Shown: positions 1 through 64,000 of the stretch, piece after piece
How positions within the stretch are numbered: position 1 is the stretch's first letter
Layout of the letters: every line of letters begins with the position of its first letter
Position numbers and translations under genes: made by a program
Assembly (NCBI GenBank): GCA_017428525.1
Contig: JAFRQQ010000020.1
Location: 59,535 to 123,534 of the forward strand
Reading direction: 5' to 3'
DNA length: 64,000 nucleotides
DNA from: Clostridia bacterium
GTDB taxonomy: Bacteria; Bacillota; Clostridia; Oscillospirales; Acutalibacteraceae
The notes under the pieces: generated by a model
What the model was told of the DNA's origin: nothing
Databases searched by the model: none
What the model saw: only the letters and a program-made list of their open reading frames with translations

Positions 1-519
1 CTCGCCCATGCCGAACGAGAGCAGATCCGCCTGCGCGTCAAACAGGATCGAGCGCCGCACGGCGTCGTCCCAGTAATCATAATGCGCAAACCGGCGCAGC
101 GAAGCCTCCAGCCCGCCGATCACGATCGGGATATCGCCGTAGGCCTCGCGGATGCGGTTGCAGTAAACGATCACCGCGCGGTCGGGACGCAGACCCGTCC
201 TGCCGCCGGGCGAATAGGCGTCGACGCTGCGGCGCTTTTTTGCAACCGTATAATGCGCGACCATCGAATCAATGTTGCCGCTGCTGACCAGAAATCCGAG
301 GCGAGGTCTGCCGAAGCGCATGAAATCCGCCGTCGAACGCCAGTCGGGCTGCGGGAGCATCGCAATCCGGAAGCCCGCATCCTCAAGCACGCGCGAAATG
401 ATCGCCGCGCCGAAGCTGGGATGATCCACATAAGCGTCGCCGCAGACATAGACAAAATCCGCCTGCTGCCAGCCGCGCGCGGTCATATCCTCTTTTGATA
501 CGGGCAGAAAACCGTTCAT
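1..519 (-). CDS. YgiQ/UPF0313 family radical SAM protein, N-terminal part (runs off the window)
   Basis: Manual translation from ATG at 519: [62 protein letters not shown], the characteristic YgiQ N-terminus. Not in the ORF track because there is no stop in the window. Confidence 0.9.
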
Positions 520-527
520 GCTGTTCC

Positions 528-3254
528 TCAAAAATCGTCGCTGCCGGCATAATCGCCGTCATCGGCAAACACATCGTCAATGCTGACCGGCGCGAAATCT
601 TCGTCGTCCTCTTCTTCGTCAACGTCAGGCGGATCGGGAAGATCCGGCGCGCCGTCCACGTCGCCGCGCAGGGCCTGCATCTCATACCACTGCTGCCGCG
701 TCATGAGCACGGCGCGGGGCTTCGAGCCGTCCTGCGGGCCGATGACGCCCTTCTCCTCGAGCTGATCGATCACGCGGCGCGCGCGATTGTAGCCCAGACG
801 CAGACGCGTCTGCAGCATGGAGGTCGACGCCTGCCCGGCGGTGACAACCAGCTCCACCGCGTCATTGAGCACGGGATCCCAGCGGCTGTCCTCGTCCTCC
901 TCCTCGACCGCCTTCTTCTTGGCGCTTTCCGCGGCGGCGGCCTTGGTTTCGATCTCTTTCATCGTTTCTTCGTTATACTCCGCCTGCGACTGCGACTTGA
1001 TATGCTCCACAACGCGCGCCACTTCCTCCTCTGAGATAAAGCAGCCCTGCACGCGCGTGGCGTTTGAGGCGCCGACGGGGCTGAAGAGCATATCGCCGTT
1101 GCCGAGCAGCTGCTCCGCGCCGCCGGTATCCAGAATCGTGCGCGAATCCACCTGCGAGGACACCGAAAGCGCGATCCGGCTCGGGATATTGGCTTTAATA
1201 ATGCCTGTGATGACGTCCACGGAGGGGCGCTGCGTGGCAACCACAAGATGGATGCCCGCCGCGCGCGCGAGCTGTGCCAGACGGCAGATCGAATCCTCCA
1301 CTTCCTTGGGCGAGACCATCATCAGGTCGGACAGCTCGTCGATGAAAATGACGATCTGATGCATACGGTGCAGGTCGGGCCGCGTTTCCACGAGCTTATT
1401 GAAGCCCTTGATGTCGCGCACGCGATTCTCGGCAAAGAGCTGATAGCGTTTTTCCATCTCGCTCACTGCCCAGCCGAGCGCGCCGGCCGCCTTGCGCGGA
1501 TTGCTGACCACCGGCACCTCCAGATGCGCGATGCCGTTGTAGACCGTGAATTCGACCATTTTGGGGTCGATCATCAGGAGCTTGACTTCCTCGGGCGTCG
1601 CATTATAAAGAATGCTGACGATCATGGCGTTCAGGCAGACGGATTTTCCCGAGCCCGTGGTGCCGGCCACAAGCAGATGCGGCATTTTCGCAAGATCCGC
1701 GCAGATCGTGTTGCCGGTAATATCCTTGCCCAGCGCCACATTCAGCTTGCTTTTCGCGTTGCGGAACTGCTCTGTTTCGAGCACTTCGCGAATGGAAACC
1801 ATGGATTTCGCGCTGTTGGGCACCTCGATGCCGATCGCGGATTTGCCCGGAATCGGCGCCTCGATGCGCACGCTTTTGGCTGCCAGACGCAGCGCGATGT
1901 CCTTGGAAAGATTCGTGATTCTGTTGATGCGCACGCCGGCCTCCGGCACCAGCTCATAACGGGTGACGGCCGGGCCGCGCGTGATATTGACGATCTCGGA
2001 TTTGATCTTGAAGCTCTCGAGCGTGGCCAGCAGCTTCTGCGCGCCCATCTGCATCTCGGTCATATTGTCGCCGTCGAGCGTCTTCTCGATCCGGTTCAGG
2101 CAGTCGATCGGCGGGAACACATAAGCGGGCTGCGCTTCCGGCGGCGTCGCGCCGTCAAATTCCATCTGCTCCGTATTGTCCGCCGTAAAGGGCGACGCCG
2201 ACTGCTCCGACGGCTGCCGCTTTTTGCGCGGCTTTTGTTTCTTCTCCTCGCCGCTTTGCCCGTCCGGCTTTGCGTTCACCGTCGGCAGCGGCGGGATATC
2301 GGATTCCGCCGTATGTACGGGCGCGAAGGTGGATTCATCGGTGACAAACTGGTCGGAAAACGTCTGATCCGGCTTTGTGACCGTCGGCGTCGCGGGCGGG
2401 CCGAAGGTCTGCTTCTCCTTGACCTTGCCCGGTTTTTCCGATTCGGAAGCGGGCTCGGTCTGCTCGGTTTCGCCCTGCGCGGTTTCCTCCGCCGCGCGGC
2501 GGCGCTCGAAGCGGTCGTTTGTGATTTCCACCGCTTTCTGCACCGGCTTTGTCACCGCGCGGGAAAGGCTGCGCAGCGTGGTGCCGGTCAGCAGCATCAA
2601 GAGCATCAAAAGCAGCACGATAATGATGATCGAGCCGCCGGTTTTGCCGAAGATATGCGCGATCAGGCCGCCGACCACAGCGCCGACGACGCCGCCGCTC
2701 GCAAGGGACTCCGCGGTCCAGGCGTCGCTGATCTGCGTGACAAGCGAAAGATCCGTCAGATACGGCGCCTCATTCGCGAAAACATGAATCGCACTGCAAA
2801 GCAGGGTCAGAAAGCCGCTCATGCCGACCAGATTGCCGGCGACGCTGCCGAGCGGTTTTTCCCGCGCGTAGACGACGGCAAGATAGATCAGCACCACCGG
2901 GATGATATAAGCGCAGAAGCCGAAGATCCCGAAGACGGCCTGATGCATCACAAACCAGAAGCTCTCGCCTTTGATAAAAGCAAGGCAAACGGAGAGCACC
3001 GCCGCTGCGCCGAGCACGATCGCGAGCTTCTGACGGCCGGCCGCGATTGCCTCCGGCGTCTTTTCGACCGGTGCGGGCGTCTGCGCCTGCGCGGCTTTTT
3101 CCGACGTCGGCTTTTTCGGCATCGCAGGCTGCTTTCTCTCCGGCTGCTTCTTATCCGGCTGTTTTTTGGCCGTCTGCTTGTTTGCAGTCGATTTCGACGC
3201 AGGCTGTTTCTTATTCTGCGCCGTTTTTTTATTGTTCGATTGGTTGTTCGCCAT
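528..3254 (-). CDS. ftsK: DNA translocase FtsK/SpoIIIE
   Basis: N-terminal TM segments, Walker [30 protein letters not shown]-terminal gamma domain ([19 protein letters not shown]). Confidence 0.95.
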
Positions 3255-3972
3255 GCTGTTCCAACTTCCTTTTATTGATCAGATCCTTCAGATCATGCAA
3301 TGCATCCGACAGGCTGCCGACCGCGTCGATCAGCCCTTCTCTTACTGCCGCTTCTCCGCGCAGCACCGTGCCCGCGTCCGCCGCCAGCTCGCCGGTGGCA
3401 AGCATCATCGCGCGGAAGCGGTCGCCCGGCATCGAGGAATTCGCGGCGACAAAGCTGACGATCCGTTCCTGCGTGTGCTCAAAATACGCCATCGTCTGCG
3501 GCACGCCGAGCACCAGCCCGTTCATGCGCACGGGATGGATCGTCATCGTCGCCGTCGGCACGATGAACGACCGGTCCGCGGCGATTGCCAGCGGCACGCC
3601 GATCGAATGGCCGCCGCCGAGCACGAGCGACACGGTCGGCGTTTCCATGCCGGCGATCAGCTCCGCAATGGCAAGGCCCGCCTCGATATCGCCGCCGACG
3701 GTGTTGAGAATCAGCAGCAGGCCGTCCACCCGGTCGCTCTCCTCCACAGCCACAAGCTGCGGAATCACATGCTCGTATTTTGTGGTCTTGGTCTGCGCCG
3801 GCAGCGCATAGTGCCCCTCGATCTGCCCGATGATCGTCAGACAATGGAGCACAGTTCCCTGCGTTCGGACGGTAACTGCGCCGTCATTGAGCACGGGGTC
3901 CCGCGCCTCCTGCGCCGCATCGTCCGCGCCGGACTCCGGAACGGTAATCAAAAAATCATGCAGTTCCCGCAT
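3229..3972 (-). CDS. tepA: ClpP-like protease TepA (translocation-enhancing protein)
   Basis: ClpP motifs NTVGGDIEAG, GGGHSIG, TIHPVR; lies upstream of spoIIIE as in Bacillus. Start moved to ATG 3972, behind an AAGGGTGA RBS. Confidence 0.85.
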   Translation of the reverse strand: MRELHDFLITVPESGADDAAQEARDPVLNDGAVTVRTQGTVLHCLTIIGQIEGHYALPAQTKTTKYEHVIPQLVAVEESDRVDGLLLILNTVGGDIEAGLAIAELIAGMETPTVSLVLGGGHSIGVPLAIAADRSFIVPTATMTIHPVRMNGLVLGVPQTMAYFEHTQERIVSFVAANSSMPGDRFRAMMLATGELAADAGTVLRGEAAVREGLIDAVGSLSDALHDLKDLINKRKLEQHGEQPIEQ

Positions 3973-4055
3973 ACGCGCTTTCACCCTTTCAGCCGATCTT
4001 CTGCACTTACAGTATGACCGATTCCGAGCGAAAAACACGCGCATATATTTAAAAT

Positions 4056-4084
4056 ATTATATCATTATTAATAGAAATTTGCAA
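4056..4084 (-). promoter_or_regulatory. sigmaA-type promoter for tepA-ftsK
   Basis: Minus strand TTGCAA-N17-TATAAT. Confidence 0.6.
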
Positions 4085-4142
4085 CAGTTTTATTGAAAGT
4101 ATTCAGAGAAAGAAATCCTATGAAATTCTCCCCGCGTTTGAC

Positions 4143-4171
4143 TTGATTCCGGCGCGGCTTTGTGCTATAGT
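4143..4171 (+). promoter_or_regulatory. sigmaA-type promoter for the sirtuin gene
   Basis: TTGATT-N17-TATAGT with an extended -10 TG. Confidence 0.55.
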
Positions 4172-4204
4172 CAGAAGGAAAGAAACATGCAAGGAGGCGG
4201 CAGT

Positions 4205-4942
4205 ATGAAAGCAGAAATCCAAAAACTGTCCGACTGGATCAACAGCAGCGAACGGATCGTCTTTTTCGGCGGCGCGGGCGTTTCCACAGAAAGCGGCATT
4301 CCGGATTTCCGGTCGGCCGACGGCTTATACATGATGGACTATCACTACCCGCCCGAGCAGGTCATCAGCCACAGCTTTTTCCTCTCGCATCCGGAGGAAT
4401 TCTACACGTTTTACCGCAAGTTTCTCTGCTTCCCCGACGTGCAGCCGAACGCGGCGCATCTGCAGCTGGCAGCACTCGAGCAGGCGGGGCGCTTAAAGGC
4501 GATCGTGACGCAGAATATCGACGGTCTGCACACAAAAGCCGGCAGCCGCACGGTCTATGAGCTGCACGGCAGCGTCCACCGCAATTACTGCATGAAATGC
4601 GGCAGGTTCTATGATTTTGAAGCCGTTTACGAATCCGACGGCATTCCGCGCTGCGCCTGCGGCGGCATGATCAAACCCGACGTCGTGCTCTATGAAGAGC
4701 CGCTCGACGGCGAAACGATCTCGAACGCCGTGGACGCCATCGCACAGGCGGATCTGCTGATCGTCGCCGGCACATCGCTGACGGTTTACCCCGCCGCCGG
4801 CTTCCTGCAGTATTTCCGCGGCGATCGGCTGGTGATCATCAACCGCGACGCCACGCACATGGACGGACAGGCGGATCTGGTGCTGCATGACAAGGTCGGC
4901 GAAGTCCTGCGTCAGATCGAAATCCGCCCCGTCGGCGTCTGA
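4205..4942 (+). CDS. cobB: NAD-dependent protein deacylase (Sir2/CobB family)
   Basis: GAGVSTESGIPDFRS, TQNIDGLH, ELHGS, CxxC/CxC zinc sites, GTSLTVYPAA; AGGAGG RBS before ATG 4205. Confidence 0.93.
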   Translation: MKAEIQKLSDWINSSERIVFFGGAGVSTESGIPDFRSADGLYMMDYHYPPEQVISHSFFLSHPEEFYTFYRKFLCFPDVQPNAAHLQLAALEQAGRLKAIVTQNIDGLHTKAGSRTVYELHGSVHRNYCMKCGRFYDFEAVYESDGIPRCACGGMIKPDVVLYEEPLDGETISNAVDAIAQADLLIVAGTSLTVYPAAGFLQYFRGDRLVIINRDATHMDGQADLVLHDKVGEVLRQIEIRPVGV

Positions 4943-4987
4943 TCGGACATTATTTTATAAGATTATTCATTTTATCCGAAAAATATA

Positions 4988-5016
4988 TTGTTTTCTTCCA
5001 AATACTGTAGTATAAT
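4988..5016 (+). promoter_or_regulatory. sigmaA-type promoter for the FAD oxidoreductase trio
   Basis: TTGTTT-N17-TATAAT. Confidence 0.55.
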
Positions 5017-5083
5017 AAAGTTTGAACCGTCGGCAGGGTCTGAACTGTGCGCCGACGAAAACCATACAAGCGGAGGTTTTTCG

Positions 5084-6520
5084 ATGATTTATGACGTTGC
5101 CGTTATCGGCGCGGGCGTCAGCGGCGCAATGATTGCCAGCGAGCTGAGCCACTACGACATGAAAGTGGCGCTCGTTGAACGATGCAACGACGTAGCCATG
5201 GGAACGTCCAAGGCAAACAGCGCCATCGTGCATGCCGGCTTCGACGCGATTCCCGGCACCAGCAAGGCGAAATTCAACGTGGAAGGCACGGCGATGATTG
5301 CGGCAACCTGCGAAAGGCTGCACGTGCCCTTCAAGCCGATCGGTTCTCTGGTAATTGCCTTCACGCAAGAGGAAATCGATACGCTCGAGGAGCTGCGTGC
5401 GCGCGGCGTCGAAAACGGCGTGCCCGGCCTGGAAATCCTTGATCAGGCAAAACTGCGGGCCGCAGAGCCCTTCATCAACGAGCAGGCGCTCGCGGCGCTG
5501 TATGCGCCCTCGGCCGGCATCGTCTGCCCTTACGAGCTGACGATTGCCGCGGCAGAGAACGCCGTGATCAACGGCACAGAGCTGCTGCGCAATTTCTGCG
5601 TTGACAAAATTGAATTTGCAGACGGCGTATTCACCGTTTCGGCCGGTGCACAGTCCCTTCAGGCGCGCTATATCGTCAACGCCGCCGGCGTGTTCTGCGA
5701 CACGGTGGCCGAGATGATCGGCGACACGAGCATTCCCGTCACGCCGCGCAAGGGCGAATACATGCTCTATGATAAGACTGTCGGCCATCTGGCCAAGCAC
5801 GTGATTTTCCAGTGCCCCAACCCGATGGGCAAGGGCGTTCTGGTCACGCCGACCGTGGACGGCAACCTGCTGGTCGGCCCGACCGCGACCGATCTGCCGC
5901 ACGACGAAAAGACCAACGTCGCCACCACGGCGCCGATGCTTTCCAAGGTGATTTCCACCGCACAGAAATCCGTGCCCTGCCTGACCACGCGTGAGGTGAT
6001 CACCTCCTTCGCCGGTCTGCGCGCGCATCTGGAATGCGACGATTTCATCATCGGCCCGAGCGAGAAGAACGCGCAGTTCATCAACGTTGCCGGCATCGAA
6101 TCCCCCGGTCTTTCCGCTTCGCCCGCAATCGCGGTTTATGTAAAGGATTTGCTCGTTGAAAAGCTCGACAAAGCAAAGAAAGCGGCGTTTGAGCCCGGCC
6201 GTAAAGCGCCGGTCCGCTTCCGCCATCTGAGCCAGGAAGAACGCAGATCGCTCATCGCGAAGGATCCGGCCTACGGACGCATCATCTGCCGCTGCGAGAC
6301 CGTGACCGAGGGCGAAATCCGCGACGCCATTCTCGCGCCTGCCGGCGCACGCGATGTGGACGGCGTCAAGCGCCGCACCCGCGCGGGCATGGGGCGCTGT
6401 CAGGGCGGCTTCTGCGGCTCGAAGGTCGTGGAGCTGCTGTCCGAGCTGTGTGACAAGGAGCTGAATGAGATCACCAAATTCGGTGAAGGCTCCGAGATCC
6501 TCTATGAGAGAACAAAATAA
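5084..6520 (+). CDS. FAD-dependent oxidoreductase with C-terminal BFD-like [2Fe-2S] domain (anaerobic glycerol-3-phosphate dehydrogenase/LhgO-like)
   Basis: DVAVIGAGVSG, GTSKANSAIVHAG, GIESPGLSASPAIA, ICRCETVTEGEI and RAGMGRCQGGFC; GGAGG RBS. Confidence 0.85.
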   Translation: MIYDVAVIGAGVSGAMIASELSHYDMKVALVERCNDVAMGTSKANSAIVHAGFDAIPGTSKAKFNVEGTAMIAATCERLHVPFKPIGSLVIAFTQEEIDTLEELRARGVENGVPGLEILDQAKLRAAEPFINEQALAALYAPSAGIVCPYELTIAAAENAVINGTELLRNFCVDKIEFADGVFTVSAGAQSLQARYIVNAAGVFCDTVAEMIGDTSIPVTPRKGEYMLYDKTVGHLAKHVIFQCPNPMGKGVLVTPTVDGNLLVGPTATDLPHDEKTNVATTAPMLSKVISTAQKSVPCLTTREVITSFAGLRAHLECDDFIIGPSEKNAQFINVAGIESPGLSASPAIAVYVKDLLVEKLDKAKKAAFEPGRKAPVRFRHLSQEERRSLIAKDPAYGRIICRCETVTEGEIRDAILAPAGARDVDGVKRRTRAGMGRCQGGFCGSKVVELLSELCDKELNEITKFGEGSEILYERTK

Positions 6521-6533
6521 GGAGGGGTACGAC

Positions 6534-7787
6534 ATGCTGAATTATGATATCGTTGTCATCGGCGGCGGCCCCGCCGGTATGGCTGCGGCGCTGAAAGCAA
6601 AGGAATGCGGCGTTGACAGCATTCTGATCCTCGAGCGTGCGGAATCGCTCGGCGGCATTCTCGAGCAGTGCATTCACACCGGCTTCGGCCTGCACTACTT
6701 CGGCGAAGAGCTCTCCGGCCCGGAATACGCCGATCGCTTCATCAAGCTCGTGCATGAGCAGAAAATCGAATACAAGGTCGACACCATGGCGCTCGAAATC
6801 ACGGATACCAACGTGGTCTATGCCATCAACAAGACCGACGGTCTGCTGGAAATCCAGGCAAAGGCCGTGATCCTTGCCATGGGCTGCCGTGAACGTCCGC
6901 GCGGCGCTTTGAATATCGCTGGCACGCGCGCTTCCGGCGTCATGAGCGCCGGCACGGCACAGAAATATGTCAACATCGACGGCTATATGCCCGGCAAAAA
7001 AGTCGTCATCCTCGGCTCGGGCGACATCGGCCTGATCATGGCGCGCCGCATGACCCTCGAAGGCGCCGAGGTCAAGATCGTCTGCGAGCTCATGCCCTAT
7101 TCCAGCGGTCTGACGCGCAATATCGTGCAGTGTCTGGATGATTTCGGCATTCCGCTTCGCCTGAGCTGCACCGTGATCGATATCCACGGCGAAGGCCGCG
7201 TGGAAGGCGTGACGATCGCCGACGTGGATGAAAACCGCCGTCCGATCCCCGGCACCGAGCAGTATATTGAATGCGATACGCTCCTGCTTTCCGTGGGTCT
7301 GATTCCCGAGAATGAGCTCACGCGCGCGGTCGGCATTGATCTGGATCCCGTCACGAGCGGCGCGATCGTCGATGAATACCGCGAAACCTCGCATCCCGGT
7401 GTGTTTGCCTGCGGCAACGTGCTGCATGTGCACGACCTGGTCGACTATGTGACGCTTGAGAGCCAGACGGCCGGCGAAGGCGCGGCGAACTATGTGCTCG
7501 GCAAAAAAGCCGAGGCCGCTTACATCGCGACCAAGGGCGTCAACGGCGTGCGCTACATCGTGCCGCAGAAGGTCAATCTCAACAACGGCAACGACGTGAA
7601 GCTCTATTTCCGCGTCGGCCAGACTTATAAAAATGCCGCGATCAGCGTGAAATACAACGGCGAAGAGATCCTGCGCCGCAAGCGTCCGCGTCTTGCGCCG
7701 GGCGAGATGGAAAACGTGATCCTCAAGAAAGAGATGCTTGAAAAGTTTGAAGCCGACGGTTTGATTGAAATCGGCGTGGAGGTGTGA
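6534..7787 (+). CDS. NAD(P)/FAD-dependent oxidoreductase (pyridine nucleotide-disulfide family)
   Basis: VVIGGGPAG, LGGILEQCIHTGFG, AMGCRERPRG, ILGSGDIGLIMARR, FACGNVLHVHDLVD. Confidence 0.88.
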   Translation: MLNYDIVVIGGGPAGMAAALKAKECGVDSILILERAESLGGILEQCIHTGFGLHYFGEELSGPEYADRFIKLVHEQKIEYKVDTMALEITDTNVVYAINKTDGLLEIQAKAVILAMGCRERPRGALNIAGTRASGVMSAGTAQKYVNIDGYMPGKKVVILGSGDIGLIMARRMTLEGAEVKIVCELMPYSSGLTRNIVQCLDDFGIPLRLSCTVIDIHGEGRVEGVTIADVDENRRPIPGTEQYIECDTLLLSVGLIPENELTRAVGIDLDPVTSGAIVDEYRETSHPGVFACGNVLHVHDLVDYVTLESQTAGEGAANYVLGKKAEAAYIATKGVNGVRYIVPQKVNLNNGNDVKLYFRVGQTYKNAAISVKYNGEEILRRKRPRLAPGEMENVILKKEMLEKFEADGLIEIGVEV

Positions 7788-7790
7788 GCA

Positions 7791-8156
7791 ATGCAAAAGA
7801 ACATCATTTGCGTCGCCTGCCCGATGGGCTGCGGCATTACCGTTGAGCTTTCCGACAGCGGCGAGATCCTGTCCGTGACCGGCAACACCTGCAAGCGCGG
7901 CGACGCCTACGCCCGCACGGAATGCACCAATCCCGTGCGCTCGCTCGCAACAACCGTTCGCGTCACCGGCGGCGTGCACAATGTGGTCCCATGCAAATCC
8001 GCGGGCGCGCTGCCCAAGGGCAAAATCATGGACTGCATGGCGGTCATCAACGCCGTGGATATTCAGGCGCCGGTCGCCCTGGGCGATGTGCTGATTCCGG
8101 ATATCCTCGGCACCGGCATCGACATTGTGGCCACCAATCACTGCCCCGCAAAATAA
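7791..8156 (+). CDS. DUF1667 family small Cys-rich protein
   Basis: IICVACPMGC..VTGNTCKRG; typical third gene of this oxidoreductase trio. Confidence 0.8.
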   Translation: MQKNIICVACPMGCGITVELSDSGEILSVTGNTCKRGDAYARTECTNPVRSLATTVRVTGGVHNVVPCKSAGALPKGKIMDCMAVINAVDIQAPVALGDVLIPDILGTGIDIVATNHCPAK

Positions 8157-8170
8157 AGAATCTTGTATGA

Positions 8171-8206
8171 AAAGCGGCGCGGCTCCGAGCAATCGGAGCC
8201 GCGCCG
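8171..8206 (-). terminator. Rho-independent terminator between convergent genes
   Basis: Perfect 14-bp stem cggcgcggctccga-gcaa-tcggagccgcgccg with a U-tract on the minus strand. Confidence 0.8.
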
Positions 8207-8225
8207 TTCAGTCATATGCATGCAT

Positions 8226-8753
8226 TTAAAAATCCATCAGCTTTGCCCTGCGGAATGCGATCACGACCGCGGGCACGATCACGATATGCAGAATGATGCC
8301 GGGGATCGCATTCGTCAGCGCGCCGGCCAGAAACGCCTGCATGCCGAACGAGGAGCCACTCAGGCCCGCCATGATGTAGCGCGCCGCGCCCCAGACCAGC
8401 CGCCCGCCGATCATCGCAATGAACAGCGTCGGATAAATGTAGCCGTCCTTTCTGGGAAACACGCGATAAAACACACCGGTGAGCAGACCGTAGGTCGCAA
8501 GCTCGAACGCCATCGCAGCAGCCGCCGGATACATCACGGGCATGCCGAAGATCAGACTGCGCAGCAGCGGCGCAATCGCGCCCACAAGCAAACCGTAGGG
8601 CCAGCCGCAGACAAACCCGCACAGCAGCACGGGCACATGCATCGGGCATAGCATCTGCCCGACCTCCGGGATGTTGCCGGTGATCATCGGCAGCACCATG
8701 CAAAGCGCAAGGAACATGCCGGCAAAGGCGGTGTTTTTCACGGTTTTTTTCAT
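8226..8753 (-). CDS. ECF transporter S component (substrate unknown)
   Basis: About 175 aa, about 6 TM helices, LCPMHVPVLLCG..G.PYG pattern typical of clostridial S components. Confidence 0.8.
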   Translation of the reverse strand: MKKTVKNTAFAGMFLALCMVLPMITGNIPEVGQMLCPMHVPVLLCGFVCGWPYGLLVGAIAPLLRSLIFGMPVMYPAAAAMAFELATYGLLTGVFYRVFPRKDGYIYPTLFIAMIGGRLVWGAARYIMAGLSGSSFGMQAFLAGALTNAIPGIILHIVIVPAVVIAFRRAKLMDF

Positions 8754-9175
8754 GGCTTCCTCCCGTCCGTCTGCGACATGCGCACAAGCATCTCAACGAC
8801 GTCGTCGAGCATTTCATTGATCGTCGCGTCGCGCAGGCCGGCGATAAACGTGTCGCATTTATTCACCGGCAGCAGAATGCGCGCGGCCTCGCTCGCACCG
8901 ACGGCGGCTGCCATGGCCGGCGTGATTTCCCCGAGCAGCGCGTCGGCAATCACGATGCCGACCGGACCGACGATCACGTCTGCACGGCGGCAGGCAACGA
9001 TCAGCGCGTTTTCGCCGGTCGCCGCATGCGTTGCGCCGCCTTTATGCATGGTTGCGGTCGCAGTGCTGTTGGTTCCGACCGCGGTCAGCTCCGCCTGCGG
9101 CAGCGCGGAACGGATCCGCTCCGTCAGCTGTTTGCCGAGCTTGCCGCCCTGCCCGTCAACCACTACAATCCTCAT
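8750..9175 (-). CDS. DUF3842 family protein
   Basis: MRIVVVDGQGGKLG..AVGTNSTAT..GATGENA..GEITPAMA.A; 4-bp overlap with the downstream gene. Confidence 0.8.
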   Translation of the reverse strand: MRIVVVDGQGGKLGKQLTERIRSALPQAELTAVGTNSTATATMHKGGATHAATGENALIVACRRADVIVGPVGIVIADALLGEITPAMAAAVGASEAARILLPVNKCDTFIAGLRDATINEMLDDVVEMLVRMSQTDGRKP

Positions 9176-9208
9176 GATTTCTTCCTTCCCGGGCGTCAAA
9201 CACCCCGA

Positions 9209-9286
9209 TCACTTCATTCGAAACAGGAGTTTCAGAATCCCGCGCAGCGCTTTCGGACTGCGCACGACAACGACCTTCACACGCAT
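9209..9286 (-). CDS. spoVM: Stage V sporulation protein SpoVM (25 aa), missed by the ORF track
   Basis: GAGGGGAG RBS, then ATG..TGA encoding MRVKVVVVRSPKALRGILKLLFRMK. Aligns with B. subtilis SpoVM (KFYTIKLPKFLGGIVRAML), keeps the key Pro, and is syntenic downstream of rsgA. Confidence 0.85.
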   Translation of the reverse strand: MRVKVVVVRSPKALRGILKLLFRMK

Positions 9287-9332
9287 CGCTCCCCTCGCAG
9301 AATCTGCGGCGGACGCGTCTCCGCCTGCTATC

Positions 9333-9362
9333 AGTATAAGCGGAAAAACGCGGATGCGTGAC
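9333..9362 (-). promoter_or_regulatory. Candidate sigmaE-type promoter for spoVM
   Basis: Minus strand GTCACGCA-N14-CTTATACT resembles the sigmaE consensus; spoVM is sigmaE-controlled in B. subtilis. Confidence 0.4.
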
Positions 9363-9365
9363 AAG

Positions 9366-10271
9366 TTATTTCGCGCCGGGTCTGCGCGTTTTGATCTCCC
9401 AATCCTTGATCTGCTTCGCCTGCTCCATCAGAGTGCGATAGCTCTCATGCCGGCTGCGTGGAATCTCCCCCGCCTCCACCGCCGCGAGAATGCCGCAGCC
9501 CTTTTCTTTTTCGTGCAGGCAGGTGGTGAATTTGCAGCTGCCGAGATAGGGCGCAAATTCGGGGAAGCAAAGCGGCAGCTCTTCCTTGCGGATGACCTCG
9601 TCCGTTTCCTGCTCCAAAGAGGAAAAGCCGGGCGTATCCGCCACATAGCCTCCCGCGACCGGATAAAGCTCGCTGTGGCGCGTGGTATGCTTGCCGCGCC
9701 CGAGCTTTTCGCTGATCGCGGCGGTTTTCAGCTGCAAAGACGGATCGATCGCGTTGAGCAGCGTCGATTTGCCGACGCCGGAATTGCCGCAGAATGCGCT
9801 GATGCAGCCCTGCAGCGCCTGCTGCACGTCGGCAACGCCTTCGCCGGTTTCGGACGAGACGGCAAACGCCGGAAATCCGGCCTGCCGGTAACAATCCAGC
9901 AGCGCCTGCGCCGGGCGCAGATCCCACTTTGTGAACACAATCGACGGCGCAATCCCCTTCTGCACGGCGATCGCCGTCAGCCGGTCGATCACGAGCGGCA
10001 CGGGATTCGGCTCGCAGGTGGACACGACGATGAACAGCCGGTCGATATTGGCCACCGGCGGGCGGGCCAGCACGTTTTTGCGCGGGAGGATCGCCTCGAT
10101 CGTATTCTCCGCCTGCGTCTGCAGCGTCACGCGCACCAGGTCCCCTGCGAGCGGCTTTAAGCCGTCCTTGCGGAAAATCCCGCGCGCCTTGCATTCATAG
10201 ACCGCACCGGCGACCTCTACATAATAGAAGCCGCCGATGCCCTTTAAAATTCTGCCTTCAGCCTGTGTCAT
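9366..10271 (-). CDS. rsgA: Ribosome small subunit-dependent GTPase A
   Basis: RPPVANID, GNSGVGKST, GKHTTR, DTPGFS, C-terminal CKF..C.H..E.GC zinc motif. Confidence 0.96.
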   Translation of the reverse strand: MTQAEGRILKGIGGFYYVEVAGAVYECKARGIFRKDGLKPLAGDLVRVTLQTQAENTIEAILPRKNVLARPPVANIDRLFIVVSTCEPNPVPLVIDRLTAIAVQKGIAPSIVFTKWDLRPAQALLDCYRQAGFPAFAVSSETGEGVADVQQALQGCISAFCGNSGVGKSTLLNAIDPSLQLKTAAISEKLGRGKHTTRHSELYPVAGGYVADTPGFSSLEQETDEVIRKEELPLCFPEFAPYLGSCKFTTCLHEKEKGCGILAAVEAGEIPRSRHESYRTLMEQAKQIKDWEIKTRRPGAK

Positions 10272-10276
10272 GCGGA

Positions 10277-12469
10277 TTATACGCCGTCCTTCTGACCGAC
10301 CGTCAGAATGATCTCCGTATCGGTGCTGTAATAGGTGCCAAGCGCGAGCATGCCGCTGCCGGACGGCGCCGGGCTCTGCGTGATCACGATGCCGTTCTGA
10401 TTGTCGTTATAGACCGTGCGGTAATCCACCGTGATATTCGTGAAGCCCGCATCTTCCAGCTCGCTCTTCGCTTCGGTTTCCGTGTCGCCGGTCACATCCG
10501 GCAGCGCCGCGCGCGTAACGGTCGGCGAAGAGTGTGTCGGATAGTCTTCATCATAGACAGTCGGCGGATCGTTCTTGAAGTTGATACGGCACGTGAAGTA
10601 TTCGCGCCCGTCAATTTCCACTGTAACCGGCACGCCGCTGCCGCTGCCATCGATTTCCAGCGTATAATTATCGCCGCTCATGCGCAGGGTCTTGGTTGTA
10701 TACAGCTCACTGTTTACCCAGACCTTGCAGATTCCCGTGTCGCCGCCGGAAGGAAGCTTGAACGTCACGGACGCGGAAGTCTGCGGCGGAATGCCGCTGC
10801 TGACCACGATGGACACCTTCGTATTCGGGAAGGCCTTCTCATCGGGATTCGGCGTCTGCTCGATCACGACGCCGGCCGCTTTCGTGCTGTTTTTCTTTGT
10901 CACTTCCGTATCATAAACCAGATTGACGCTCTCAATGATCGCCTGCGCCATCGTGGTATTCATGCCGATGACGTTCGGCACGGTGACCAGATCCTCGTCA
11001 CTGGCGTAATAGACTATGATCGTCTGGCCGCCCTCGGCCTCGGTGTTGCGCTCCGGCTCGGTCTTGATGACCGTGCCGAATTCCTCCGAAACGCTCAAGG
11101 CAGGCATGGCGTTGACCTTGAAGCCCTGGCTTTCGAGCGTATCCGTGGCGAGCTGAATCTGCATGCCGTAAACGTCGGTCACGTTGACCTTGCGGTCATT
11201 CTTGGCCACCGAGAGCTTGATCACGTTGCCGGTTTCCTTGGTCAGCTTGCTGCCGCTGCGCGGATACTGATCAAAGATCATGCCGTCGGGATAGGAGCTG
11301 TTGGCGATCGGCTCGGGATCGAAGATGAAGATGTCTTTATATTCGACCGCGTTCTGCACTTCGGTTTCATAGATCTTGCCAACGAACGTCGGCACGGTTG
11401 CAACCTGCGCCTTGAACACGTCAGTGAAGAAATAGAGGGAACCGAGCACGACCAGACCCACGAGCAGCAGACCGATGATAATGCCCGCCGCGATAAAGGA
11501 GCCTTTGCCGCGCGGCTCGTCATCGTCGTCGAATTCCTCGACAGATTCGTATTCCGGCTGCACCGCGGGCTGCGGCGTGGATTTTTTCACGTGCTTGGTC
11601 GGATCGGTGTCGACAAAATAGTTCTCCTGGAACCGGACGGTGGGATTGCGCTTGAACTCCTCAAGATCCAGCAGCATCTCCGCAGCGGACTGATAGCGGT
11701 CCTTCGCGTTCTTCTGCATGGCGCGAATGACAATCTGCTCAAGCCCCGCGGGAATATCCTTGTTGATGTCGCGCGGACGTTTCGGATCCTCCTGCAGCTG
11801 CATGAGCGCGACGGAAACGGAATTATCCGATTCAAACGGCAGACGGCCGGTGAGCATCTCATACATCACAACGCCGACGGAATAGATATCCGCGCGTTCG
11901 TCGGTCGCGTCGCCGCGCGCCTGCTCGGGGCTGATATAATGCACCGAACCGATGGCGCCGTCCGTCATGGTCTTGGTATCGCTGTAGCTGAAGCGGGCGA
12001 TGCCGAAATCCGTGACCTTGATATTGCCGTTGGAAAGCAGCAGGATATTCTGCGGCTTGATATCGCGGTGAACGATGCCCTTGTCATGCGCATGCTGCAG
12101 CGCGCGGAGGATCTGCGTGGTGAAATACACGGTCTCCTTCACGCCGAGCTTGCCCTGCTGCTCAATATACTCCTTGAGCGTGATGCCCTCGACATACTCC
12201 ATCACGATATACTGCAGACGATCCCCGTAGTTGACGTTGAACACCTTCACGATATTCGGATGCGAGAGCACCGCGATCGCCTTGGATTCATTCTTGAAGC
12301 GGCGGCGGAACTCCTCGTTCGCGAGGTATTCATCCTTGAGAATCTTCACCGCAACCGTGCGGTCGTCGATGTTATCATACGCCTTGTAGACGACCGCCAT
12401 GCCGCCGACGCCGATAACCTCCTGGATTTCGTAGCGTCCGTCCAGACGCTTGCCGGTATAATTATCCAT
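10277..12469 (-). CDS. prkC: PASTA-domain Ser/Thr kinase PrkC/PknB
   Basis: GVGGMAVVY, VAVK, HRDIKPQN, DFGIAR, one TM helix, four PASTA-like repeats; start set at MDNYTG behind a GGAAAGG RBS. Confidence 0.95.
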   Translation of the reverse strand: MDNYTGKRLDGRYEIQEVIGVGGMAVVYKAYDNIDDRTVAVKILKDEYLANEEFRRRFKNESKAIAVLSHPNIVKVFNVNYGDRLQYIVMEYVEGITLKEYIEQQGKLGVKETVYFTTQILRALQHAHDKGIVHRDIKPQNILLLSNGNIKVTDFGIARFSYSDTKTMTDGAIGSVHYISPEQARGDATDERADIYSVGVVMYEMLTGRLPFESDNSVSVALMQLQEDPKRPRDINKDIPAGLEQIVIRAMQKNAKDRYQSAAEMLLDLEEFKRNPTVRFQENYFVDTDPTKHVKKSTPQPAVQPEYESVEEFDDDDEPRGKGSFIAAGIIIGLLLVGLVVLGSLYFFTDVFKAQVATVPTFVGKIYETEVQNAVEYKDIFIFDPEPIANSSYPDGMIFDQYPRSGSKLTKETGNVIKLSVAKNDRKVNVTDVYGMQIQLATDTLESQGFKVNAMPALSVSEEFGTVIKTEPERNTEAEGGQTIIVYYASDEDLVTVPNVIGMNTTMAQAIIESVNLVYDTEVTKKNSTKAAGVVIEQTPNPDEKAFPNTKVSIVVSSGIPPQTSASVTFKLPSGGDTGICKVWVNSELYTTKTLRMSGDNYTLEIDGSGSGVPVTVEIDGREYFTCRINFKNDPPTVYDEDYPTHSSPTVTRAALPDVTGDTETEAKSELEDAGFTNITVDYRTVYNDNQNGIVITQSPAPSGSGMLALGTYYSTDTEIILTVGQKDGV

Positions 12470-12500
12470 CGTATCAACCTTTCCTTTCCATCCGACAGAA

Positions 12501-13229
12501 TTATTTCTCAATGATCACAACGGTGATATTATCGCCGCCGCCGTTGCTGTTGGCAAGATCCACCAGCCGATCACAGTAGCGATGATATTCGCCGTCCGAC
12601 GTGCAGTTGACAAGATCGGCGGGCGTTGTGTAATTCGTCAGCCCGTCCGTGCAGATCAGCAGCAATTCGCCATCCTCCAGCGGCTCCTGGCAAAAATCGA
12701 TCTTCGGTGTATTCTCAACGCCCAGAGCGCTGGTGATGATGTGTTTCTGCGGATGGGTCACTGCTTCTTCCGGCGTGATTTCGCCGTTTTCCACCATCCG
12801 CTGCACCACGGAATGATCCCGTGTGAGCTGAATCGGCACGCCGTCGGCAATGCGGTATGCGCGGCTGTCGCCTGCGTGCGCAATAAAGGCATAGTCCTCG
12901 TTCACAATGACCGCCACGGCCGTCGTGCCCATGCCTTCGTTTGCCTGATCGCTGAGAGAAAGCGCATAGATTTCCTTGTTGGCAAGCTCAATCGTGGAAA
13001 CCAGCAGGCTCTTGATCGATAAATCGCTCATGCCCGCGCGATAGGCAGACAGCAGCCGCTCACGCATGGTTTTGACCGCGGTGCTGCTGGCCAGCGCTCC
13101 GGCCTGCGCACCGCCCATGCCGTCACAGACCAGCGCGTAGACCGCGCCGCCTGCCAGCTCGCCCGCCGCATACGCATCCTGGTTTTCCTCGCGTTTGCGT
13201 CCGAGATCGGACTTGGATGAGATAATCAT
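12501..13229 (-). CDS. prpC: PP2C-family Ser/Thr phosphatase PrpC/Stp1
   Basis: GRKREENQD, VCDGMGG, HAGDSRAY, CTDGLT, GGGDNIT. Confidence 0.95.
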   Translation of the reverse strand: MIISSKSDLGRKREENQDAYAAGELAGGAVYALVCDGMGGAQAGALASSTAVKTMRERLLSAYRAGMSDLSIKSLLVSTIELANKEIYALSLSDQANEGMGTTAVAVIVNEDYAFIAHAGDSRAYRIADGVPIQLTRDHSVVQRMVENGEITPEEAVTHPQKHIITSALGVENTPKIDFCQEPLEDGELLLICTDGLTNYTTPADLVNCTSDGEYHRYCDRLVDLANSNGGGDNITVVIIEK

Positions 13230-14281
13230 ATTGGCTCTCCCCCTTCAGAGTGATGTGCTTGTTCTCTTCTGCGCAGCTGCCCGCAGGAAGCGTCGATATC
13301 GCTGCCGAGCTTTCTGCGCACGGTTGCGTTGATGCCTTCGCGCGCGAGCAAATCGGCAAATCGCCGCACGCGCTCCGGCGCGCTGGGATGAAACGGGCTT
13401 TCCGCCACCTCGTTGACCGGAATCAGATTCACGTGGCAGAGGATGCCCTGCAGCCGCTGCGCGAGCTCGAGCGCGCACGCGTCGCTGTCGTTGACCCCGG
13501 CGAGCATCGCGTATTCAAAGGAGATGCGGCGGGAGGTCGCGGCCGCGTAATCGCGGCAGGCTGCCAGCAGCTGTTCGATCGGGTATCTGCGGTTGACCGG
13601 CATAAGCCGATCGCGCAGTTCATTATTCGGCGCGTGGAGCGACACTGACAGCGTCAGCTGCAGATGCCGCGCCTGCAGCGCCCGGATCTGCGGCACCAGG
13701 CCGCAGGTGGACAGCGAAATATTTCGCATGGAAAGATGCCGGCCGTTCTCGTCGTTGACCAGATCGAGAAACCGCATCACATTGTCATAATTATCCAGCG
13801 GCTCGCCCATACCCATGAGCACGATGTGGGAAATCTGCACCCCGAGCGCACGCTCCGCGGTATAAAGCTGCGAGAGCATTTCGCCGGCAGTCAGGCAGCG
13901 CCGGAAGCCGCCGAGCGTGGACGCGCAGAACGCGCAGCCCATTTTGCAGCCGATCTGTGAAGAAATGCAGATGGTCGCGCCGTATTTATATTGCATCACG
14001 ACGCTTTCGGCATAATCGCCGCCCTGCATGGCAAAGAGGAATTTGACCGTGCCGTCCTGCTTTGAAACCTGCTGCCGCGCGATGCTGCAACCGATGATCG
14101 GATAGCTTTCAGCGAGCGTTTCCCGCAGGGCTTTCGGCAGATTCGTCATCTCGGCGTAATCCGCCGCGCCGTGCTGATGCAGCCACTGAAACACCTGCTT
14201 TGCGCGGAACGCCGGCAGGCCGGCGCCGGTCAGCGTTTCCTTCAGCTCCGGCAGCGTCATGGAGAGCAGATCGCCGCTCAT
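13226..14281 (-). CDS. rlmN: 23S rRNA m2A2503 methyltransferase RlmN
   Basis: CISSQIGCKMGCAFCAST, MGMGEP, ASCGQL. Confidence 0.96.
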   Translation of the reverse strand: MSGDLLSMTLPELKETLTGAGLPAFRAKQVFQWLHQHGAADYAEMTNLPKALRETLAESYPIIGCSIARQQVSKQDGTVKFLFAMQGGDYAESVVMQYKYGATICISSQIGCKMGCAFCASTLGGFRRCLTAGEMLSQLYTAERALGVQISHIVLMGMGEPLDNYDNVMRFLDLVNDENGRHLSMRNISLSTCGLVPQIRALQARHLQLTLSVSLHAPNNELRDRLMPVNRRYPIEQLLAACRDYAAATSRRISFEYAMLAGVNDSDACALELAQRLQGILCHVNLIPVNEVAESPFHPSAPERVRRFADLLAREGINATVRRKLGSDIDASCGQLRRREQAHHSEGGEPI

Positions 14282-15609
14282 GCGCCGCCTCCGTCTTTAT
14301 CGAACACGGCAATGAAGAAGCCGTCCGTCCCGTGCACCTGCGGCATCAGCGTCAGATACGGCGTTGTGTCAATCCGCGGAATTTCCGGCAAAACGTGCAC
14401 TGCATGATAGGCCGGGTGCTCCGCCAAGAAGCGGTCGCACACGCCTTGATTCTCCGCCGGATTCAGCGTGCAGGTGGAATACACCAGCCGCCCGCCGTCC
14501 TTGAGATGCTGCGTCGCGTTGCAAAGAATACGATACTGCAAATCCGGCAAATTGTCAATCTCTCCGCGCTGCTTGAACCGGATTTCCGGCTTGCGGCGCA
14601 GGATGCCGAGCCCGGAGCACGGCACGTCGCAGAGCACGCGGTCGGCCATGCCGTAGTTTTCGTTATAAATCGTTGCGTCGGATAAGTAGGCGTAGACGTT
14701 CTGCAGACCCAGCCGCTGCGCGCCGGAGCGAATCAGCTCCACGCGGGACTGATACACGTCAAACGCGCGGATGCAGCCGGTATTCTGCATGCGTTCCGCC
14801 ATGGTGAAGGTCTTGCCGCCGGGCGCCGCGCACAGATCGAACACGGTCTCGCGCGGCTGCGGGTCCACCGCCGCGCAGCACAGCTGCGACGCGAGGTCCT
14901 GCACATGAAACAGACCTTCCTGATAAGCGGTCATGCGGTCGATCGAAACGCCGTTGGAGAGGATCAGCGCCTCCGGCAGCAGCGGGGCATGCTCGGAGAT
15001 CGCGCCGTCCTCCGCCAGACGCCAGATCAGCGCGTCCGCGTCCATTTTCACCGTATTGGTGCGGATCGTCAGCGGCGCGGGCTCGAGTGCGGCCTGCGCG
15101 AGCGCAAGCGCGGTCTCCCGCCCGTAAGCGTCGATCCAAAGCGAAAGAATCCACTCGGGGCAGGAATACTTGATCGCGAGGTAATTTGTGTCGTTTTCGT
15201 CGCTTTGCGGCAGTTGCAGGCCCTGCTCGGCCATGCGGCGCAGCACGGCGTTGACCATGGAAGCGGCAAAGCGGGATTTATTGACCTTGGCCAGCTCCAC
15301 GCTTTCGTTGACGGCGGCGCGGGCGGGCACCTTGTCCATAAACAGCAGCTGATATGCGCCCATGCGCAGCACGGTATGCAGCTCCGGCTTGAGCTTGCGC
15401 ACCGGCTGGGTCAGATATAAGCCGAGATTATAGTCAATCTGAATTTGATGATCCAGCGTGCCGTAAACCAGATTGCTCACAAACGCGCGGTCGCGTTCCT
15501 CGAGCTCCGGGTTATCTTTCAACGCGCTGTCCAGCGCCAGGTTGGAATAGGCGCCGTCGCGCTGGATCTTCAGCAGCGCTTCAAAAGCGATCTGCCTTGG
15601 GTTCTTCAT
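14278..15609 (-). CDS. rsmB: 16S rRNA m5C967 methyltransferase RsmB/Sun
   Basis: NusB-like N-terminus, DLCAAPGGKT, DVPCSGLG, YSTCTL. Confidence 0.95.
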   Translation of the reverse strand: MKNPRQIAFEALLKIQRDGAYSNLALDSALKDNPELEERDRAFVSNLVYGTLDHQIQIDYNLGLYLTQPVRKLKPELHTVLRMGAYQLLFMDKVPARAAVNESVELAKVNKSRFAASMVNAVLRRMAEQGLQLPQSDENDTNYLAIKYSCPEWILSLWIDAYGRETALALAQAALEPAPLTIRTNTVKMDADALIWRLAEDGAISEHAPLLPEALILSNGVSIDRMTAYQEGLFHVQDLASQLCCAAVDPQPRETVFDLCAAPGGKTFTMAERMQNTGCIRAFDVYQSRVELIRSGAQRLGLQNVYAYLSDATIYNENYGMADRVLCDVPCSGLGILRRKPEIRFKQRGEIDNLPDLQYRILCNATQHLKDGGRLVYSTCTLNPAENQGVCDRFLAEHPAYHAVHVLPEIPRIDTTPYLTLMPQVHGTDGFFIAVFDKDGGGA

Positions 15610-15626
15610 AGTGTCGTTCCTTTCCT

Positions 15627-16334
15627 TCAGCGCCGCTGACTGCGGCCGAAGCGCAGAATCAGGCGCAGGAGATTTGCAAGCGCGACGATCATTGAGGCGA
15701 CATAGGTCATCGCCGCAGCGCGCAGCACGGATTTCGCGCCGCCGATCTCATCATCATAAAGCAGCTGCGTTTCATCGATCACCTTGATCGCGCGGCGGCT
15801 GGCGTTGAATTCCACCGGGAGCGTGATCAGATGGAAGGCGAAGATCAGGCCGTAGAGGGCCAGACCGATCAGAATCAGCGGCTGGAAGCCGAGAAAATAA
15901 CCGACGATCGCCAGCGGGATACCGAGCGAGGAGCCGATTTTGCACACGGGCAGCAGCGAATTGCGCACCGTGATCGGCGCATACCCCTCCGCGTGCTGCG
16001 CGGCGTGACCGGCTTCATGGCAGGCGATGCCGACTGCGGCAACGGAGGTGCTGCCGAAGACGCCGTCCGACAGGCGGATCACCTTAGCGCTCGGATCAAA
16101 ATGATCGGTGAGATTGCCGGCGATGCGCTCGATGCGCACATCGGTGATCCCGTAATAACGCAGGATCGCCTCCGCCGCGGCAGCGCCGGTCAGCCCGCGC
16201 GCATTCTGCACGCCGGAATACTTTTTATAAGTAGACTTCACGCCGATCTGCGCAACGATCGAAAGAATCATTGCGGGAATGACCAGCAGGATATACCAGG
16301 AATCAAACAGGTTGTAGAAATTCATTCCGTTCAT
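15627..16334 (-). CDS. Membrane zinc metallopeptidase (YugP/Zn_peptidase_2 family)
   Basis: LTDHFDP, ACHEAGHAAQH, TLPVEFNASRRA, AAAMTYVA. Confidence 0.88.
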   Translation of the reverse strand: MNGMNFYNLFDSWYILLVIPAMILSIVAQIGVKSTYKKYSGVQNARGLTGAAAAEAILRYYGITDVRIERIAGNLTDHFDPSAKVIRLSDGVFGSTSVAAVGIACHEAGHAAQHAEGYAPITVRNSLLPVCKIGSSLGIPLAIVGYFLGFQPLILIGLALYGLIFAFHLITLPVEFNASRRAIKVIDETQLLYDDEIGGAKSVLRAAAMTYVASMIVALANLLRLILRFGRSQRR

Positions 16335-16347
16335 CGTAAAACCTCCT

Positions 16348-17286
16348 TCAGAGGGATTCGCCGCCGAACCGATCGCCGACCGTGACGGGATTGCCGCGCA
16401 GGAAGTCCGCCGCGGACATTGCGCGCTTGCCCTGCGCCTGCAGCTCGGTGATTTCAAGGCAGCCGCCGTCGCCGCACACGACAATCAGCCTTTTGTCGGC
16501 CGCGAGCACCGTCCCCAGCGCGCCGTCCGCCGTCTGATCAAGCAGCCGGCTCTGATGCAGCTTGACGGTTTTGCCGCTCAGCTGCGCCGTCGCGCCCGGC
16601 CAGGGCGACAGACCGCGGATCTGATCGTGAATCTGCCGCGCCGTGCGGCGCCAGTCCACGGGCGAAAGCGCCTTTGAAAGCATCGGCGCATAGGTGAATT
16701 CCGCAGGCTGCGGCGTGCGGGTCAGCGTGCCGGCCTGCAGCGCTGCAAGCGTTTCCTCGAGCACGTCCGCGCCCAGCTGCGAAAGCCGTTCGCTCAGCGC
16801 GCCGGCGGTTTCATCCGGATCGATCGCGAGCGTGCGGGAGAGCAGCATATCGCCGGTATCGAGCCCGGCGTCCATCTGCATGGCGGTCACGCCGGTTTCA
16901 TCGAAGCCGTTCAGGATGGACCACTGAATCGGCGCCGCGCCGCGCAGCTGCGGCAGGAGCGAAGCGTGAATGTTGATGCAGCCACAGGGCGGCACATCCA
17001 AAAGCGCCTGCGGCAGGATTTTCCCGTAAGCGACCACGATCACCAGCTCTGGTGCGGCCGCCTGCAGGAGCTCCAGCGCCGTGCCGTCGCGCATTTTATC
17101 GGGCTGATAAACCGGCAGACCGTGCGCGAGCGCGAGCGTCTTGACCGGCGGCGGCGTCAGAATGCCGTGGCGGCCCTGCGGTTTATCCGGCTGGGTGAAC
17201 ACGCCGGTCACCGTGTGCCCGAGGTCCAGCAGACGCTGCAGGCAGGGCACGGCAAACGCGGGCGTGCCCATAAAGACAATTCTCAT
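16348..17286 (-). CDS. fmt: Methionyl-tRNA formyltransferase
   Basis: MRIVFMGTP.FA, VVAYGKIL, NIHASLLP.LRGAAPIQW, MDAGLDTG. Confidence 0.97.
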   Translation of the reverse strand: MRIVFMGTPAFAVPCLQRLLDLGHTVTGVFTQPDKPQGRHGILTPPPVKTLALAHGLPVYQPDKMRDGTALELLQAAAPELVIVVAYGKILPQALLDVPPCGCINIHASLLPQLRGAAPIQWSILNGFDETGVTAMQMDAGLDTGDMLLSRTLAIDPDETAGALSERLSQLGADVLEETLAALQAGTLTRTPQPAEFTYAPMLSKALSPVDWRRTARQIHDQIRGLSPWPGATAQLSGKTVKLHQSRLLDQTADGALGTVLAADKRLIVVCGDGGCLEITELQAQGKRAMSAADFLRGNPVTVGDRFGGESL

Positions 17287-17738
17287 GTCACAGGCTCCTT
17301 TTTGATCACGCGGGTGGTGAAGACGATGCCGTCGAGGTGATCGATCTCATGGCAGAAGCAGCGCGCTTTCAGCTCAGTGCCTTTATAGACGCACCACTTG
17401 CCGTTGCGGTCCTGCGCCTTGACCTGCACAGAAGCAGGGCGGCAGGTCACGCCGCTCCGGCCGGGAAAGGACAGGCAGCCCTCTTCCGCGAACTGCTCGC
17501 CTTCGCGCACGGTGATCTCCGGATTGATCAGCTCGAGATAGCCGTCGCCGCAATCCATGACCACAACGCGGCGCAGCACGCCGACCTGCACGGCGGCCAG
17601 GCCGACGCCGTTGGCGGCGTACATGGTTTCCTTCATATCGTCGAGCAGCATCCAAAGCCGCGCGTCAAACTTCTCGACCGGTCGGGATGTTTTCAGCAGG
17701 ATCGGATCTCCGTCCTTCACGATGTTTCTCAATGCCAT
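17283..17738 (-). CDS. def: Peptide deformylase
   Basis: GVGLAAVQVG, EGCLS, HEIDHLDG. Confidence 0.97.
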   Translation of the reverse strand: MALRNIVKDGDPILLKTSRPVEKFDARLWMLLDDMKETMYAANGVGLAAVQVGVLRRVVVMDCGDGYLELINPEITVREGEQFAEEGCLSFPGRSGVTCRPASVQVKAQDRNGKWCVYKGTELKARCFCHEIDHLDGIVFTTRVIKKEPVT

Positions 17739-17801
17739 GGCGATTCCTCATTTCCCCCATCCGGGGCGTGTTGATCTTCGTTTGCAGTCAGAACAATACT
17801 A

Positions 17802-20243
17802 TCAGACAGCCGTATCGGGATTGATATCCGCATACACCGTCACGTCGGCAAAGCGGCTGTCCTTGCCGACCGTGCGCAGCAGCTGCGCGATCATCGCGCG
17901 CAGGCGGCGGGAATTTCTGCATTTCAGAATCAGACGGTAGCGGTATTTATTGCTGATTTTTGCGATCCGCGCCGGCATCGGGCCGAGCACGATCAGCTTC
18001 TGATCGGAGAATGCATCCGCCGTCAGCTGCCGGACCACGTCGAGCGCGTTGTGCGCGGCCGCCTTGACGAGCGTTTCCTGCGCGCCGGTCACGCCGATCA
18101 CACACAGATCGCAGTAAGGCGGATAGATCAGGCTTTTGCGCAGACGGATCTCCGTGCGGTAAAACGCTTCGTAATCCTGGAGCGCCGCCAGCCGAATAAT
18201 TTCATTCTCGGGTGTGAGCGTCTGGATGATCGCGCGCCCGGCGGATGCGCCGCGGCCGGAGCGGCCGACGACCTGCGTGAGCAGCGAAAAGGTTTTTTCC
18301 AGCGCGCGGTAATCATCGTTATACAGCTGCTGATCGACCGACACCACGCCGACGAGCGTGACATTCGGGAAATTCAGGCCCTTTGCCACCATCTGCGTGC
18401 CGACCATGATGTCGTATTCTCCGTTTGCGAAGGCGGAAAGCAGCTGCTCGTGGGAATTGCGCCCGGCGGTGGAATCAGTATCCATGCGCACGATCCGCGC
18501 CTGCGGCAGCAGCCGCGCAAGCGAATCCTCCACATGCTGCGTGCCGAAGCCCGCGTAGCGCACGGCGCTCTCGCCGCATTGCGGGCAAACGCCGGTGAAC
18601 GGCACGGAATAGCCGCAGTAATGGCACATCAGCCGTCCGTTTGCGGCATGATAGGTCATGGAGATGCTGCAGTGCGGGCAGGTCACGACCTCGCCGCAGG
18701 CCTCGCAGGCGGCAAAGGTATTGTAGCCGCGGCGGTTGATCAGCAGGATCGACTGCTTGCCGGCGGTCAGATTCTCCTCGAGCGCGGTCAGCAGCGTGCG
18801 GCTGAGCTCCCGGCTCTCGGGCACGGTTTCGGCATGCCGCATATCCACGGTCACAACCTCGGGCAGCTCGGCGCTGCCGTAGCGGTCGGTCAGCTTGCAG
18901 AGCGTATAGCGCCCGCTCTCGGCCGCGGCGAAGCTCTCCACGCGCGGCGTAGCGGAAGCTAAAAGTAGCAGGCAGTTATGGTGCGCTGCGCGAAACTTGG
19001 CAACCTCCACGGCGTCATACCGCGGGGACTGCTCGGATTTATAAGTATGCTCCTGTTCCTCGTCAATGATGATCAGGCCGAGATTCGTCAGCGGCGCGAA
19101 CACGGCGCTGCGGGTGCCGACCACGATCGTGGCCTCCCCTTTGCGCACGCGCTTCCATTCTTCCAGTCGTTCGCGCACGGAAAGCGCGCTGTGAAAGACC
19201 GCGACGCGATCGCCGTATCGGCGGCAGAAAAGCGCGAGCGTCTGCGGCGTCAGTCCGATTTCCGGCACCATGACCAGCACGGATTTGCCACGATCCAGCA
19301 CGGCGTCGATCACGCGCAGATACACTGCGGTCTTGCCGCTGCCGGTCACGCCGTAGAGCAGCGCGGCGGCGGCCTTTTCTCCTGCGGCCAGACCGGAGAG
19401 CGTGTCAAACGCGGACTGCTGCTCCCCTGTCAGACGGATTTCACTGCGGCAGGGCGTAATGTCGCTGTAACGCGGCAGATGAATCACTTCCTGCTCGAAG
19501 CAGTCGGCAATGCCGTTTTTTACCAGCGCATTCGCCACGGCGGGCGTCAGGCCTGTGTAATAGCACAGCTCCTTGACGCTGGTCGGCCCGAGCGTTTCCA
19601 GCACCTGCATCATCATCTGCTGTTTCGCCGTCGTCTTCACGTCCGGGCGCTCCGGCCGAAGACGCAGCATGCGCACGGTCAGATCGCCCAGGCTGCGCAC
19701 GGCATCCTTGTTTGCAACGATCAGCCCGTCTTTGAGCAGGCGCTCCACGAGCTTCAGATCCTGCGGGCGCTGAATCGCCTTGAAGACAGACGGCGCTTTG
19801 ACGAAGACGCCGCGCTTGCGCAGATAGGCGAAAAATGCGGCTTCGTCGCCGGAAAGGGCCGCGAGCTTCTCGGGATTTGCGTCGGGGTTGACGGCATAGG
19901 AAGCGACGATGCGATATTGCAGACCGCTGGGCAGCATGGCCTTGACCGCTTCATAGAGCGTGCAGAATGTGCGCTCCTGCAGCATCCACACAAGGCTGAG
20001 CAGCTCAACATCCAGCAACGGCTCGGCGTCCTCGACGGAGGTCAGCTTCTTGACGCGCTTTGCGTCCGTCGTTTCCGTCACCGCGAGGATCATGCCCATG
20101 CGTCTGGCGTTGCCTGCCCCGAACGGGACGGTGACGCGCACGCCGGGCACGGCGGTTTCGATCATCGCAGGGGGAATCTGATAGTCAAACGCCTGATCAA
20201 AGCAAAACGCGGTATCGGCCACGGCGACTTTGGCGTATGGCAT
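17802..20243 (-). CDS. priA: Primosomal protein N' (PriA)
   Basis: GVTGSGKT, DEEQE, SATP, two zinc-knuckle pairs, GTQMVAKG, QVVGRSGR. Confidence 0.96.
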   Translation of the reverse strand: MPYAKVAVADTAFCFDQAFDYQIPPAMIETAVPGVRVTVPFGAGNARRMGMILAVTETTDAKRVKKLTSVEDAEPLLDVELLSLVWMLQERTFCTLYEAVKAMLPSGLQYRIVASYAVNPDANPEKLAALSGDEAAFFAYLRKRGVFVKAPSVFKAIQRPQDLKLVERLLKDGLIVANKDAVRSLGDLTVRMLRLRPERPDVKTTAKQQMMMQVLETLGPTSVKELCYYTGLTPAVANALVKNGIADCFEQEVIHLPRYSDITPCRSEIRLTGEQQSAFDTLSGLAAGEKAAAALLYGVTGSGKTAVYLRVIDAVLDRGKSVLVMVPEIGLTPQTLALFCRRYGDRVAVFHSALSVRERLEEWKRVRKGEATIVVGTRSAVFAPLTNLGLIIIDEEQEHTYKSEQSPRYDAVEVAKFRAAHHNCLLLLASATPRVESFAAAESGRYTLCKLTDRYGSAELPEVVTVDMRHAETVPESRELSRTLLTALEENLTAGKQSILLINRRGYNTFAACEACGEVVTCPHCSISMTYHAANGRLMCHYCGYSVPFTGVCPQCGESAVRYAGFGTQHVEDSLARLLPQARIVRMDTDSTAGRNSHEQLLSAFANGEYDIMVGTQMVAKGLNFPNVTLVGVVSVDQQLYNDDYRALEKTFSLLTQVVGRSGRGASAGRAIIQTLTPENEIIRLAALQDYEAFYRTEIRLRKSLIYPPYCDLCVIGVTGAQETLVKAAAHNALDVVRQLTADAFSDQKLIVLGPMPARIAKISNKYRYRLILKCRNSRRLRAMIAQLLRTVGKDSRFADVTVYADINPDTAV

Positions 20244-20275
20244 GAAGCTCCCCTCCTCTGCGACAAAACCGGCAC

Positions 20276-20485
20276 TCAGATATTCCGGATTTCCTCCGGC
20301 TCAACGATCACATAATCGCCGGACAGGATCTCCTCAAGCGCCATGCTGACCGGCTTTTCGGTGATGATTTCGTGGTTTTCTTCCGCTTCCTCCGCGATCT
20401 CACGCGCACGCTTGGCGGTGGCGGTCACAAGGGAATAACGGCTGAGATGGTTTTTGAGCACGACGCTCAGATCGGGATTAAACAT
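20276..20485 (-). CDS. rpoZ: RNA polymerase omega subunit
   Basis: SRYSLVTATAKRAREI..KPVSMALEEI; follows gmk. Confidence 0.93.
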   Translation of the reverse strand: MFNPDLSVVLKNHLSRYSLVTATAKRAREIAEEAEENHEIITEKPVSMALEEILSGDYVIVEPEEIRNI

Positions 20486-21089
20486 TATTGATTACCTCGC
20501 TGATCATAGTTTTATTTCTGCAGGTTTTCTGCTTTTCGGCGTTGATAATGGTTTCGATGCGATCCACGGCGTTTTCCACCGTGTCGTTCATCACGATATA
20601 GTCATATTCCGCAGCGCGGCGGATCTCCTCGCGCGCGATCACCAGGCGGTGCTGCAACGTTTCCTCATCCTCGCTGTTGCGCCCGCGCAGACGCGCCTCG
20701 AGCGCCGCCATGGACGGCGGCAGCAGGAAGATGCTGATCACGTCCGGATAGCGCTGACGGATCTTTTCCGCGCCCTGCACTTCGATTTCGAGAAACACGG
20801 CGTTGCCCGCGCGCAGCATTTCATCCACGGGGTCCTTCGGCGTGCCGTAGAAATTGCCGGCGTATTCGGCATATTCCAGCATCCGGTCCTCCGCGATCTT
20901 CTTTTCAAAATAGGAACGGCTCACGAAGTAGTAATGCACGCCGTCGAGCTCCTGCCCGCGCGGCTCGCGCGTGGTCATGGAAATGGAAACGCGCACATCG
21001 CTGCGCCGCTGCATCAGCGCGCCGAGCACGGTATCCTTGCCGGAGCCGGAGGGGCCGGACAGAATGATCAGAATGCCGCTGTCAATCAT
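20478..21089 (-). CDS. gmk: Guanylate kinase
   Basis: [25 protein letters not shown]. Confidence 0.97.
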
Positions 21090-21354
21090 CTTCATCCTCC
21101 TCGTCGTCAAGCTCGTCCGCTTCATCATTGAGCCGGTTTGCAACCGTTTCGCTCTGCAGATAGGTCAGAATCACGTGGTCGCTGTCGGTGATGATCACCG
21201 CGCGCGTGCGCCGGCCGTGGGTCGCGTCGATCAGATTGCCCTTTTCCTTGCTCTCCTGAATCATGCGCTTGATCGGAGCGGATTCCGGACTGACGATGGC
21301 GACCATCCGCCCGGCATTGACCATATTGCCAAAGCCGATATTGATCAGTTTCAT
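21082..21354 (-). CDS. remA: DUF370 / RemA family regulator
   Basis: [46 protein letters not shown]. Confidence 0.92.
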
Positions 21355-21369
21355 GCCCTTTCGGCTCCT

Positions 21370-22248
21370 TTACTCGATATTCTGAATCTGTTCGCGGATC
21401 TTTTCGATTTCCGCTTTCATGGCGACCACCTTGCGCGCAATGGCCACGTCCTGCGCCTTTGAGCCGATGGTGTTGGTTTCGCGGTTCATTTCCTGCACAA
21501 GGAAATCCATCTTTTTGCCGACCGCTTCATCCGAATCCAGGAAGGACTGCATCTGCGCGATGTGGCTGCGCAGGCGCACCGTTTCCTCCGCGACGGCGAT
21601 CTTATCGGCAAAGATGGCGGCCTCGGTCAGGATCCGCTGCTCCTCGATATGCGTATCAGCCAGCAGCTCCTGCAGGCGGGCGATCAGTTTTTCGTTGTAT
21701 TCCTTCACCGTTTCCGGCGAACGGGCTTCAATATAGGCGACCGTTTCGCCGATCGTCGCGAGCCGGTCGAGCACGTCCGCTTTCAGCCGCGCGCCCTCGC
21801 GTTCCCGCATGTCGATGAAGCCGGCCAGCGCCGCTTCCGCAACGGTCATCACCGCAGCGCGGATGCGGACTTCATCCGCCTGCGCCTTGCGCAGCGTGAG
21901 TACGTCCGCGACTTTCACAAGATCGGACACCTTGATATCGTTTTCGATCCCGTAGGATTCCGAAAGCTCCCGGTACGCGGCCAGATAGCTTTTCACCAGC
22001 GGATGATTCACGCTCACGAGCGTATCCGCTTCCTCTACGGTTTCGATCTGCACATAACATTCGAGCTTGCCGCGCGTGAGCTTGCCCATAAAAAAGGTCT
22101 TTAAGGCTTCGTCCAGAAAGCCGTAGCTGCGCGGCAGCTTGGAGGAAAACTCAAAATAGCGATGGTTGACGCTTTTGAGCTCCACCGTGATATTCATTCC
22201 GTCCACGAGCTGCTGAGCGCGCCCGTAGCCGGTCATACTCTTGATCAT
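21370..22248 (-). CDS. yloC: YicC/YloC family endoribonuclease
   Basis: MIKSMTGYGR, SVNHRY, EETVRLRSH, GKKMDFLVQEMNRETNTIGSK, EKIREQIQNIE. Confidence 0.95.
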   Translation of the reverse strand: MIKSMTGYGRAQQLVDGMNITVELKSVNHRYFEFSSKLPRSYGFLDEALKTFFMGKLTRGKLECYVQIETVEEADTLVSVNHPLVKSYLAAYRELSESYGIENDIKVSDLVKVADVLTLRKAQADEVRIRAAVMTVAEAALAGFIDMREREGARLKADVLDRLATIGETVAYIEARSPETVKEYNEKLIARLQELLADTHIEEQRILTEAAIFADKIAVAEETVRLRSHIAQMQSFLDSDEAVGKKMDFLVQEMNRETNTIGSKAQDVAIARKVVAMKAEIEKIREQIQNIE

Positions 22249-22263
22249 ATTGTATCCACTTCC

Positions 22264-22590
22264 TCATTCTTGATGCCCACAGGCACAATTCATCAGCACC
22301 TCCGGGATCTCCGCCGTGAGCACGTCCGCTCCCTGAAAACCGAGCTGACGCAGCGCACGATCGGCAACGCCGGCCCCGGCCCGCGCAGTATAGGCGTTCC
22401 GGTTCGCGGCATAATTCATCGCCGCACGCAGCAAGCCGTCCGCAAGCAGCGGATCGTCGCAGTCGACCGCGGTGAATTCCATCTGATACCCGTCGATGCG
22501 AAAGCAGCAAAAGCCCGCTGGCGCTTCATCGACAAACGCTTCAAAGCGGAAGCCGCCGTCCGGCGCATCTGCCGGCAAAAAACGGATCAT
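22264..22590 (-). CDS. Hypothetical protein, possible degenerate GNAT-like fold
   Basis: 108 aa overlapping the rluB stop by 4 bp; contains DGLLRAAMNYAANR and ends CACGHQE. Confidence 0.6.
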   Translation of the reverse strand: MIRFLPADAPDGGFRFEAFVDEAPAGFCCFRIDGYQMEFTAVDCDDPLLADGLLRAAMNYAANRNAYTARAGAGVADRALRQLGFQGADVLTAEIPEVLMNCACGHQE

Positions 22591-23339
22591 CGTGTCGCTC
22601 CTTTCTTTTCGGAGACGCCGGCCGCGCGCAGCAGCGTTTCCACCTCCTGCGGCGTCAGATCCCGCCATTCGCCGGGACGCAGCATTCCGAGACGCACGGG
22701 GCCGACGGCGGTTCTGCGCAGACGCGCCACCTCGAGGCCGAGCGCTTCGCACATGCGGCGAATCTGCCGGTTGCGGCCTTCATACAGGATGATTTCCGCA
22801 ACCGCGCGCCCTTCCTCCTGCGTCACGATGCGCACATCGGCCGGCGCGGTCATGCGCCCGTCAAGCTCGATGCCGTCGCTGAGCTGCTCCGCCTGCGCTG
22901 CCGTGATGCCGGGGCGCAGGGTCACAACGTAGGTTTTCGGCACATGATGCTTCGGATGCATCATCGCATTCGCGAACGCGCCGTCATTCGTGAGCAGCAG
23001 CGCGCCCTCAGATACGCGGTCCAGTCGGCCGACCGGATACACGCGCTCCTGCACGCCGTTGAGCAAAGCGGTCACGCACTTGCGGCCGAGTTCGTCGTTC
23101 GTGGTCGTCACATAGCCGCGCGGCTTGTTGAGCAGCAGATAGCGCTGCGTCGCTGCCGGATGCACACGGCGGCCGGCGACCGTGACTTTATCATGCGCGG
23201 GATCGACCTGATCGCCGATCTGCGCGGGTTTTCCGTTGACCTTCACCAGCCCGCTGCGAATCATTTCCTCCGCCTTGCGCCGGGATGCGACCCCAGCCTC
23301 GGAAAGAAACTTCTGCAGCCGCATGCGTGTTTGCGTCAC
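22587..23339 (-). CDS. rluB: 23S rRNA pseudouridine synthase (RluB/RsuA family)
   Basis: S4 domain RLQKFLSEAGVASRRKAE, LNKPRG, PVGRLD, EGRNRQIRRM; GTG start behind GAGGTGA. Confidence 0.9.
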   Translation of the reverse strand: MTQTRMRLQKFLSEAGVASRRKAEEMIRSGLVKVNGKPAQIGDQVDPAHDKVTVAGRRVHPAATQRYLLLNKPRGYVTTTNDELGRKCVTALLNGVQERVYPVGRLDRVSEGALLLTNDGAFANAMMHPKHHVPKTYVVTLRPGITAAQAEQLSDGIELDGRMTAPADVRIVTQEEGRAVAEIILYEGRNRQIRRMCEALGLEVARLRRTAVGPVRLGMLRPGEWRDLTPQEVETLLRAAGVSEKKGATR

Positions 23340-23349
23340 GGTGTTCACC

Positions 23350-24477
23350 TCAATCAAAGAATTCACTGATGCTGCGCAGCAGACGCCGGATCCCCTTCGG
23401 CTCCGGCTCCTGCCGCAATCCTGCGCGGCGTTCGATCCGCTCGGCGGCAATCACGGGCACGGCAGCAATCTGCCGCCCGCCGCTGCGAAACACGGCGGTG
23501 CCGACGACGGTGCCCTCCGCCAGCGGCGCATAGCAATACGGCCGGAGCAGCAGTTCACAATCATAACCGCCGCCGTCTGCCGGATAGACCGGCGTTTCGG
23601 CCAGCGCAACACACGCCGTCTGCCGCACGCCGCCGAACACGCGCACCGCGGCGCCGCCGGTATCGAAGGTCAGCGAAACCGGTTTGCACACGGATGCGCC
23701 GTAATCAAGCAGGGCAAGATGATCTTCCCAGTCATCCGGCGCGTTGAGCGTCACGCCCACAAAGGTCAGACCGTCGCGCTGCGCGGCGCTGACGAGGCAC
23801 CGCCCGCTCTTTTTGGTAAAGCCGGTTTTGACGCCGATCACGGTGTCGTCCCGCCAGAGCAGCCGGTTGTGGTTGCTGAAGATCGCCGTGCGGGGCGGGT
23901 CGCCGTAGCGCAGGCGCGCCGTCTTCGCGGCGCAAACCGCGACAAATTCAGGATTGGCGATGCACGCGCAGGCCAGCAGCGCAAGATCATGCGCCGTGGA
24001 ATAATGCGCGGCGTCATCCAGGCCGGAGGGCGTGACGAAATGCGTATCCCGCATGCCGAGCGCAGCCGCGCGGGCGTTCATCATCTCCGCAAACGCCGCG
24101 GGACTGCCGCCGAGCGCATAGGCGACGGCATTAGCCGCGTCGTTGCCGGATGCGAGCAGCATGCCGTAAATCAGCACGCGCAGCGGCACACGCTCGCCCG
24201 CCTGCAGACCGATCGACGTGCCCTCGACGTCGACCATCTCCCGCGTGACGGTGATCTCGCGGTCGGGCGTGCAGGCTTCCAGCGCAAGCAGCGCCGTCAT
24301 CATCTTGGTCGTGCTCGCCATGGAAAGGCGGCGGGTCGCGTTCTTTTCATACAGCACCGCGCCGGATTCCGCGCAGACAAGCACGGCGGCTTCGGCGCTG
24401 ACGGACAGCCCGTGCGCAGGCAAGGCCGCGGAAAAGCACAGGATCACGCAAAGCGCTGCGGCAAGGATTCGTTTCAC
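23350..24477 (-). CDS. dacB: D-alanyl-D-alanine carboxypeptidase (DacB/PBP5*-like)
   Basis: Signal peptide, SxxK (ASTTK), SxN (SGND), KTG (GVKTGFT); scpB..rluB synteny. Confidence 0.85.
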   Translation of the reverse strand: MKRILAAALCVILCFSAALPAHGLSVSAEAAVLVCAESGAVLYEKNATRRLSMASTTKMMTALLALEACTPDREITVTREMVDVEGTSIGLQAGERVPLRVLIYGMLLASGNDAANAVAYALGGSPAAFAEMMNARAAALGMRDTHFVTPSGLDDAAHYSTAHDLALLACACIANPEFVAVCAAKTARLRYGDPPRTAIFSNHNRLLWRDDTVIGVKTGFTKKSGRCLVSAAQRDGLTFVGVTLNAPDDWEDHLALLDYGASVCKPVSLTFDTGGAAVRVFGGVRQTACVALAETPVYPADGGGYDCELLLRPYCYAPLAEGTVVGTAVFRSGGRQIAAVPVIAAERIERRAGLRQEPEPKGIRRLLRSISEFFD

Positions 24478-24509
24478 GCGAACATCTCCCCTCTTCAGTC
24501 GATTGATTC

Positions 24510-24539
24510 ATTATATGAACCGACCGAAAAGGGAAATAC
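24510..24539 (-). promoter_or_regulatory. Candidate sigmaE-type promoter for dacB
   Basis: Minus strand GTATTT-N16-CATATAAT; dacB is sigmaE-dependent in B. subtilis. Confidence 0.4.
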
Positions 24540-24554
24540 CTGCCGCAAAACGGA

Positions 24555-24989
24555 TTATTTCAGTTCGTTGGTTTCGATATAGTCGTCGATCGCGGCGTCG
24601 ACGCTGCTGCTGGCAGAGCCGCCCTTGATCTTATCGATCACGTCGGTCGCCTTGTCCACAAGATCGGGCACCATGCCGATCACGCGCTCGACAGAACCTT
24701 CGGAAGCGTTGATGTAACGGACGGTCACGCTGCCGTTGTTGACAACGAGGAACGCCACGGGCGTGATGGTCACGCCGGCGCCGCCGCCGCCGCCGAACAG
24801 CTCATTGGAGCCCTTGGAGGGGAAATCCGTGCCGCCGGAGGCAAAGCCGTAGGTAACCTTGGACACGGGGATAATCTGCAGCGTGTCGCTGATTTTGATG
24901 GGTTCGCCGATAATGGTGCGCACATCCACAAGATCCTTGATCTTGTCGATCGAAGTGCCGAGCATGCCGGCTGCCGATTGTTCTTTCAT
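24555..24989 (-). CDS. gerW: GerW/YtfJ family sporulation protein
   Basis: TIIGEPI, IIPVSKVTYGFASGG, FGGGGGAGVTITPVAFLV. Confidence 0.9.
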   Translation of the reverse strand: MKEQSAAGMLGTSIDKIKDLVDVRTIIGEPIKISDTLQIIPVSKVTYGFASGGTDFPSKGSNELFGGGGGAGVTITPVAFLVVNNGSVTVRYINASEGSVERVIGMVPDLVDKATDVIDKIKGGSASSSVDAAIDDYIETNELK

Positions 24990-25024
24990 GTTTGTTTCTC
25001 CTTTTCTTTATGTGATGAATTTAT

Positions 25025-25714
25025 TTACTGCTGCTTCTGCACCTCGGGCTTTGGTTCCTTGCTGTGCCTGAGCAGCGGTATGACAGCTTTAAAGAGCATC
25101 TGGAAGAGCATGACGGTGCCCGCGTGGATGAGCAGCAGCGGTCGCACCGAAACGACGGTATGAAAGGCCGCATCGTTCTTGCCCTCCATGAAATCGGGGG
25201 TCACGGTCAGTTCATGCTTTTTGACGCGCACCTTGCTCACAATGGTGCCCATGGCGGGATACACCACAGCACAGGTGCGGCCGTATTTGACGGCGGTCTC
25301 CGACGCGTCGTAGGAGCCCACCTGCAGATGCACGCGCAGTTCCTCAAGCGTAAACGCCTTCGCGCCGCGGCGGAACATCCCGCCCAGGGCCGCCGCCGTA
25401 TCCTGCAGCAGCTGCACGACGCCGTCGAAGCCTTTGTTGTGATAAAAACGCACGAAGATATTGTCCTTGTGCTTTTTCTTCTTCGGCTCCGGAACGATTT
25501 CGCTTTCCGGCTCTTCTTCCTTCGGCTTTTTCTTTTTCTCTTTCTTTTTTTTCTCTTTTTTCGGTTTCTTTTTCGGAATCAGCTGCAGCTTGATAAACAG
25601 CCACCTGACCGAAAGCAAAATTTCTTCATTATAATGGACGGTGACCACGATGCGCACCCACAGCAACAGCAGCAGCAGCGCGATGATTCCGAGAATGATC
25701 CAGAGAGCGGTCAT
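25025..25714 (-). CDS. DUF2953 family membrane protein (YtfI-like)
   Basis: N-terminal TM helix, Lys-rich linker, DASETAVKYG motif; lies upstream of ytfJ. Confidence 0.75.
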   Translation of the reverse strand: MTALWIILGIIALLLLLLWVRIVVTVHYNEEILLSVRWLFIKLQLIPKKKPKKEKKKKEKKKKPKEEEPESEIVPEPKKKKHKDNIFVRFYHNKGFDGVVQLLQDTAAALGGMFRRGAKAFTLEELRVHLQVGSYDASETAVKYGRTCAVVYPAMGTIVSKVRVKKHELTVTPDFMEGKNDAAFHTVVSVRPLLLIHAGTVMLFQMLFKAVIPLLRHSKEPKPEVQKQQ

Positions 25715-25736
25715 GCCGGCATCTCCTCCTTCCTCC

Positions 25737-26348
25737 TCAATTGGACTGTGTTTCCGCCTCCTGCGCGGAGAAAAAGCTGCGCACCTGCACGCCCTGTGCG
25801 CTGTCGATCTGCTCCGCGTCCGGCTCCTGCACGGGCGGCTTTTCCGGCAGCTCCGGAAGATCGGCCAGCGAAGTCAGGCAGAAGCAGCGCAGAAACGCGG
25901 GCGTCGTGCCGTACAGCAGCGGACGGCCGGGCAGCTCGAGGCGGCCCTTTTCTTCGAGCAGGCCGCGCTGACAAAGCGTGGAAATCACGCCCGAGCAGTC
26001 CACGCCGCGAATCTGCTCGACATAGGCCTTGGTCACCGGCTGATTATATGCAACCACGGCGAGCACCTCAAAGGCGGCCGGTGAAAGCGGGGTATTCTTT
26101 TTGATATCCAGCACCGTGCGCACCTGCTGGGCATATTCGGTGCGGGAGCAGAGCTGATACTGCGCGCCGAGCCGCAGCAGACACACGCCGCTGCCGCGCT
26201 GATCGAGTGTTTCCGCAAGCAGCTGCATCGCCTGCTGCACCTGCGAAAGCTCGACCTCCAGCGCTTCCGCGATGCGGGCGGCTTCCAGCGGCTCTCCCGC
26301 CGCAAACAGGATCGCCTCGCACGCGGCGGATAATGCTTCATTCGTCAT
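25737..26348 (-). CDS. scpB: SMC-Scp complex subunit ScpB
   Basis: EAILFAAGEP, LSPAAFEVLAVVAYNQP, IRGVDC, GRPLLYGTT.FL. Confidence 0.95.
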   Translation of the reverse strand: MTNEALSAACEAILFAAGEPLEAARIAEALEVELSQVQQAMQLLAETLDQRGSGVCLLRLGAQYQLCSRTEYAQQVRTVLDIKKNTPLSPAAFEVLAVVAYNQPVTKAYVEQIRGVDCSGVISTLCQRGLLEEKGRLELPGRPLLYGTTPAFLRCFCLTSLADLPELPEKPPVQEPDAEQIDSAQGVQVRSFFSAQEAETQSN

Positions 26349-27072
26349 AATCGAGCTGCGCCTCCTCTCTGCCGTGCACCAACGTCACGGCGGCGTTTTC
26401 GCCTTCGCCCTCCACGGTGATGCGCTTGGCCTTGACCATGGCCAGCAGCGCAAGGAAGGTGGCGACCATTTCAGAGCGGGACGTCGACTGCTCAAAGAAC
26501 GCGTTGAACCGATGCCCGCCCGCCGATTTCAGCCGGTCGATGATCACCTGAAACCGCGAGGTCACGGAAACGATCTTGTGCGCGACGATGCCGCGAAACG
26601 CCTCCACCGGCGGCGGCAGCCTGCGCTGCCCCTTGCCGACCGCGGCAAGATAGGATTTGAAAATCAGAAACGGCTCATGAATGCGCGTATAGGTCAGATC
26701 GGCCTCGATCTTCTCCGGCGGGTGCTGATAATACTCAAACCCCTTTGCGCAGTCGTGGAGCTTGGCGGCCACGAGCTTGCAGTCCTGATACTCCGTCAGC
26801 TCGCCGCGCAGCTCCTCCACGAGCTTCTCCGCCTCCTCATGCACAGGCAGCAGCGACACGGTTTTGATATAAAGCAGCCGCGCCGCCATTTCGAGGAATT
26901 CACTGGAAACATCCAGATCCTCCTCCTGCATCTGCCGCACATAGGCCAGATACTGCTCGATGATTTCAAGGATCGGCACGTCGTTGATGCTGACCTTCTT
27001 TTTTCCGATCAGCTGGAGCAGAAGATCCATCGGGCCTTCAAAGACCTCCAGCTTATATTGCAGTTTTTCCAC
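26338..27072 (-). CDS. scpA: Segregation and condensation protein ScpA
   Basis: FEGPMDLLLQLI, EFLEMAARLLYIK, VATFLALL. Confidence 0.95.
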   Translation of the reverse strand: MEKLQYKLEVFEGPMDLLLQLIGKKKVSINDVPILEIIEQYLAYVRQMQEEDLDVSSEFLEMAARLLYIKTVSLLPVHEEAEKLVEELRGELTEYQDCKLVAAKLHDCAKGFEYYQHPPEKIEADLTYTRIHEPFLIFKSYLAAVGKGQRRLPPPVEAFRGIVAHKIVSVTSRFQVIIDRLKSAGGHRFNAFFEQSTSRSEMVATFLALLAMVKAKRITVEGEGENAAVTLVHGREEAQLDYDE

Positions 27073-27089
27073 AGAGATTCTCCAATGAT

Positions 27090-27785
27090 TTATGATAGAA
27101 ACGCGCGGAACGGCAGGCCGGTCAGCCAGTCGAAGCCGCTGAGCAGTTTCGTTGACAGGAAGGAGAGCGGCGCAGTCAGCCAGCCCATGAGCAGCAGCGC
27201 GAAGATCACAAGGCGGATATATCGCTCATACTGCATGATTTTGAAATACAGCTCCGTGGGCAGCACGAGCGAAACGACGCGCGAGCCATCCAGCGGCGGA
27301 ATCGGCAGCAGGTTGAACACAGCCAGGCTGACATTGACGGAGGCGGCAAAATAGAAGAACAGCTCCGTCACCTGCGCGACGATCGATCCGGTCTTCGCGA
27401 GCCACAGGTCCGCACCGTGGCGCAGAAACAGAAAGATCAGCGCCATGAGCAGATTGGAGGCCGGACCGGCGGCGGCCGTGATGGCCATGCCCGCCTTGGG
27501 ATTCTTGAATCTTCTCGGATTGACCGGCACGGGCTTTGCGTAGCCGAAGCCGACGAGGAAAATCATCAGCGCGCCGATCGGATCCAGATGCGCCAGGGGC
27601 GAAAGCGTCAGGCGGCCCTGCAGCCGCGCGGTGTCGTCGCCGAGCTTGTTTGCCGCCCAAGCGTGCGCGAATTCATGCACGGGCAGCGTGCAGAAGACGA
27701 CAAAGACGATCGCAAAAAAATTGATGATCATCGAGATGCCGGGCGTTTCGCCCCGCATCAGACTGCGGATCAGTTGTAAGAGCAT
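27090..27785 (-). CDS. Site-2 protease (M50) family protein
   Basis: HEFAH, LTLSPLAHLDPIG, AGPASN, FNLLPIPPLDG. Confidence 0.92.
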   Translation of the reverse strand: MLLQLIRSLMRGETPGISMIINFFAIVFVVFCTLPVHEFAHAWAANKLGDDTARLQGRLTLSPLAHLDPIGALMIFLVGFGYAKPVPVNPRRFKNPKAGMAITAAAGPASNLLMALIFLFLRHGADLWLAKTGSIVAQVTELFFYFAASVNVSLAVFNLLPIPPLDGSRVVSLVLPTELYFKIMQYERYIRLVIFALLLMGWLTAPLSFLSTKLLSGFDWLTGLPFRAFLS

Positions 27786-28633
27786 GATACATCCTTCCCG
27801 ACCGGATGCGTTCCGGTCACAGCGCGCGGCAGGCCGTTCAGATCACGGCGCACCGCCACAGAATGAAATGAAATACGAAGCAGGTTTGCCACGGCGTCGG
27901 TCTGCGTTTCGCCGCATTCCAGCGCCGCCGCGTCACACAGCGGCAGCCAGTCCTTTGCAATGGCACGGTAAAAATCCAATCCGTCCGCGCCGCCGTCCAG
28001 GGCAGAAGCCGGTTCCCGCCGCACCTCCCGCTGCAGCGCGGGCAGCTCGGCAGAGGCGATATAAGGCGGGTTCGATAATAACAGATCCGCGCGCGGCAGG
28101 CTGAACGCAGCGGGCCCGTCAAACAGGTCCCCCTGCAGCAGCACGGCGTTCTCAACGTCCAGCCGCCTGCGGTTTTCTTCCAGATAAACGAACGCGTCCG
28201 GTTCTTTTTCGAGCAAATAGACCCGGGCGTGCGGGAGCAGCTTCGCAGCGCTCAGTCCCACGCAGCCCGTGCCCGCGCAAAGATCGAAGATCACAGGCGC
28301 GGGGTGCGCCGCCAGCAGCTGCACGGCAAATTCAACCAGCAGCTCCGTTTCCGGTCGCGGGATCAGCACGCCTTCGCCGACCGCAAAAGAGAATCCGCAA
28401 AACTCCCACTCGCCGAGCAGATACTGCACCGGCGCCCCTGCGATCCGCCGTTCAAGCAGCGCCGCATAGGTGTCGGCAGCCGCCGATGCAACCGGCGCAT
28501 CGGAAAGCAGGATCTCTGTCTGCGTGCAGCCGGCCGCCGATTCCAGCAGCCAGCGCGCTTCGGCCGCGCTGTTGTCGATCCCGGCCTGCGCGAGCCGCGT
28601 CTGCCCTGTGCGCAGCCAGTCGCGCAGCGTCAC
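27770..28633 (-). CDS. prmC: Release factor glutamine methyltransferase PrmC/HemK
   Basis: PVQYLLG, VLIPRPETE, DLCAGTG, SNPPYI, GGADGLDFY; GTG start overlapping the upstream stop. Confidence 0.93.
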   Translation of the reverse strand: MTLRDWLRTGQTRLAQAGIDNSAAEARWLLESAAGCTQTEILLSDAPVASAAADTYAALLERRIAGAPVQYLLGEWEFCGFSFAVGEGVLIPRPETELLVEFAVQLLAAHPAPVIFDLCAGTGCVGLSAAKLLPHARVYLLEKEPDAFVYLEENRRRLDVENAVLLQGDLFDGPAAFSLPRADLLLSNPPYIASAELPALQREVRREPASALDGGADGLDFYRAIAKDWLPLCDAAALECGETQTDAVANLLRISFHSVAVRRDLNGLPRAVTGTHPVGKDVSCSYN

Positions 28634-29706
28634 GCCTGCGGCTCCTGCGGCGCGGCAGAGTCCTCTGCTTCCTCGGACGGCGTTTCGTCCTCCACAGGCG
28701 CATCCTGCGCGGCGGTTTCCGCGTCGATCACTTCCTGCGTCTGCTCCGGCGGGATCTCGCCGGTCAGCGCCGCCTGCATCACGGCAATGCCGCATTCGAT
28801 GATCGCGTCGTCCGGCTCGGCGGTGGTGATGCGCTGCATCAAAAGACCGGGCGCGGAAAGGATGCGCGTGCAGGTGTTCTGATATTTGCCGGCCAGCTGG
28901 ATGAACTCAAAGCCGACGCCCATGATCAGCGGCAGGATCAGCAGCTTCGTGAGCAGCCAGACGCCGCGATTCACGGTCAGTTGCGGGAAAATCAGCGCAA
29001 CGATTGACGAAATCAGAATACTGAGAATGATCGTCACAAAGATGAAGCTCGTGCCGCAGCGGGGATGGAAGCGCACGGATTTGCGCACATTCTCGACCGT
29101 CAGGTCCCAGCCGCGTTCAAAGCAGTAGATGGTTTTATGCTCCGCGCCGTGATACATGAAGACGCGGTGGATCTCCTTCGTGCGGGAGACGATATACATA
29201 TAGGCAATGAAAACGATGATGCGGATCAGGCCCTCAAACACCGGGCGGATGGTTGTCAGCTCGCTGTGCGCCGCCTTGCGCAGCAGATCAAACAGAAAGC
29301 TCGGCAGCCACATGAACAGCAGGAACGCAAGTCCCACGCCGAGCACCATGGCGACAACGCCGATCACATTCAGCATTTTCGGCCCGAAATGATCGCTCAG
29401 CCAGCGGTCCAGCTTGCTCTCGCTCGCTTCCTCCTCGAAATCCAGCGACGTCTTCTCCGCGGATTCCATCAGGAGCTTGTAGCCGAAAAACATCGACTCG
29501 ACAAAGGAGACGACGCCGCGCACAAGCGGCAGATTCAGCGGCTTATATTTTTTGCGCACGGAAACGAATTCTTTCATCTCGGTCAGAATCCGTCCGTTCG
29601 GCAGGCGGTAGGAAACGGCCGTGCCCTGCGGGCCGCGCATCATAATGCCCTCCATCAGCGCCTGCCCGCCGACGGCGACGTATTCTTTATTTTGTTCCTT
29701 GCTCAT
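28630..29706 (-). CDS. DUF1385 domain membrane protein (putative metallopeptidase)
   Basis: VGGQALMEGIMM, FMYHGAEHKTI, RFHPRCGTSF, QRITTAEP; usual neighbour of prmC. Confidence 0.9.
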   Translation of the reverse strand: MSKEQNKEYVAVGGQALMEGIMMRGPQGTAVSYRLPNGRILTEMKEFVSVRKKYKPLNLPLVRGVVSFVESMFFGYKLLMESAEKTSLDFEEEASESKLDRWLSDHFGPKMLNVIGVVAMVLGVGLAFLLFMWLPSFLFDLLRKAAHSELTTIRPVFEGLIRIIVFIAYMYIVSRTKEIHRVFMYHGAEHKTIYCFERGWDLTVENVRKSVRFHPRCGTSFIFVTIILSILISSIVALIFPQLTVNRGVWLLTKLLILPLIMGVGFEFIQLAGKYQNTCTRILSAPGLLMQRITTAEPDDAIIECGIAVMQAALTGEIPPEQTQEVIDAETAAQDAPVEDETPSEEAEDSAAPQEPQA

Positions 29707-31139
29707 GCGGTTTCTCCTTCCTTCGCGGTCACAAGCGGGAGCGTCACACGCACGGTGGTCCCCTCGCCGAGCACGCTGTCGATCGTCAGCGTGCCTTCGT
29801 GCAGCTTGACGATCTCATCCACCACGGCCAGCCCGATGCCCGAGCCGCGCACGGTGGAATTGGCTTTGTAGAATTTTTCCTTGACGTGCGGCAGATCCTC
29901 CGCCGGGATGCCGGCGCCGGTATCCGCGATCGTCACGGTCAGGGCGGATTTCTCCGTCATATCGGCGGTCACGATGATTTTGCCGCCGTGGGTCGTGTAT
30001 TTCAGGGAATTATCCAGAATATTGATAAACACCTGACGGATGCGGGAGGCGTCGCCGTTGGCCGGCGCGGGCGCCTGCGGGACATTGTAGACCAGCTCAA
30101 TGCCCTCGCGGATCGCGCGCTCCTTGAAGCTGAACACGATCTCATCCAGCTCCGCAAGCAGGTCGATGGTTTCAAATTTGAGCTGCAGACGGCCGCTGCT
30201 CATGCGGGAGAAGTCCAGCAGTTCCTCCACCATTTCATTCAGCCGCGCGGACTCGCTGATGATCACGCCCATGCCGCGCTCGGTCATGGCGGGGTCGGTC
30301 GCGCCGATCTGCAGCAGCGTTTCGCCCCAGCCCTTGATGGCCGTGAGCGGCGTGCGCAGCTCGTGGGAAACGGTGGAAATGAAATCGTTCTTCATCCGGT
30401 CGCCCGCCGCGAGCTTGGTCGCCATATCGTTGATGATCGCGCAAAGCTCGCCGATTTCATCATTGTAGGGATAATGGTCGATGCGCGCGTCGAGCTCTCC
30501 GCCGGCAATGCGTTTGGCCGTTTCGCCGATATCCTTGACGGGATTGACGATCGAGCGGATGAAAAAGCTGCTCGAGAGCACCAGCAGGAAAAACATCAAA
30601 AGCGCTGCGCCCGCAATGACCAGCGAGAGGCGCACAAGCTGGGCGTCGATCGCCTCCATCGAAATCATGAACCGGATCGCGCCGCCGACCTTGCCGCCGG
30701 CATGGCGATACACACAGGTGGACGCCATGATCTTTTCGCCCGAGGGCAGCTTGCCCGTCCACTTTGCGGCATCCAGTCCGTTCGTCAGTGCCGCCTGATA
30801 ATCCGGCATATCCACCTCGTCGAGAATCTGGAAACCGGTCGTGGAAAGGATCACGCGGCCGTTCTGATCGATCGCCCAGACCGCCATTTCATCCTTGTCG
30901 GGAAACGATTCGATGAATTCGCGGCTCGCTGCGCGGAAGGCGTTCGTGCTGCCGCCGCCGTAAAGCGCGAAGGTGGAAGCGATCTGATCGGCGGAATACG
31001 CGTCCAGCGCAAGGCTCGCGGTGTTGTAATAATAATTATGAAGCGAGATGATCATCGCGAAGCAGACCGTTACCAGAATCAGGATCACGATCAGAGCAAC
31101 CGTCAGAAACCAGCGACGGGTGATGCCCATATATTTCAT
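29703..31139 (-). CDS. Sensor histidine kinase (2 TM, HAMP, HisKA, HATPase)
   Basis: DEIGEL, SHELRTPLT, NILDNSLKY, DTGAGI, GSGIGL. Confidence 0.95.
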   Translation of the reverse strand: MKYMGITRRWFLTVALIVILILVTVCFAMIISLHNYYYNTASLALDAYSADQIASTFALYGGGSTNAFRAASREFIESFPDKDEMAVWAIDQNGRVILSTTGFQILDEVDMPDYQAALTNGLDAAKWTGKLPSGEKIMASTCVYRHAGGKVGGAIRFMISMEAIDAQLVRLSLVIAGAALLMFFLLVLSSSFFIRSIVNPVKDIGETAKRIAGGELDARIDHYPYNDEIGELCAIINDMATKLAAGDRMKNDFISTVSHELRTPLTAIKGWGETLLQIGATDPAMTERGMGVIISESARLNEMVEELLDFSRMSSGRLQLKFETIDLLAELDEIVFSFKERAIREGIELVYNVPQAPAPANGDASRIRQVFINILDNSLKYTTHGGKIIVTADMTEKSALTVTIADTGAGIPAEDLPHVKEKFYKANSTVRGSGIGLAVVDEIVKLHEGTLTIDSVLGEGTTVRVTLPLVTAKEGETA

Positions 31140-31172
31140 TGTGATCCCTCCTTCCGGTCAATTTCATCTGTT

Positions 31173-31871
31173 TCAGACGATCCACTTGTAGCCGACGCCC
31201 CAGATGGTGATCAGATGCTGCGGGGCGGACGGCGTATCCTCCACTTTCATGCGCAGGCGGCGGATGTTGACGTCCACGATCTTTTCCTCGCCGAAGTATT
31301 CGCTGCCCCAGACTTTATTGAGGATCTCCGTACGGCTGAGCGCGTCGCCCGGGTGAAGGAAAAAGCACTCCATCATCTGGAATTCGACCTGCGTCAGTTC
31401 GATATAGCGGCCGTTTTTCGTCAGCGTGCGGCTGCGCAGATTCAGCTTGAATTCGCCCAGCTCGATCACTTCGACCATCGTGCTCTTCGCACCGGTGCTC
31501 ATCTGCACGCGGCGATAGATCGCATCCACGCGCGCCACAAGCTCCATGGGTGAAAACGGCTTGGTGATGTAATCGTCCGCGCCGCGCATCAGACCGGTGA
31601 TTTTATCCGTTTCCTGCGCTTTCGCGGTGAGCATGATGATGCCGATGTTGCTGTTGCGCGCGCGCAGGCGCTCGCAGGCCTCCAGACCGTCCATATTCGG
31701 CATCATGACGTCGAGCACTGCAACGTCGATATCGCCGCCGAGCGCATCGTAAAGCGCAAGCGCCGCCGCGCCGTCCTCCGCCTCGACCACTTCATAGCCG
31801 CCGCGTTTGAGATTGATCACAACAAACTCACGGATCGCCGCTTCATCTTCGGCTATCAGGACCCGTTTCAT
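31173..31871 (-). CDS. OmpR-family response regulator
   Basis: LIAEDE, LDVMMP, LTAK, GADDYITKPF, winged helix VDVNIRRLR.KVE, IWGVGYK. Confidence 0.95.
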   Translation of the reverse strand: MKRVLIAEDEAAIREFVVINLKRGGYEVVEAEDGAAALALYDALGGDIDVAVLDVMMPNMDGLEACERLRARNSNIGIIMLTAKAQETDKITGLMRGADDYITKPFSPMELVARVDAIYRRVQMSTGAKSTMVEVIELGEFKLNLRSRTLTKNGRYIELTQVEFQMMECFFLHPGDALSRTEILNKVWGSEYFGEEKIVDVNIRRLRMKVEDTPSAPQHLITIWGVGYKWIV

Positions 31872-31916
31872 TATCTCGCCCCCTGTTTCTGCATTCATCG
31901 GCCGTTCGCCCGGCCG

Positions 31917-33251
31917 TCAGGACAGTTTTTTGATTTTGGAAAGAACGATCTCCTCCGTGATGCCGCGGCGCACGCCCTTCTGCGTGATGAAGACGGACAC
32001 CACGCCGTCCTCAAGCTCCACGATCGGAATGTAGCTGACGAATTCTTCTTCGCCCCAGCGATCCTGCGGGATCTTGATCACGGAGAACAGCGCGTCATCC
32101 GGTGATTCCCGCTGATACACGATCCAGCAGTTCGAGCGCGGATAGCTGCGCAGGCCGAGCGTTTTCGCCTCATTCTTCGTCAGCTCGATCAGATAGTTTT
32201 CTTCCTGATTGATCAGCGTATACGCCGTATCCTCAAGGCCGTCGGGCGTGTAGGTTTTCCAGACGGTCAGATAAACCTCATCGTAATCGCTCGAGCCGGT
32301 CAGCGTTTCGGAGAAGACCTCGCTCTGCGTCGGGATATCGATGCGCCCGTCGCGGTTGAGATCGGCGCACTCGATCGGCGCGTTGCGCAGCGTCTGCGTA
32401 TGCGTGAGCGTTTTTTCATCCAGCAGCGGCGCGACCAGCTTGGAAAGGGTCGCGTCCCAATAAAGCAGCTCGGTGATCATCTGCTGCTCGCCGACCATCG
32501 CGTCGATATACAGCAGCAGCGGCAACGTCGCGGACGGCTTTTCGACCCGGATGGACACATAGCTGCTGATGCTCGCATCCACCGCGGTTTCACCGATGAT
32601 CGAACCGGCGCCGCCGGAGAGCTTCATCAATCGCGCGTAGCGCTGCGTGACCGTGCCGTTATTCACGGGCGAGATAAAGAACAGTTCCTCGCTGCCGTCG
32701 CCGTCCATATCCACGGTTTCGGACAGCGCGCAAAGCTCGGTCGCGATTTCCTTGAAGCCGTTGTAGCTCTGATCGCGGCGGTAAACAGAAAGCATATCGC
32801 CGGAGGACACGCCCGAAAAGCTCCACTGCACGATGATCTCCTTGATGCCGTCCGCATCCAGGTCCGCCGTCTGCACACTGCCGACCTCGCTGCCGTAGCC
32901 CTTGAAATTGCCGAGCGAGATCCAGCGGTCATTCAGCTCGTCGAAGTAATGCATATTCGCCATCGCGTCGGCGGCTTCATTGCGATAGAAGATCAGCGCC
33001 TCGTTGCTGCCGTCGGAATCCAGATCCTCGAGCACGACCGCGGAGGAATAATCGCCGCTGCGCGGAATGCACAGATCGACGTCCGTGCCGATGTTTTTAT
33101 GGAAGGCCTCAACCAGGTCCTCATATTCCGGATAATACAGCGGGGGCTTGAGCAGCTCGCTGACCGGACGGACCAGCGCGCCGGAGCTGCAGGAGGAAAG
33201 AACGAACAGCAGCGCAAGGCAAAGCGCCGCGATTCTGTACACCCGTTTCAC
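31917..33251 (-). CDS. Lipoprotein with FG-GAP/VCBS-like Asp-rich repeats
   Basis: Lipobox VLSSC; repeats DLDSDGSNE, DLDADGIKE, DMDGDGSEE, DLNRDGRID. Confidence 0.75.
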   Translation of the reverse strand: MKRVYRIAALCLALLFVLSSCSSGALVRPVSELLKPPLYYPEYEDLVEAFHKNIGTDVDLCIPRSGDYSSAVVLEDLDSDGSNEALIFYRNEAADAMANMHYFDELNDRWISLGNFKGYGSEVGSVQTADLDADGIKEIIVQWSFSGVSSGDMLSVYRRDQSYNGFKEIATELCALSETVDMDGDGSEELFFISPVNNGTVTQRYARLMKLSGGAGSIIGETAVDASISSYVSIRVEKPSATLPLLLYIDAMVGEQQMITELLYWDATLSKLVAPLLDEKTLTHTQTLRNAPIECADLNRDGRIDIPTQSEVFSETLTGSSDYDEVYLTVWKTYTPDGLEDTAYTLINQEENYLIELTKNEAKTLGLRSYPRSNCWIVYQRESPDDALFSVIKIPQDRWGEEEFVSYIPIVELEDGVVSVFITQKGVRRGITEEIVLSKIKKLS

Positions 33252-33295
33252 TGCCGTTCACCCCCAAAAGCATCGATTTTCCCATATTGGAGTAT

Positions 33296-33325
33296 ATTAT
33301 AACACAATCCTCAAGAATAAATCAA
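33296..33325 (-). promoter_or_regulatory. sigmaA-type promoter upstream of the lipoprotein/TCS unit
   Basis: Minus strand TTGATT-N18-TATAAT with an extended TG, in an AT-rich spacer. Confidence 0.55.
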
Positions 33326-33368
33326 TATCTATTATTAATTAATTTTAAATATTTAAGGACAAACACAG

Positions 33369-33405
33369 AAAAAACCGGCAGAACGAAGCGGGTTCGCTCT
33401 GCCGA
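33369..33405 (-). terminator. Rho-independent terminator after cdaR
   Basis: Minus strand cggcagagcgaa-cccgc-ttcgttctgccg followed by a T6 run. Confidence 0.7.
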
Positions 33406-33440
33406 TCGGGTCAATCTTTTGTTTTAAGTGTTTTGCTGAA

Positions 33441-34712
33441 TCATTGCAGCTGCACGGAGGCGATATACTCTCCGTAGGACCAGTAATCCTCGCCGGTCAC
33501 GGTCACGGGCACCGCCACGGTACCGGTCGTGCCCTCCGGCACGGTGCTCAGATCCGCAACGAGTACGAGATCATCCAGGTTCAGTGTGTCCAGCGTTTCC
33601 GCGGGGCCGACCAGCGTGATCTCCTCAAAGTGGAGCGATTCCGTCTTCGCGGACATGCCGTCCGGCACATTCGGGAAATCCAGAGAGACCGGCGCTGCCA
33701 CCGTGACGGTTTTCATCCCGTCCGCCACAATGGTGACGGTGAATTTCTCCGGCCCGTTCACGACAATGCCGCCGGTCAGCTCGGAGGCTTTGATTTCAAT
33801 CACGTTGGTGCCGGCAGTCAGGCTGCTGAACGGAATCTTCGCGATCTCGAAGGAATCAATGCCGTCCAGACGGCTTTCGGACACGCCGAATTCCGCAGAC
33901 GCCGGCTCCACCGTCACGGTGAAGGGCAGCTGATCCACATAGGCGGAAGGCGTGCCGGAAAAGCTGACGGAAGCAGGCAGCTTCGCTTTCTTATAAACCG
34001 GCACGGTGATGTGCGCGACGTTGCTTGCGCGGTTGAAGGAAATATAATTCGGGACCGACCCGTCCCGCGTGACGGCCACAAGCGTTGCGTCAAGCGAAGT
34101 GTTTGCGGTCAGCGGGGCGTCGATGCTTGCGCGCGCCACAACGGAAGTGATCTTGCTGACCTCGGATTCCGGGCCGCTCACGCGCACGGTCGTGCTCTCA
34201 CCGTATACGAGCTCGCCCGCAATATAGCCCTCCGCCACGAGCGCATCTTCGGTCTGAAGATCCGCCGTCAGAGCAAATTCCTTCTCCTTTGGATAATCAA
34301 AGAAGACGTCCACGGACTGCAGCGACCAGCTGTCGATCGTATAGGCGGCGCGGTCGTTGCTGCTCTCAACCGTGATCGGCAGGCTGTAGGTGCCCACGGA
34401 ATTCACCTTGCCCGTATTCGCGGACACGACAAGCTCCTCGAGCAGCTCCTGCTCATTGTCGACGTTATAGCGTTTGCCGCTGACCTTGATATCCACGGTG
34501 TAGTTGCTGTTGCCGAAAGGCACGAGCCCGAAATTCTCCTGCAGGCGCGCGTAATCCACCTGCACGGGCACATTGGTCAGCGTGCGGGTGATGTCCGTGC
34601 TCTTTTCCACGGAAACAAACAGCCAGATCAGTATGGCCGCGATCAGGGAAAAGACCATCAGAAAGCGGTTGTTATTGAAAAGTTTACTCAGATTGAAATC
34701 TTTGATTCTCAT
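33441..34712 (-). CDS. cdaR: CdaR/YbbR-like regulator of diadenylate cyclase
   Basis: N-terminal TM helix (SLIAAILIWLFV), repeated YbbR-like beta domains (VRVSGPESEV); directly follows cdaA. Confidence 0.85.
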   Translation of the reverse strand: MRIKDFNLSKLFNNNRFLMVFSLIAAILIWLFVSVEKSTDITRTLTNVPVQVDYARLQENFGLVPFGNSNYTVDIKVSGKRYNVDNEQELLEELVVSANTGKVNSVGTYSLPITVESSNDRAAYTIDSWSLQSVDVFFDYPKEKEFALTADLQTEDALVAEGYIAGELVYGESTTVRVSGPESEVSKITSVVARASIDAPLTANTSLDATLVAVTRDGSVPNYISFNRASNVAHITVPVYKKAKLPASVSFSGTPSAYVDQLPFTVTVEPASAEFGVSESRLDGIDSFEIAKIPFSSLTAGTNVIEIKASELTGGIVVNGPEKFTVTIVADGMKTVTVAAPVSLDFPNVPDGMSAKTESLHFEEITLVGPAETLDTLNLDDLVLVADLSTVPEGTTGTVAVPVTVTGEDYWSYGEYIASVQLQ

Positions 34713-35593
34713 TTTTTGCTACCCTTTAAGCGCTTGAAGAATTTGCGTATCGCGCTTTCCCCTTCCTGGTCCTGGGCGTTGGATTCGATCATCGCGTTGA
34801 GCAAGTATTCGCGCAGGCTGGATTCCGTCAGATCCCGCAGCAGTCTGCCGCCCTCGGCAATGGAAATCGTTCCGGTTTCCTCCGACGTGACGACCACGAC
34901 CGCGTCGCTGACCTCGCTCAGGCCGACGGCCGCGCGATGCCGGGTGCCCAGATCGCTGCTGAGCTCCTCGCTGTGCGTGAGCGGCAGTACGCAGCCCGCG
35001 CAGACCAGACGGCTGTCGCGAATGATGGCCGCGCCGTCATGCAGCGGAGAATTCGGGAAAAACATATTGCCGAGCAGCTCATGCGTCACCACCGCGTCCA
35101 CGGGCGTGCCGGTGCGGCTCACGTCGCCGAGCGGCGTCTCCCGCTCCATTACGATCAGCGAGCCGATCTTGCTGTCGCTCATGCGCTGCACGGCCTTGGC
35201 GATTTCAATGATCGCGTCCTGCTCCGTTTCAATTTGCAGCGCGTCGGCGCCCTTGAGCAGATTCGCCAGACCGGACACGCGGTTTTTGCCGAGATGCTCG
35301 ATGATCTTGCGGATTTCCTGCTGGAAAATGATCACGAGGATAATGAAAATATTCTTGAACACAACCTGGAACAGATAGGAGCTTGCCTGCATGCCGATAA
35401 TATAGACAACCGCATAGATCAGCGCAAGCAGAAGCAGGCCCTTCACGAGCTGGAACGCCCGCGTTTCGCGAATGAGCTTGATGCCCTGATAAATCACAAA
35501 CGCCACGAGCAGGATATCCAGCACATCGTACCAGGCAAAGCTCAACGAAAGCACTTTAGCAAAAAAATCCGAAATATTCTCAAGAAATGGCAT
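34709..35593 (-). CDS. cdaA: Diadenylate cyclase CdaA
   Basis: Three TM helices, FQQEIR, PLHDGA, GTRHRAA, VTSEETG. Confidence 0.95.
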   Translation of the reverse strand: MPFLENISDFFAKVLSLSFAWYDVLDILLVAFVIYQGIKLIRETRAFQLVKGLLLLALIYAVVYIIGMQASSYLFQVVFKNIFIILVIIFQQEIRKIIEHLGKNRVSGLANLLKGADALQIETEQDAIIEIAKAVQRMSDSKIGSLIVMERETPLGDVSRTGTPVDAVVTHELLGNMFFPNSPLHDGAAIIRDSRLVCAGCVLPLTHSEELSSDLGTRHRAAVGLSEVSDAVVVVTSEETGTISIAEGGRLLRDLTESSLREYLLNAMIESNAQDQEGESAIRKFFKRLKGSKK

Positions 35594-35639
35594 CGTCTCA
35601 GACCGCCCTTTTCGTAATAATCCAAACCGTTTGAATTCA

Positions 35640-35668
35640 ATTATAGCAGAATCGAAGTGCACTTGCAA
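35640..35668 (-). promoter_or_regulatory. sigmaA-type promoter for cdaA-cdaR
   Basis: Minus strand TTGCAA-N17-TATAAT with an extended TG. Confidence 0.6.
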
Positions 35669-35679
35669 ACATTCCGCGA

Positions 35680-36168
35680 TTATTTTACAAAATGTTCACG
35701 TTCGATCAGGCAGACCGCCTGCGCGGCGATCCCTTCCTCGCGGCCGGTGAAACCAAGGCCCTCTTCCGTGGTGGCCTTGACGCTGACCGCCTCCGCCGGC
35801 AGACCGCAGGCGTCGGCGATGTTCGCGCGCATCCGGTCGATATACGGGCGCAGCTTCGGGCGCTGCGCGAGCACGGTGGCGTCGATATTCACCGGCTGCC
35901 AGCCCGCTTCTTTCAGCCGGTCGGCGCAGATGCGCAGCAGCGCAAGGCTGTCCGCGCCCTCATAGGCCGGATCGGTGTCGGGAAACAGGCAGCCGATATC
36001 GCCCAGCGCCGCCGCGCCGAGCAGCGCGTCGCTCACGGCATGCAGCAGCACGTCGGCGTCGGAATGGCCGAGCAGACCGCAGGTGTGCGGGATCTCGACG
36101 CCGCCGAGGATCAGTTTGCGCCCGGGCACCAGCCGATGGACGTCATACCCCTGTCCGATTCTGAACAT
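35680..36168 (-). CDS. ispF: 2-C-methyl-D-erythritol 2,4-cyclodiphosphate synthase
   Basis: [37 protein letters not shown]. Confidence 0.97.
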
Positions 36169-36763
36169 CTTGCTCCTCCCCTTCGATTTCCTGCACGATC
36201 TGTGCAAGTTCCTCATAACTGCTGATGCAGTTGAGCACCGTGAGCAGCGCGTTCGCGCTCAGACGGCCCGGCAGATCAAATCTGCGCAGGAGCGCTGCGC
36301 GCTTTGCGGCGCTGTCCTTTTTCCCGCTCAGTCCGAGCGTATACAGATCGGTCTTGGTGATCGGCCGCTCCGGCGTTTCCACCTGCTGAACCAGCACGCC
36401 CGCATGCTCAAGCGCCTGCACGATCACAGCCTCCGGCACGCCCTCCACGCCGAGCTTTCCCTCCTTGGACGGAGCGGTTTTGCGCCGCTCCTTGCCGTAA
36501 ATATCGGGAATATAGGCGTGAAAGATCTGCGAACGATCCACCGTGGAACCGATGAAATTGCGGATTTTGAAGCCGGCGGAATCGCTGTCGGTCAGCACAA
36601 GGATGCCGCGCGTCTGCGCCAGACGGCGAATCAGCCGCTGCAGCTCCTTATCGCGAAAAATGCCGAATCCGTCGGTCTGAATAATCGGCGCGTCAATGAT
36701 GGAGGAAAGCTTGATCTTATCGTATTTGCCCTCCACGATGACCGCCTGTCTGATCTGAATCAT
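36143..36763 (-). CDS. Toprim + DUF4093 protein (RNase M5-like)
   Basis: [29 protein letters not shown]. Confidence 0.85.
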
Positions 36764-36775
36764 AGTGATATCCCG

Positions 36776-37801
36776 TTATCTTCCGGCAGCGCGCGCAAGC
36801 TGCACGAGCGTCTGCTCGAGCACCAGACGATCATTGCCGCCGAAGCCCTTAAGTTCGGCGTCCGCCTGCGCGAGCAGCTCCAGACATTCGTACAGCACCG
36901 GCAAAGAGAGCGCGGACGCGTGCGGCGCCGCATTGCGCAGCCGGAATTCCTTCTTCGCATAATTATAGTTATCCGCAGCGGCGTCCGGGCGTTCACCGCA
37001 GGTCACCGCCGCCTTCACGCGGTAAAGATCCGTGTAGGACGCTGCAAGCGCGCCGAGGATCATCAGCGGATCCTCCCGCTGCGCAAACAGCTGCGAGAGC
37101 TTGCGCAAAGCCCCCTCGAGCCGCCCCGCGTTCAGATCGCGGATCATATCGAACACACGCGCCTCCAGACTCTTGACGCAGACGGCGTCGATCTCCGCGC
37201 GGGAGATCGTGCCGTCGCTGTAGGCGCAGACTTTTTCCAGTTCATTGAGCAGCAGGTTGAGATCCGTGCCGACGTTCGTCACGAAATAGAGCGCCGCGCC
37301 GCGGTCAAACGCGCAGCCGCGCTTTTTCGCGCCGTTTTCCGCCAGACGCACCAGCTCCGCCTGCTCACGTCGCGCGAATTTCACCACGCAGCCCAGCCAG
37401 TCAAACAGACGCACCGCCGCGTTGAACTTCGCGCCCTTGGGCTGCACCGTCTGATAAGCGAATACCAGCGCGCAGTCCTCCGGCGTTTCCTTCAGCAGCC
37501 GCTCGAGCGCGCGCAGTTCCTCGTCGTCCGCTTCCTCGAGCGGATAATCCAGAACCAGCACGCAGGTGTGCTCCGCCATCATCGGCACGGCGATCGCGGC
37601 GTCGTAGATATCGGAAAGCGAAGCGGATTTGCCGTCAAACCGGTGCAGATTGAAATCCGCAAACGCCGGCTCCACGACCGTATCGATGATTTTATTGACA
37701 TAGGTTTTCGTCAGATAGGTTTCTTCGCCGAACAGCAGGAAGCAGCCTGTTGACGACGTGCGCAGGCGTTCCCGCAATCCGCGTTCATCGAGCGTCGGCA
37801 T
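36776..37801 (-). CDS. holA: DNA polymerase III delta subunit
   Basis: LLFGEETYL, FNLHRFDG, ELEKVCAY; comEC-holA synteny. Confidence 0.9.
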   Translation of the reverse strand: MPTLDERGLRERLRTSSTGCFLLFGEETYLTKTYVNKIIDTVVEPAFADFNLHRFDGKSASLSDIYDAAIAVPMMAEHTCVLVLDYPLEEADDEELRALERLLKETPEDCALVFAYQTVQPKGAKFNAAVRLFDWLGCVVKFARREQAELVRLAENGAKKRGCAFDRGAALYFVTNVGTDLNLLLNELEKVCAYSDGTISRAEIDAVCVKSLEARVFDMIRDLNAGRLEGALRKLSQLFAQREDPLMILGALAASYTDLYRVKAAVTCGERPDAAADNYNYAKKEFRLRNAAPHASALSLPVLYECLELLAQADAELKGFGGNDRLVLEQTLVQLARAAGR

Positions 37802-37847
37802 CGCGTTCCTCCTTTCCGATTCTGAATCCTGAAACAATCATAAAAAG

Positions 37848-40046
37848 CTAATCTCTGCAAACGGAAATCTTCCCGTTCCTTGCGCGAATGAGCAGATCTC
37901 CGCACTCCGCGGTCGCGGCGGCAGGAATGCCCTGCGCCTGCAGCTCCGACTGCAGCAGCACGCCGCGCAGATTTTCCGCATTGACCGCAGCAAAGCGAAC
38001 TCCCTCCGGCGACAGCCCTGCGGGATAATCACCGCGAAAAACGAGCACCGACGCATCACCGGCTTCGGCCGGCAACCGGTCGAGCGGATCGAAGCAGATC
38101 AGCGCCGAGAGATCCGGCGTGCGGACCAGAACCGCATGCGTATCCTCAATCCGGAGGATCTGCAGCACGACGTCGCCGTCCGCATAAACGCCGGCAAAAG
38201 GCGTCTGCGGCAGCGCAAACAGTTCAAAGCCGTAGGGCAGCCGGTCCGCGATCACAGTCGGCGAAAACTGCTGCGCCAATTCGAGCGCATAGGCGCTGTC
38301 CGTTTCTGCAACGTCCGGCAGCAAAAGCGCGCGCAGCTGGCCGCCCTCGCGCTGTACCGCCTGCCGGATGTCCGACGCGCCGGTCATCGTTGAGCCGCCT
38401 GCGCCGATCAGATAATTCCGGTTGCGGCTTGACAGAAGCACAGCGGTGCCGTTGCCAACGTCCAGCACGCGCAGCCGCGTTTCACTGCGGCCGATCAGAC
38501 CGCCGCCGATCAAACCGACCAGCAGCACGACGCAAAAGACAAGCGACGACCATCGCAGCGTCTTCAGCCGTACCGACGCGAGCGTCAGTGAAACCGCAAG
38601 AATTACGAATAAAACAGCAAGCAGCAGGCAGGATGCCTCCTGGGAAAGGCGGACGGATAAATGCGGCAATTCGGAAATGACGTGCGCCGCACGCGAGAGA
38701 TATTTCAGCAGCAGCCCGCCGAGCAGGCCCGGCAGATTCAGATACGGCCAGCCGGCAGAGAAGATCACCGCGCCGGTCGCCGTGAGCAGAATCGCAGCGC
38801 CGGCAACGGGCGCGGCCAGCAGGTTTGATAGAAACATCGCGCCGTTCACGCCGCCGTAAACATAGAGCATCACGGGCAGCGTGAATACAAACACGGCAGC
38901 GCTCGCGCAGAGCATCTGCGCAGGCGGGCGCAACAGCCGCGGCAGGCGGAATCCGCGCGCGGCGAGAAAGTCACGCATAACGGGCGTTGCCATCTGCTCG
39001 AGAATCAGCCCGAGCGTTGACAGCGCGGACAGCAGCAGCCCGACGTGCAGCACGCAGTAAGGCTGCCACAAAACCAGACCGGTCAGCGCGAAGCCGAGGG
39101 AATTGAGCGCGTCCCGCTGCATCAGAAACAGCTCCGCCGCAAAATACAGCAGCATCATCAGTCCGGCCCGGACCACGGAATAGCTGAAACCGGTCATGCC
39201 CATGAAAAGGAGCACGAAGGCCATGCACAGCACAGTGCACAGACGCGGCGGCACATACAAACGCTCCAGCACCCGCCGGAGCACCAGCGTCCAGATCGAA
39301 AGATGCAGACCGGAAACACAGAGCAGATGCAGCATGCCGGCCAGACGGAACGCGGCATAATCGGCGTCGGTCAGCGCGTCCTTCTCGCCGAGGATCATCG
39401 CCTGCGCGATCCTCCCGTAGCGGTTCGGCAGCATGCGAAACAACGCGCTGCGCAGCCATGCGCGCAGGGAAATCACGCCGACAGCCAGCCGGTGGGCATG
39501 TCCCTCGCGTGGGAGCACGGTCACGCCGGACCGGTCCGTATAAGCGGCGAGATAGACGCCCTGCGAACGGTAGGAAACCAGCCGGTCCTCCGTCCCCTCG
39601 CCGGGCAGATAAAAGGTCACGGCCGCACGGATGCGGTCATAGGGGCGCGCCCCGGTGCCGATCGGCAGGGTCAGACGTGCCTGCAGATCGACGGGCGTTT
39701 CGTTCACCGTGAGGATCCGCGCGGAGACATACTGCTTGCCGTAGCGCGCCTCCGGCTCGCCGGTCAGCAAGGCTTCCACCTCGGCGCTCTGTCCGGCAAA
39801 CGCCTCGGCCGGGCGCACGCGCAGCAGCTGCGTACCCGCAAGCAAGAGCGCGGCGACCGCGGCAGTCAGCAGCAGCACGGCCGGCAGTTTCCCGCCGATC
39901 CGGCGGCGAACCGCAACGGCGCAAAGTCCTGCGGCAAGGCAGCCCACGCCGATCCCGAGCGCTGCGGCAGCGGAGACGCCGAGCGTCAGAAGCACCGCCA
40001 TAACAAAGAAAAGGTTCAGCCCGATCACAGCAAACGGACGCGCCAC
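37848..40046 (-). CDS. comEC: ComEC/Rec2 DNA uptake channel with degenerate metallo-beta-lactamase domain
   Basis: OB-like N-terminal region, competence core HLLCVSGLH and SVVRAGLM, C-terminal VLDVGNG start of an MBL domain. Confidence 0.88.
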   Translation of the reverse strand: MARPFAVIGLNLFFVMAVLLTLGVSAAAALGIGVGCLAAGLCAVAVRRRIGGKLPAVLLLTAAVAALLLAGTQLLRVRPAEAFAGQSAEVEALLTGEPEARYGKQYVSARILTVNETPVDLQARLTLPIGTGARPYDRIRAAVTFYLPGEGTEDRLVSYRSQGVYLAAYTDRSGVTVLPREGHAHRLAVGVISLRAWLRSALFRMLPNRYGRIAQAMILGEKDALTDADYAAFRLAGMLHLLCVSGLHLSIWTLVLRRVLERLYVPPRLCTVLCMAFVLLFMGMTGFSYSVVRAGLMMLLYFAAELFLMQRDALNSLGFALTGLVLWQPYCVLHVGLLLSALSTLGLILEQMATPVMRDFLAARGFRLPRLLRPPAQMLCASAAVFVFTLPVMLYVYGGVNGAMFLSNLLAAPVAGAAILLTATGAVIFSAGWPYLNLPGLLGGLLLKYLSRAAHVISELPHLSVRLSQEASCLLLAVLFVILAVSLTLASVRLKTLRWSSLVFCVVLLVGLIGGGLIGRSETRLRVLDVGNGTAVLLSSRNRNYLIGAGGSTMTGASDIRQAVQREGGQLRALLLPDVAETDSAYALELAQQFSPTVIADRLPYGFELFALPQTPFAGVYADGDVVLQILRIEDTHAVLVRTPDLSALICFDPLDRLPAEAGDASVLVFRGDYPAGLSPEGVRFAAVNAENLRGVLLQSELQAQGIPAAATAECGDLLIRARNGKISVCRD

Positions 40047-40073
40047 AAGCGTTGCCCCTTTCTGGTTGTTTCG

Positions 40074-40616
40074 TTATTTCTCGATCAGCGGCAAGGGGGC
40101 AAGGAAAATGATATCCTGACGTTCAGCCGCGTCGCCCTCGGCGAGCACCGCGCATTTCGCGACGATGTCCGCGCCGAATTTTTCGCAAAGCGCCACACAG
40201 GCGTTCAGCGATTCGCCCGTGCTGATCACGTCGTCAAGCACGACCACGCGCTTGCCGCGCAGCTGCTCGCCCTCAAGGGAATCCATGATCAGCGTCTGGA
40301 CGCCCGCGGTCGTGATGGACCGCACATTGACGGTCACCGGATCTTTCATATAGAGCTTGGCCTTTTTGCGCGCGACGAAATATTTCTTGCCGCTCTGGCG
40401 GGACATTTCATAGGCCAGCGGAATGCTCTTGGCTTCCGGCGTCACAATATAATCAAACGCCGGCAAGCGCTTGAGCAGCTCCGCGGCTGCGTGCACGGTG
40501 ATTTCCACATCGCCGAACATGATGAACGCGGCGATATCCAGCTTGTCATTCAGCGGGCAGCGCAGCAGATCGCGCTCCAGACCGGCGATATTGATTCGGT
40601 AATATTGATTCTCCAT
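40074..40616 (-). CDS. Purine (adenine-type) phosphoribosyltransferase
   Basis: PEAKSIP, VARKK, PRPP loop VVLDDVISTGES. Confidence 0.85.
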   Translation of the reverse strand: MENQYYRINIAGLERDLLRCPLNDKLDIAAFIMFGDVEITVHAAAELLKRLPAFDYIVTPEAKSIPLAYEMSRQSGKKYFVARKKAKLYMKDPVTVNVRSITTAGVQTLIMDSLEGEQLRGKRVVVLDDVISTGESLNACVALCEKFGADIVAKCAVLAEGDAAERQDIIFLAPLPLIEK

Positions 40617-40633
40617 GATGAGTTCCTCCCGCA

Positions 40634-40972
40634 TCAGCCTGCAGGCCAGCCGAACGTGCGGCCGCCCATCAGGTGGAAATGAATATGCTTGACGGATTGG
40701 CCCGCGCCTTCCCCGCAATTGTTGACAATGCGGAAACCGTCTTCCAGTCCCTTTTCCTTGGCCAGCTGCGCCGCAACTTCAAAAATGTGGGCGATCACAG
40801 CGCTGTTTTCCGGCGTGATTTCTGCAGCGGAGGCGATATGCACCTTCGGCACGATCAGAATATGCACCGGCGCCTGGGGCTCCAGGTCATAAAAGGCAAG
40901 GACGGTATCATCCTCATACGCTTTATTGGAAGGGATCTCCCCCGCGACGATTTTACAAAAAATGCAATCCAT
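40634..40972 (-). CDS. HIT family nucleotide-binding protein (HinT-like)
   Basis: DCIFCKIV.GEIP, PQAPVH, GQSVKHIHFHLMGG. Confidence 0.93.
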   Translation of the reverse strand: MDCIFCKIVAGEIPSNKAYEDDTVLAFYDLEPQAPVHILIVPKVHIASAAEITPENSAVIAHIFEVAAQLAKEKGLEDGFRIVNNCGEGAGQSVKHIHFHLMGGRTFGWPAG

Positions 40973-40987
40973 AGTTTGCTCCTTTCT

Positions 40988-43621
40988 TTATTTCAGCATG
41001 TTTCTGACGATGTCTTCCACAGCGGCCATCGCGGCGGCAGCGCCGTCCGCGGATTTCGCGCCTGCCATGGCGCTGTCGGGGCGGCCGCCGCCGGAACCGC
41101 CGGCAAGCTGCGCAACCGCTTTGACGATATTGCCCGCGTGCGCGCCCTTTGCCACGGCGTCCTTGCCGCAGGCGCAGGCGAAATTCGCGCCGGGCCGATC
41201 GCCCGTGCCGCAAAGCACGACCACGGCGTCCGGATGCTCGCGCACGATATCGCACATCTCGCGCAGCTCGCCCGGATTGCCCACGGTGACGCTCGCCGTC
41301 GCCAGACGAATGCCGCCCAAGCTGACGGCGCTCTGCATCAGGTCGCCGGATTTCGCCTTGGAAATCTCCGCGCGCAGCTCCGCCGCTTCCTTCTCTTTTT
41401 CTTTGAGATCGCTCATGAGAGCGGCGGCGCGTTTTTCGAGATCGCCGACGTTCGTCAGCTTCAGCGCAGCCGCCGCGCCGCGGATCACCGCGTCGTTTTT
41501 CGCGATATAATCCAGCACGCCGTAGCCGGTCACGCCTTCGATGCGGCGCACGCCGGCGGCAACGGAGGATTCGGAAATCACTTTAAAGAGACCGAGCTTC
41601 GCCGTGTTGTCCACATGCGTGCCGCCGCAAAGCTCCGTAGAAACGTCGCCCATGCGCACCACGCGCACGATCTCGCCGTATTTTTCGCCGAAGAGCGCCA
41701 TCGCGCCGAGTTTTTTCGCTTCATCGAGCGGCATTTCCGTGCAGGAAACAGGGAGCGCTGCCAGGATCGCATCGTTGATCCGGCGCTCCACGGCCGTGAG
41801 CTCCTCCGCGGTCAGCGCGGAAAAATGCGTGAAGTCAAAACGCATGGCGTGCGCGTTCACAAGCTGGCCCGCCTGCTCCACATGGGAGCCGAGCTCCTTG
41901 CGCAGCGCCGCCTGCAGCAGATGCGCCGCGGTATGGTTGCGCGCGGTCGCCGCACGGTTTGCCCCATCGATTTCAACCGTCACCTGCGCGCCGACGCTGA
42001 GCGTTTCGCCCGCAATCAGGCGGCCGATATGCAGCACATGGCCGTTGGCCGTTTTGTTTGCGGTCTCGACCGCAAACACCGCGTCGCCGCAGCGCAGCGT
42101 GCCGCAGTCGCCGGCCTGCCCGCCGCTTTCGCCGTAAAACACCGTGCGATCGAGCACGACCGCCGCGTCGCTCTCGGCGTCCGCAAAGTCCGCGCGCTCG
42201 CCGCCGGCGATGATGGCCAGCACCCGCGCATCGCACGAAGCGTCCGTATAGCCGAGAAACTCCGTGGAATCAATTTCCTTGAGCGACGCGCTGCCGCCCT
42301 TCCAGGCCTCCGCGCCCGCGTCCTTGCGCGCTGCGCGCGCCGCCGCACGGCTTGCGGCGTACAGCCGGTCATATTCCGCGAGATCCACGGTCATGCCGCG
42401 CTCCTCGAGCAGCTCCTTTGTCAGATCGATCGGGAAGCCGAACGTATCCTGCAGCTTGAACGCATCCGCGCCGCTGAGCACGTCGGACTTCGTTTCGGCA
42501 ATCAGATTCTCCAGCAGATTCAGGCCGGTGTCGATGGTTTTGTTGAAGCTCTCCTCCTCTGCTTTGATGACCTTGATGATCAGGTCGTGCTTTTCCACCA
42601 GATTCGGATAGGCGTTCGCGTTTTCTTTAATAACGGTTTCGCACACGTCGGAGAGGAACGTGCCCTGAATGCCGAGCAGGCGGCCGTGCCGGGCCGCGCG
42701 GCGCAGCAGACGGCGCAGCACGTAGCCGCGGCCTTCATTGGAGGGCATGACGCCGTCTCCGATCATGAACGTGGTGCTGCGGATATGATCCGTGATCACG
42801 CGCAGAGAGATGTCGTGCTTTTCGTTTTCGTGGTACTTCACGCCGGCGATCTCGATGACGTGCTTCATGATATTCTGCACGGTATCGACCTCAAACAGGT
42901 TGTCCACGCCCTGCATCACGCAGGCCAGACGCTCGAGGCCCATGCCGGTGTCGATGTTGCAGCTTTTCAGGCGTGTGTAATTGCCGTTGCCGTCGTTTTC
43001 AAACTGCGTGAACACCAGATTCCAGACTTCCACATAGCGGTCGCAGTCGCAGCCGACGCCGCAGGTCGGTTTGCCGCAGCCGTATTTTTCTCCGCGGTCG
43101 AAATATAGCTCCGAGCAGGGGCCGCAGGGACCGGCGCCGTGCTCCCAGAAATTATCTTCCTTGCCCAGACGCGCCATGTGGTCCGGCGCGACGCCGACTT
43201 CCTTTGTCCAGATGTCGTACGTCTCGTCGTCCTCCTGATAGACGCTGATATAAATCCGGTCGGCAGGCAGGCGCATGACCTGCGTGAAGAATTCCCACGC
43301 CCAGGCCGTGGCCTCACGCTTGAAATAATCGCCGAATGAGAAATTGCCGAGCATTTCAAAATACGTGCCGTGGCGCGCGGTGATGCCCACACGCTCGATA
43401 TCCGGCGTGCGGATGCACTTCTGGCAGGTGGTCACGCGCGTGCAGGGCGGCGTGAGCTCGCCGGTGAAGTATTTTTTCAGCGGCGCCATGCCGGCGTTGA
43501 TCAGCAACAGGCTTTTATCCCCTTGCGGCACAAGGGAAAAGCTCGGCATGCGCAGATGCCCCTTGCTCTCAAAAAATGCAAGGTACTTTTCGCGGATCTC
43601 GTTCAGACCCATCCAATCCAT
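40988..43621 (-). CDS. alaS: Alanine--tRNA ligase
   Basis: NAGMAPLK, TYFEMLGNFSFGDYFK, GPCGPCSE, IDTGMGLER, editing motifs NHTAAHLL and ELCGGTH, DHHA1 C-terminus GGGRP. Confidence 0.98.
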   Translation of the reverse strand: MDWMGLNEIREKYLAFFESKGHLRMPSFSLVPQGDKSLLLINAGMAPLKKYFTGELTPPCTRVTTCQKCIRTPDIERVGITARHGTYFEMLGNFSFGDYFKREATAWAWEFFTQVMRLPADRIYISVYQEDDETYDIWTKEVGVAPDHMARLGKEDNFWEHGAGPCGPCSELYFDRGEKYGCGKPTCGVGCDCDRYVEVWNLVFTQFENDGNGNYTRLKSCNIDTGMGLERLACVMQGVDNLFEVDTVQNIMKHVIEIAGVKYHENEKHDISLRVITDHIRSTTFMIGDGVMPSNEGRGYVLRRLLRRAARHGRLLGIQGTFLSDVCETVIKENANAYPNLVEKHDLIIKVIKAEEESFNKTIDTGLNLLENLIAETKSDVLSGADAFKLQDTFGFPIDLTKELLEERGMTVDLAEYDRLYAASRAAARAARKDAGAEAWKGGSASLKEIDSTEFLGYTDASCDARVLAIIAGGERADFADAESDAAVVLDRTVFYGESGGQAGDCGTLRCGDAVFAVETANKTANGHVLHIGRLIAGETLSVGAQVTVEIDGANRAATARNHTAAHLLQAALRKELGSHVEQAGQLVNAHAMRFDFTHFSALTAEELTAVERRINDAILAALPVSCTEMPLDEAKKLGAMALFGEKYGEIVRVVRMGDVSTELCGGTHVDNTAKLGLFKVISESSVAAGVRRIEGVTGYGVLDYIAKNDAVIRGAAAALKLTNVGDLEKRAAALMSDLKEKEKEAAELRAEISKAKSGDLMQSAVSLGGIRLATASVTVGNPGELREMCDIVREHPDAVVVLCGTGDRPGANFACACGKDAVAKGAHAGNIVKAVAQLAGGSGGGRPDSAMAGAKSADGAAAAMAAVEDIVRNMLK

Positions 43622-43640
43622 AATGATCCTTCCTCCTTGA

Positions 43641-43870
43641 TAAAAAAGGTGCAGTTCACCATTCGGCATGGGACGGCCGAAGCCGCGGTACCACCCAAAT
43701 TGCGCAAACTGCACCACTCAATTCTCCTTAACGCAGAGGCACGCCGCCGCTCGCCGCGGCGGGACCGGGAATTTCCCGGGAAGGGGGCCGTTTCGCGCCG
43801 GCACACCGAACGGCTCTTGCAGCCTGGAAGCCGTCTCTCTGCCGGGTTCGGCGCGAAATCATCCTTCAGA
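43641..43870 (-). promoter_or_regulatory. T-box riboswitch leader of alaS
   Basis: Minus strand T-box TGGGTGGTACCGCGG (43683-43697) folds as the antiterminator ggg-TGGTACC-gcgg/ccgt-ccc. Stem I has AGAGA and GCTG motifs; a U-tract precedes the RBS. Confidence 0.85.
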
Positions 43871-43896
43871 ATTCGCTGTATTCAATTGCGCAGGAT

Positions 43897-46044
43897 TCAG
43901 CCGACGTCTTCTTCGGCTTCCTCCGCCTGCGTCGTCGTGTCGGTATCCGTCACCTTTTCGAGCTTGCTCTTGGCAACATACGCGGTCTGGCCGTCATACT
44001 CGAACTTCGCCCAGTCGTTGCCGTTGTCCGCGGTTTCAAAGCCGAGCACTTCGATCTCGTCGCCGTAATCCAGCTCGCCGAGCCATTCATTCTCAACGCC
44101 CGCGCCGTCGCGGATATTCGCGCCGTTGTAGTCGCTGACCTGATACTTCTCGCCCTTCGTCGCGCCGTTGCCGCTCGGGGTGGAAACATCCGCGTTGTTG
44201 TCCTGAATATCCATATTCACGCCGGAGAAGGTGTTCTGCGCGTTGCCGACCAGAATCACACCCCAGGTGCCGGCCTTGCAGGCGATGAACACGCCGTCCT
44301 TGCCGGGCAGGATGTTGCTGTATTCAAAATTGACAACCGTGTTGTTCTTCAGGTCGATGATGCCCATCATGCCGCCCTTCTTGACAGCGATCAGGCCGCC
44401 GGTCACCGGACGGCAGAAATCGCAGCAGGAGGACTCATAGCTGGCGGACATTTCGTTGACCTGCTCGTATTCATAAGGAATGACCTTCTTGCCCTTTTCG
44501 TTGACATAGCCCCATTTGCCGTCTTTTCTGGCGGCGGCGTAGCCCTCGAAATAGCGGTCGCGCTCATCGTAGGAAGCGGTTTCCAGCTTGTCGCCGTCCA
44601 CGGTATGCGCGGCATGCGGCGAATTGGCGATTTTCACGTTGCCGTTGGCTTCCACGGTGAAATCATACTTGTCACCGCCCATGACGACCAGGCTGTGATA
44701 GCTGGGCGTCGAGCGGGAAGCGTCATACTCTCTGCCGTAGCCGCAGCGCACGAAATCCTCATAGCGCGGCTGAATGACGACCTTGCCCTGATAATCCATC
44801 AGACCCCACTGGCCCGAGGAAGCGGACTTGAACTTGCAGTAATTCTCATCGAGATACTGAATCTCCGTGCAGTCGGAGAATCCGCCCGGTTTCCAGGTGA
44901 AGGTGCTGTCAAGCACGGCGGTCTTGCCGGCCTGCGTCGTCACGTCGGTGCCGGATTTTTCTTTATGACGGTTCACGGCCTTGCCGATGCCCACGCACAG
45001 CAGGATCAGCAGCAGCAGCGCGATCGCCGCCGTCGCGATGGCTTTCAGATTCAGGCCCTTGGGCAGCTGGATCTTGCCGCCGCGCTTGCCCGACGACACG
45101 GGCTCGTCCGTTTCATCGGGAAGATCGAGCTTGAACGGCGCTTCGTCCGGCTCGGGAATGCTGAACGGCGCAGGCTCGACCGAAACGGGAGGCATCTCGG
45201 GCATCGCAGGCATTTCCGGCTGCGGCGCAGAGGCCTGCACGGAAGCGTCCGGCAGCACGGGCGCGCCGGATTCCAGCGATTCATGAATGCGCTGCTTGAA
45301 ATACTGAGCGCTGTCGGGATCGGTCGCCGCCACCGGCACGGCGTTGGCAGCCTTGGCCATCTGATACTTCTCAAACGCATCCTTTGCGTAAATGAAGATG
45401 TCGCGCACGTCGGAGGTCACGACCGTCATCCCGGCGCAAAGGCGCTGGAACAGCTGGGTCAGCACGGGCAGACCGCCCGCGGGCTCCACTGCGGAGGTCG
45501 GCGCGCCGGTCGCTTCCACAACCTGCGCACAGCCGGCGGACAGGAGCGCGTTCGCCGTGGTGTCGGAAACGCCGAGGAATCTGCTCAGCGCCTGCACGGG
45601 CATGCCGTTGTTGTAATGCAGCACCAGCGCGGTGCGCAGCTCCGGCTTGAGCGCGGCAACCGCATTCAAAACCGCGTCGCCCATAGCCGGATCCTCCAGC
45701 ACGGACGCATCAAGGAACTCGGCCGTGACGGGCATCGCGGCGCCGTCGGCCTCGTTGAAGACAAAGTTTTTGCTGTCTTTATATGCGCCTGCCACATTCT
45801 GCTTCATCCAGATCTCGAAGGCCTCGGGTCGTTTCAGACGATCCAGATTGCAGAAGGCCTTGGCATACGCCTGCTTGACAATCTCGGCCGGCGACTCATC
45901 CGCATCGCACAGACGGGTCGCAAGGAAATACGCGCCCTTCAGCGTTTTGGCGTAGAGCTTGCCCATTGCATCGGTATCCCCTGCTGCAGCGGCGGTGACA
46001 TAAGGAACAAGATTTTCACTCAAGACAAGATTCACTCCCATCAA
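43897..46044 (-). CDS. Fusion protein: ECF sigma-like domain + Pro-rich linker + TM helix + WG repeats + SH3b
   Basis: Region-2-like GDTDAMGKLY/AEIVKQAYAKAF/FEIWMK; region-4-like LKPELRTALVLHYNNGMPVQALSRFLGVS; TM IATAAIALLLLILLCVGIG; WG repeats WGLMDYQGKVVIQP and WGYVNEKGKKVIP; SH3b ANIRDGAG..DWAKFEYDGQTAYV. The true start may be TTG 46023. Confidence 0.8.
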   Translation of the reverse strand: MMGVNLVLSENLVPYVTAAAAGDTDAMGKLYAKTLKGAYFLATRLCDADESPAEIVKQAYAKAFCNLDRLKRPEAFEIWMKQNVAGAYKDSKNFVFNEADGAAMPVTAEFLDASVLEDPAMGDAVLNAVAALKPELRTALVLHYNNGMPVQALSRFLGVSDTTANALLSAGCAQVVEATGAPTSAVEPAGGLPVLTQLFQRLCAGMTVVTSDVRDIFIYAKDAFEKYQMAKAANAVPVAATDPDSAQYFKQRIHESLESGAPVLPDASVQASAPQPEMPAMPEMPPVSVEPAPFSIPEPDEAPFKLDLPDETDEPVSSGKRGGKIQLPKGLNLKAIATAAIALLLLILLCVGIGKAVNRHKEKSGTDVTTQAGKTAVLDSTFTWKPGGFSDCTEIQYLDENYCKFKSASSGQWGLMDYQGKVVIQPRYEDFVRCGYGREYDASRSTPSYHSLVVMGGDKYDFTVEANGNVKIANSPHAAHTVDGDKLETASYDERDRYFEGYAAARKDGKWGYVNEKGKKVIPYEYEQVNEMSASYESSCCDFCRPVTGGLIAVKKGGMMGIIDLKNNTVVNFEYSNILPGKDGVFIACKAGTWGVILVGNAQNTFSGVNMDIQDNNADVSTPSGNGATKGEKYQVSDYNGANIRDGAGVENEWLGELDYGDEIEVLGFETADNGNDWAKFEYDGQTAYVAKSKLEKVTDTDTTTQAEEAEEDVG

Positions 46045-46047
46045 CAG

Positions 46048-46117
46048 ATTATAGAACAGAATTCGACCATTCGACAGTATTATTACCTATTCTATCCCAC
46101 ATTTAGCGATTTGTCAA
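46048..46117 (-). promoter_or_regulatory. sigmaA promoter(s) with tandem Spo0A boxes
   Basis: Minus strand TTGACA(46117-46112)-N17-TAGAAT(46094-46089), then TGTCGAA(46076-46070) and GGTCGAA(46068-46062), then a second TATAAT (46053-46048). Confidence 0.6.
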
Positions 46118-46173
46118 GAGTGATTTATCAATATCTTGTTACTGAATTGTTTCAATCTTATTAAAATTGTCCG

Positions 46174-46887
46174 TTACGGCAGGCGGATCTCGCGTTTGAT
46201 TTTCTCGATGATCCGTTTTTCCAGCCGTGAAATATAGCTCTGCGAAATGCCGAGCGCGTCCGCCACTTCCTTCTGCGTATACTCCCGTCCCCCGCCGATG
46301 CCGAAGCGCATGGTCATGATCCGCTGTTCGCGCGCATCCAGCGACGCCACGGCACGGTAAAGCCGCCTGCGCTCGTCGTCGCTCTCGAGATCCCGGTAGA
46401 CCTCGTCCGCCTCGCTGCCGAGGATATCCGAAAGCAGCAGCTCGTTGCCGTCCCAGTCGACATTCAGCGGTTCAAAATAGGAAACCTCCGCTTTGAGCGC
46501 GTTCGTTTTGCGCAGATACATCAGGATTTCATTGTCGATGCAGCGCGAGGCGTAGGTCGCGAGCTTGATGTTTCTCGCGCGGCAGAACGTATTGACCGCC
46601 TTGATCAGGCCGAGCGTGCCGATGGAGATCAGATCCTCGATCGGAATGCCGGTGTTTTCGAATTTCTTCGCGATGTAAACGACCAGCCGCAGGTTATGCA
46701 CGATCAGCTTCTCCCGCGCTGCGTCGTCCCCCTGCTCCAGCTTTTCAAGGCAGACCTGCTCCTCCTCCTTCGGCAGCGGCGGCGGCAGGGTATCCGGCCC
46801 GTTGATATAGTCAATCTCTGCGGCAAACAGCTGCGCGCGGATCTTCGCGAGCAGCAGCATCCATAGATTGCGCGTCTTTTTTGACAT
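46174..46887 (-). CDS. sigE: Sporulation sigma factor pro-SigE
   Basis: Amphipathic pro-sequence, [62 protein letters not shown]; follows spoIIGA. Confidence 0.95.
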
Positions 46888-47755
46888 GCTTCCCAACTCC
46901 TTTTCTGCGCGTTTCATGCATCCCTTCCTCAAGAAAAGCCGGACCGAACAGCGCGGCATAGCCGCCCGCGATCAGGCGGCGGTCCGTCACCGCCACGGTC
47001 GGACGAAGCACGGTCATCCCCCGGTCGCCGACGTCCAGCGTGACCGCGTCCGCCGTGAACGCCCGCAGCAGCCCGCTGCCGCCGACAGAGGAAAACGGGA
47101 CGCATCGAAAGCCGCGCATCTCCGAAAGATCGCCGCTTGCCGGCAGCAGCGGCCGCACAAAGTCGCGCTCGGCCAGCAGCACGGGCTTCGCGCTGAAGCC
47201 GTCCCGCAGCGTGCTGCCGGTATCCAGCAGCGCCTTGCCGGAAACGGTCCGCTCCCCGACCCGGATTGACACCGCATAAACCGTGCGCGGCGGTCGGCCG
47301 CTGCGCAGAAACCGGCCGAGGAGCGTAAGCACCGCATAGCAGCCGACGGACAGCAGCGTGAGGGTCAGCAGGTCCAGCTCGACGTAAGTCACGCCGTTGC
47401 GCTGAATCAGTCCGTGCGGGGAGAACAGCACCCGGACGGCGAGCATCGCGCCGGCGAAAAAGCCGTTTGCAAGCAGGAACGCCGCGCACCGTTTCAGATA
47501 GAGCCGCCGTGCGCCGTAGCCGAAGGCCGAGAGCACCATGACCGCCGCGAACGCGAGCTCCATGGGCACGAGCACCCATGCCGGCAGACGGTCCAGAAAA
47601 ATCACGAGCGCGTACACGCCGCCGAGCGCTGCCGCGCCGAGCTGCCGCAGCACGCGTCCCCCGCCGCCGGTCAGCGCCGCGGCCGCACGAAGCAGAAAGT
47701 AATTGACGATCAGATTCACGATCACAAGCACATCAGCATAAATCACGGTGTGCAA
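46811..47755 (-). CDS. spoIIGA: Pro-sigmaE processing aspartic protease SpoIIGA
   Basis: TTG start [23 protein letters not shown] helices, catalytic LLDTGS, PFSSVGG. This frame is the 3' end of the track ORF 46811..49756, which is mislabelled '+'. Confidence 0.9.
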
Positions 47756-47794
47756 AGAACCGTCTCCCTCCTGCCGCTGTTTCTTTTCGTTCCA

Positions 47795-47828
47795 ATTATA
47801 ATCGGTACACGCTGGATTTTTTGTCGCA
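47795..47828 (-). promoter_or_regulatory. spoIIG promoter: -10 TATAAT with a 0A-like box at the -35 position
   Basis: Minus strand TGCGACA (reverse 0A box, 1 mismatch) lies 21 nt upstream of TATAAT; no canonical -35 at 17 bp. Confidence 0.5.
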
Positions 47829-47855
47829 AGCAGGCCGGGAAATGAAACTTTTCTA

Positions 47856-47884
47856 TTGAATAAACGCGGGAAATAGTATATAAT
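47856..47884 (+). promoter_or_regulatory. sigmaA-type promoter for the SGNH operon
   Basis: TTGAAT-N17-TATAAT. Confidence 0.6.
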
Positions 47885-47917
47885 GATTGTATCTATATTG
47901 AAATGAGGCGATTTTGT

Positions 47918-48526
47918 ATGCGCATTCTCTTTCAGGGCGATTCGATTACGGACGCCGGCCGGGACCGCAGCGATCCGCACGAGCTCGGGCAGGGCTATCC
48001 GCTGTACGCGGCGGGCTTCCTGTGCAAGGACCATCCGGAAACGGCCTTTGAATTCCTGAATCTCGGCATCAGCGGCGACCAGACAAAGCAGCTGGTCGAG
48101 CGCCTGCAGGCGGATTTCATCGACGTTGATCCGGATATCGTTTCGATCCATATCGGCATCAACGACACCTGGCACCGCGCCGAAACGCGTGACTGGCTGC
48201 CGGACGACGTGTTTGAAGCGCAGTACCGCACGGTGCTGGAAGCCATGAAGAATCAGACCCGCGCAAAGATCCTGATCATCGAGCAGTTTCTGCTTCCGAT
48301 GGAGGACAAGGCCTTCTTCCGTGAGGATCTCAACGGCAAAATCGACATCACCCGCAAGCTCGCGCGGGAATATGCGGACGCTTATCTGCCACTGGACGGC
48401 CTGCTGGCAAAGGCCTGCGTCGGGCAGAGCCCCTATCACTGGTCGGCGGACGGCGTGCATCCGAATGACAACGGCTCCGCTTTCATCGGCCGCCTGTGCG
48501 CCGACGCGATCGCCGAGCTGCTTTAA
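47918..48526 (+). CDS. SGNH/GDSL family esterase
   Basis: GDSITD, NLGISG, IGIND, DGVHP. Confidence 0.92.
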   Translation: MRILFQGDSITDAGRDRSDPHELGQGYPLYAAGFLCKDHPETAFEFLNLGISGDQTKQLVERLQADFIDVDPDIVSIHIGINDTWHRAETRDWLPDDVFEAQYRTVLEAMKNQTRAKILIIEQFLLPMEDKAFFREDLNGKIDITRKLAREYADAYLPLDGLLAKACVGQSPYHWSADGVHPNDNGSAFIGRLCADAIAELL

Positions 48527-48538
48527 GGAACGGTAGCT

Positions 48539-49615
48539 ATGAAAAAAACACTGAAAAGCATTCTCAATTACATCTTCATTGACGGCCTGAGCGGCATGGC
48601 GCTGGGCCTGTTTTCCACGCTGATCATCGGCACGATCCTCGATCAGATCGCGTCCTTCCTGCCCGGCACGCCCGGCGTGTGGCTGCACGCGGCGGCCATG
48701 GTCGCCAAATCGATCACGGGCGCGGGCATCGGCGTGGGCATGGCGTTCAAATTCAAATCCGCACCACTGGTCGGCGCTTCCGCCGCCGTGGCCGGCATGG
48801 TCGGCGCCTTCGCGGCAAAGCTCCTGTCCGGCGCGGTGATTGACGGCTCCGCGCTGACCTACGGCGGGCCGGGCGACCCGCTCGGCGCGTTTCTGGCCGC
48901 CCTGAGCGCAACCGCGATCGGCAAGCTCGTCAGCGGAAAAACCAAGCTGGATATTCTGATCACGCCGGCCGTGTGCGTGTGCGTGGGCAGCGCGGTCGGT
49001 CTGTTTGCCGGTCCCCCCGCCTCCCGCTTCTCCACGTGGATGGGCGAAATCATCCGCTGGGGCACGGAGCGTCAGCCGATCCTGATGGGCGTCATCGTGG
49101 CGGTCGTCATGGGCATCTGCCTGACGCTGCCGATCAGCTCCGCGGCGCTTGGGATCATTCTGGATCTTTCCGGCATCGCCGGCGGCGCGGCCGTCGTCGG
49201 CTGCAGCACGCAGATGATCGGCTTTGCCGTTGCGAGCTATCGTGAAAACAAGCTCGGCGGTCTGCTCGCGCAGGGCGTGGGCACCTCGATGCTGCAAATG
49301 CCGAATATCGTTCGCCGGCCGCAGATCTGGCTGCCGCCGATCCTCGCGAGCGCCATTCTCGGCCCCATTTCGACGCGCGTGCTGGGCATGACCTGCTATG
49401 CCTCCGGCGCCGGCATGGGCACCTCGGGTCTGGTCGGTCAGTTCATGACCTACGCCTCCATGACGGACGCGGGCGCCGACCCGAAGAAAGTGCTGCTTGA
49501 AATCCTGCTGCTTCATGTGCTCGCCCCCGCGGCGCTCACACTCCTCTTCTCGGAGCTGATGCGCAAGCTCGGCTGGATCAAGGAGGGCGACATGAAGCTC
49601 GGGGATCTGCAATGA
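48539..49615 (+). CDS. PTS IIC-like membrane protein (PTS_EIIC_2 family, orphan)
   Basis: DGLSGMALGLFSTLIIG, LPISSAA, GTSMLQMPNI, AGMGTSGLVG; about 10 TM helices. Confidence 0.85.
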   Translation: MKKTLKSILNYIFIDGLSGMALGLFSTLIIGTILDQIASFLPGTPGVWLHAAAMVAKSITGAGIGVGMAFKFKSAPLVGASAAVAGMVGAFAAKLLSGAVIDGSALTYGGPGDPLGAFLAALSATAIGKLVSGKTKLDILITPAVCVCVGSAVGLFAGPPASRFSTWMGEIIRWGTERQPILMGVIVAVVMGICLTLPISSAALGIILDLSGIAGGAAVVGCSTQMIGFAVASYRENKLGGLLAQGVGTSMLQMPNIVRRPQIWLPPILASAILGPISTRVLGMTCYASGAGMGTSGLVGQFMTYASMTDAGADPKKVLLEILLLHVLAPAALTLLFSELMRKLGWIKEGDMKLGDLQ

Positions 49616-49649
49616 TTCCGTACATAAATGAAAAAAGGAGATTGAAACC

Positions 49650-51257
49650 ATGAAAAAACGCTTGATCGCCGCTGTGCTGGCGATTGCCGTTTTCTGTACG
49701 GCGTTCGCCCTGCCCGCCTTCGGCGCAACCGACGAAACCTCGCCGTTTGAGCGCAAGCTTTATCCCGCGCTGGACAAGCTGATTTACGGGCTCGTGGACG
49801 GCATCGCCGCCATGATCGTCACCCCGCGCAGCTGGGTGAACGCTTCGGATTACAGCAACGACGCCTTCCTGCCCGGCCTTGACGCAGCGGACTTCCTCGA
49901 CGCGCCCGCGGAGAACGCGCAGTGGTCGCTCGGCTATGCGAACGCCTCCATCCAGACCGGCAAGGAGCTCACGGAAGAGCATTATGTCGGCGGCAGCCTG
50001 AAAGTGTCCAAGAAGCTCGTCACCGAAGTGCGCGACGATCAGAAGGTGCGCACCGTCGCCGTTTCGGACGGGCGCGGCATTTCCGTTTTCGCCTGCGTGG
50101 ACAGCTTCGGCATGCCCGGCACGGCGGTGGATGAGATCCGCACGCGCTTTGAGAAAATCGCTGCGGAAAAGGGCTATGACATCACCGCCGTCAACGTCTC
50201 CGCACTGCATCAGCATTCGTGCGTTGACACCTTCGGCATGAACGGCGATATTGTCAGCGCGCTGTTTACCTCCTCCTTCAAAAACCTGCTCGGGCAGCCG
50301 ATGTACGGCGGGCAGAATCCGGACTTCATGGAGAACCTCTATACCGTCGCCGTGCAGTCCATGGTGGACGCGGTCGAGGATATGCAGCCCGGCAAGCTCT
50401 ATTACGGCGCTGTGAACGCGCGGGACTATATGCGCGACAAGCGCGACCCGCAGGTCGTCGACCCGAATCTGAACCGGCTGCGCTTCGTGCCGGATGACGC
50501 CGACGCGCGTGAAACCTGGATCGTCAACGCCGGCATCCACTGCGTGGGCATGGGCGCGGGCGGCACGGTCGTGACCGGCGACTACCCCTATTTTATGGAA
50601 GAGTATCTGAACGACAACGCGAACGCCAATCTGTTCTATATCCTCGGCGCGCAGCTGGCCATCACCAGCACGAGCGACGCCATCACGGAGACAGACGAGG
50701 CGCTCGCGGCGGAATATGACGAAAGCTACGCGCGGCTTGCCGTTTACGGCCGGACGCTTGCGCGCCTGCTCTGCTCGATCACGGAGGAATCCGAGGTTGC
50801 GCCGATCCTGAATATCCGCTTCACGCAGGCCCGCGTGGACGTGGAAAACAGCATCCTGAAGCTGGCCGGCAAGGGCGGTCTGCTGAAAAACCGCGTGATC
50901 CGCTCCGGCATCGGCAAGTATCAGGTGGCAACGGAGGTCGGCTATGCGGAATTCGGCACGGATCTCGCAATCGCGCTCATGCCCGGCGAGCTGGCGCCGG
51001 AGATTGCCTTCGGCGGCGCGGACACGGCAGCTGAAAGCTGGACGGGCACGGAATGGGCCTATGCGCCTCTGGCCGAGCGCGTCGACGGCCGGAAGCTACT
51101 GGTCTTCGGTCTGACCAACGATCAGGTCGGCTATCTGCTGCCCGACAACGAGTGGCATTCCTTCCTGACAGAAAATGAAGAAATCGTCTCCTGCGGCAAG
51201 CAGGCCGGCGCAACGATCACGGCCGCCTTCTTCAGCCTGCTGGAGGAAATCAACTGA
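49650..51257 (+). CDS. Secreted protein with neutral/alkaline ceramidase-like fold
   Basis: Signal peptide; RTVAVSDG, ACVDSFG, SALHQHSCVDT (cf. THTHSGP), GIHC, TGDYP, PGELAPE, GLTNDQVGY. Confidence 0.6.
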   Translation: MKKRLIAAVLAIAVFCTAFALPAFGATDETSPFERKLYPALDKLIYGLVDGIAAMIVTPRSWVNASDYSNDAFLPGLDAADFLDAPAENAQWSLGYANASIQTGKELTEEHYVGGSLKVSKKLVTEVRDDQKVRTVAVSDGRGISVFACVDSFGMPGTAVDEIRTRFEKIAAEKGYDITAVNVSALHQHSCVDTFGMNGDIVSALFTSSFKNLLGQPMYGGQNPDFMENLYTVAVQSMVDAVEDMQPGKLYYGAVNARDYMRDKRDPQVVDPNLNRLRFVPDDADARETWIVNAGIHCVGMGAGGTVVTGDYPYFMEEYLNDNANANLFYILGAQLAITSTSDAITETDEALAAEYDESYARLAVYGRTLARLLCSITEESEVAPILNIRFTQARVDVENSILKLAGKGGLLKNRVIRSGIGKYQVATEVGYAEFGTDLAIALMPGELAPEIAFGGADTAAESWTGTEWAYAPLAERVDGRKLLVFGLTNDQVGYLLPDNEWHSFLTENEEIVSCGKQAGATITAAFFSLLEEIN

Positions 51258-51275
51258 TCAACGGACGGTGAACCT

Positions 51276-52478
51276 ATGGGCAGAATCAAAAATGCCTTCA
51301 AAGAAACGGACTTTCTCCTCTATCTTCTCTGCATCCTGACCTCCGCCTTCGGCGCGCTGATGGTTTACAGCGCCACGCGCAACGACGCCATCGCCGCCGG
51401 AGAGCCGATGGGCCGGGAATGCCTGATTATGATCCTCGCGGCCGGCGTCGGCATCGTGGCCTGCCTCGTGATCTCCTTCTTTGATTATACCGCCGTTGTC
51501 CGGATGTGGCCGATCATCGGCGGCGTGTGCCTGCTGCTGCTCGGGCTGCTCTTTATTTTCGGTGAAGGTCCCTCCGACCGGCCGAACGCCCGCTGCTGGC
51601 TGCCGGTCATCAAATCCAGCGCGATCACCGTGTATTTCCAGCCGTCGGAGCTGGCAAAGATCGGCTTTCTCGTTACCTTCACGGCGCATATCAACGCGGT
51701 AAAAAACGACATCAACCGCGTGCGCAACATCCTGCTGCTTACGCTCCATGTGCTCGTGCCCATGGGCATCATCATCCTGACCGACGACCTCGGCTCCGCG
51801 CTGATCTTCGGCTTCATGTTCATCGGCATGATGTTCGTTTCGGGCGTCAAGCTCCGGTATTTCGCCATCGCCATCGGCTCCATCCTCGCGCTCGCGCCCC
51901 TGCTGTGGGTCAAATTCCTCTCCAATTTCCACCGGCAGCGCATCCTGGCGATTTATTACCCCTCCGCGCTGAATGAAACCGTATATAAAAACATTATTTA
52001 TCAGCAGCAGCGCGCGCTCAACGCCATCGGCTCGGGCCGGCTGTTCGGCGACGGGCTGTTTCAGGGCACATATACGCAGTCCGCGACGGGCGTGCCGGTC
52101 AATGAAAGCGACATGGTGTTTTCCGTTGTGGGCGAGGAGCTGGGCTTTGTCGGCTGCTTCCTGCTGCTGGCCGTGCTCGCGCTGATCCTGCTGCGCATCA
52201 CCTCCAACGGCAAGAAATCCCGGAATCTCACCGGCAGTCTGCTCTGCTACGGCACGGCGTTTATGATCGGCTCGCAGATCATCATCAACATCGGCATGTG
52301 CCTGATGCTGCTGCCGAGCGTCGGCATCACGCTGCCCTTCATCAGCGCCGGCGGATCCTCCAACCTGTGCATTTATCTGGCGATCGGTCTGGTGATGAGC
52401 GTTTACCGCTTCAACTGCGACCGCGAGCCGACGAATTTCCGCCTGACGCACATGAGCACCCCGTTTGCCGAAACTTAA
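51276..52478 (+). CDS. SEDS family protein (RodA/FtsW/SpoVE)
   Basis: FQPSELAKI, DDLGSA, YQQQRALNAIGSG, ESDMVFSVVGEELG, GITLPFISAGGSS. Confidence 0.92.
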   Translation: MGRIKNAFKETDFLLYLLCILTSAFGALMVYSATRNDAIAAGEPMGRECLIMILAAGVGIVACLVISFFDYTAVVRMWPIIGGVCLLLLGLLFIFGEGPSDRPNARCWLPVIKSSAITVYFQPSELAKIGFLVTFTAHINAVKNDINRVRNILLLTLHVLVPMGIIILTDDLGSALIFGFMFIGMMFVSGVKLRYFAIAIGSILALAPLLWVKFLSNFHRQRILAIYYPSALNETVYKNIIYQQQRALNAIGSGRLFGDGLFQGTYTQSATGVPVNESDMVFSVVGEELGFVGCFLLLAVLALILLRITSNGKKSRNLTGSLLCYGTAFMIGSQIIINIGMCLMLLPSVGITLPFISAGGSSNLCIYLAIGLVMSVYRFNCDREPTNFRLTHMSTPFAET

Positions 52479-52494
52479 AAACAGAAACAGAAAG

Positions 52495-52539
52495 ACCGCC
52501 GGATACGCTGCCAGCTTGACAGCTCTCCGGCGGTTTTTT
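52495..52539 (+). terminator. Rho-independent terminator between convergent genes
   Basis: accgccgga..tccggcggt stem followed by a T-run. Confidence 0.7.
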
Positions 52540-52553
52540 GCGTGATTTTTAAA

Positions 52554-52979
52554 TTACAAACTGATCAGCAGCAGGCCGCCCGCGCACGCCGCGATGCCGC
52601 ACAGCTGACGAATCGTGATCTGCTCTTTGTAAAAGACTGCCGCAACGATCACCAGGATCACAGCCAGCGAGATATTCGCCGTGACGGAGACCGTATTCAT
52701 CTGCCAGCCGTTGCGGTAGGCCAGAATGTAGCCGATTTCCAGCCCGATGATCACGAGCCCGAGCGCGAACGACGACCAGTTTGCTTTTGCCAGCTCCGCG
52801 GGCAGATTCTTCTGCTTTGCCGTGATGAAAAACGCGCAGAGGCTGACCAGCGCCGCGACGCCGTAGGTCAGAAACAGCGCGGCAAAGCCGTTGATCTCGC
52901 GCGGTGTGGATTTCGCGCAGATATTATAGAACGTATTGGACAGCACGATGATCAGGATCGGATACAACAGATTCCACAT
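52554..52979 (-). CDS. Small DMT/EamA family transporter
   Basis: 141 aa, about 4-5 TM helices, E in GLEIGYILAYRNGW, FYKEQIT. Confidence 0.8.
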   Translation of the reverse strand: MWNLLYPILIIVLSNTFYNICAKSTPREINGFAALFLTYGVAALVSLCAFFITAKQKNLPAELAKANWSSFALGLVIIGLEIGYILAYRNGWQMNTVSVTANISLAVILVIVAAVFYKEQITIRQLCGIAACAGGLLLISL

Positions 52980-52992
52980 GATATTCCTCCAT

Positions 52993-53027
52993 AAAAAACT
53001 ACCGCACAAGTCAGCCTTGTGCGGTAG
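52993..53027 (-). terminator. Rho-independent terminator after the cell-surface protein gene
   Basis: Perfect 12-bp stem ctaccgcacaag/cttgtgcggtag with T6 on the minus strand. Confidence 0.8.
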
Positions 53028-53070
53028 GTGCTCACCCGTTATGCAATTGGGTTTTGGTCAATCGAAGGAC

Positions 53071-53556
53071 TCAGATCTCTTCCTTCTTGGTCTTGATCAC
53101 AACAGCGGCGCCGGCTGCAAGCGCAAGCAGCGCAACAGCGGGAACGATCATGCTGCTGCCAGTGCCGGGGATGCGATTGACAACGGTCGAAGCCTTCTTG
53201 GTGGCCGCGGGAGCAGCCGTGGTGCCTTTGTTGCCGTTGGCAGCCGTCGTGGTGGCGTCGTCGCCTTCAATGATCGCCGGGTTCGCGGGATCCGTAGTGG
53301 AGCCGGGCTCCTCCGTGGTGGTCTCGCCGGAAGCGGTGGTCGATGCCGGAGCAGCGGTGGTCGTTGCAGGAGCTGCAGTGGTCGTTGCAGGAGCAGCAGT
53401 GGTCGTCGCCGGAGCAGCGGTCGTTGCCGGAGCAGCAGTCGTGGTAAGAGGATCTGCGGGAGTCGTCGGCGTCTCAGCAAACACGCTCATCGAAACCGTA
53501 AAAATAGCTGCAAGCGCAATCAGCAGAGCAAACACGAGAGAAACGGTCTTTTTCAT
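53071..53556 (-). CDS. Small Thr/Ala/Pro-rich surface protein with a sortase-type signal (IPGTG)
   Basis: Signal peptide to VFA, (T)TTAAPA repeats, IPGTG + hydrophobic helix + KTKK tail. Confidence 0.8.
   Translation of the reverse strand: MKKTVSLVFALLIALAAIFTVSMSVFAETPTTPADPLTTTAAPATTAAPATTTAAPATTTAAPATTTAAPASTTASGETTTEEPGSTTDPANPAIIEGDDATTTAANGNKGTTAAPAATKKASTVVNRIPGTGSSMIVPAVALLALAAGAAVVIKTKKEEI
53348..53445. repeat. Coding tandem repeat, about 5 copies of an 18-21 bp unit (TTTAAPA)
   Basis: ggagcagcggtggtcgttgca / ggagctgcagtggtcgttgca / ggagcagcagtggtcgtcgcc / ggagcagcggtcgttgcc / ggagcagcagtcgtggt. Confidence 0.9.
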
Positions 53557-53612
53557 TGTGATTACCATCCTTTTTCAAATTGATCGCCTGATGGGCGATT
53601 CTATACAGATAC

Positions 53613-53641
53613 ATTTTACTAGAAAGCCGCCGGTTTGTCAA
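53613..53641 (-). promoter_or_regulatory. Strong sigmaA promoter for the surface protein gene
   Basis: Minus strand TTGACA-N17-TAAAAT. Confidence 0.7.
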
Positions 53642-53719
53642 GTGTATTCGGGAGAGACGGCGGAAATTTATAAACTATTCACAGATTTTATGATTTAAAA
53701 AGGGAAATTTGCGTGAAAA

Positions 53720-53880
53720 CTGCGGACGGCGGGTTCATGCCGGAGCCTGCTGTGTCAAGCTCAGGCTCCGGCACCACCCCATCCTTTGTCCCTGAGGTTC
53801 TTCGCTTTCCTGCAAAAATGCAGGTTCCCCAAAGCAAAGAACCGTCCATATCATCAAAGCGGCAATCCGCTATGAATCCA
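53720..53880. ncRNA. Candidate structured non-coding RNA, family unassigned
   Basis: Several nested GC-rich helices in an intergenic spacer: gccggagcctg/caggctccggc, ggttcttcgcttt/aaagcaaagaacc, cctgca/tgcagg, ggacgg/ccgtcc. Confidence 0.35.
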
Positions 53881-53895
53881 TTGAAATCGCCGCGC

Positions 53896-55923
53896 TCAAA
53901 GCGTCACGGAGCCGATCAGTCTGCTGCCCGTGAGCTCAAACGCGCAGATCTTTTCGCCGGAGATCGTGTAGAACGCATCGCCGATCACGGCGCCGTAGAC
54001 TGCGGCGTCACCCAGATAATTCCGGGCGTGGTTGTAAGTGCCCTTCGGCTTGATCGCGCCGTCGGAGACGGTAAACAGCAGATAGCTGGAAACTTCCGCG
54101 CCGCTGGCTTCGTTCTGCGTGATGACCGGCAGGCCGAACAGCGCACGCTCCGGGATCACGGTCACGCGGGGGCTGCCGGCAGCGTCGGTCAGGATCTGCG
54201 CGCCGCTGAGCTGATAGGGCGTGCCGAAGGCGGGCGCGTCGGGATCGCTCAGATCGATGGGCGTGAGCACCGTCTCACCGGTTTTCGTCGCGTAGAAGCC
54301 GATCATCTGCGTCGGAGAAATCTCATAGGCCGTCTGCACATTCGCGGGCGTCTCCACACTGCCGGACTGCTTGAGATGCGCGGGATCGGTCAGATCAATG
54401 ACCGCAATCTTTTTCTCATTGATGAAATAGCAGCGGCTTGCGCCGAACCACGCGCGATCCGCGGGCTGACCGCCCGGCTGCACCTGCAGGCTGTCAACGC
54501 ATTCCATGCTGTCATTCAGGCAGTACAGCACGGAGCTGCCGTCCTGACAAGCGGCCGCATAAAGCTTGCCGCCGAGCGCGGCGGGCGCGGCGATCAGCCT
54601 GCCCTGCAGCACGAACGCACCGGTAAAACTGACGGCCCGGTCTGTGAGCACAAAGCGGTAAAGTGCCGTGCGCACCTGACCGTCGTTCTCCCCTGCCGCC
54701 TGCACAAAGCTGCGCGTGACGTAAAACGCGTTTTCGGCGGCCTGCACCTGACTGCCGCAGCCGAGCACCGCAAGCACGGAATCCGGCTTGAAGGGCGAAG
54801 CGAGCGCGGTTTCGGAGATGAACAGGTAGGACGCCTCCGGATCGTTGATCGCCATGCAGACGTCCTCTGCCTGCGGGCGGAAGACGTTGCCGTCCACCGT
54901 CAGCTGCGGCAGATCGCCGTTTTCGCCGGCGGAGAGATTGTTGAGGGCTTTGCAGGTGACCAGCCGGAGCTTGCCGCCCCGCAGGTCGGAGAATACATAG
55001 CTGCCTTCCTGCGCCGCCGCGCAAAGACGCACGGGCGACGTCGGGTCGCTGATATCGTAATAAACCGCAACGGTCTGCGTATGATCCACTGCCGCGTTTT
55101 CCGTGAGTGTGTAGGCATAACGGTGCAGCAGGGCGATCATCCGGTTGCCGCTGACAAACAGGTCGAAGCATTCCTCATCCGCGTCGCCGCTGCTGCCGTC
55201 CGTGAGCGTGACGGTCGCGGCCACCTGCATCTGATCGGCGGGCGCGGCGCTGATGATCCGGATCTGCTCGATCGGCATGCCGGTCGCGGGATTGATGCCG
55301 GGCGTGACGACATAGAGGTAATTTCCGCTGCTTTTCACGATGTCGGCCGCGGTCGTATCCGTGGGATTGACCGTCGCGGAGGACCCGGCGGACAGGCTTT
55401 CGGACGGGACCGCGACGAAGCCTTCAAGCAGCTTGAGCCCGGCGTCCAGCAGCGGAGAGATCACATTCTCGCCGCGCTTTACCGTCGGCGCAGGCGCGGT
55501 TTCCGCGCCGGGTTTCTTCGGATCGGGCGCAACAATCCCGGTCGCGCTTGTCGCCTGATCTTTGTTATTCAGAATGTCGCGCACGGCCTGATCGAGCTCC
55601 TCCGCGTTCTTGGCGTTCTTGATCAGCGGCGAATTGCCGGAGGATGCGTGGTTGATCTGCTGGACCGATTGCCCGCGATAAAGGAACGCGCCGGTGACGA
55701 TCAGCGCGATCATGGCGACCATCGCCAGCGCGCGGCGCACGGACGCCGTCCGGTCCGTATGCGGCAGACGGATCAGATTCGAATTCTCTGTTTGATTGTC
55801 CGCATCCTTGAGGATGTCGACAATTGCGTCGGGCTGCAGACGCGCCGGCACTTCCAGCTTTTCCAGATCGCTGTGCAGCAACGCTTCGATGCGCCTCTGC
55901 ATTTCCTGATCTTTCTGATTCAT
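53896..55923 (-). CDS. Putative anti-sigma factor with extracellular beta-propeller domain
   Basis: Short cytoplasmic N-terminus, TM helix ALAMVAMIALIVTGAFLY, ADIVKSSGNYLYVV motif of the secreted beta-propeller family; 2 bp downstream of an ECF sigma. Confidence 0.7.
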   Translation of the reverse strand: MNQKDQEMQRRIEALLHSDLEKLEVPARLQPDAIVDILKDADNQTENSNLIRLPHTDRTASVRRALAMVAMIALIVTGAFLYRGQSVQQINHASSGNSPLIKNAKNAEELDQAVRDILNNKDQATSATGIVAPDPKKPGAETAPAPTVKRGENVISPLLDAGLKLLEGFVAVPSESLSAGSSATVNPTDTTAADIVKSSGNYLYVVTPGINPATGMPIEQIRIISAAPADQMQVAATVTLTDGSSGDADEECFDLFVSGNRMIALLHRYAYTLTENAAVDHTQTVAVYYDISDPTSPVRLCAAAQEGSYVFSDLRGGKLRLVTCKALNNLSAGENGDLPQLTVDGNVFRPQAEDVCMAINDPEASYLFISETALASPFKPDSVLAVLGCGSQVQAAENAFYVTRSFVQAAGENDGQVRTALYRFVLTDRAVSFTGAFVLQGRLIAAPAALGGKLYAAACQDGSSVLYCLNDSMECVDSLQVQPGGQPADRAWFGASRCYFINEKKIAVIDLTDPAHLKQSGSVETPANVQTAYEISPTQMIGFYATKTGETVLTPIDLSDPDAPAFGTPYQLSGAQILTDAAGSPRVTVIPERALFGLPVITQNEASGAEVSSYLLFTVSDGAIKPKGTYNHARNYLGDAAVYGAVIGDAFYTISGEKICAFELTGSRLIGSVTL

Positions 55924-55925
55924 CT

Positions 55926-56471
55926 TCAGCCCTCCTCTCCGAATACATCGCCGCCCAGGGCGAAGCGTAATTTTTTGAATGCGCGCGCCTGCTTGGAGCG
56001 CACGGTCGTCGGCAGCAGACCGAGGATCGATGCGATCTCATGGCTCTTGTAGCCGCCGAACACATGGAGCAGAATGATCTCCCGCTCGTCGTTTGCAAGC
56101 CCAGCCAGCGCCATGCGCAGCTCCACCGACAAAGCGGCGTCATCGACAACGCCGACGGTATAATCCGTCTCCGGATCGTCGAGCGATACCGTCGCCGCGC
56201 TGCTGCGCGCCTGCGTATACTGGCGCTTGCAGCTCGCGGAAAGAATGCGGAACATCCAGCTTTTGAAGGCGTCCGCCTTTTTCAGCCCGCCGATCTGCTT
56301 GAACGCGGAAAGCACCGCGTCGGACACCGCGTCCTGCGCCCGGTCGTCATTGCCGACCATATAGCGCGCGTAGGCATACATTTCTTTATAATAGAAGCTG
56401 TACAAGCGGCCGAAGGCGTCAGCGTCGCCGCGCTGTGCCATGGCAACAAGCTCCGTGATTTGCGCGTCCAC
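55926..56471 (-). CDS. ECF RNA polymerase sigma factor
   Basis: GDADAFGRLY, AQDAVSDAVLSAF, FKSWMFRI, REIILLHVFGGYKSHEIASILG..TTVRSKQARA. Confidence 0.93.
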   Translation of the reverse strand: MDAQITELVAMAQRGDADAFGRLYSFYYKEMYAYARYMVGNDDRAQDAVSDAVLSAFKQIGGLKKADAFKSWMFRILSASCKRQYTQARSSAATVSLDDPETDYTVGVVDDAALSVELRMALAGLANDEREIILLHVFGGYKSHEIASILGLLPTTVRSKQARAFKKLRFALGGDVFGEEG

Positions 56472-56609
56472 CGCTTTTCCCCCTTCACCACTTCATGTAA
56501 TCAGTGTCTGCGAACGGTCAAACTGTTGCAGGAAATTCAGATTTTTTTATTTTTATGGAATCCGGTTATACTATACCATGCCGACGCATCCATGACAAGG
56601 AGGATTCCT

Positions 56610-57551
56610 GTGAAAAAACTGTTAACAATCACGCTCTGTCTGCTGGTTCTGTGCACCGGATGCACGGATACGATGCAAAAAAGCGCCGATCACGCGGCAA
56701 ATGCCCCGGTGACAGCGCAGGACGACCGCACGACGGCAGCGGCAGAATCTGCAACCGCGAAAACAGAACCCGCGACCTCACCCTATACGAAGCTGCCGCT
56801 GCTCACGGCGCGCACGGTCGAGCCCGGCGACCCGCAGAATACGGCCGGGCGCAAAACGCAGCGGCAGGAGCACAGCTTCGGCGTTTCCGACGGCAGCGCG
56901 CCGCACGAGATCTCGGTCGCCGCGCAGACCTATTTCAGCGAGCACGGCTTCCCCGCGATCGTCTATGACGCAAACGCAACGGAAAAAGTGCTGTACCTGA
57001 CCTTCGACTGCGGATGGGAAAACGGCTGCACGGGCGATATCCTCGACGTGCTGCGGGAAAAGAACGTGCCGGCCGCCTTTTTCTGCACGCTCGATCACAT
57101 CCGCTCGTCGCCGGAGCTGATTGCGCGCATGATCCGCGAGGGGCACATCGTGGGCAACCACTCCACGACGCATCCGGATTTTTCCACGCTCAGCCGCGCG
57201 CGCATGGCGCAGGAGCTGCTGACCTGCGAAAACGAGCTGCGCACGCAGTTCGGCTATTATTCGCCCTATTTCCGCTTCCCGATGGGCGCTTACAATGAGA
57301 ATGCGCTCGAGCTCGTCGGCGAGCTCGGCTACACGGCGGTTTTCTGGTCGGCGGCGTATGAAGACTGGGATACGGAGCAACAGCGCGGCGCGGACTATGC
57401 CTTTGACACCGTGACCGCCCGCCTGCATCCCGGCGCGATCCTGCTGCTGCATTCCGTTTCGACCGACAACGCGCTTGCGCTCGGGCGCATCATCGATCAC
57501 GCCCGCGCGCAGGGCTACGCCTTCCGCCCGCTGACCGCCTTCGGCAACTGA
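56610..57551 (+). CDS. pdaA: Polysaccharide deacetylase, PdaA-like lipoprotein
   Basis: GTG start after AGGAGG, lipobox LCTGC, YLTFDCGWENG, NHSTTHP, FRFPMG, EDW, LLLHS. Confidence 0.75.
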   Translation: MKKLLTITLCLLVLCTGCTDTMQKSADHAANAPVTAQDDRTTAAAESATAKTEPATSPYTKLPLLTARTVEPGDPQNTAGRKTQRQEHSFGVSDGSAPHEISVAAQTYFSEHGFPAIVYDANATEKVLYLTFDCGWENGCTGDILDVLREKNVPAAFFCTLDHIRSSPELIARMIREGHIVGNHSTTHPDFSTLSRARMAQELLTCENELRTQFGYYSPYFRFPMGAYNENALELVGELGYTAVFWSAAYEDWDTEQQRGADYAFDTVTARLHPGAILLLHSVSTDNALALGRIIDHARAQGYAFRPLTAFGN

Positions 57552-57556
57552 ACGCG

Positions 57557-57596
57557 CAAAGCCACCCTTCGGCAGAAGAGTGGCTTTCGTCATTTA
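57557..57596. terminator. Probable bidirectional terminator
   Basis: aaagccac-ccttcggcagaaga-gtggcttt inverted repeat between convergent genes. Confidence 0.6.
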
Positions 57597-57597
57597 T

Positions 57598-59100
57598 TTA
57601 TGCTTCTTTCTGATCCTGCAGCTCTTTTTCCATCGCGGCGCGTCTGGCGCGCAGCTGCTCAAGATCCATATACATGCGTTCGCGCGTTTCCTTGTCGATG
57701 TTGTAGAACAGCATCGGCAGCAGCGCAAAGAAATCAAAGATCAGATGCGGACCGAAGGCGATCAGGAACAGGCGCCATTTCGTCTCCTGCGTCTGAATCG
57801 CGGTTTCGCCGATCTCATATTTTGCCCAATCCTGCAGCAGATGCGCGTTGACGATGCGCAGGATCGCATCCTTGATCTTGGTGAAATAGCCGTTGATCAG
57901 ATTGATCGTCGCCTCCACGCGGAAGCCGTTTTTCCATTCGCAGTAGTCGAGCACCTCGTAATTGATCTCCTGCCCGACGATGCCCTTCGTGGCGTAAAAC
58001 ACCATCTCGAGAATGTTGCCTGCGCCGAAGGCGAGCGACATCGGCAGCTTCTTCTGGTAGAAGCCGTTCTTCTCGCCGCCGATCAGGCCGGTGACAAAGA
58101 ACAGCGCTTCGCTGATGAAGATCGAGCCGCTCGAGAAATACCAGAGCATTTTGGTCGAGAAGCGTTCGCGGAATTTCGGGGCGAACGCGTAGGACGCGTA
58201 GGAAACGGGCATGCCCGGGATGCCGGCCACCGTGGTGAGCATGTTGAAATTGAGCACGTCGTTATAATAAAGGTCTTCGCCCGAGCCGATGTCGATACCG
58301 CCGATCAGACCGGAAAGCGTGTAGATCAGCAGCGGCCGGTTCCGGAAGACGGAGAGGATGCCCTTGACCGGGTGCGGCGGTTTTTCACTCTGCGGCACGC
58401 GCTCCTTGCTCACGATATACCAGAAGATCGTGGGCACGATCGCGATGATCCAGACCGTAGTCTTGAACGCGATGAAAACCTTCGTCATGGACACCTTCAG
58501 CTTCCCGTTGCCGATCAGGTCGTAGATCAGGCCGAGGATCTGCGACGGGAGCTTGGAGATCAGGTCGCGCACGAAATTCGCGCTCACGAGCAGACTGGTT
58601 CGTTCGTTCGGATTCGGCGTAAAGACGTTTTCGATGTAACCGCCGCCGCCGAAGAACGCGCCGATCGTTTCATTGAAATACTGCAGCACCATGTAAGCAA
58701 CCAGCTTCTGCCCGGTGGTCAGGCCGAAATACGCGGCGATCAGCGGCAGGAAGCAGGTGTATAGGCCGGAGAGAATGCTCGGCAGCATCGCTAAATACTG
58801 GAAGGGCTTGAATTTGCCCCAGCGCGTGCGCATATTATCGATGATCGCGGCGGTCACGGGGTCGTTGACCATATCATACACGGTCAGCGCCGCGGTGGCG
58901 TTGGCCAGCTTTTTCGGTTCCAGACCGAAGATTTTATAAAGCCAGATATCCGCGCCCACGTCGTATTTGCCAAGGCTGAGCGTACCGAAGGCTTTGTAGC
59001 CGACATAGGCGATGCGTTCCTTCGTGGTGCAGAACAGACGGTCCATATAGGCCTGATCCATCTGCAGCTGCTCGCCGTCCCGTCTGATTTCATCCGCCAT
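57598..59100 (-). CDS. MFS transporter, GPH/MelB-like family
   Basis: YDMVNDPVTAAIID..RTRWGKFKP, TPNPNER, C-terminal FYNIDK..RERMY.DL; about 12 TM helices. Confidence 0.8.
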   Translation of the reverse strand: MADEIRRDGEQLQMDQAYMDRLFCTTKERIAYVGYKAFGTLSLGKYDVGADIWLYKIFGLEPKKLANATAALTVYDMVNDPVTAAIIDNMRTRWGKFKPFQYLAMLPSILSGLYTCFLPLIAAYFGLTTGQKLVAYMVLQYFNETIGAFFGGGGYIENVFTPNPNERTSLLVSANFVRDLISKLPSQILGLIYDLIGNGKLKVSMTKVFIAFKTTVWIIAIVPTIFWYIVSKERVPQSEKPPHPVKGILSVFRNRPLLIYTLSGLIGGIDIGSGEDLYYNDVLNFNMLTTVAGIPGMPVSYASYAFAPKFRERFSTKMLWYFSSGSIFISEALFFVTGLIGGEKNGFYQKKLPMSLAFGAGNILEMVFYATKGIVGQEINYEVLDYCEWKNGFRVEATINLINGYFTKIKDAILRIVNAHLLQDWAKYEIGETAIQTQETKWRLFLIAFGPHLIFDFFALLPMLFYNIDKETRERMYMDLEQLRARRAAMEKELQDQKEA

Positions 59101-59968
59101 GGACCGCACCCTCCTTCTCCGGCGTTTCGGCGTCGTCCTGTGCCGGCACCTGCGCGACTTTCTCCGCATGCTCGTGCAGCATCTGCGCTTCCTTTTCCTC
59201 GCGCTTTTTCTGCATCCGGCGGTACTGCTCCTGCCGCAGCTCCTCCGGCGTCATCGTCGTTTGCAGCTCGAAGTATTCCTCGATCGGGATGCCGCCGACG
59301 TAGCACTGCTTATGCCGCACGGAGATCCCCTGATGCAGAACGGCGAAATCCACGGCCGCGTTGACAAGCAGCAAAAGCAGATAAAGATACATGCCCGCGG
59401 CGGGTTTGCCGGTCAGCACGGCGTCGGATCGGTCGGCAAGGAAGATGAACAGCGCGCCGAAGGCGCTCAGCAGCAGCAGCGCGTGCAGCACGACCGCCCT
59501 GCCCTTCGCCCGCTTCCCGCAGGCCATGGTCAGGCAGATGAAGTGGACGAGCCAAAGCACAACGGACGCGAGCAGCAGCATCAGGCTCGCCGTCAGCAGG
59601 CGATCCGCCTGCAGAAAGCCGGACTTGCCGATGGTATCCACGCTGTTATAGATCGTCACCAGCGATATGTTGCCGCTGAAGGACGAATAGGCCGGATTCA
59701 GCGTCGCCTTGAGAATGGGCAGCAGCAGCGCGAACACCGGAAGAAACGACGTTATGATGCGCACGACCGCCAGCTTCGAGCCGACAAAGGACGCTTTCAG
59801 CCGGTCGATCTTTTTCTGAAAATGATAGTGCTGCACCTCGGCGATATCCGCCTGCTGCATTAGCCGCTCCTGCAGGTCGTAAACAACGATGTTCGCGCCG
59901 CAGTGCGGGCAGTGCTGCCGCCAGTCCGTCATCTTCAGATGCACGCCGCATTTCGGACAGTCTGCCAA
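59090..59968 (-). CDS. Hypothetical membrane protein with N-terminal zinc ribbon
   Basis: CPKC..CPHC, about 4 TM helices, charged coiled-coil tail; TTG start after GGAGGGAG. Confidence 0.7.
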   Translation of the reverse strand: MADCPKCGVHLKMTDWRQHCPHCGANIVVYDLQERLMQQADIAEVQHYHFQKKIDRLKASFVGSKLAVVRIITSFLPVFALLLPILKATLNPAYSSFSGNISLVTIYNSVDTIGKSGFLQADRLLTASLMLLLASVVLWLVHFICLTMACGKRAKGRAVVLHALLLLSAFGALFIFLADRSDAVLTGKPAAGMYLYLLLLLVNAAVDFAVLHQGISVRHKQCYVGGIPIEEYFELQTTMTPEELRQEQYRRMQKKREEKEAQMLHEHAEKVAQVPAQDDAETPEKEGAVHGG

Positions 59969-60011
59969 GAGTCTCCCTCCCTCATTCGGTGATTTTCGCG
60001 AGAAACCGATC

Positions 60012-60389
60012 TCAGTATTCGATCAGGATCGCATCAAACTTGCATTTTGACGCGCATACGCCGCATTGGAAGCACTTTTCCTGGTCGATCTCAAACGGCT
60101 CCTTGATCTTGCCCTTGGGCGCATTCGCCTTGCACACGCGGCTGCACAGGGAGCAGCCCTTGCATTTCTCGGGCAGGATCGTCACTTTTCTGATCTTTTT
60201 GTAGCCCTCGGGCGCATGGATGGCGCTCACGGGGCACACATGCGCGCACTGGCCGCATTCCGCGCACACTTCTTCATTGATTCTATAAAGCGAGGCATCG
60301 TCGTTCGCAGCGGAAATCGCGCCGAACAGGCAGGTAAACGCGCAGCCGCCGCAGCCGACGCAAACGGATTCATCAATTCTGAACGCCAT
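60012..60389 (-). CDS. Polyferredoxin with four [4Fe-4S] motifs
   Basis: CVGCGGCAFTC, CAECGQCAHVC, CKGCSLCSRVC, CFQCGVCASKC. Confidence 0.92.
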   Translation of the reverse strand: MAFRIDESVCVGCGGCAFTCLFGAISAANDDASLYRINEEVCAECGQCAHVCPVSAIHAPEGYKKIRKVTILPEKCKGCSLCSRVCKANAPKGKIKEPFEIDQEKCFQCGVCASKCKFDAILIEY

Positions 60390-60391
60390 AA

Positions 60392-60643
60392 TTAACCTCC
60401 CGATGCAGGAGAGAGGAGCCAGACCTCGTCTCCGTCGTTGAATTTCTGCCGTTTTTTCTTGCAGTGCTCTCCGTTGACAAAGACCGTCGCGTCGGTGAAC
60501 GAAAGACTGCTTTTCTGCTCGCCGACGGCAATCTTATTCAGCGCCTCCAGCAGATCGGAGAGCTTTTCTGCCTGGATTTCAATATCGGAAATGTGCGTAT
60601 CCACGCGGTAAACGCCGAAGAGCTTGACCTTCACTTTTGCCAT
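60392..60643 (-). CDS. moaD: MoaD/ThiS family sulfur carrier
   Basis: VKVKLFG start, VFVNG, C-terminal LLSPASGG. Confidence 0.88.
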   Translation of the reverse strand: MAKVKVKLFGVYRVDTHISDIEIQAEKLSDLLEALNKIAVGEQKSSLSFTDATVFVNGEHCKKKRQKFNDGDEVWLLSPASGG

Positions 60644-60656
60644 CACACAGACCTCC

Positions 60657-62600
60657 TTATTCGGGCGTTCTCGCGGCGGCAACCGCCTGATCGTAAACGG
60701 ATTTATCAATATCAAAGCCGAGCGTTTTCAGCCGATGCCAGGTGGGAATGCCGTCTTTCCACCCTCTGGCGCGGTAATAGACCTTCTTCATCTGCTCGAG
60801 CGGCACCTTCGTCTTTGGATTGTTCGGATCCTGCAGCTCGTCGGTCAGGCGCTTCGGGAGCTTATCCGCGTCGGCCTTCTGCCCGAGAATGACGTTGGCG
60901 ATGCGCTCGCAGTTGTAGCCGTAAGCGCCCCAGGTGAGGTATTTCGCCATATTGGAACGCATGCCGGTGGCGTGCTTGACGGCGATCGCGTGCGGCAGGA
61001 GCGGAATATTGATCTGCGGCACCTTGGTGAAGTGGCTGAGCAGATTCACGACCGGGCCGACATACGGGAACGCTGCAAGGACGATCCGCGTGAGCAGCAG
61101 ATTCGGCTTGCCGATCAGGAAGCCGGGCAGCACGGCGTAGCTCGTGAACATGCAGCTGCCGCCGGCGGAGACGGCCTCCATCAGATTCTGGAACATGATG
61201 CCGATGGCCGCCTTGCCGTGCGGCGTGAGGGAATTGACGTCCAGACCGAGGCCTTCCACAACGACCATGTAGCCGGCGTTCAGGTGGCAGCCGCCGCGGT
61301 TGGCGGTCGCATAGCCGAGGCCCTGCCCGACGGCGTGGCGCGGCTCATAGGCCGCGAGCTCCATGCCCTTGGCGTGGATCGCGTATTCCTTGCCGCCGAA
61401 TTTTTCGCTCATGCGCTTCGTGCCGTCGGCAAGCTCGTTGCCCTCGCCTCTGCGGAAAGCGATGTCCTCAAACATCTGCGAAAGATTGTCCGTTTCGCCG
61501 AAATGCACGCCGAAATCATGCACGCCCTTTTCGGCAAGCTCCATGGCAAAGGCGACGGAGCCCGCGCACGAGATGGAATCCATGCCGAGCTCATCAAGCT
61601 CGTAATTCCATTTGAGGATCTTTTCGATATCGTCGTTGAGAATATTCGGGCCCAGCAGACCGAGCGTTTCCAGCTCCGGCCCCTTGACGACCTTGCCGTC
61701 CACATTGACGCGCCGCGCGCAGCGGATCACGCAGCCGGTGCACGCGCCGTTGGAAACCAGATGATGCTCCGCGAGCTCTTCGCCGGAGACCTTCTCAAAG
61801 CCGTCGAATCTGCCGGCGGAGAAATTCTTGGTTGCGAGGATGGAGTGCGCCTGCATGGGCGCTACCAGACCGGCGCTGCCCAGCTTCGGCAGCTGCCTGC
61901 CGGTGAGCGGATGCGTGTGCAGGAGCTTGGTCCATTTGCCGTTCAGGGTCTTGAGCTTTTCTTCATTGTGAATCGCGGGGAGCTTTGTGCCGAACGCGGT
62001 CACGGCTTTCAGCTTCTTGTCGCCGAATACAGCGCCGACGCCGCCGCGGCCGGCCGTGCGTTCATTGCTGAATACGCAGGCATACAGCACCTTGTTTTCA
62101 CCGGCGGGGCCGATGACAAGGCGACCGGGATACTTGGCCAGCTTCTCCTGCGTTTCGCCCGTGGTCAGACCCCACAGCTCCTCCGCGCTCTCAAACTGCA
62201 CGTCGTCGCAGGTGATGTGCACGGTCACGGGCGCTTCGCTCTTGCCGGAGAAAATGACGGCGTCATAGCCCGCGCGCTTGAGCGTCAGACCGAAATCGCC
62301 GCCGCAGTTGGAGGAAGTGACGATATTGGTCAGCGGAGAAATGGTGGAGATGTTGAAGCGGGAGGTGTTCGGACAGCCGCAGCCGGTCAGCGGGCCGGTC
62401 GTGACGACCAGCCAGTTATCCGCATCAAACGCCTTCATCCCGGGCTTGATATGATGCAGCAGGATATCGCCCGCCATGATTTTGCCGCCGAGCGTGCGTT
62501 CCCTGTCCTTGTCGGTCCACGGGAACTCCTCCCAGGTCTGTTTCGTCAGGTCGACGAACAGCACTTTACCCATATAGCCTTTATAATTGGTCAAGATCAT
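60657..62600 (-). CDS. aor: Aldehyde:ferredoxin oxidoreductase (W/Mo-pterin AOR/WOR family)
   Basis: GKVLFVDLT, SPLT..SSNCGG, AGRGGVGAVFGDKKLKA, CTGCVIRC, GPELET, DELGMDSIS, YEPR..GLGYATANRGGCH. Confidence 0.93.
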   Translation of the reverse strand: MILTNYKGYMGKVLFVDLTKQTWEEFPWTDKDRERTLGGKIMAGDILLHHIKPGMKAFDADNWLVVTTGPLTGCGCPNTSRFNISTISPLTNIVTSSNCGGDFGLTLKRAGYDAVIFSGKSEAPVTVHITCDDVQFESAEELWGLTTGETQEKLAKYPGRLVIGPAGENKVLYACVFSNERTAGRGGVGAVFGDKKLKAVTAFGTKLPAIHNEEKLKTLNGKWTKLLHTHPLTGRQLPKLGSAGLVAPMQAHSILATKNFSAGRFDGFEKVSGEELAEHHLVSNGACTGCVIRCARRVNVDGKVVKGPELETLGLLGPNILNDDIEKILKWNYELDELGMDSISCAGSVAFAMELAEKGVHDFGVHFGETDNLSQMFEDIAFRRGEGNELADGTKRMSEKFGGKEYAIHAKGMELAAYEPRHAVGQGLGYATANRGGCHLNAGYMVVVEGLGLDVNSLTPHGKAAIGIMFQNLMEAVSAGGSCMFTSYAVLPGFLIGKPNLLLTRIVLAAFPYVGPVVNLLSHFTKVPQINIPLLPHAIAVKHATGMRSNMAKYLTWGAYGYNCERIANVILGQKADADKLPKRLTDELQDPNNPKTKVPLEQMKKVYYRARGWKDGIPTWHRLKTLGFDIDKSVYDQAVAAARTPE

Positions 62601-63234
62601 TCCTCCTTATCTGAAGTGATCGGATCTCATTGTTGTCGTAAATATACAGCAGACCGGCGCTCTGCGTGTGCCCGAGAAAATAATCGATCGCGAGCTTTGC
62701 CTCATAAGCGCCGATAATCGCGGCAGTCGAGCTCGGCGAACGGTTTTTGATGCCCGCGCCGTCCAGGCAGCCCGCCGCGGAAAGATCCGGCGTTTTGCCG
62801 GGAATGCAGAGATACGCCGTGCCGAAAAAGCCGTTGATGCTGCCGTTGACAAAGGGCTTGCCGCTTGCCGCGCAATCCGCGTTGACCGCCCTTCTCGTTT
62901 CGAGATTGTCCACGGCGATCAGGACGATTTCATAGCCGTCGCACAGGGCCGCTTCATAAGCGCCGGCATGATACGCAATCTCCGTTTCCGGCGCGTAGGC
63001 TTGCAGACGCGCGGCGAGCAGACGGGCTTTTTCTTCGCCGACATCCGCGCCGGTGTAGAAATACTGCCGGTTGAGGTTGCGCGCCTCCACGCGGTCATAA
63101 TCGATCAGCAGCAGTCTGCCGATGCCCGCGCCGGCCAGATGGACCGCGATATTCGTGCCGAGACCGCCGCAGCCGATGACGGCCGCGCTGTGCCCGGAAA
63201 TATCAAAGCCCTGAATCTCCGATTTCAAGCTCAT
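62581..63234 (-). CDS. moeB: ThiF/MoeB family adenylyltransferase (no obvious CxxC zinc motifs)
   Basis: VIGCGGLG, DYDRVEARNLNRQ, AVDN..TR; adjacent to moaD. Confidence 0.8.
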   Translation of the reverse strand: MSLKSEIQGFDISGHSAAVIGCGGLGTNIAVHLAGAGIGRLLLIDYDRVEARNLNRQYFYTGADVGEEKARLLAARLQAYAPETEIAYHAGAYEAALCDGYEIVLIAVDNLETRRAVNADCAASGKPFVNGSINGFFGTAYLCIPGKTPDLSAAGCLDGAGIKNRSPSSTAAIIGAYEAKLAIDYFLGHTQSAGLLYIYDNNEIRSLQIRRNDLDQL

Positions 63235-63725
63235 TTTCCGTAATTCCCTCCGCAGGACTGCGTGTTGCCGCTGAGCGTTTCCACCGCGTGGGGCAGCACG
63301 GGCAGCACGACGTCGATGCACTCGCGCACCGCCTTGGGACTGCCGGGCAGATTGATGATCAGCGTTTTGCCGCGAATGCCGCTGACCGCGCGGGAAAGCA
63401 TGGCGCGAGGCGTGATCTCCAGACTCTTTGCCCGGATCGCCTCGGCGATGCCCGGCGCTTCCTTCTCAATGACCGCTTTCGTCGCCTCGGGCGTGACGTC
63501 CCGCGGCGCAAAGCCGGTGCCGCCGGTGGTCAGCACGACGTCCGCGCCGCATTGATCCGCAAGCTCGCACAGCGCCTGCATGATTTTTTCTTTTTCATCC
63601 GGCACAAGCCGGTACTCGTTTTCAGCAGACAGCGCCCGGACGCATTCCGCGATGGCCGGACCGCTGCGATCCTCACATGCGCCCGCAAAGCATCTGTCGC
63701 TGACACATACAATTCCGAATTTCAT
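63231..63725 (-). CDS. mog: Molybdopterin adenylyltransferase MogA/MoaB
   Basis: VSDR, DRSGP, VPDE, TTGGTGFAPRDVTPEAT, SRAVSGIRG..NLPGSP. Confidence 0.92.
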   Translation of the reverse strand: MKFGIVCVSDRCFAGACEDRSGPAIAECVRALSAENEYRLVPDEKEKIMQALCELADQCGADVVLTTGGTGFAPRDVTPEATKAVIEKEAPGIAEAIRAKSLEITPRAMLSRAVSGIRGKTLIINLPGSPKAVRECIDVVLPVLPHAVETLSGNTQSCGGNYGK

Positions 63726-63839
63726 AGAATCACCCAATATATTTTAACATACAAAAAAAGAAAATTCAATAAATTTCTCTTTATTCTTTCTTCAAAGTGT
63801 GTTAAAATGAATCAAAATGAATCGCAGGACGGTGCAATC

Positions 63840-64000
63840 ATGCTCCAAGTTGTGACAAAAGAAGCAGCAATTGCCATCATCAGGGAAAAAACGGCGCACC
63901 TGACCGCGCAGACGCAGCGCGTGCCGCTTGCCGACGCGGCAGGCAGGATCCTCGCGGCGGATCTGATCGCCGATGAGGACATCCCGGCGTTTGACCGCTC
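63840..64000 (+). CDS. moeA: Molybdopterin molybdotransferase MoeA, N-terminus (runs off the window)
   Basis: Manual translation MLQVVTKEAAI..VPLADAAGRILAADLIADEDIPAFDRS. Confidence 0.85.
   Translation, partial: MLQVVTKEAAIAIIREKTAHLTAQTQRVPLADAAGRILAADLIADEDIPAFDR

Follow-up and report, generated by a model that had tools for sequence, protein, structure and literature searches.

The minus-strand gene at 43897–46044 of the window (the whole 64,000-nucleotide stretch of Clostridia DNA that was analyzed) places an N-terminal sigma part, a transmembrane (TM) segment and predicted extracytoplasmic WG and SH3b domains in one polypeptide. It raises the question of whether the sigma part still recognizes promoters or has taken on another role. 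The initial annotation had offered two answers: a sigma factor released by proteolysis, or a DNA-blind pseudo-sigma acting as an RNA polymerase (RNAP) decoy or scaffold. We find that the protein probably signals in a non-standard way. The reading that we favor, with a confidence slightly short of even, is that of a one-component envelope sensor that arose from a fused sigma/anti-sigma ancestor and in which the sigma module now works chiefly by contacting proteins, i.e., as a pseudo-sigma. To our knowledge, few such proteins have been studied, and none from Firmicutes with a membrane-spanning extension.

As the initial annotation had reported, the locus holds a single open reading frame (ORF) of 715 aa; it is intact, and this length counts from the first in-frame TTG. 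The architecture described there, an ECF-like part followed by a Pro/Glu linker, a single TM helix, WG repeats and an SH3b domain, is confirmed by Pfam, AlphaFold and hydrophobicity; the WG repeats are present in five Pfam stretches rather than the three or four initially counted. Based on orthologue starts and the ribosome-binding site (RBS), the likely start is the TTG at 46023, reading MSENLVPYV and giving 708 aa. Domain positions are given in the 715-aa numbering, and the features are as follows.

46089–46117, minus strand: sigma-A-type promoter, TTGACA, 17 nt, TAGAAT (consensus scan, 11/12 matches)
46024–46082, minus strand: 5′ leader with the RBS GGGAGTG at 46039–46033 (read from the sequence)
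43897–46023, minus strand: coding sequence, 708 aa plus stop from TTG 46023 (the mechanical ORF reaches 46044)
45760–46005, minus strand: sigma2-like domain, aa 14–95 (whole-length ECF models, AlphaFold/Foldseek, family profile)
45676–45759, minus strand: sigma2–sigma4 linker with a conserved EFL(P/D) motif, common to the canonical out-group (alignments)
45517–45675, minus strand: sigma4-like domain, aa 124–176 (Pfam, column statistics, alignment with M. tuberculosis SigE)
45271–45465, minus strand: conserved post-sigma4 cytoplasmic helices, aa 194–205 (LPVLTQLFQ), 210–234 (VRDIFIYAKDAFEKY) and 246–258 (FKQRI) (AlphaFold, alignments)
45046–45270, minus strand: disordered Pro/Glu-rich linker, aa 259–333 (pLDDT <50)
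44980–45045, minus strand: single TM helix, aa 334–355 (Kyte–Doolittle 19-residue mean 2.9, the only such segment)
44245–44898, minus strand: WG-repeat beta domain, aa about 383–600 (Pfam WG_beta_rep, five stretches, 73.1 bits)
43966–44124, minus strand: C-terminal SH3b domain, aa 641–693 (Pfam SH3_3, 33.3 bits)

At least 192 homologues were found, and the 120 that were listed have E-values from 0 to 1e-178. All 120 are about 700 aa long and 116 of them carry all three Pfam domains (Sigma70_r4_2, WG_beta_rep and SH3_3), which extends the architecture initially noted for one protein to its homologues. The coding sequence is collinear with the aligned homologues of about 700 aa, one of which (P0001, 714 aa) is 93% identical. 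A frameshift or misassembly by which separate genes for a sigma factor and a wall protein became fused can therefore be set aside with near certainty, since the collinear homologues come from many independent assemblies and four DNA runs contain every one (100%) of the words sampled from the region. Together with a GC3 of 0.78, these observations go well beyond what chance would give. The protein thus belongs to a real, conserved membrane protein family of uncultured gut Clostridia. The matches named to family level are mostly Acutalibacteraceae from gut or rumen metagenome-assembled genomes (MAGs). Every carrier is an uncultured MAG. Pairwise identity averages 0.77 in the sigma2-like domain, 0.75 in the sigma4-like domain, 0.71 in the WG domain, 0.63 in SH3b and 0.26 in the linker, so that the sigma-like domains, with many invariant surface-type residues, are the best conserved segments of the protein.

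Does this conserved N-terminal part have a sigma fold? In Pfam, Sigma70_r4_2 matches aa 124–173 with 30.1 bits, above the cut-off, and WG_beta_rep and SH3_3 both exceed their gathering scores. These three assignments agree with the initial annotation; for the fourth, Sigma70_r2, neither the window protein nor a single one of the 120 listed homologues gives a match. Because of this, the sigma2-like domain was established through NCBIfam whole-length models, a profile search of the PDB and the predicted fold. The whole-length ECF model TIGR02954 spans aa 14–175 with an E-value of 1.8e-11, a match that falls well short of the model's own cut-off. A search of the PDB with the single sequence gave only marginal sigma matches (E ~0.1), and a profile search was therefore needed; the family profile matches M. 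tuberculosis SigE and B. subtilis SigW over both domains (8e-6). The AlphaFold model has pLDDT >90 over about residues 10–230, and its top Foldseek matches are ECF sigma factors (1or7, 5wuq, 4cxf). The N-terminal part is thus a two-domain ECF fold, sigma2–linker–sigma4, without sigma3 or sigma1.1. Retrieval in ECF classification 2.0 required Pfam matches to both Sigma70_r2 and Sigma70_r4 or r4_2 (10.1101/2019.12.11.873521), and in this family r4_2 matches and r2 does not. The main text of that classification describes no Firmicutes group with a single TM helix and a WG/SH3b extension (10.1101/2019.12.11.873521), and literature searches on WG repeats with sigma factors and on membrane-tethered sigma or pseudo-sigma factors returned nothing on this family.

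The positions through which a sigma factor contacts core RNAP and promoter DNA are altered. The role of region 2.2 residues in core binding is known from region 2.2 mutants of sigma-70 and sigma-32. In the window protein this region reads A-E-I-V-K-Q-A-Y, and column statistics give (E/D)-I-T-K95%-K81% for the family vs D86%-x-x-Q83%-(E/D)86% for the out-group of canonical relatives. The alignment with M. tuberculosis SigE likewise pairs DLTQE with the EITKK of the family, so that the core-binding motif D-x-x-Q-(E/D) is absent and E-I-T-K-K stands in its place. Compared with canonical relatives, the region 2.4 helix carries a 4-residue deletion. In region 4.2, the family has T-A-N100%-A93%-L100%-L where the out-group has T-V-K78%-S71%-R75%-L, and the trailing K/R of the out-group (77%) is replaced by L (83%); the same differences appear relative to the solved M. 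tuberculosis SigE. The helix–turn–helix recognition helix of the window protein, S-D-T-T-A-N-A-L-L-S-A-G-C, contains zero basic residues. The basic −35 recognition helix T-V-K/R-S-R-L..R..K/R thus has no counterpart, TTANALLSAGCAQVV of the window protein being without a basic residue. The initial annotation had correctly singled out EIVKQ in region 2.2 and TTANALLSAG in the recognition helix as degenerate, and the degeneracy is now quantified. Taken at face value, these residue identities suggest that the sigma part would have lost core and DNA binding.

The nearest relatives outside the family place these changes in an evolutionary setting. They are hundreds of unnamed proteins of 300–1100 aa whose N-terminus is a canonical ECF, followed by one TM helix (about aa 250–300) and by variable outer domains, which in some of them include WG repeats. 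Their identity to the family is 25–34% over about 170–240 aa. Among 117 related long proteins, 88 have one predicted TM segment and 12 more have two, mostly overlapping, calls. Pfam matches r2 in 62/70 and r4_2 in 68/70 out-group proteins, and most members keep D-x-x-Q-E/D, T-V-K-S-R-L and the r2 match, unlike the family studied here. Shared by both groups are the EFLP linker motif and a post-sigma4 'P-V/I-L' helix. Given so large an out-group of single-TM, C-terminally extended ECF-like proteins, the membrane tether is not rare. Such proteins are common in metagenomes, unnamed in databases and undescribed in the literature searched: in 20 look-ups of out-group clusters, the one informative name was that of MBQ9973826.1 from Oscillospiraceae ('sigma-70 family RNA polymerase sigma factor'), and one more entry was a 'hypothetical protein'. 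As judged from sequence, the studied family is a derived branch of this group, in which the positions of core binding, the −10 helix and the −35 helix carry replacements that have become fixed.

These fixed replacements, combined with the top conservation of the sigma-like domains, favor the DNA-blind branch of the initial proposal, i.e., a pseudo-sigma. The suggestion that it serves as an RNAP decoy fares less well, because the charge reversal in the core-binding motif argues against it and points instead to a protein–protein module, either held by helices in cis or acting as an anti-sigma decoy.

A genuine one-component ECF sigma factor, held at the membrane in a self-closed state, released by site-1/site-2 cleavage upon a wall-derived signal and reading an unusual −35/−10 code through the family residues (T-A-N-A-L-L etc.), is an unlikely but far from negligible alternative. 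Several observations fit it: (i) The sigma2–linker–sigma4 fold is complete and strongly conserved. (ii) The closest relatives are canonical-looking tethered ECFs. (iii) The L3-type loop KKPEAFEIW ahead of a conserved Trp, which forms the −10 base pocket in ECFs, is retained together with that Trp and the EFLP linker. (iv) T156 and N158 are invariant in the family and could still contact bases, and K163 and R165 are kept in most members. (v) IutY and ECF48/52/53 provide precedents (PMC8999054). (vi) The genome encodes an M50 peptidase. Set against these are the charge-reversed acidic core-binding position in region 2.2, the shortened region 2.4 helix and a −35 helix that lacks three to four of its former basic residues, with none left in the subclade of the window protein, where K163 and R165 are gone as well.

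The promoter also bears on this alternative. The promoter block including its spacer, cTTGACAAATCACCAAATrTrGTATAAAAT, is near-invariant in most of about 60 orthologues that share 45–50% protein identity. No ECF-type GAAC..CGTC motif was seen by eye in the orthologue upstream alignments, and given a conserved sigma-A-type promoter there is no sign of autoregulation, which is frequent among ECF sigma factors. A search for the conserved upstream block, as the mark of a possible regulon, through the window plus some 1 Mb of flanking DNA from related loci turned up the gene's own copy alone. Both results count against a genuine sigma factor. The GATTGGAGTGGA block of the leader is conserved in orthologues as well, as is a non-ATG start (GTG, or TTG in the window gene).

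Proteolytic release had been linked by the initial annotation to an M50 site-2 protease in the window. The peptidase is indeed present (27090–27785, minus strand, 60 bits), 16 kb from the gene in an unrelated cluster, where it adjoins a putative scpA/scpB pair named by reading the sequence. Only Peptidase_M50 is matched and no PDZ domain. Being unlinked, it provides no evidence for proteolytic release, and we rejected it in that role.

How might the pseudo-sigma reading that we favor work in a membrane protein? The conserved post-sigma4 helices, whose motifs are recognizable in the out-group, are modeled with pLDDT values of 96–97 for the first two and about 78 for the third, and are candidate cis-inhibitory, anti-sigma-like elements. 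No Pfam anti-sigma domain or HxxxCxxC motif was found in the window protein. In global Foldseek superpositions of the AlphaFold model, the best partners are anti-sigma-bound ECFs, namely SigW/RsiW (TMt 0.69), CnrH/CnrY (0.64) and RpoE/NepR (0.59), and RNAP-bound ECFs superpose at only 0.28–0.39; the compact arrangement may, however, reflect a general bias in models of isolated ECFs. The Pro/Glu-rich linker (16/75 residues are Pro) varies between orthologues in length and sequence. The predicted topology would place the N-terminus inside and the WG and SH3b domains outside.

Accommodating these features, the protein would descend from an ECF class that carried a regulatory and sensor extension in the same polypeptide, of the fused sigma/anti-sigma type. 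The cytoplasmic part is predicted to form a compact 'closed' unit, in which the sigma2–linker–sigma4 fold packs with two to three conserved helices, and outside, the WG-repeat beta domain and the terminal SH3b would touch the cell wall. Production would be driven by the gene's own strong sigma-A-type promoter. The sigma fold would no longer be a promoter-recognizing subunit but a conserved protein-interaction module, and an envelope signal at the WG/SH3b ectodomain could be passed to a cytoplasmic partner through opening of the cis helices, proteolytic release, or both. What the data show directly is the architecture, the fold, the family, its synteny and substitution pattern, the promoter type and the presence of RNA in vivo; the topology, the contact with the wall, the closed state, the lost affinity for core and DNA, the mode of activation and the partner are what we infer.

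Known systems share parts of this arrangement. IutY of Pseudomonas putida (ECF243) is a sigma/anti-sigma hybrid (PMC8999054, PMC5411451), whose activation depends on regulated proteolysis involving Prc and RseP; the same behavior is predicted for ECF48/52/53 (PMC8999054). In IutY as in the window protein, one polypeptide runs from an ECF domain at the N-terminus through a cytoplasmic inhibitory part (here a candidate one) and a single TM helix to a sensor outside the cytoplasm. However, IutY has a canonical sigma, a FecR-type anti-sigma part, a TonB-dependent receptor and a Gram-negative envelope, whereas the window family has degenerate sigma residues, no detected known anti-sigma domain, a WG and SH3b sensor and a Gram-positive-type Clostridium host. 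ECF48, ECF52 and ECF53 of Actinobacteria (e.g., SCO4117 of Streptomyces coelicolor) resemble it in their TM-containing C-terminal extension, Pro-rich region and extracellular carbohydrate- or wall-binding domain, and proteolytic activation has been proposed for them (PMC5826349, PMC8999054); their anti-sigma domain is of the zinc-finger (ZAS) type and their sigma motifs are canonical, and the window family has neither feature. In Firmicutes, RsgI/SigI and RsiV/SigV also use single-pass sensors that bind extracellular polysaccharide or wall ligands and signal to sigma by intramembrane proteolysis (PMC10328401, PMC6066255). There, two proteins share the task: sigma is one polypeptide and the sensor another, and what the sensor carries in the cytoplasm is an anti-sigma domain, not a sigma fold.

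PhyR of Alphaproteobacteria is a sigma-factor mimic (anti-anti-sigma) whose output is protein–protein binding. It resembles the window protein in combining a sigma2/sigma4-like fold that lacks promoter and core functions, as presumed here, with an intramolecular partner that keeps it closed, as predicted here. PhyR is soluble, has a receiver domain, is controlled by phosphorylation and has NepR as its partner, none of which is present in or known for the window protein (Pfam gave no receiver-domain match), so the resemblance is functional at most. It is possible, if doubtful, that the ECF fold has been re-used in Firmicutes as a membrane-anchored pseudo-sigma, a transmembrane-controlled protein-interaction switch (such as a PhyR-like decoy for an anti-sigma factor or for some other partner in the cytoplasm) that, with its WG/SH3b ectodomain as sensor, ties the state of the wall to gene expression and never serves as a sigma factor itself. 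An improbable sub-case of the reading that we favor is a transmembrane PhyR-type mimic in which an envelope signal would free the sigma-like domain from its cis helices, and this domain would then sequester the anti-sigma factor belonging to another, true ECF and turn on that ECF's regulon. The logic matches, with a sigma-like fold lacking DNA and core residues next to an intramolecular inhibitory element, and PhyR–NepR complexes appear at Foldseek ranks 35, 36 and 42; these matches are far weaker than those to true ECFs. The window also contains a canonical ECF at 55926–56471, adjacent to a 675-aa Beta_propel protein (the pair spans 53896–56471), but the mimic would lack a receiver domain, and the gene tables of four loci (L001, L003, L078, L079) show no linked gene for a NepR-like or other partner. 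The initial annotation was right about this canonical ECF, which carries TVRSKQARA; its region 2.2 reads D-A-V-S-D, an instance of the variation at the Q position found in some canonical ECFs, which weakens the case for lost core binding.

Retention of a sigma fold under strong selection with its RNAP- and DNA-contact residues replaced makes this family a natural test case for the re-purposing of the fold. An active sigma part would imply a new promoter-recognition code, and an inactive one a new class of sigma mimic. If the pseudo-sigma reading is true, a sigma mimic would for the first time be seen beyond Alphaproteobacteria, and for the first time tethered to a membrane.

The ectodomain presumably binds the cell wall. 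In the AlphaFold model the WG domain is all beta-hairpin (pLDDT ~90), with Cys392, Cys434 and Cys544 invariant in the family, and Foldseek returned weak propeller-like matches alone (TM ~0.2). The SH3b domain matches 2kq8, a cell wall hydrolase, by sequence in the PDB, and 9ovi (TMt 0.79) and 2kt8 (0.69) by structure. Modules such as WG repeats and SH3b typically occur in wall-associated proteins, and a gene of the FtsW/RodA/SpoVE family often adjoins, as might be expected if the protein were structural or enzymatically silent at the wall and its sigma-like part an evolutionary leftover serving as a cytoplasmic anchor. We consider this very improbable, because a leftover would drift, whereas no segment is better conserved than the sigma-like domains, which also hold many invariant surface-type residues; the tight conservation of promoter and leader also speaks against it.

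In all five arrangements read (the window, L001, L003, L078 and L079), alaS comes next after the gene. An Rfam scan of the window gave no matches and no T-box ahead of alaS. The local gene order exists in several inversion variants, and a neighboring sigE is a feature of one of them. Membership in a sigE operon was rejected, since this adjacency varies and the gene retains a promoter to itself. The gene is single-copy, syntenic and apparently core in a clade of rumen and gut Acutalibacteraceae. Low-depth contigs cover it in 4 gut metatranscriptomes, in which nothing matched the adjacent sigE past an 18-nt stretch. Syntenic, apparently core and expressed in vivo, the protein probably reports the state of the envelope in organisms that have never been cultured. 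In two runs, metatranscriptome contigs end at 46062–46064.

The membrane-anchored sigma-like protein is encoded by a single open reading frame, whose start and control elements are:

43897-46044, minus strand: single ORF, 715 aa counted from the first in-frame TTG
46039-46033, minus strand: ribosome-binding site GGGAGTG, 9 bases 5' of a second TTG at 46023
46117-46089, minus strand: promoter, TTGACA, 17 nt, TAGAAT, 11/12 matches to consensus

Orthologue starts coincide exactly with TTG 46023, with an N-terminus (M/V)SEN and a start codon that is nearly always GTG; from this agreement and the spacing of the ribosome-binding site, the product is likely 708 aa long. Residues are numbered here on the 715-aa count unless stated. 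Domains called by Pfam (scores exceeding each family's own cut-off) and by hydropathy are:

aa 124-173: Sigma70_r4_2 (Pfam)
five stretches: WG_beta_rep (Pfam)
aa 641-693: SH3_3 (Pfam)
aa 334-355: TM helix, the single one in the protein (hydropathy)

The Pfam scan gave no Sigma70_r2 match in the protein; whole-length ECF models cover aa 14-175, and the profile of the family (the protein and its close homologues) matches M. tuberculosis SigE and B. subtilis SigW at 8e-6 with both sigma domains covered. An acidic, Pro-rich linker lies directly N-terminal to the TM helix. Pfam, ECF models and hydropathy thus agree with the architecture proposed in the initial annotation (ECF sigma, TM helix, WG repeats, SH3b), once the minus strand and start codon are specified: a predicted single-pass protein, with the ECF fold inside and WG repeats and SH3b outside.

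The protein has at least 192 homologues. Each of the 120 listed is about 700 aa long, and 116 of these carry all three Pfam domains; the 32 that were aligned are collinear with the protein from end to end. All sampled words of the region are present in four DNA runs. Together these results leave practically no room for an artefact of frameshift or misassembly. A genome scan located 74 distinct loci, every one from a MAG; those with a family name are mostly Acutalibacteraceae, and the legible source names point to rumen or gut samples. GC3 of the gene is 0.78.

The sigma module departs from canonical ECFs at defined positions. Column statistics over 66 family, 23 intermediate and 114 out-group members (the last being C-terminally extended ECF-like relatives) give the following.

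Residues at sigma contact regions
Region 2.2, out-group: D86%-x-x-Q83%-(E/D)86%
Region 2.2, family: (E/D)-I-T-K95%-K81%
Region 4.2 recognition helix, out-group: T-V-K78%-S71%-R75%-L...R88%...(K/R)77%
Region 4.2 recognition helix, family: T-A-N100%-A93%-L100%-L...R92%...L83%

In region 2.4, the helix past the conserved Trp is four residues shorter in the family and lacks the terminal basic cluster. HMMER alignment sets DLTQE of the solved M. tuberculosis SigE against EITKK of the family in region 2.2, and GTVRSRIHRGR against STANALLGKAR in the recognition helix; the subclade of the present protein additionally lacks K163 and R165 (LLSAGCAQ), leaving zero basic residues in that helix. Because the Q and E/D positions of region 2.2 are central to beta-prime clamp helix binding, as judged from sigma-70 and sigma-32 mutants, the family's Lys-Lys should weaken this contact. 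An RNAP decoy, one of the roles offered in the initial annotation, is less likely than was supposed there, since the core-binding motif itself is altered.

Mean pairwise identity among distant family members
sigma2-like: 0.77
sigma4-like: 0.75
WG domain: 0.71
SH3b: 0.63
cis helices (conserved cytoplasmic helices after sigma4, candidate self-inhibitory elements): 0.61
linker: 0.26

As the sigma2-like and sigma4-like segments exceed all other parts in identity, the replacements are, on these alignments, not decay; the predicted core-, -10- and -35-contact positions have been replaced and fixed, under strong purifying selection. We lean, at slightly short of an even chance, towards a pseudo-sigma working through protein contacts. 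That estimate takes in a PhyR-like version, an anti-sigma decoy, which by itself is improbable; a genuine sigma factor that reads promoters by an unusual code is unlikely, if less so than the PhyR-like version.

When the cytoplasmic part was modeled with AlphaFold on a 66-sequence alignment, pLDDT was > 90 across approximately residues 10-230 (pTM 0.69). Past sigma4 the model has helices of very high confidence at 187-198 and 203-227 (708-aa numbering) and a third at 239-251 (same numbering), followed by disorder. In Foldseek searches against the PDB, ECF sigma factors rank first, and the highest global superpositions are closed, anti-sigma-bound forms (TMt 0.69 for SigW/RsiW, 0.64 for CnrH/CnrY, 0.59 for RpoE/NepR); RNAP-bound ECFs gave 0.28-0.39. 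A self-inhibited unit fits these closest superpositions, which are to closed forms; AlphaFold may, however, prefer compact ECFs generally. The ectodomain was modeled as beta-hairpin repeats throughout plus a separate SH3b domain with good matches among solved SH3b structures (9ovi, TMt 0.79); for the WG repeats the matches are propeller-like and weak only. The ectodomain may bind peptidoglycan or a wall-derived ligand, and a merely structural wall protein is very unlikely. The sigma-like module would be held closed by the cis helices until a signal opened or freed it, either through a conformational change or through site-1/site-2 cleavage like that of IutY, RsiV and RsgI.

A complete HMMER search, with aa 8-260 as query, of 1.84 billion cluster representatives yielded a family proper of 30 representatives (E < 1e-30) and, beyond it, a large halo of 300-1100 aa proteins that match in their first 170-240 residues only, at 25-34% identity. 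Out-group proteins contain Sigma70_r2 (62/70) and Sigma70_r4_2 (68/70), and their C-termini are diverse: LRR_5 (BspA-type), zinc ribbons, WG repeats, ankyrin, transglutaminase and others. A simple hydropathy scan predicts a lone TM segment near aa 250-300 in 88 of 117 and makes two TM calls, mostly overlapping, in 12 more. Two features are common to out-group and family: the sigma2-sigma4 linker carries an EFLP motif, and after sigma4 come a 'P-V/I-L' helix and then a second helix. Judging from the halo, the TM counts and these motifs, ECFs tethered to the membrane and carrying their own extension are a common, unnamed architecture in metagenomic protein space, and comparison of the sequences places the family among the descendants of canonical tethered ECFs. 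The one informative out-group source name recovered was 'sigma-70 family RNA polymerase sigma factor', from Oscillospiraceae. Some out-group proteins, e.g., P0157, P0160, P0167 and P0185, also have degenerate recognition helices.

As first annotated, and in agreement with the literature, most descriptions of TM-extended ECFs come from other phyla: ECF48/52/53 are actinobacterial (PMC8999054, PMC5826349), and IutY of Pseudomonas (ECF243) is the sole one with demonstrated proteolytic activation (PMC8999054). By its authors' account, ECF classification 2.0 left out proteins whose sigma2 or sigma4 fail Pfam models (10.1101/2019.12.11.873521), so the present family would have been missed. Two kinds of protein, the sigma/anti-sigma fusion and the sigma mimic, are already known; new here are the Firmicutes host, the WG/SH3b sensor, the lack of a recognisable anti-sigma domain and the conserved degenerate sigma module. 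The wider set of tethered ECF-like proteins to which the family belongs is large and undescribed. The protein merits experiment; the present evidence demonstrates no new principle.

By its consensus match the promoter is of sigma-A type. Its surroundings (46085-46160, minus strand; about 90-130 nt upstream of orthologous starts in loci L001-L077) include a block, cTTGACAAATCACCAAATrTrGTATAAAAT, that is near-invariant, 17-nt spacer (AATCACCAAATrTrGTA) included, in most of about 60 orthologues with 45-50% protein identity. The same near-invariance extends to an upstream CAATATcTTGACAtAATATTG element, to portions of the leader, to the ribosome-binding block and to the non-ATG start. The CAATATcTTGACAtAATATTG element is palindromic and lies about 30 nt upstream. 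Such conservation far exceeds the apparent needs of a plain sigma-A promoter, and the invariant spacer and palindrome together suggest an operator for a regulator, or tandem promoters. No further copy of the block occurs in the window or about 1 Mb of related loci. Positive autoregulation is typical of ECFs; by eye, the orthologue upstream alignments contain no GAAC..CGTC-type ECF promoter and thus give no sign of it here.

RNA from the gene is present in vivo: low-depth contigs cover it in four gut metatranscriptomes, and two of these contigs stop at 46062-46064, some 20 nt from the point where transcription is predicted to begin. The adjacent sigE has no coverage in the contigs of these four except one 18-nt match. 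The data are weak but consistent with independent, vegetative expression in vivo.

Gene tables of four loci (L001, L003, L078, L079), taken with the window, reveal three arrangements. L001 and L003 carry, in order, an ftsW/rodA/spoVE-family gene, the sigma-like gene, alaS, HIT, phosphoribosyltransferase, comEC and holA, with spoIIGA-sigE on the opposite strand about 7 kb upstream. In L079, as in the window, the block is inverted and sigE therefore lies directly upstream; in L078 an opposite-strand PHP-domain gene lies immediately upstream and alaS follows. The link to alaS is the sole constant one.

46174-52478: block inverted relative to most relatives (spoIIGA-sigE, GDSL lipase, PTS_EIIC_2, 535-aa protein, ftsW/spoVE-family gene)
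43622-43896, minus strand: spacer of about 275 nt up to the likely alaS start

Rfam has no match, hence no T-box, in this spacer; metatranscriptome contigs (43628-43917 and 43736-43981) cross it, pointing to read-through or to a leader of an unclassified type. In Bacillus and Clostridium sigG usually comes after sigE; the scanned ORFs of the window showed none.

Other loci of the window are:

27090-27785, minus strand: M50 peptidase, 231 aa, Peptidase_M50 the sole match
25025-27785, minus strand: the same M50 gene directly upstream of putative scpA/scpB (by sequence reading) and a DUF2953 protein (Pfam)
55926-56471, minus strand (unit 53896-56471): canonical ECF sigma, 181 aa, then directly a 675-aa Beta_propel protein
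10277-13229, minus strand: PASTA-domain Ser/Thr kinase, PrkC type, 744 aa (Pfam), adjoining a putative PP2C-type phosphatase (by sequence reading)
33441-35668, minus strand: CdaA-type diadenylate cyclase (DAC and CdaA_N), then a YbbR-domain protein

The M50 peptidase, earlier put forward as a possible releasing protease, is real, but a functional link is unsupported: it lies 16 kb off and has no PDZ domain. The ECF used as the canonical comparison holds up (Pfam r2, r4_2 and Sigma70_ECF), and the Beta_propel protein is probably its membrane anti-sigma. The kinase and phosphatase would be another wall-sensing signalling pair, and the cyclase and YbbR-domain protein are the usual c-di-AMP synthesis module.
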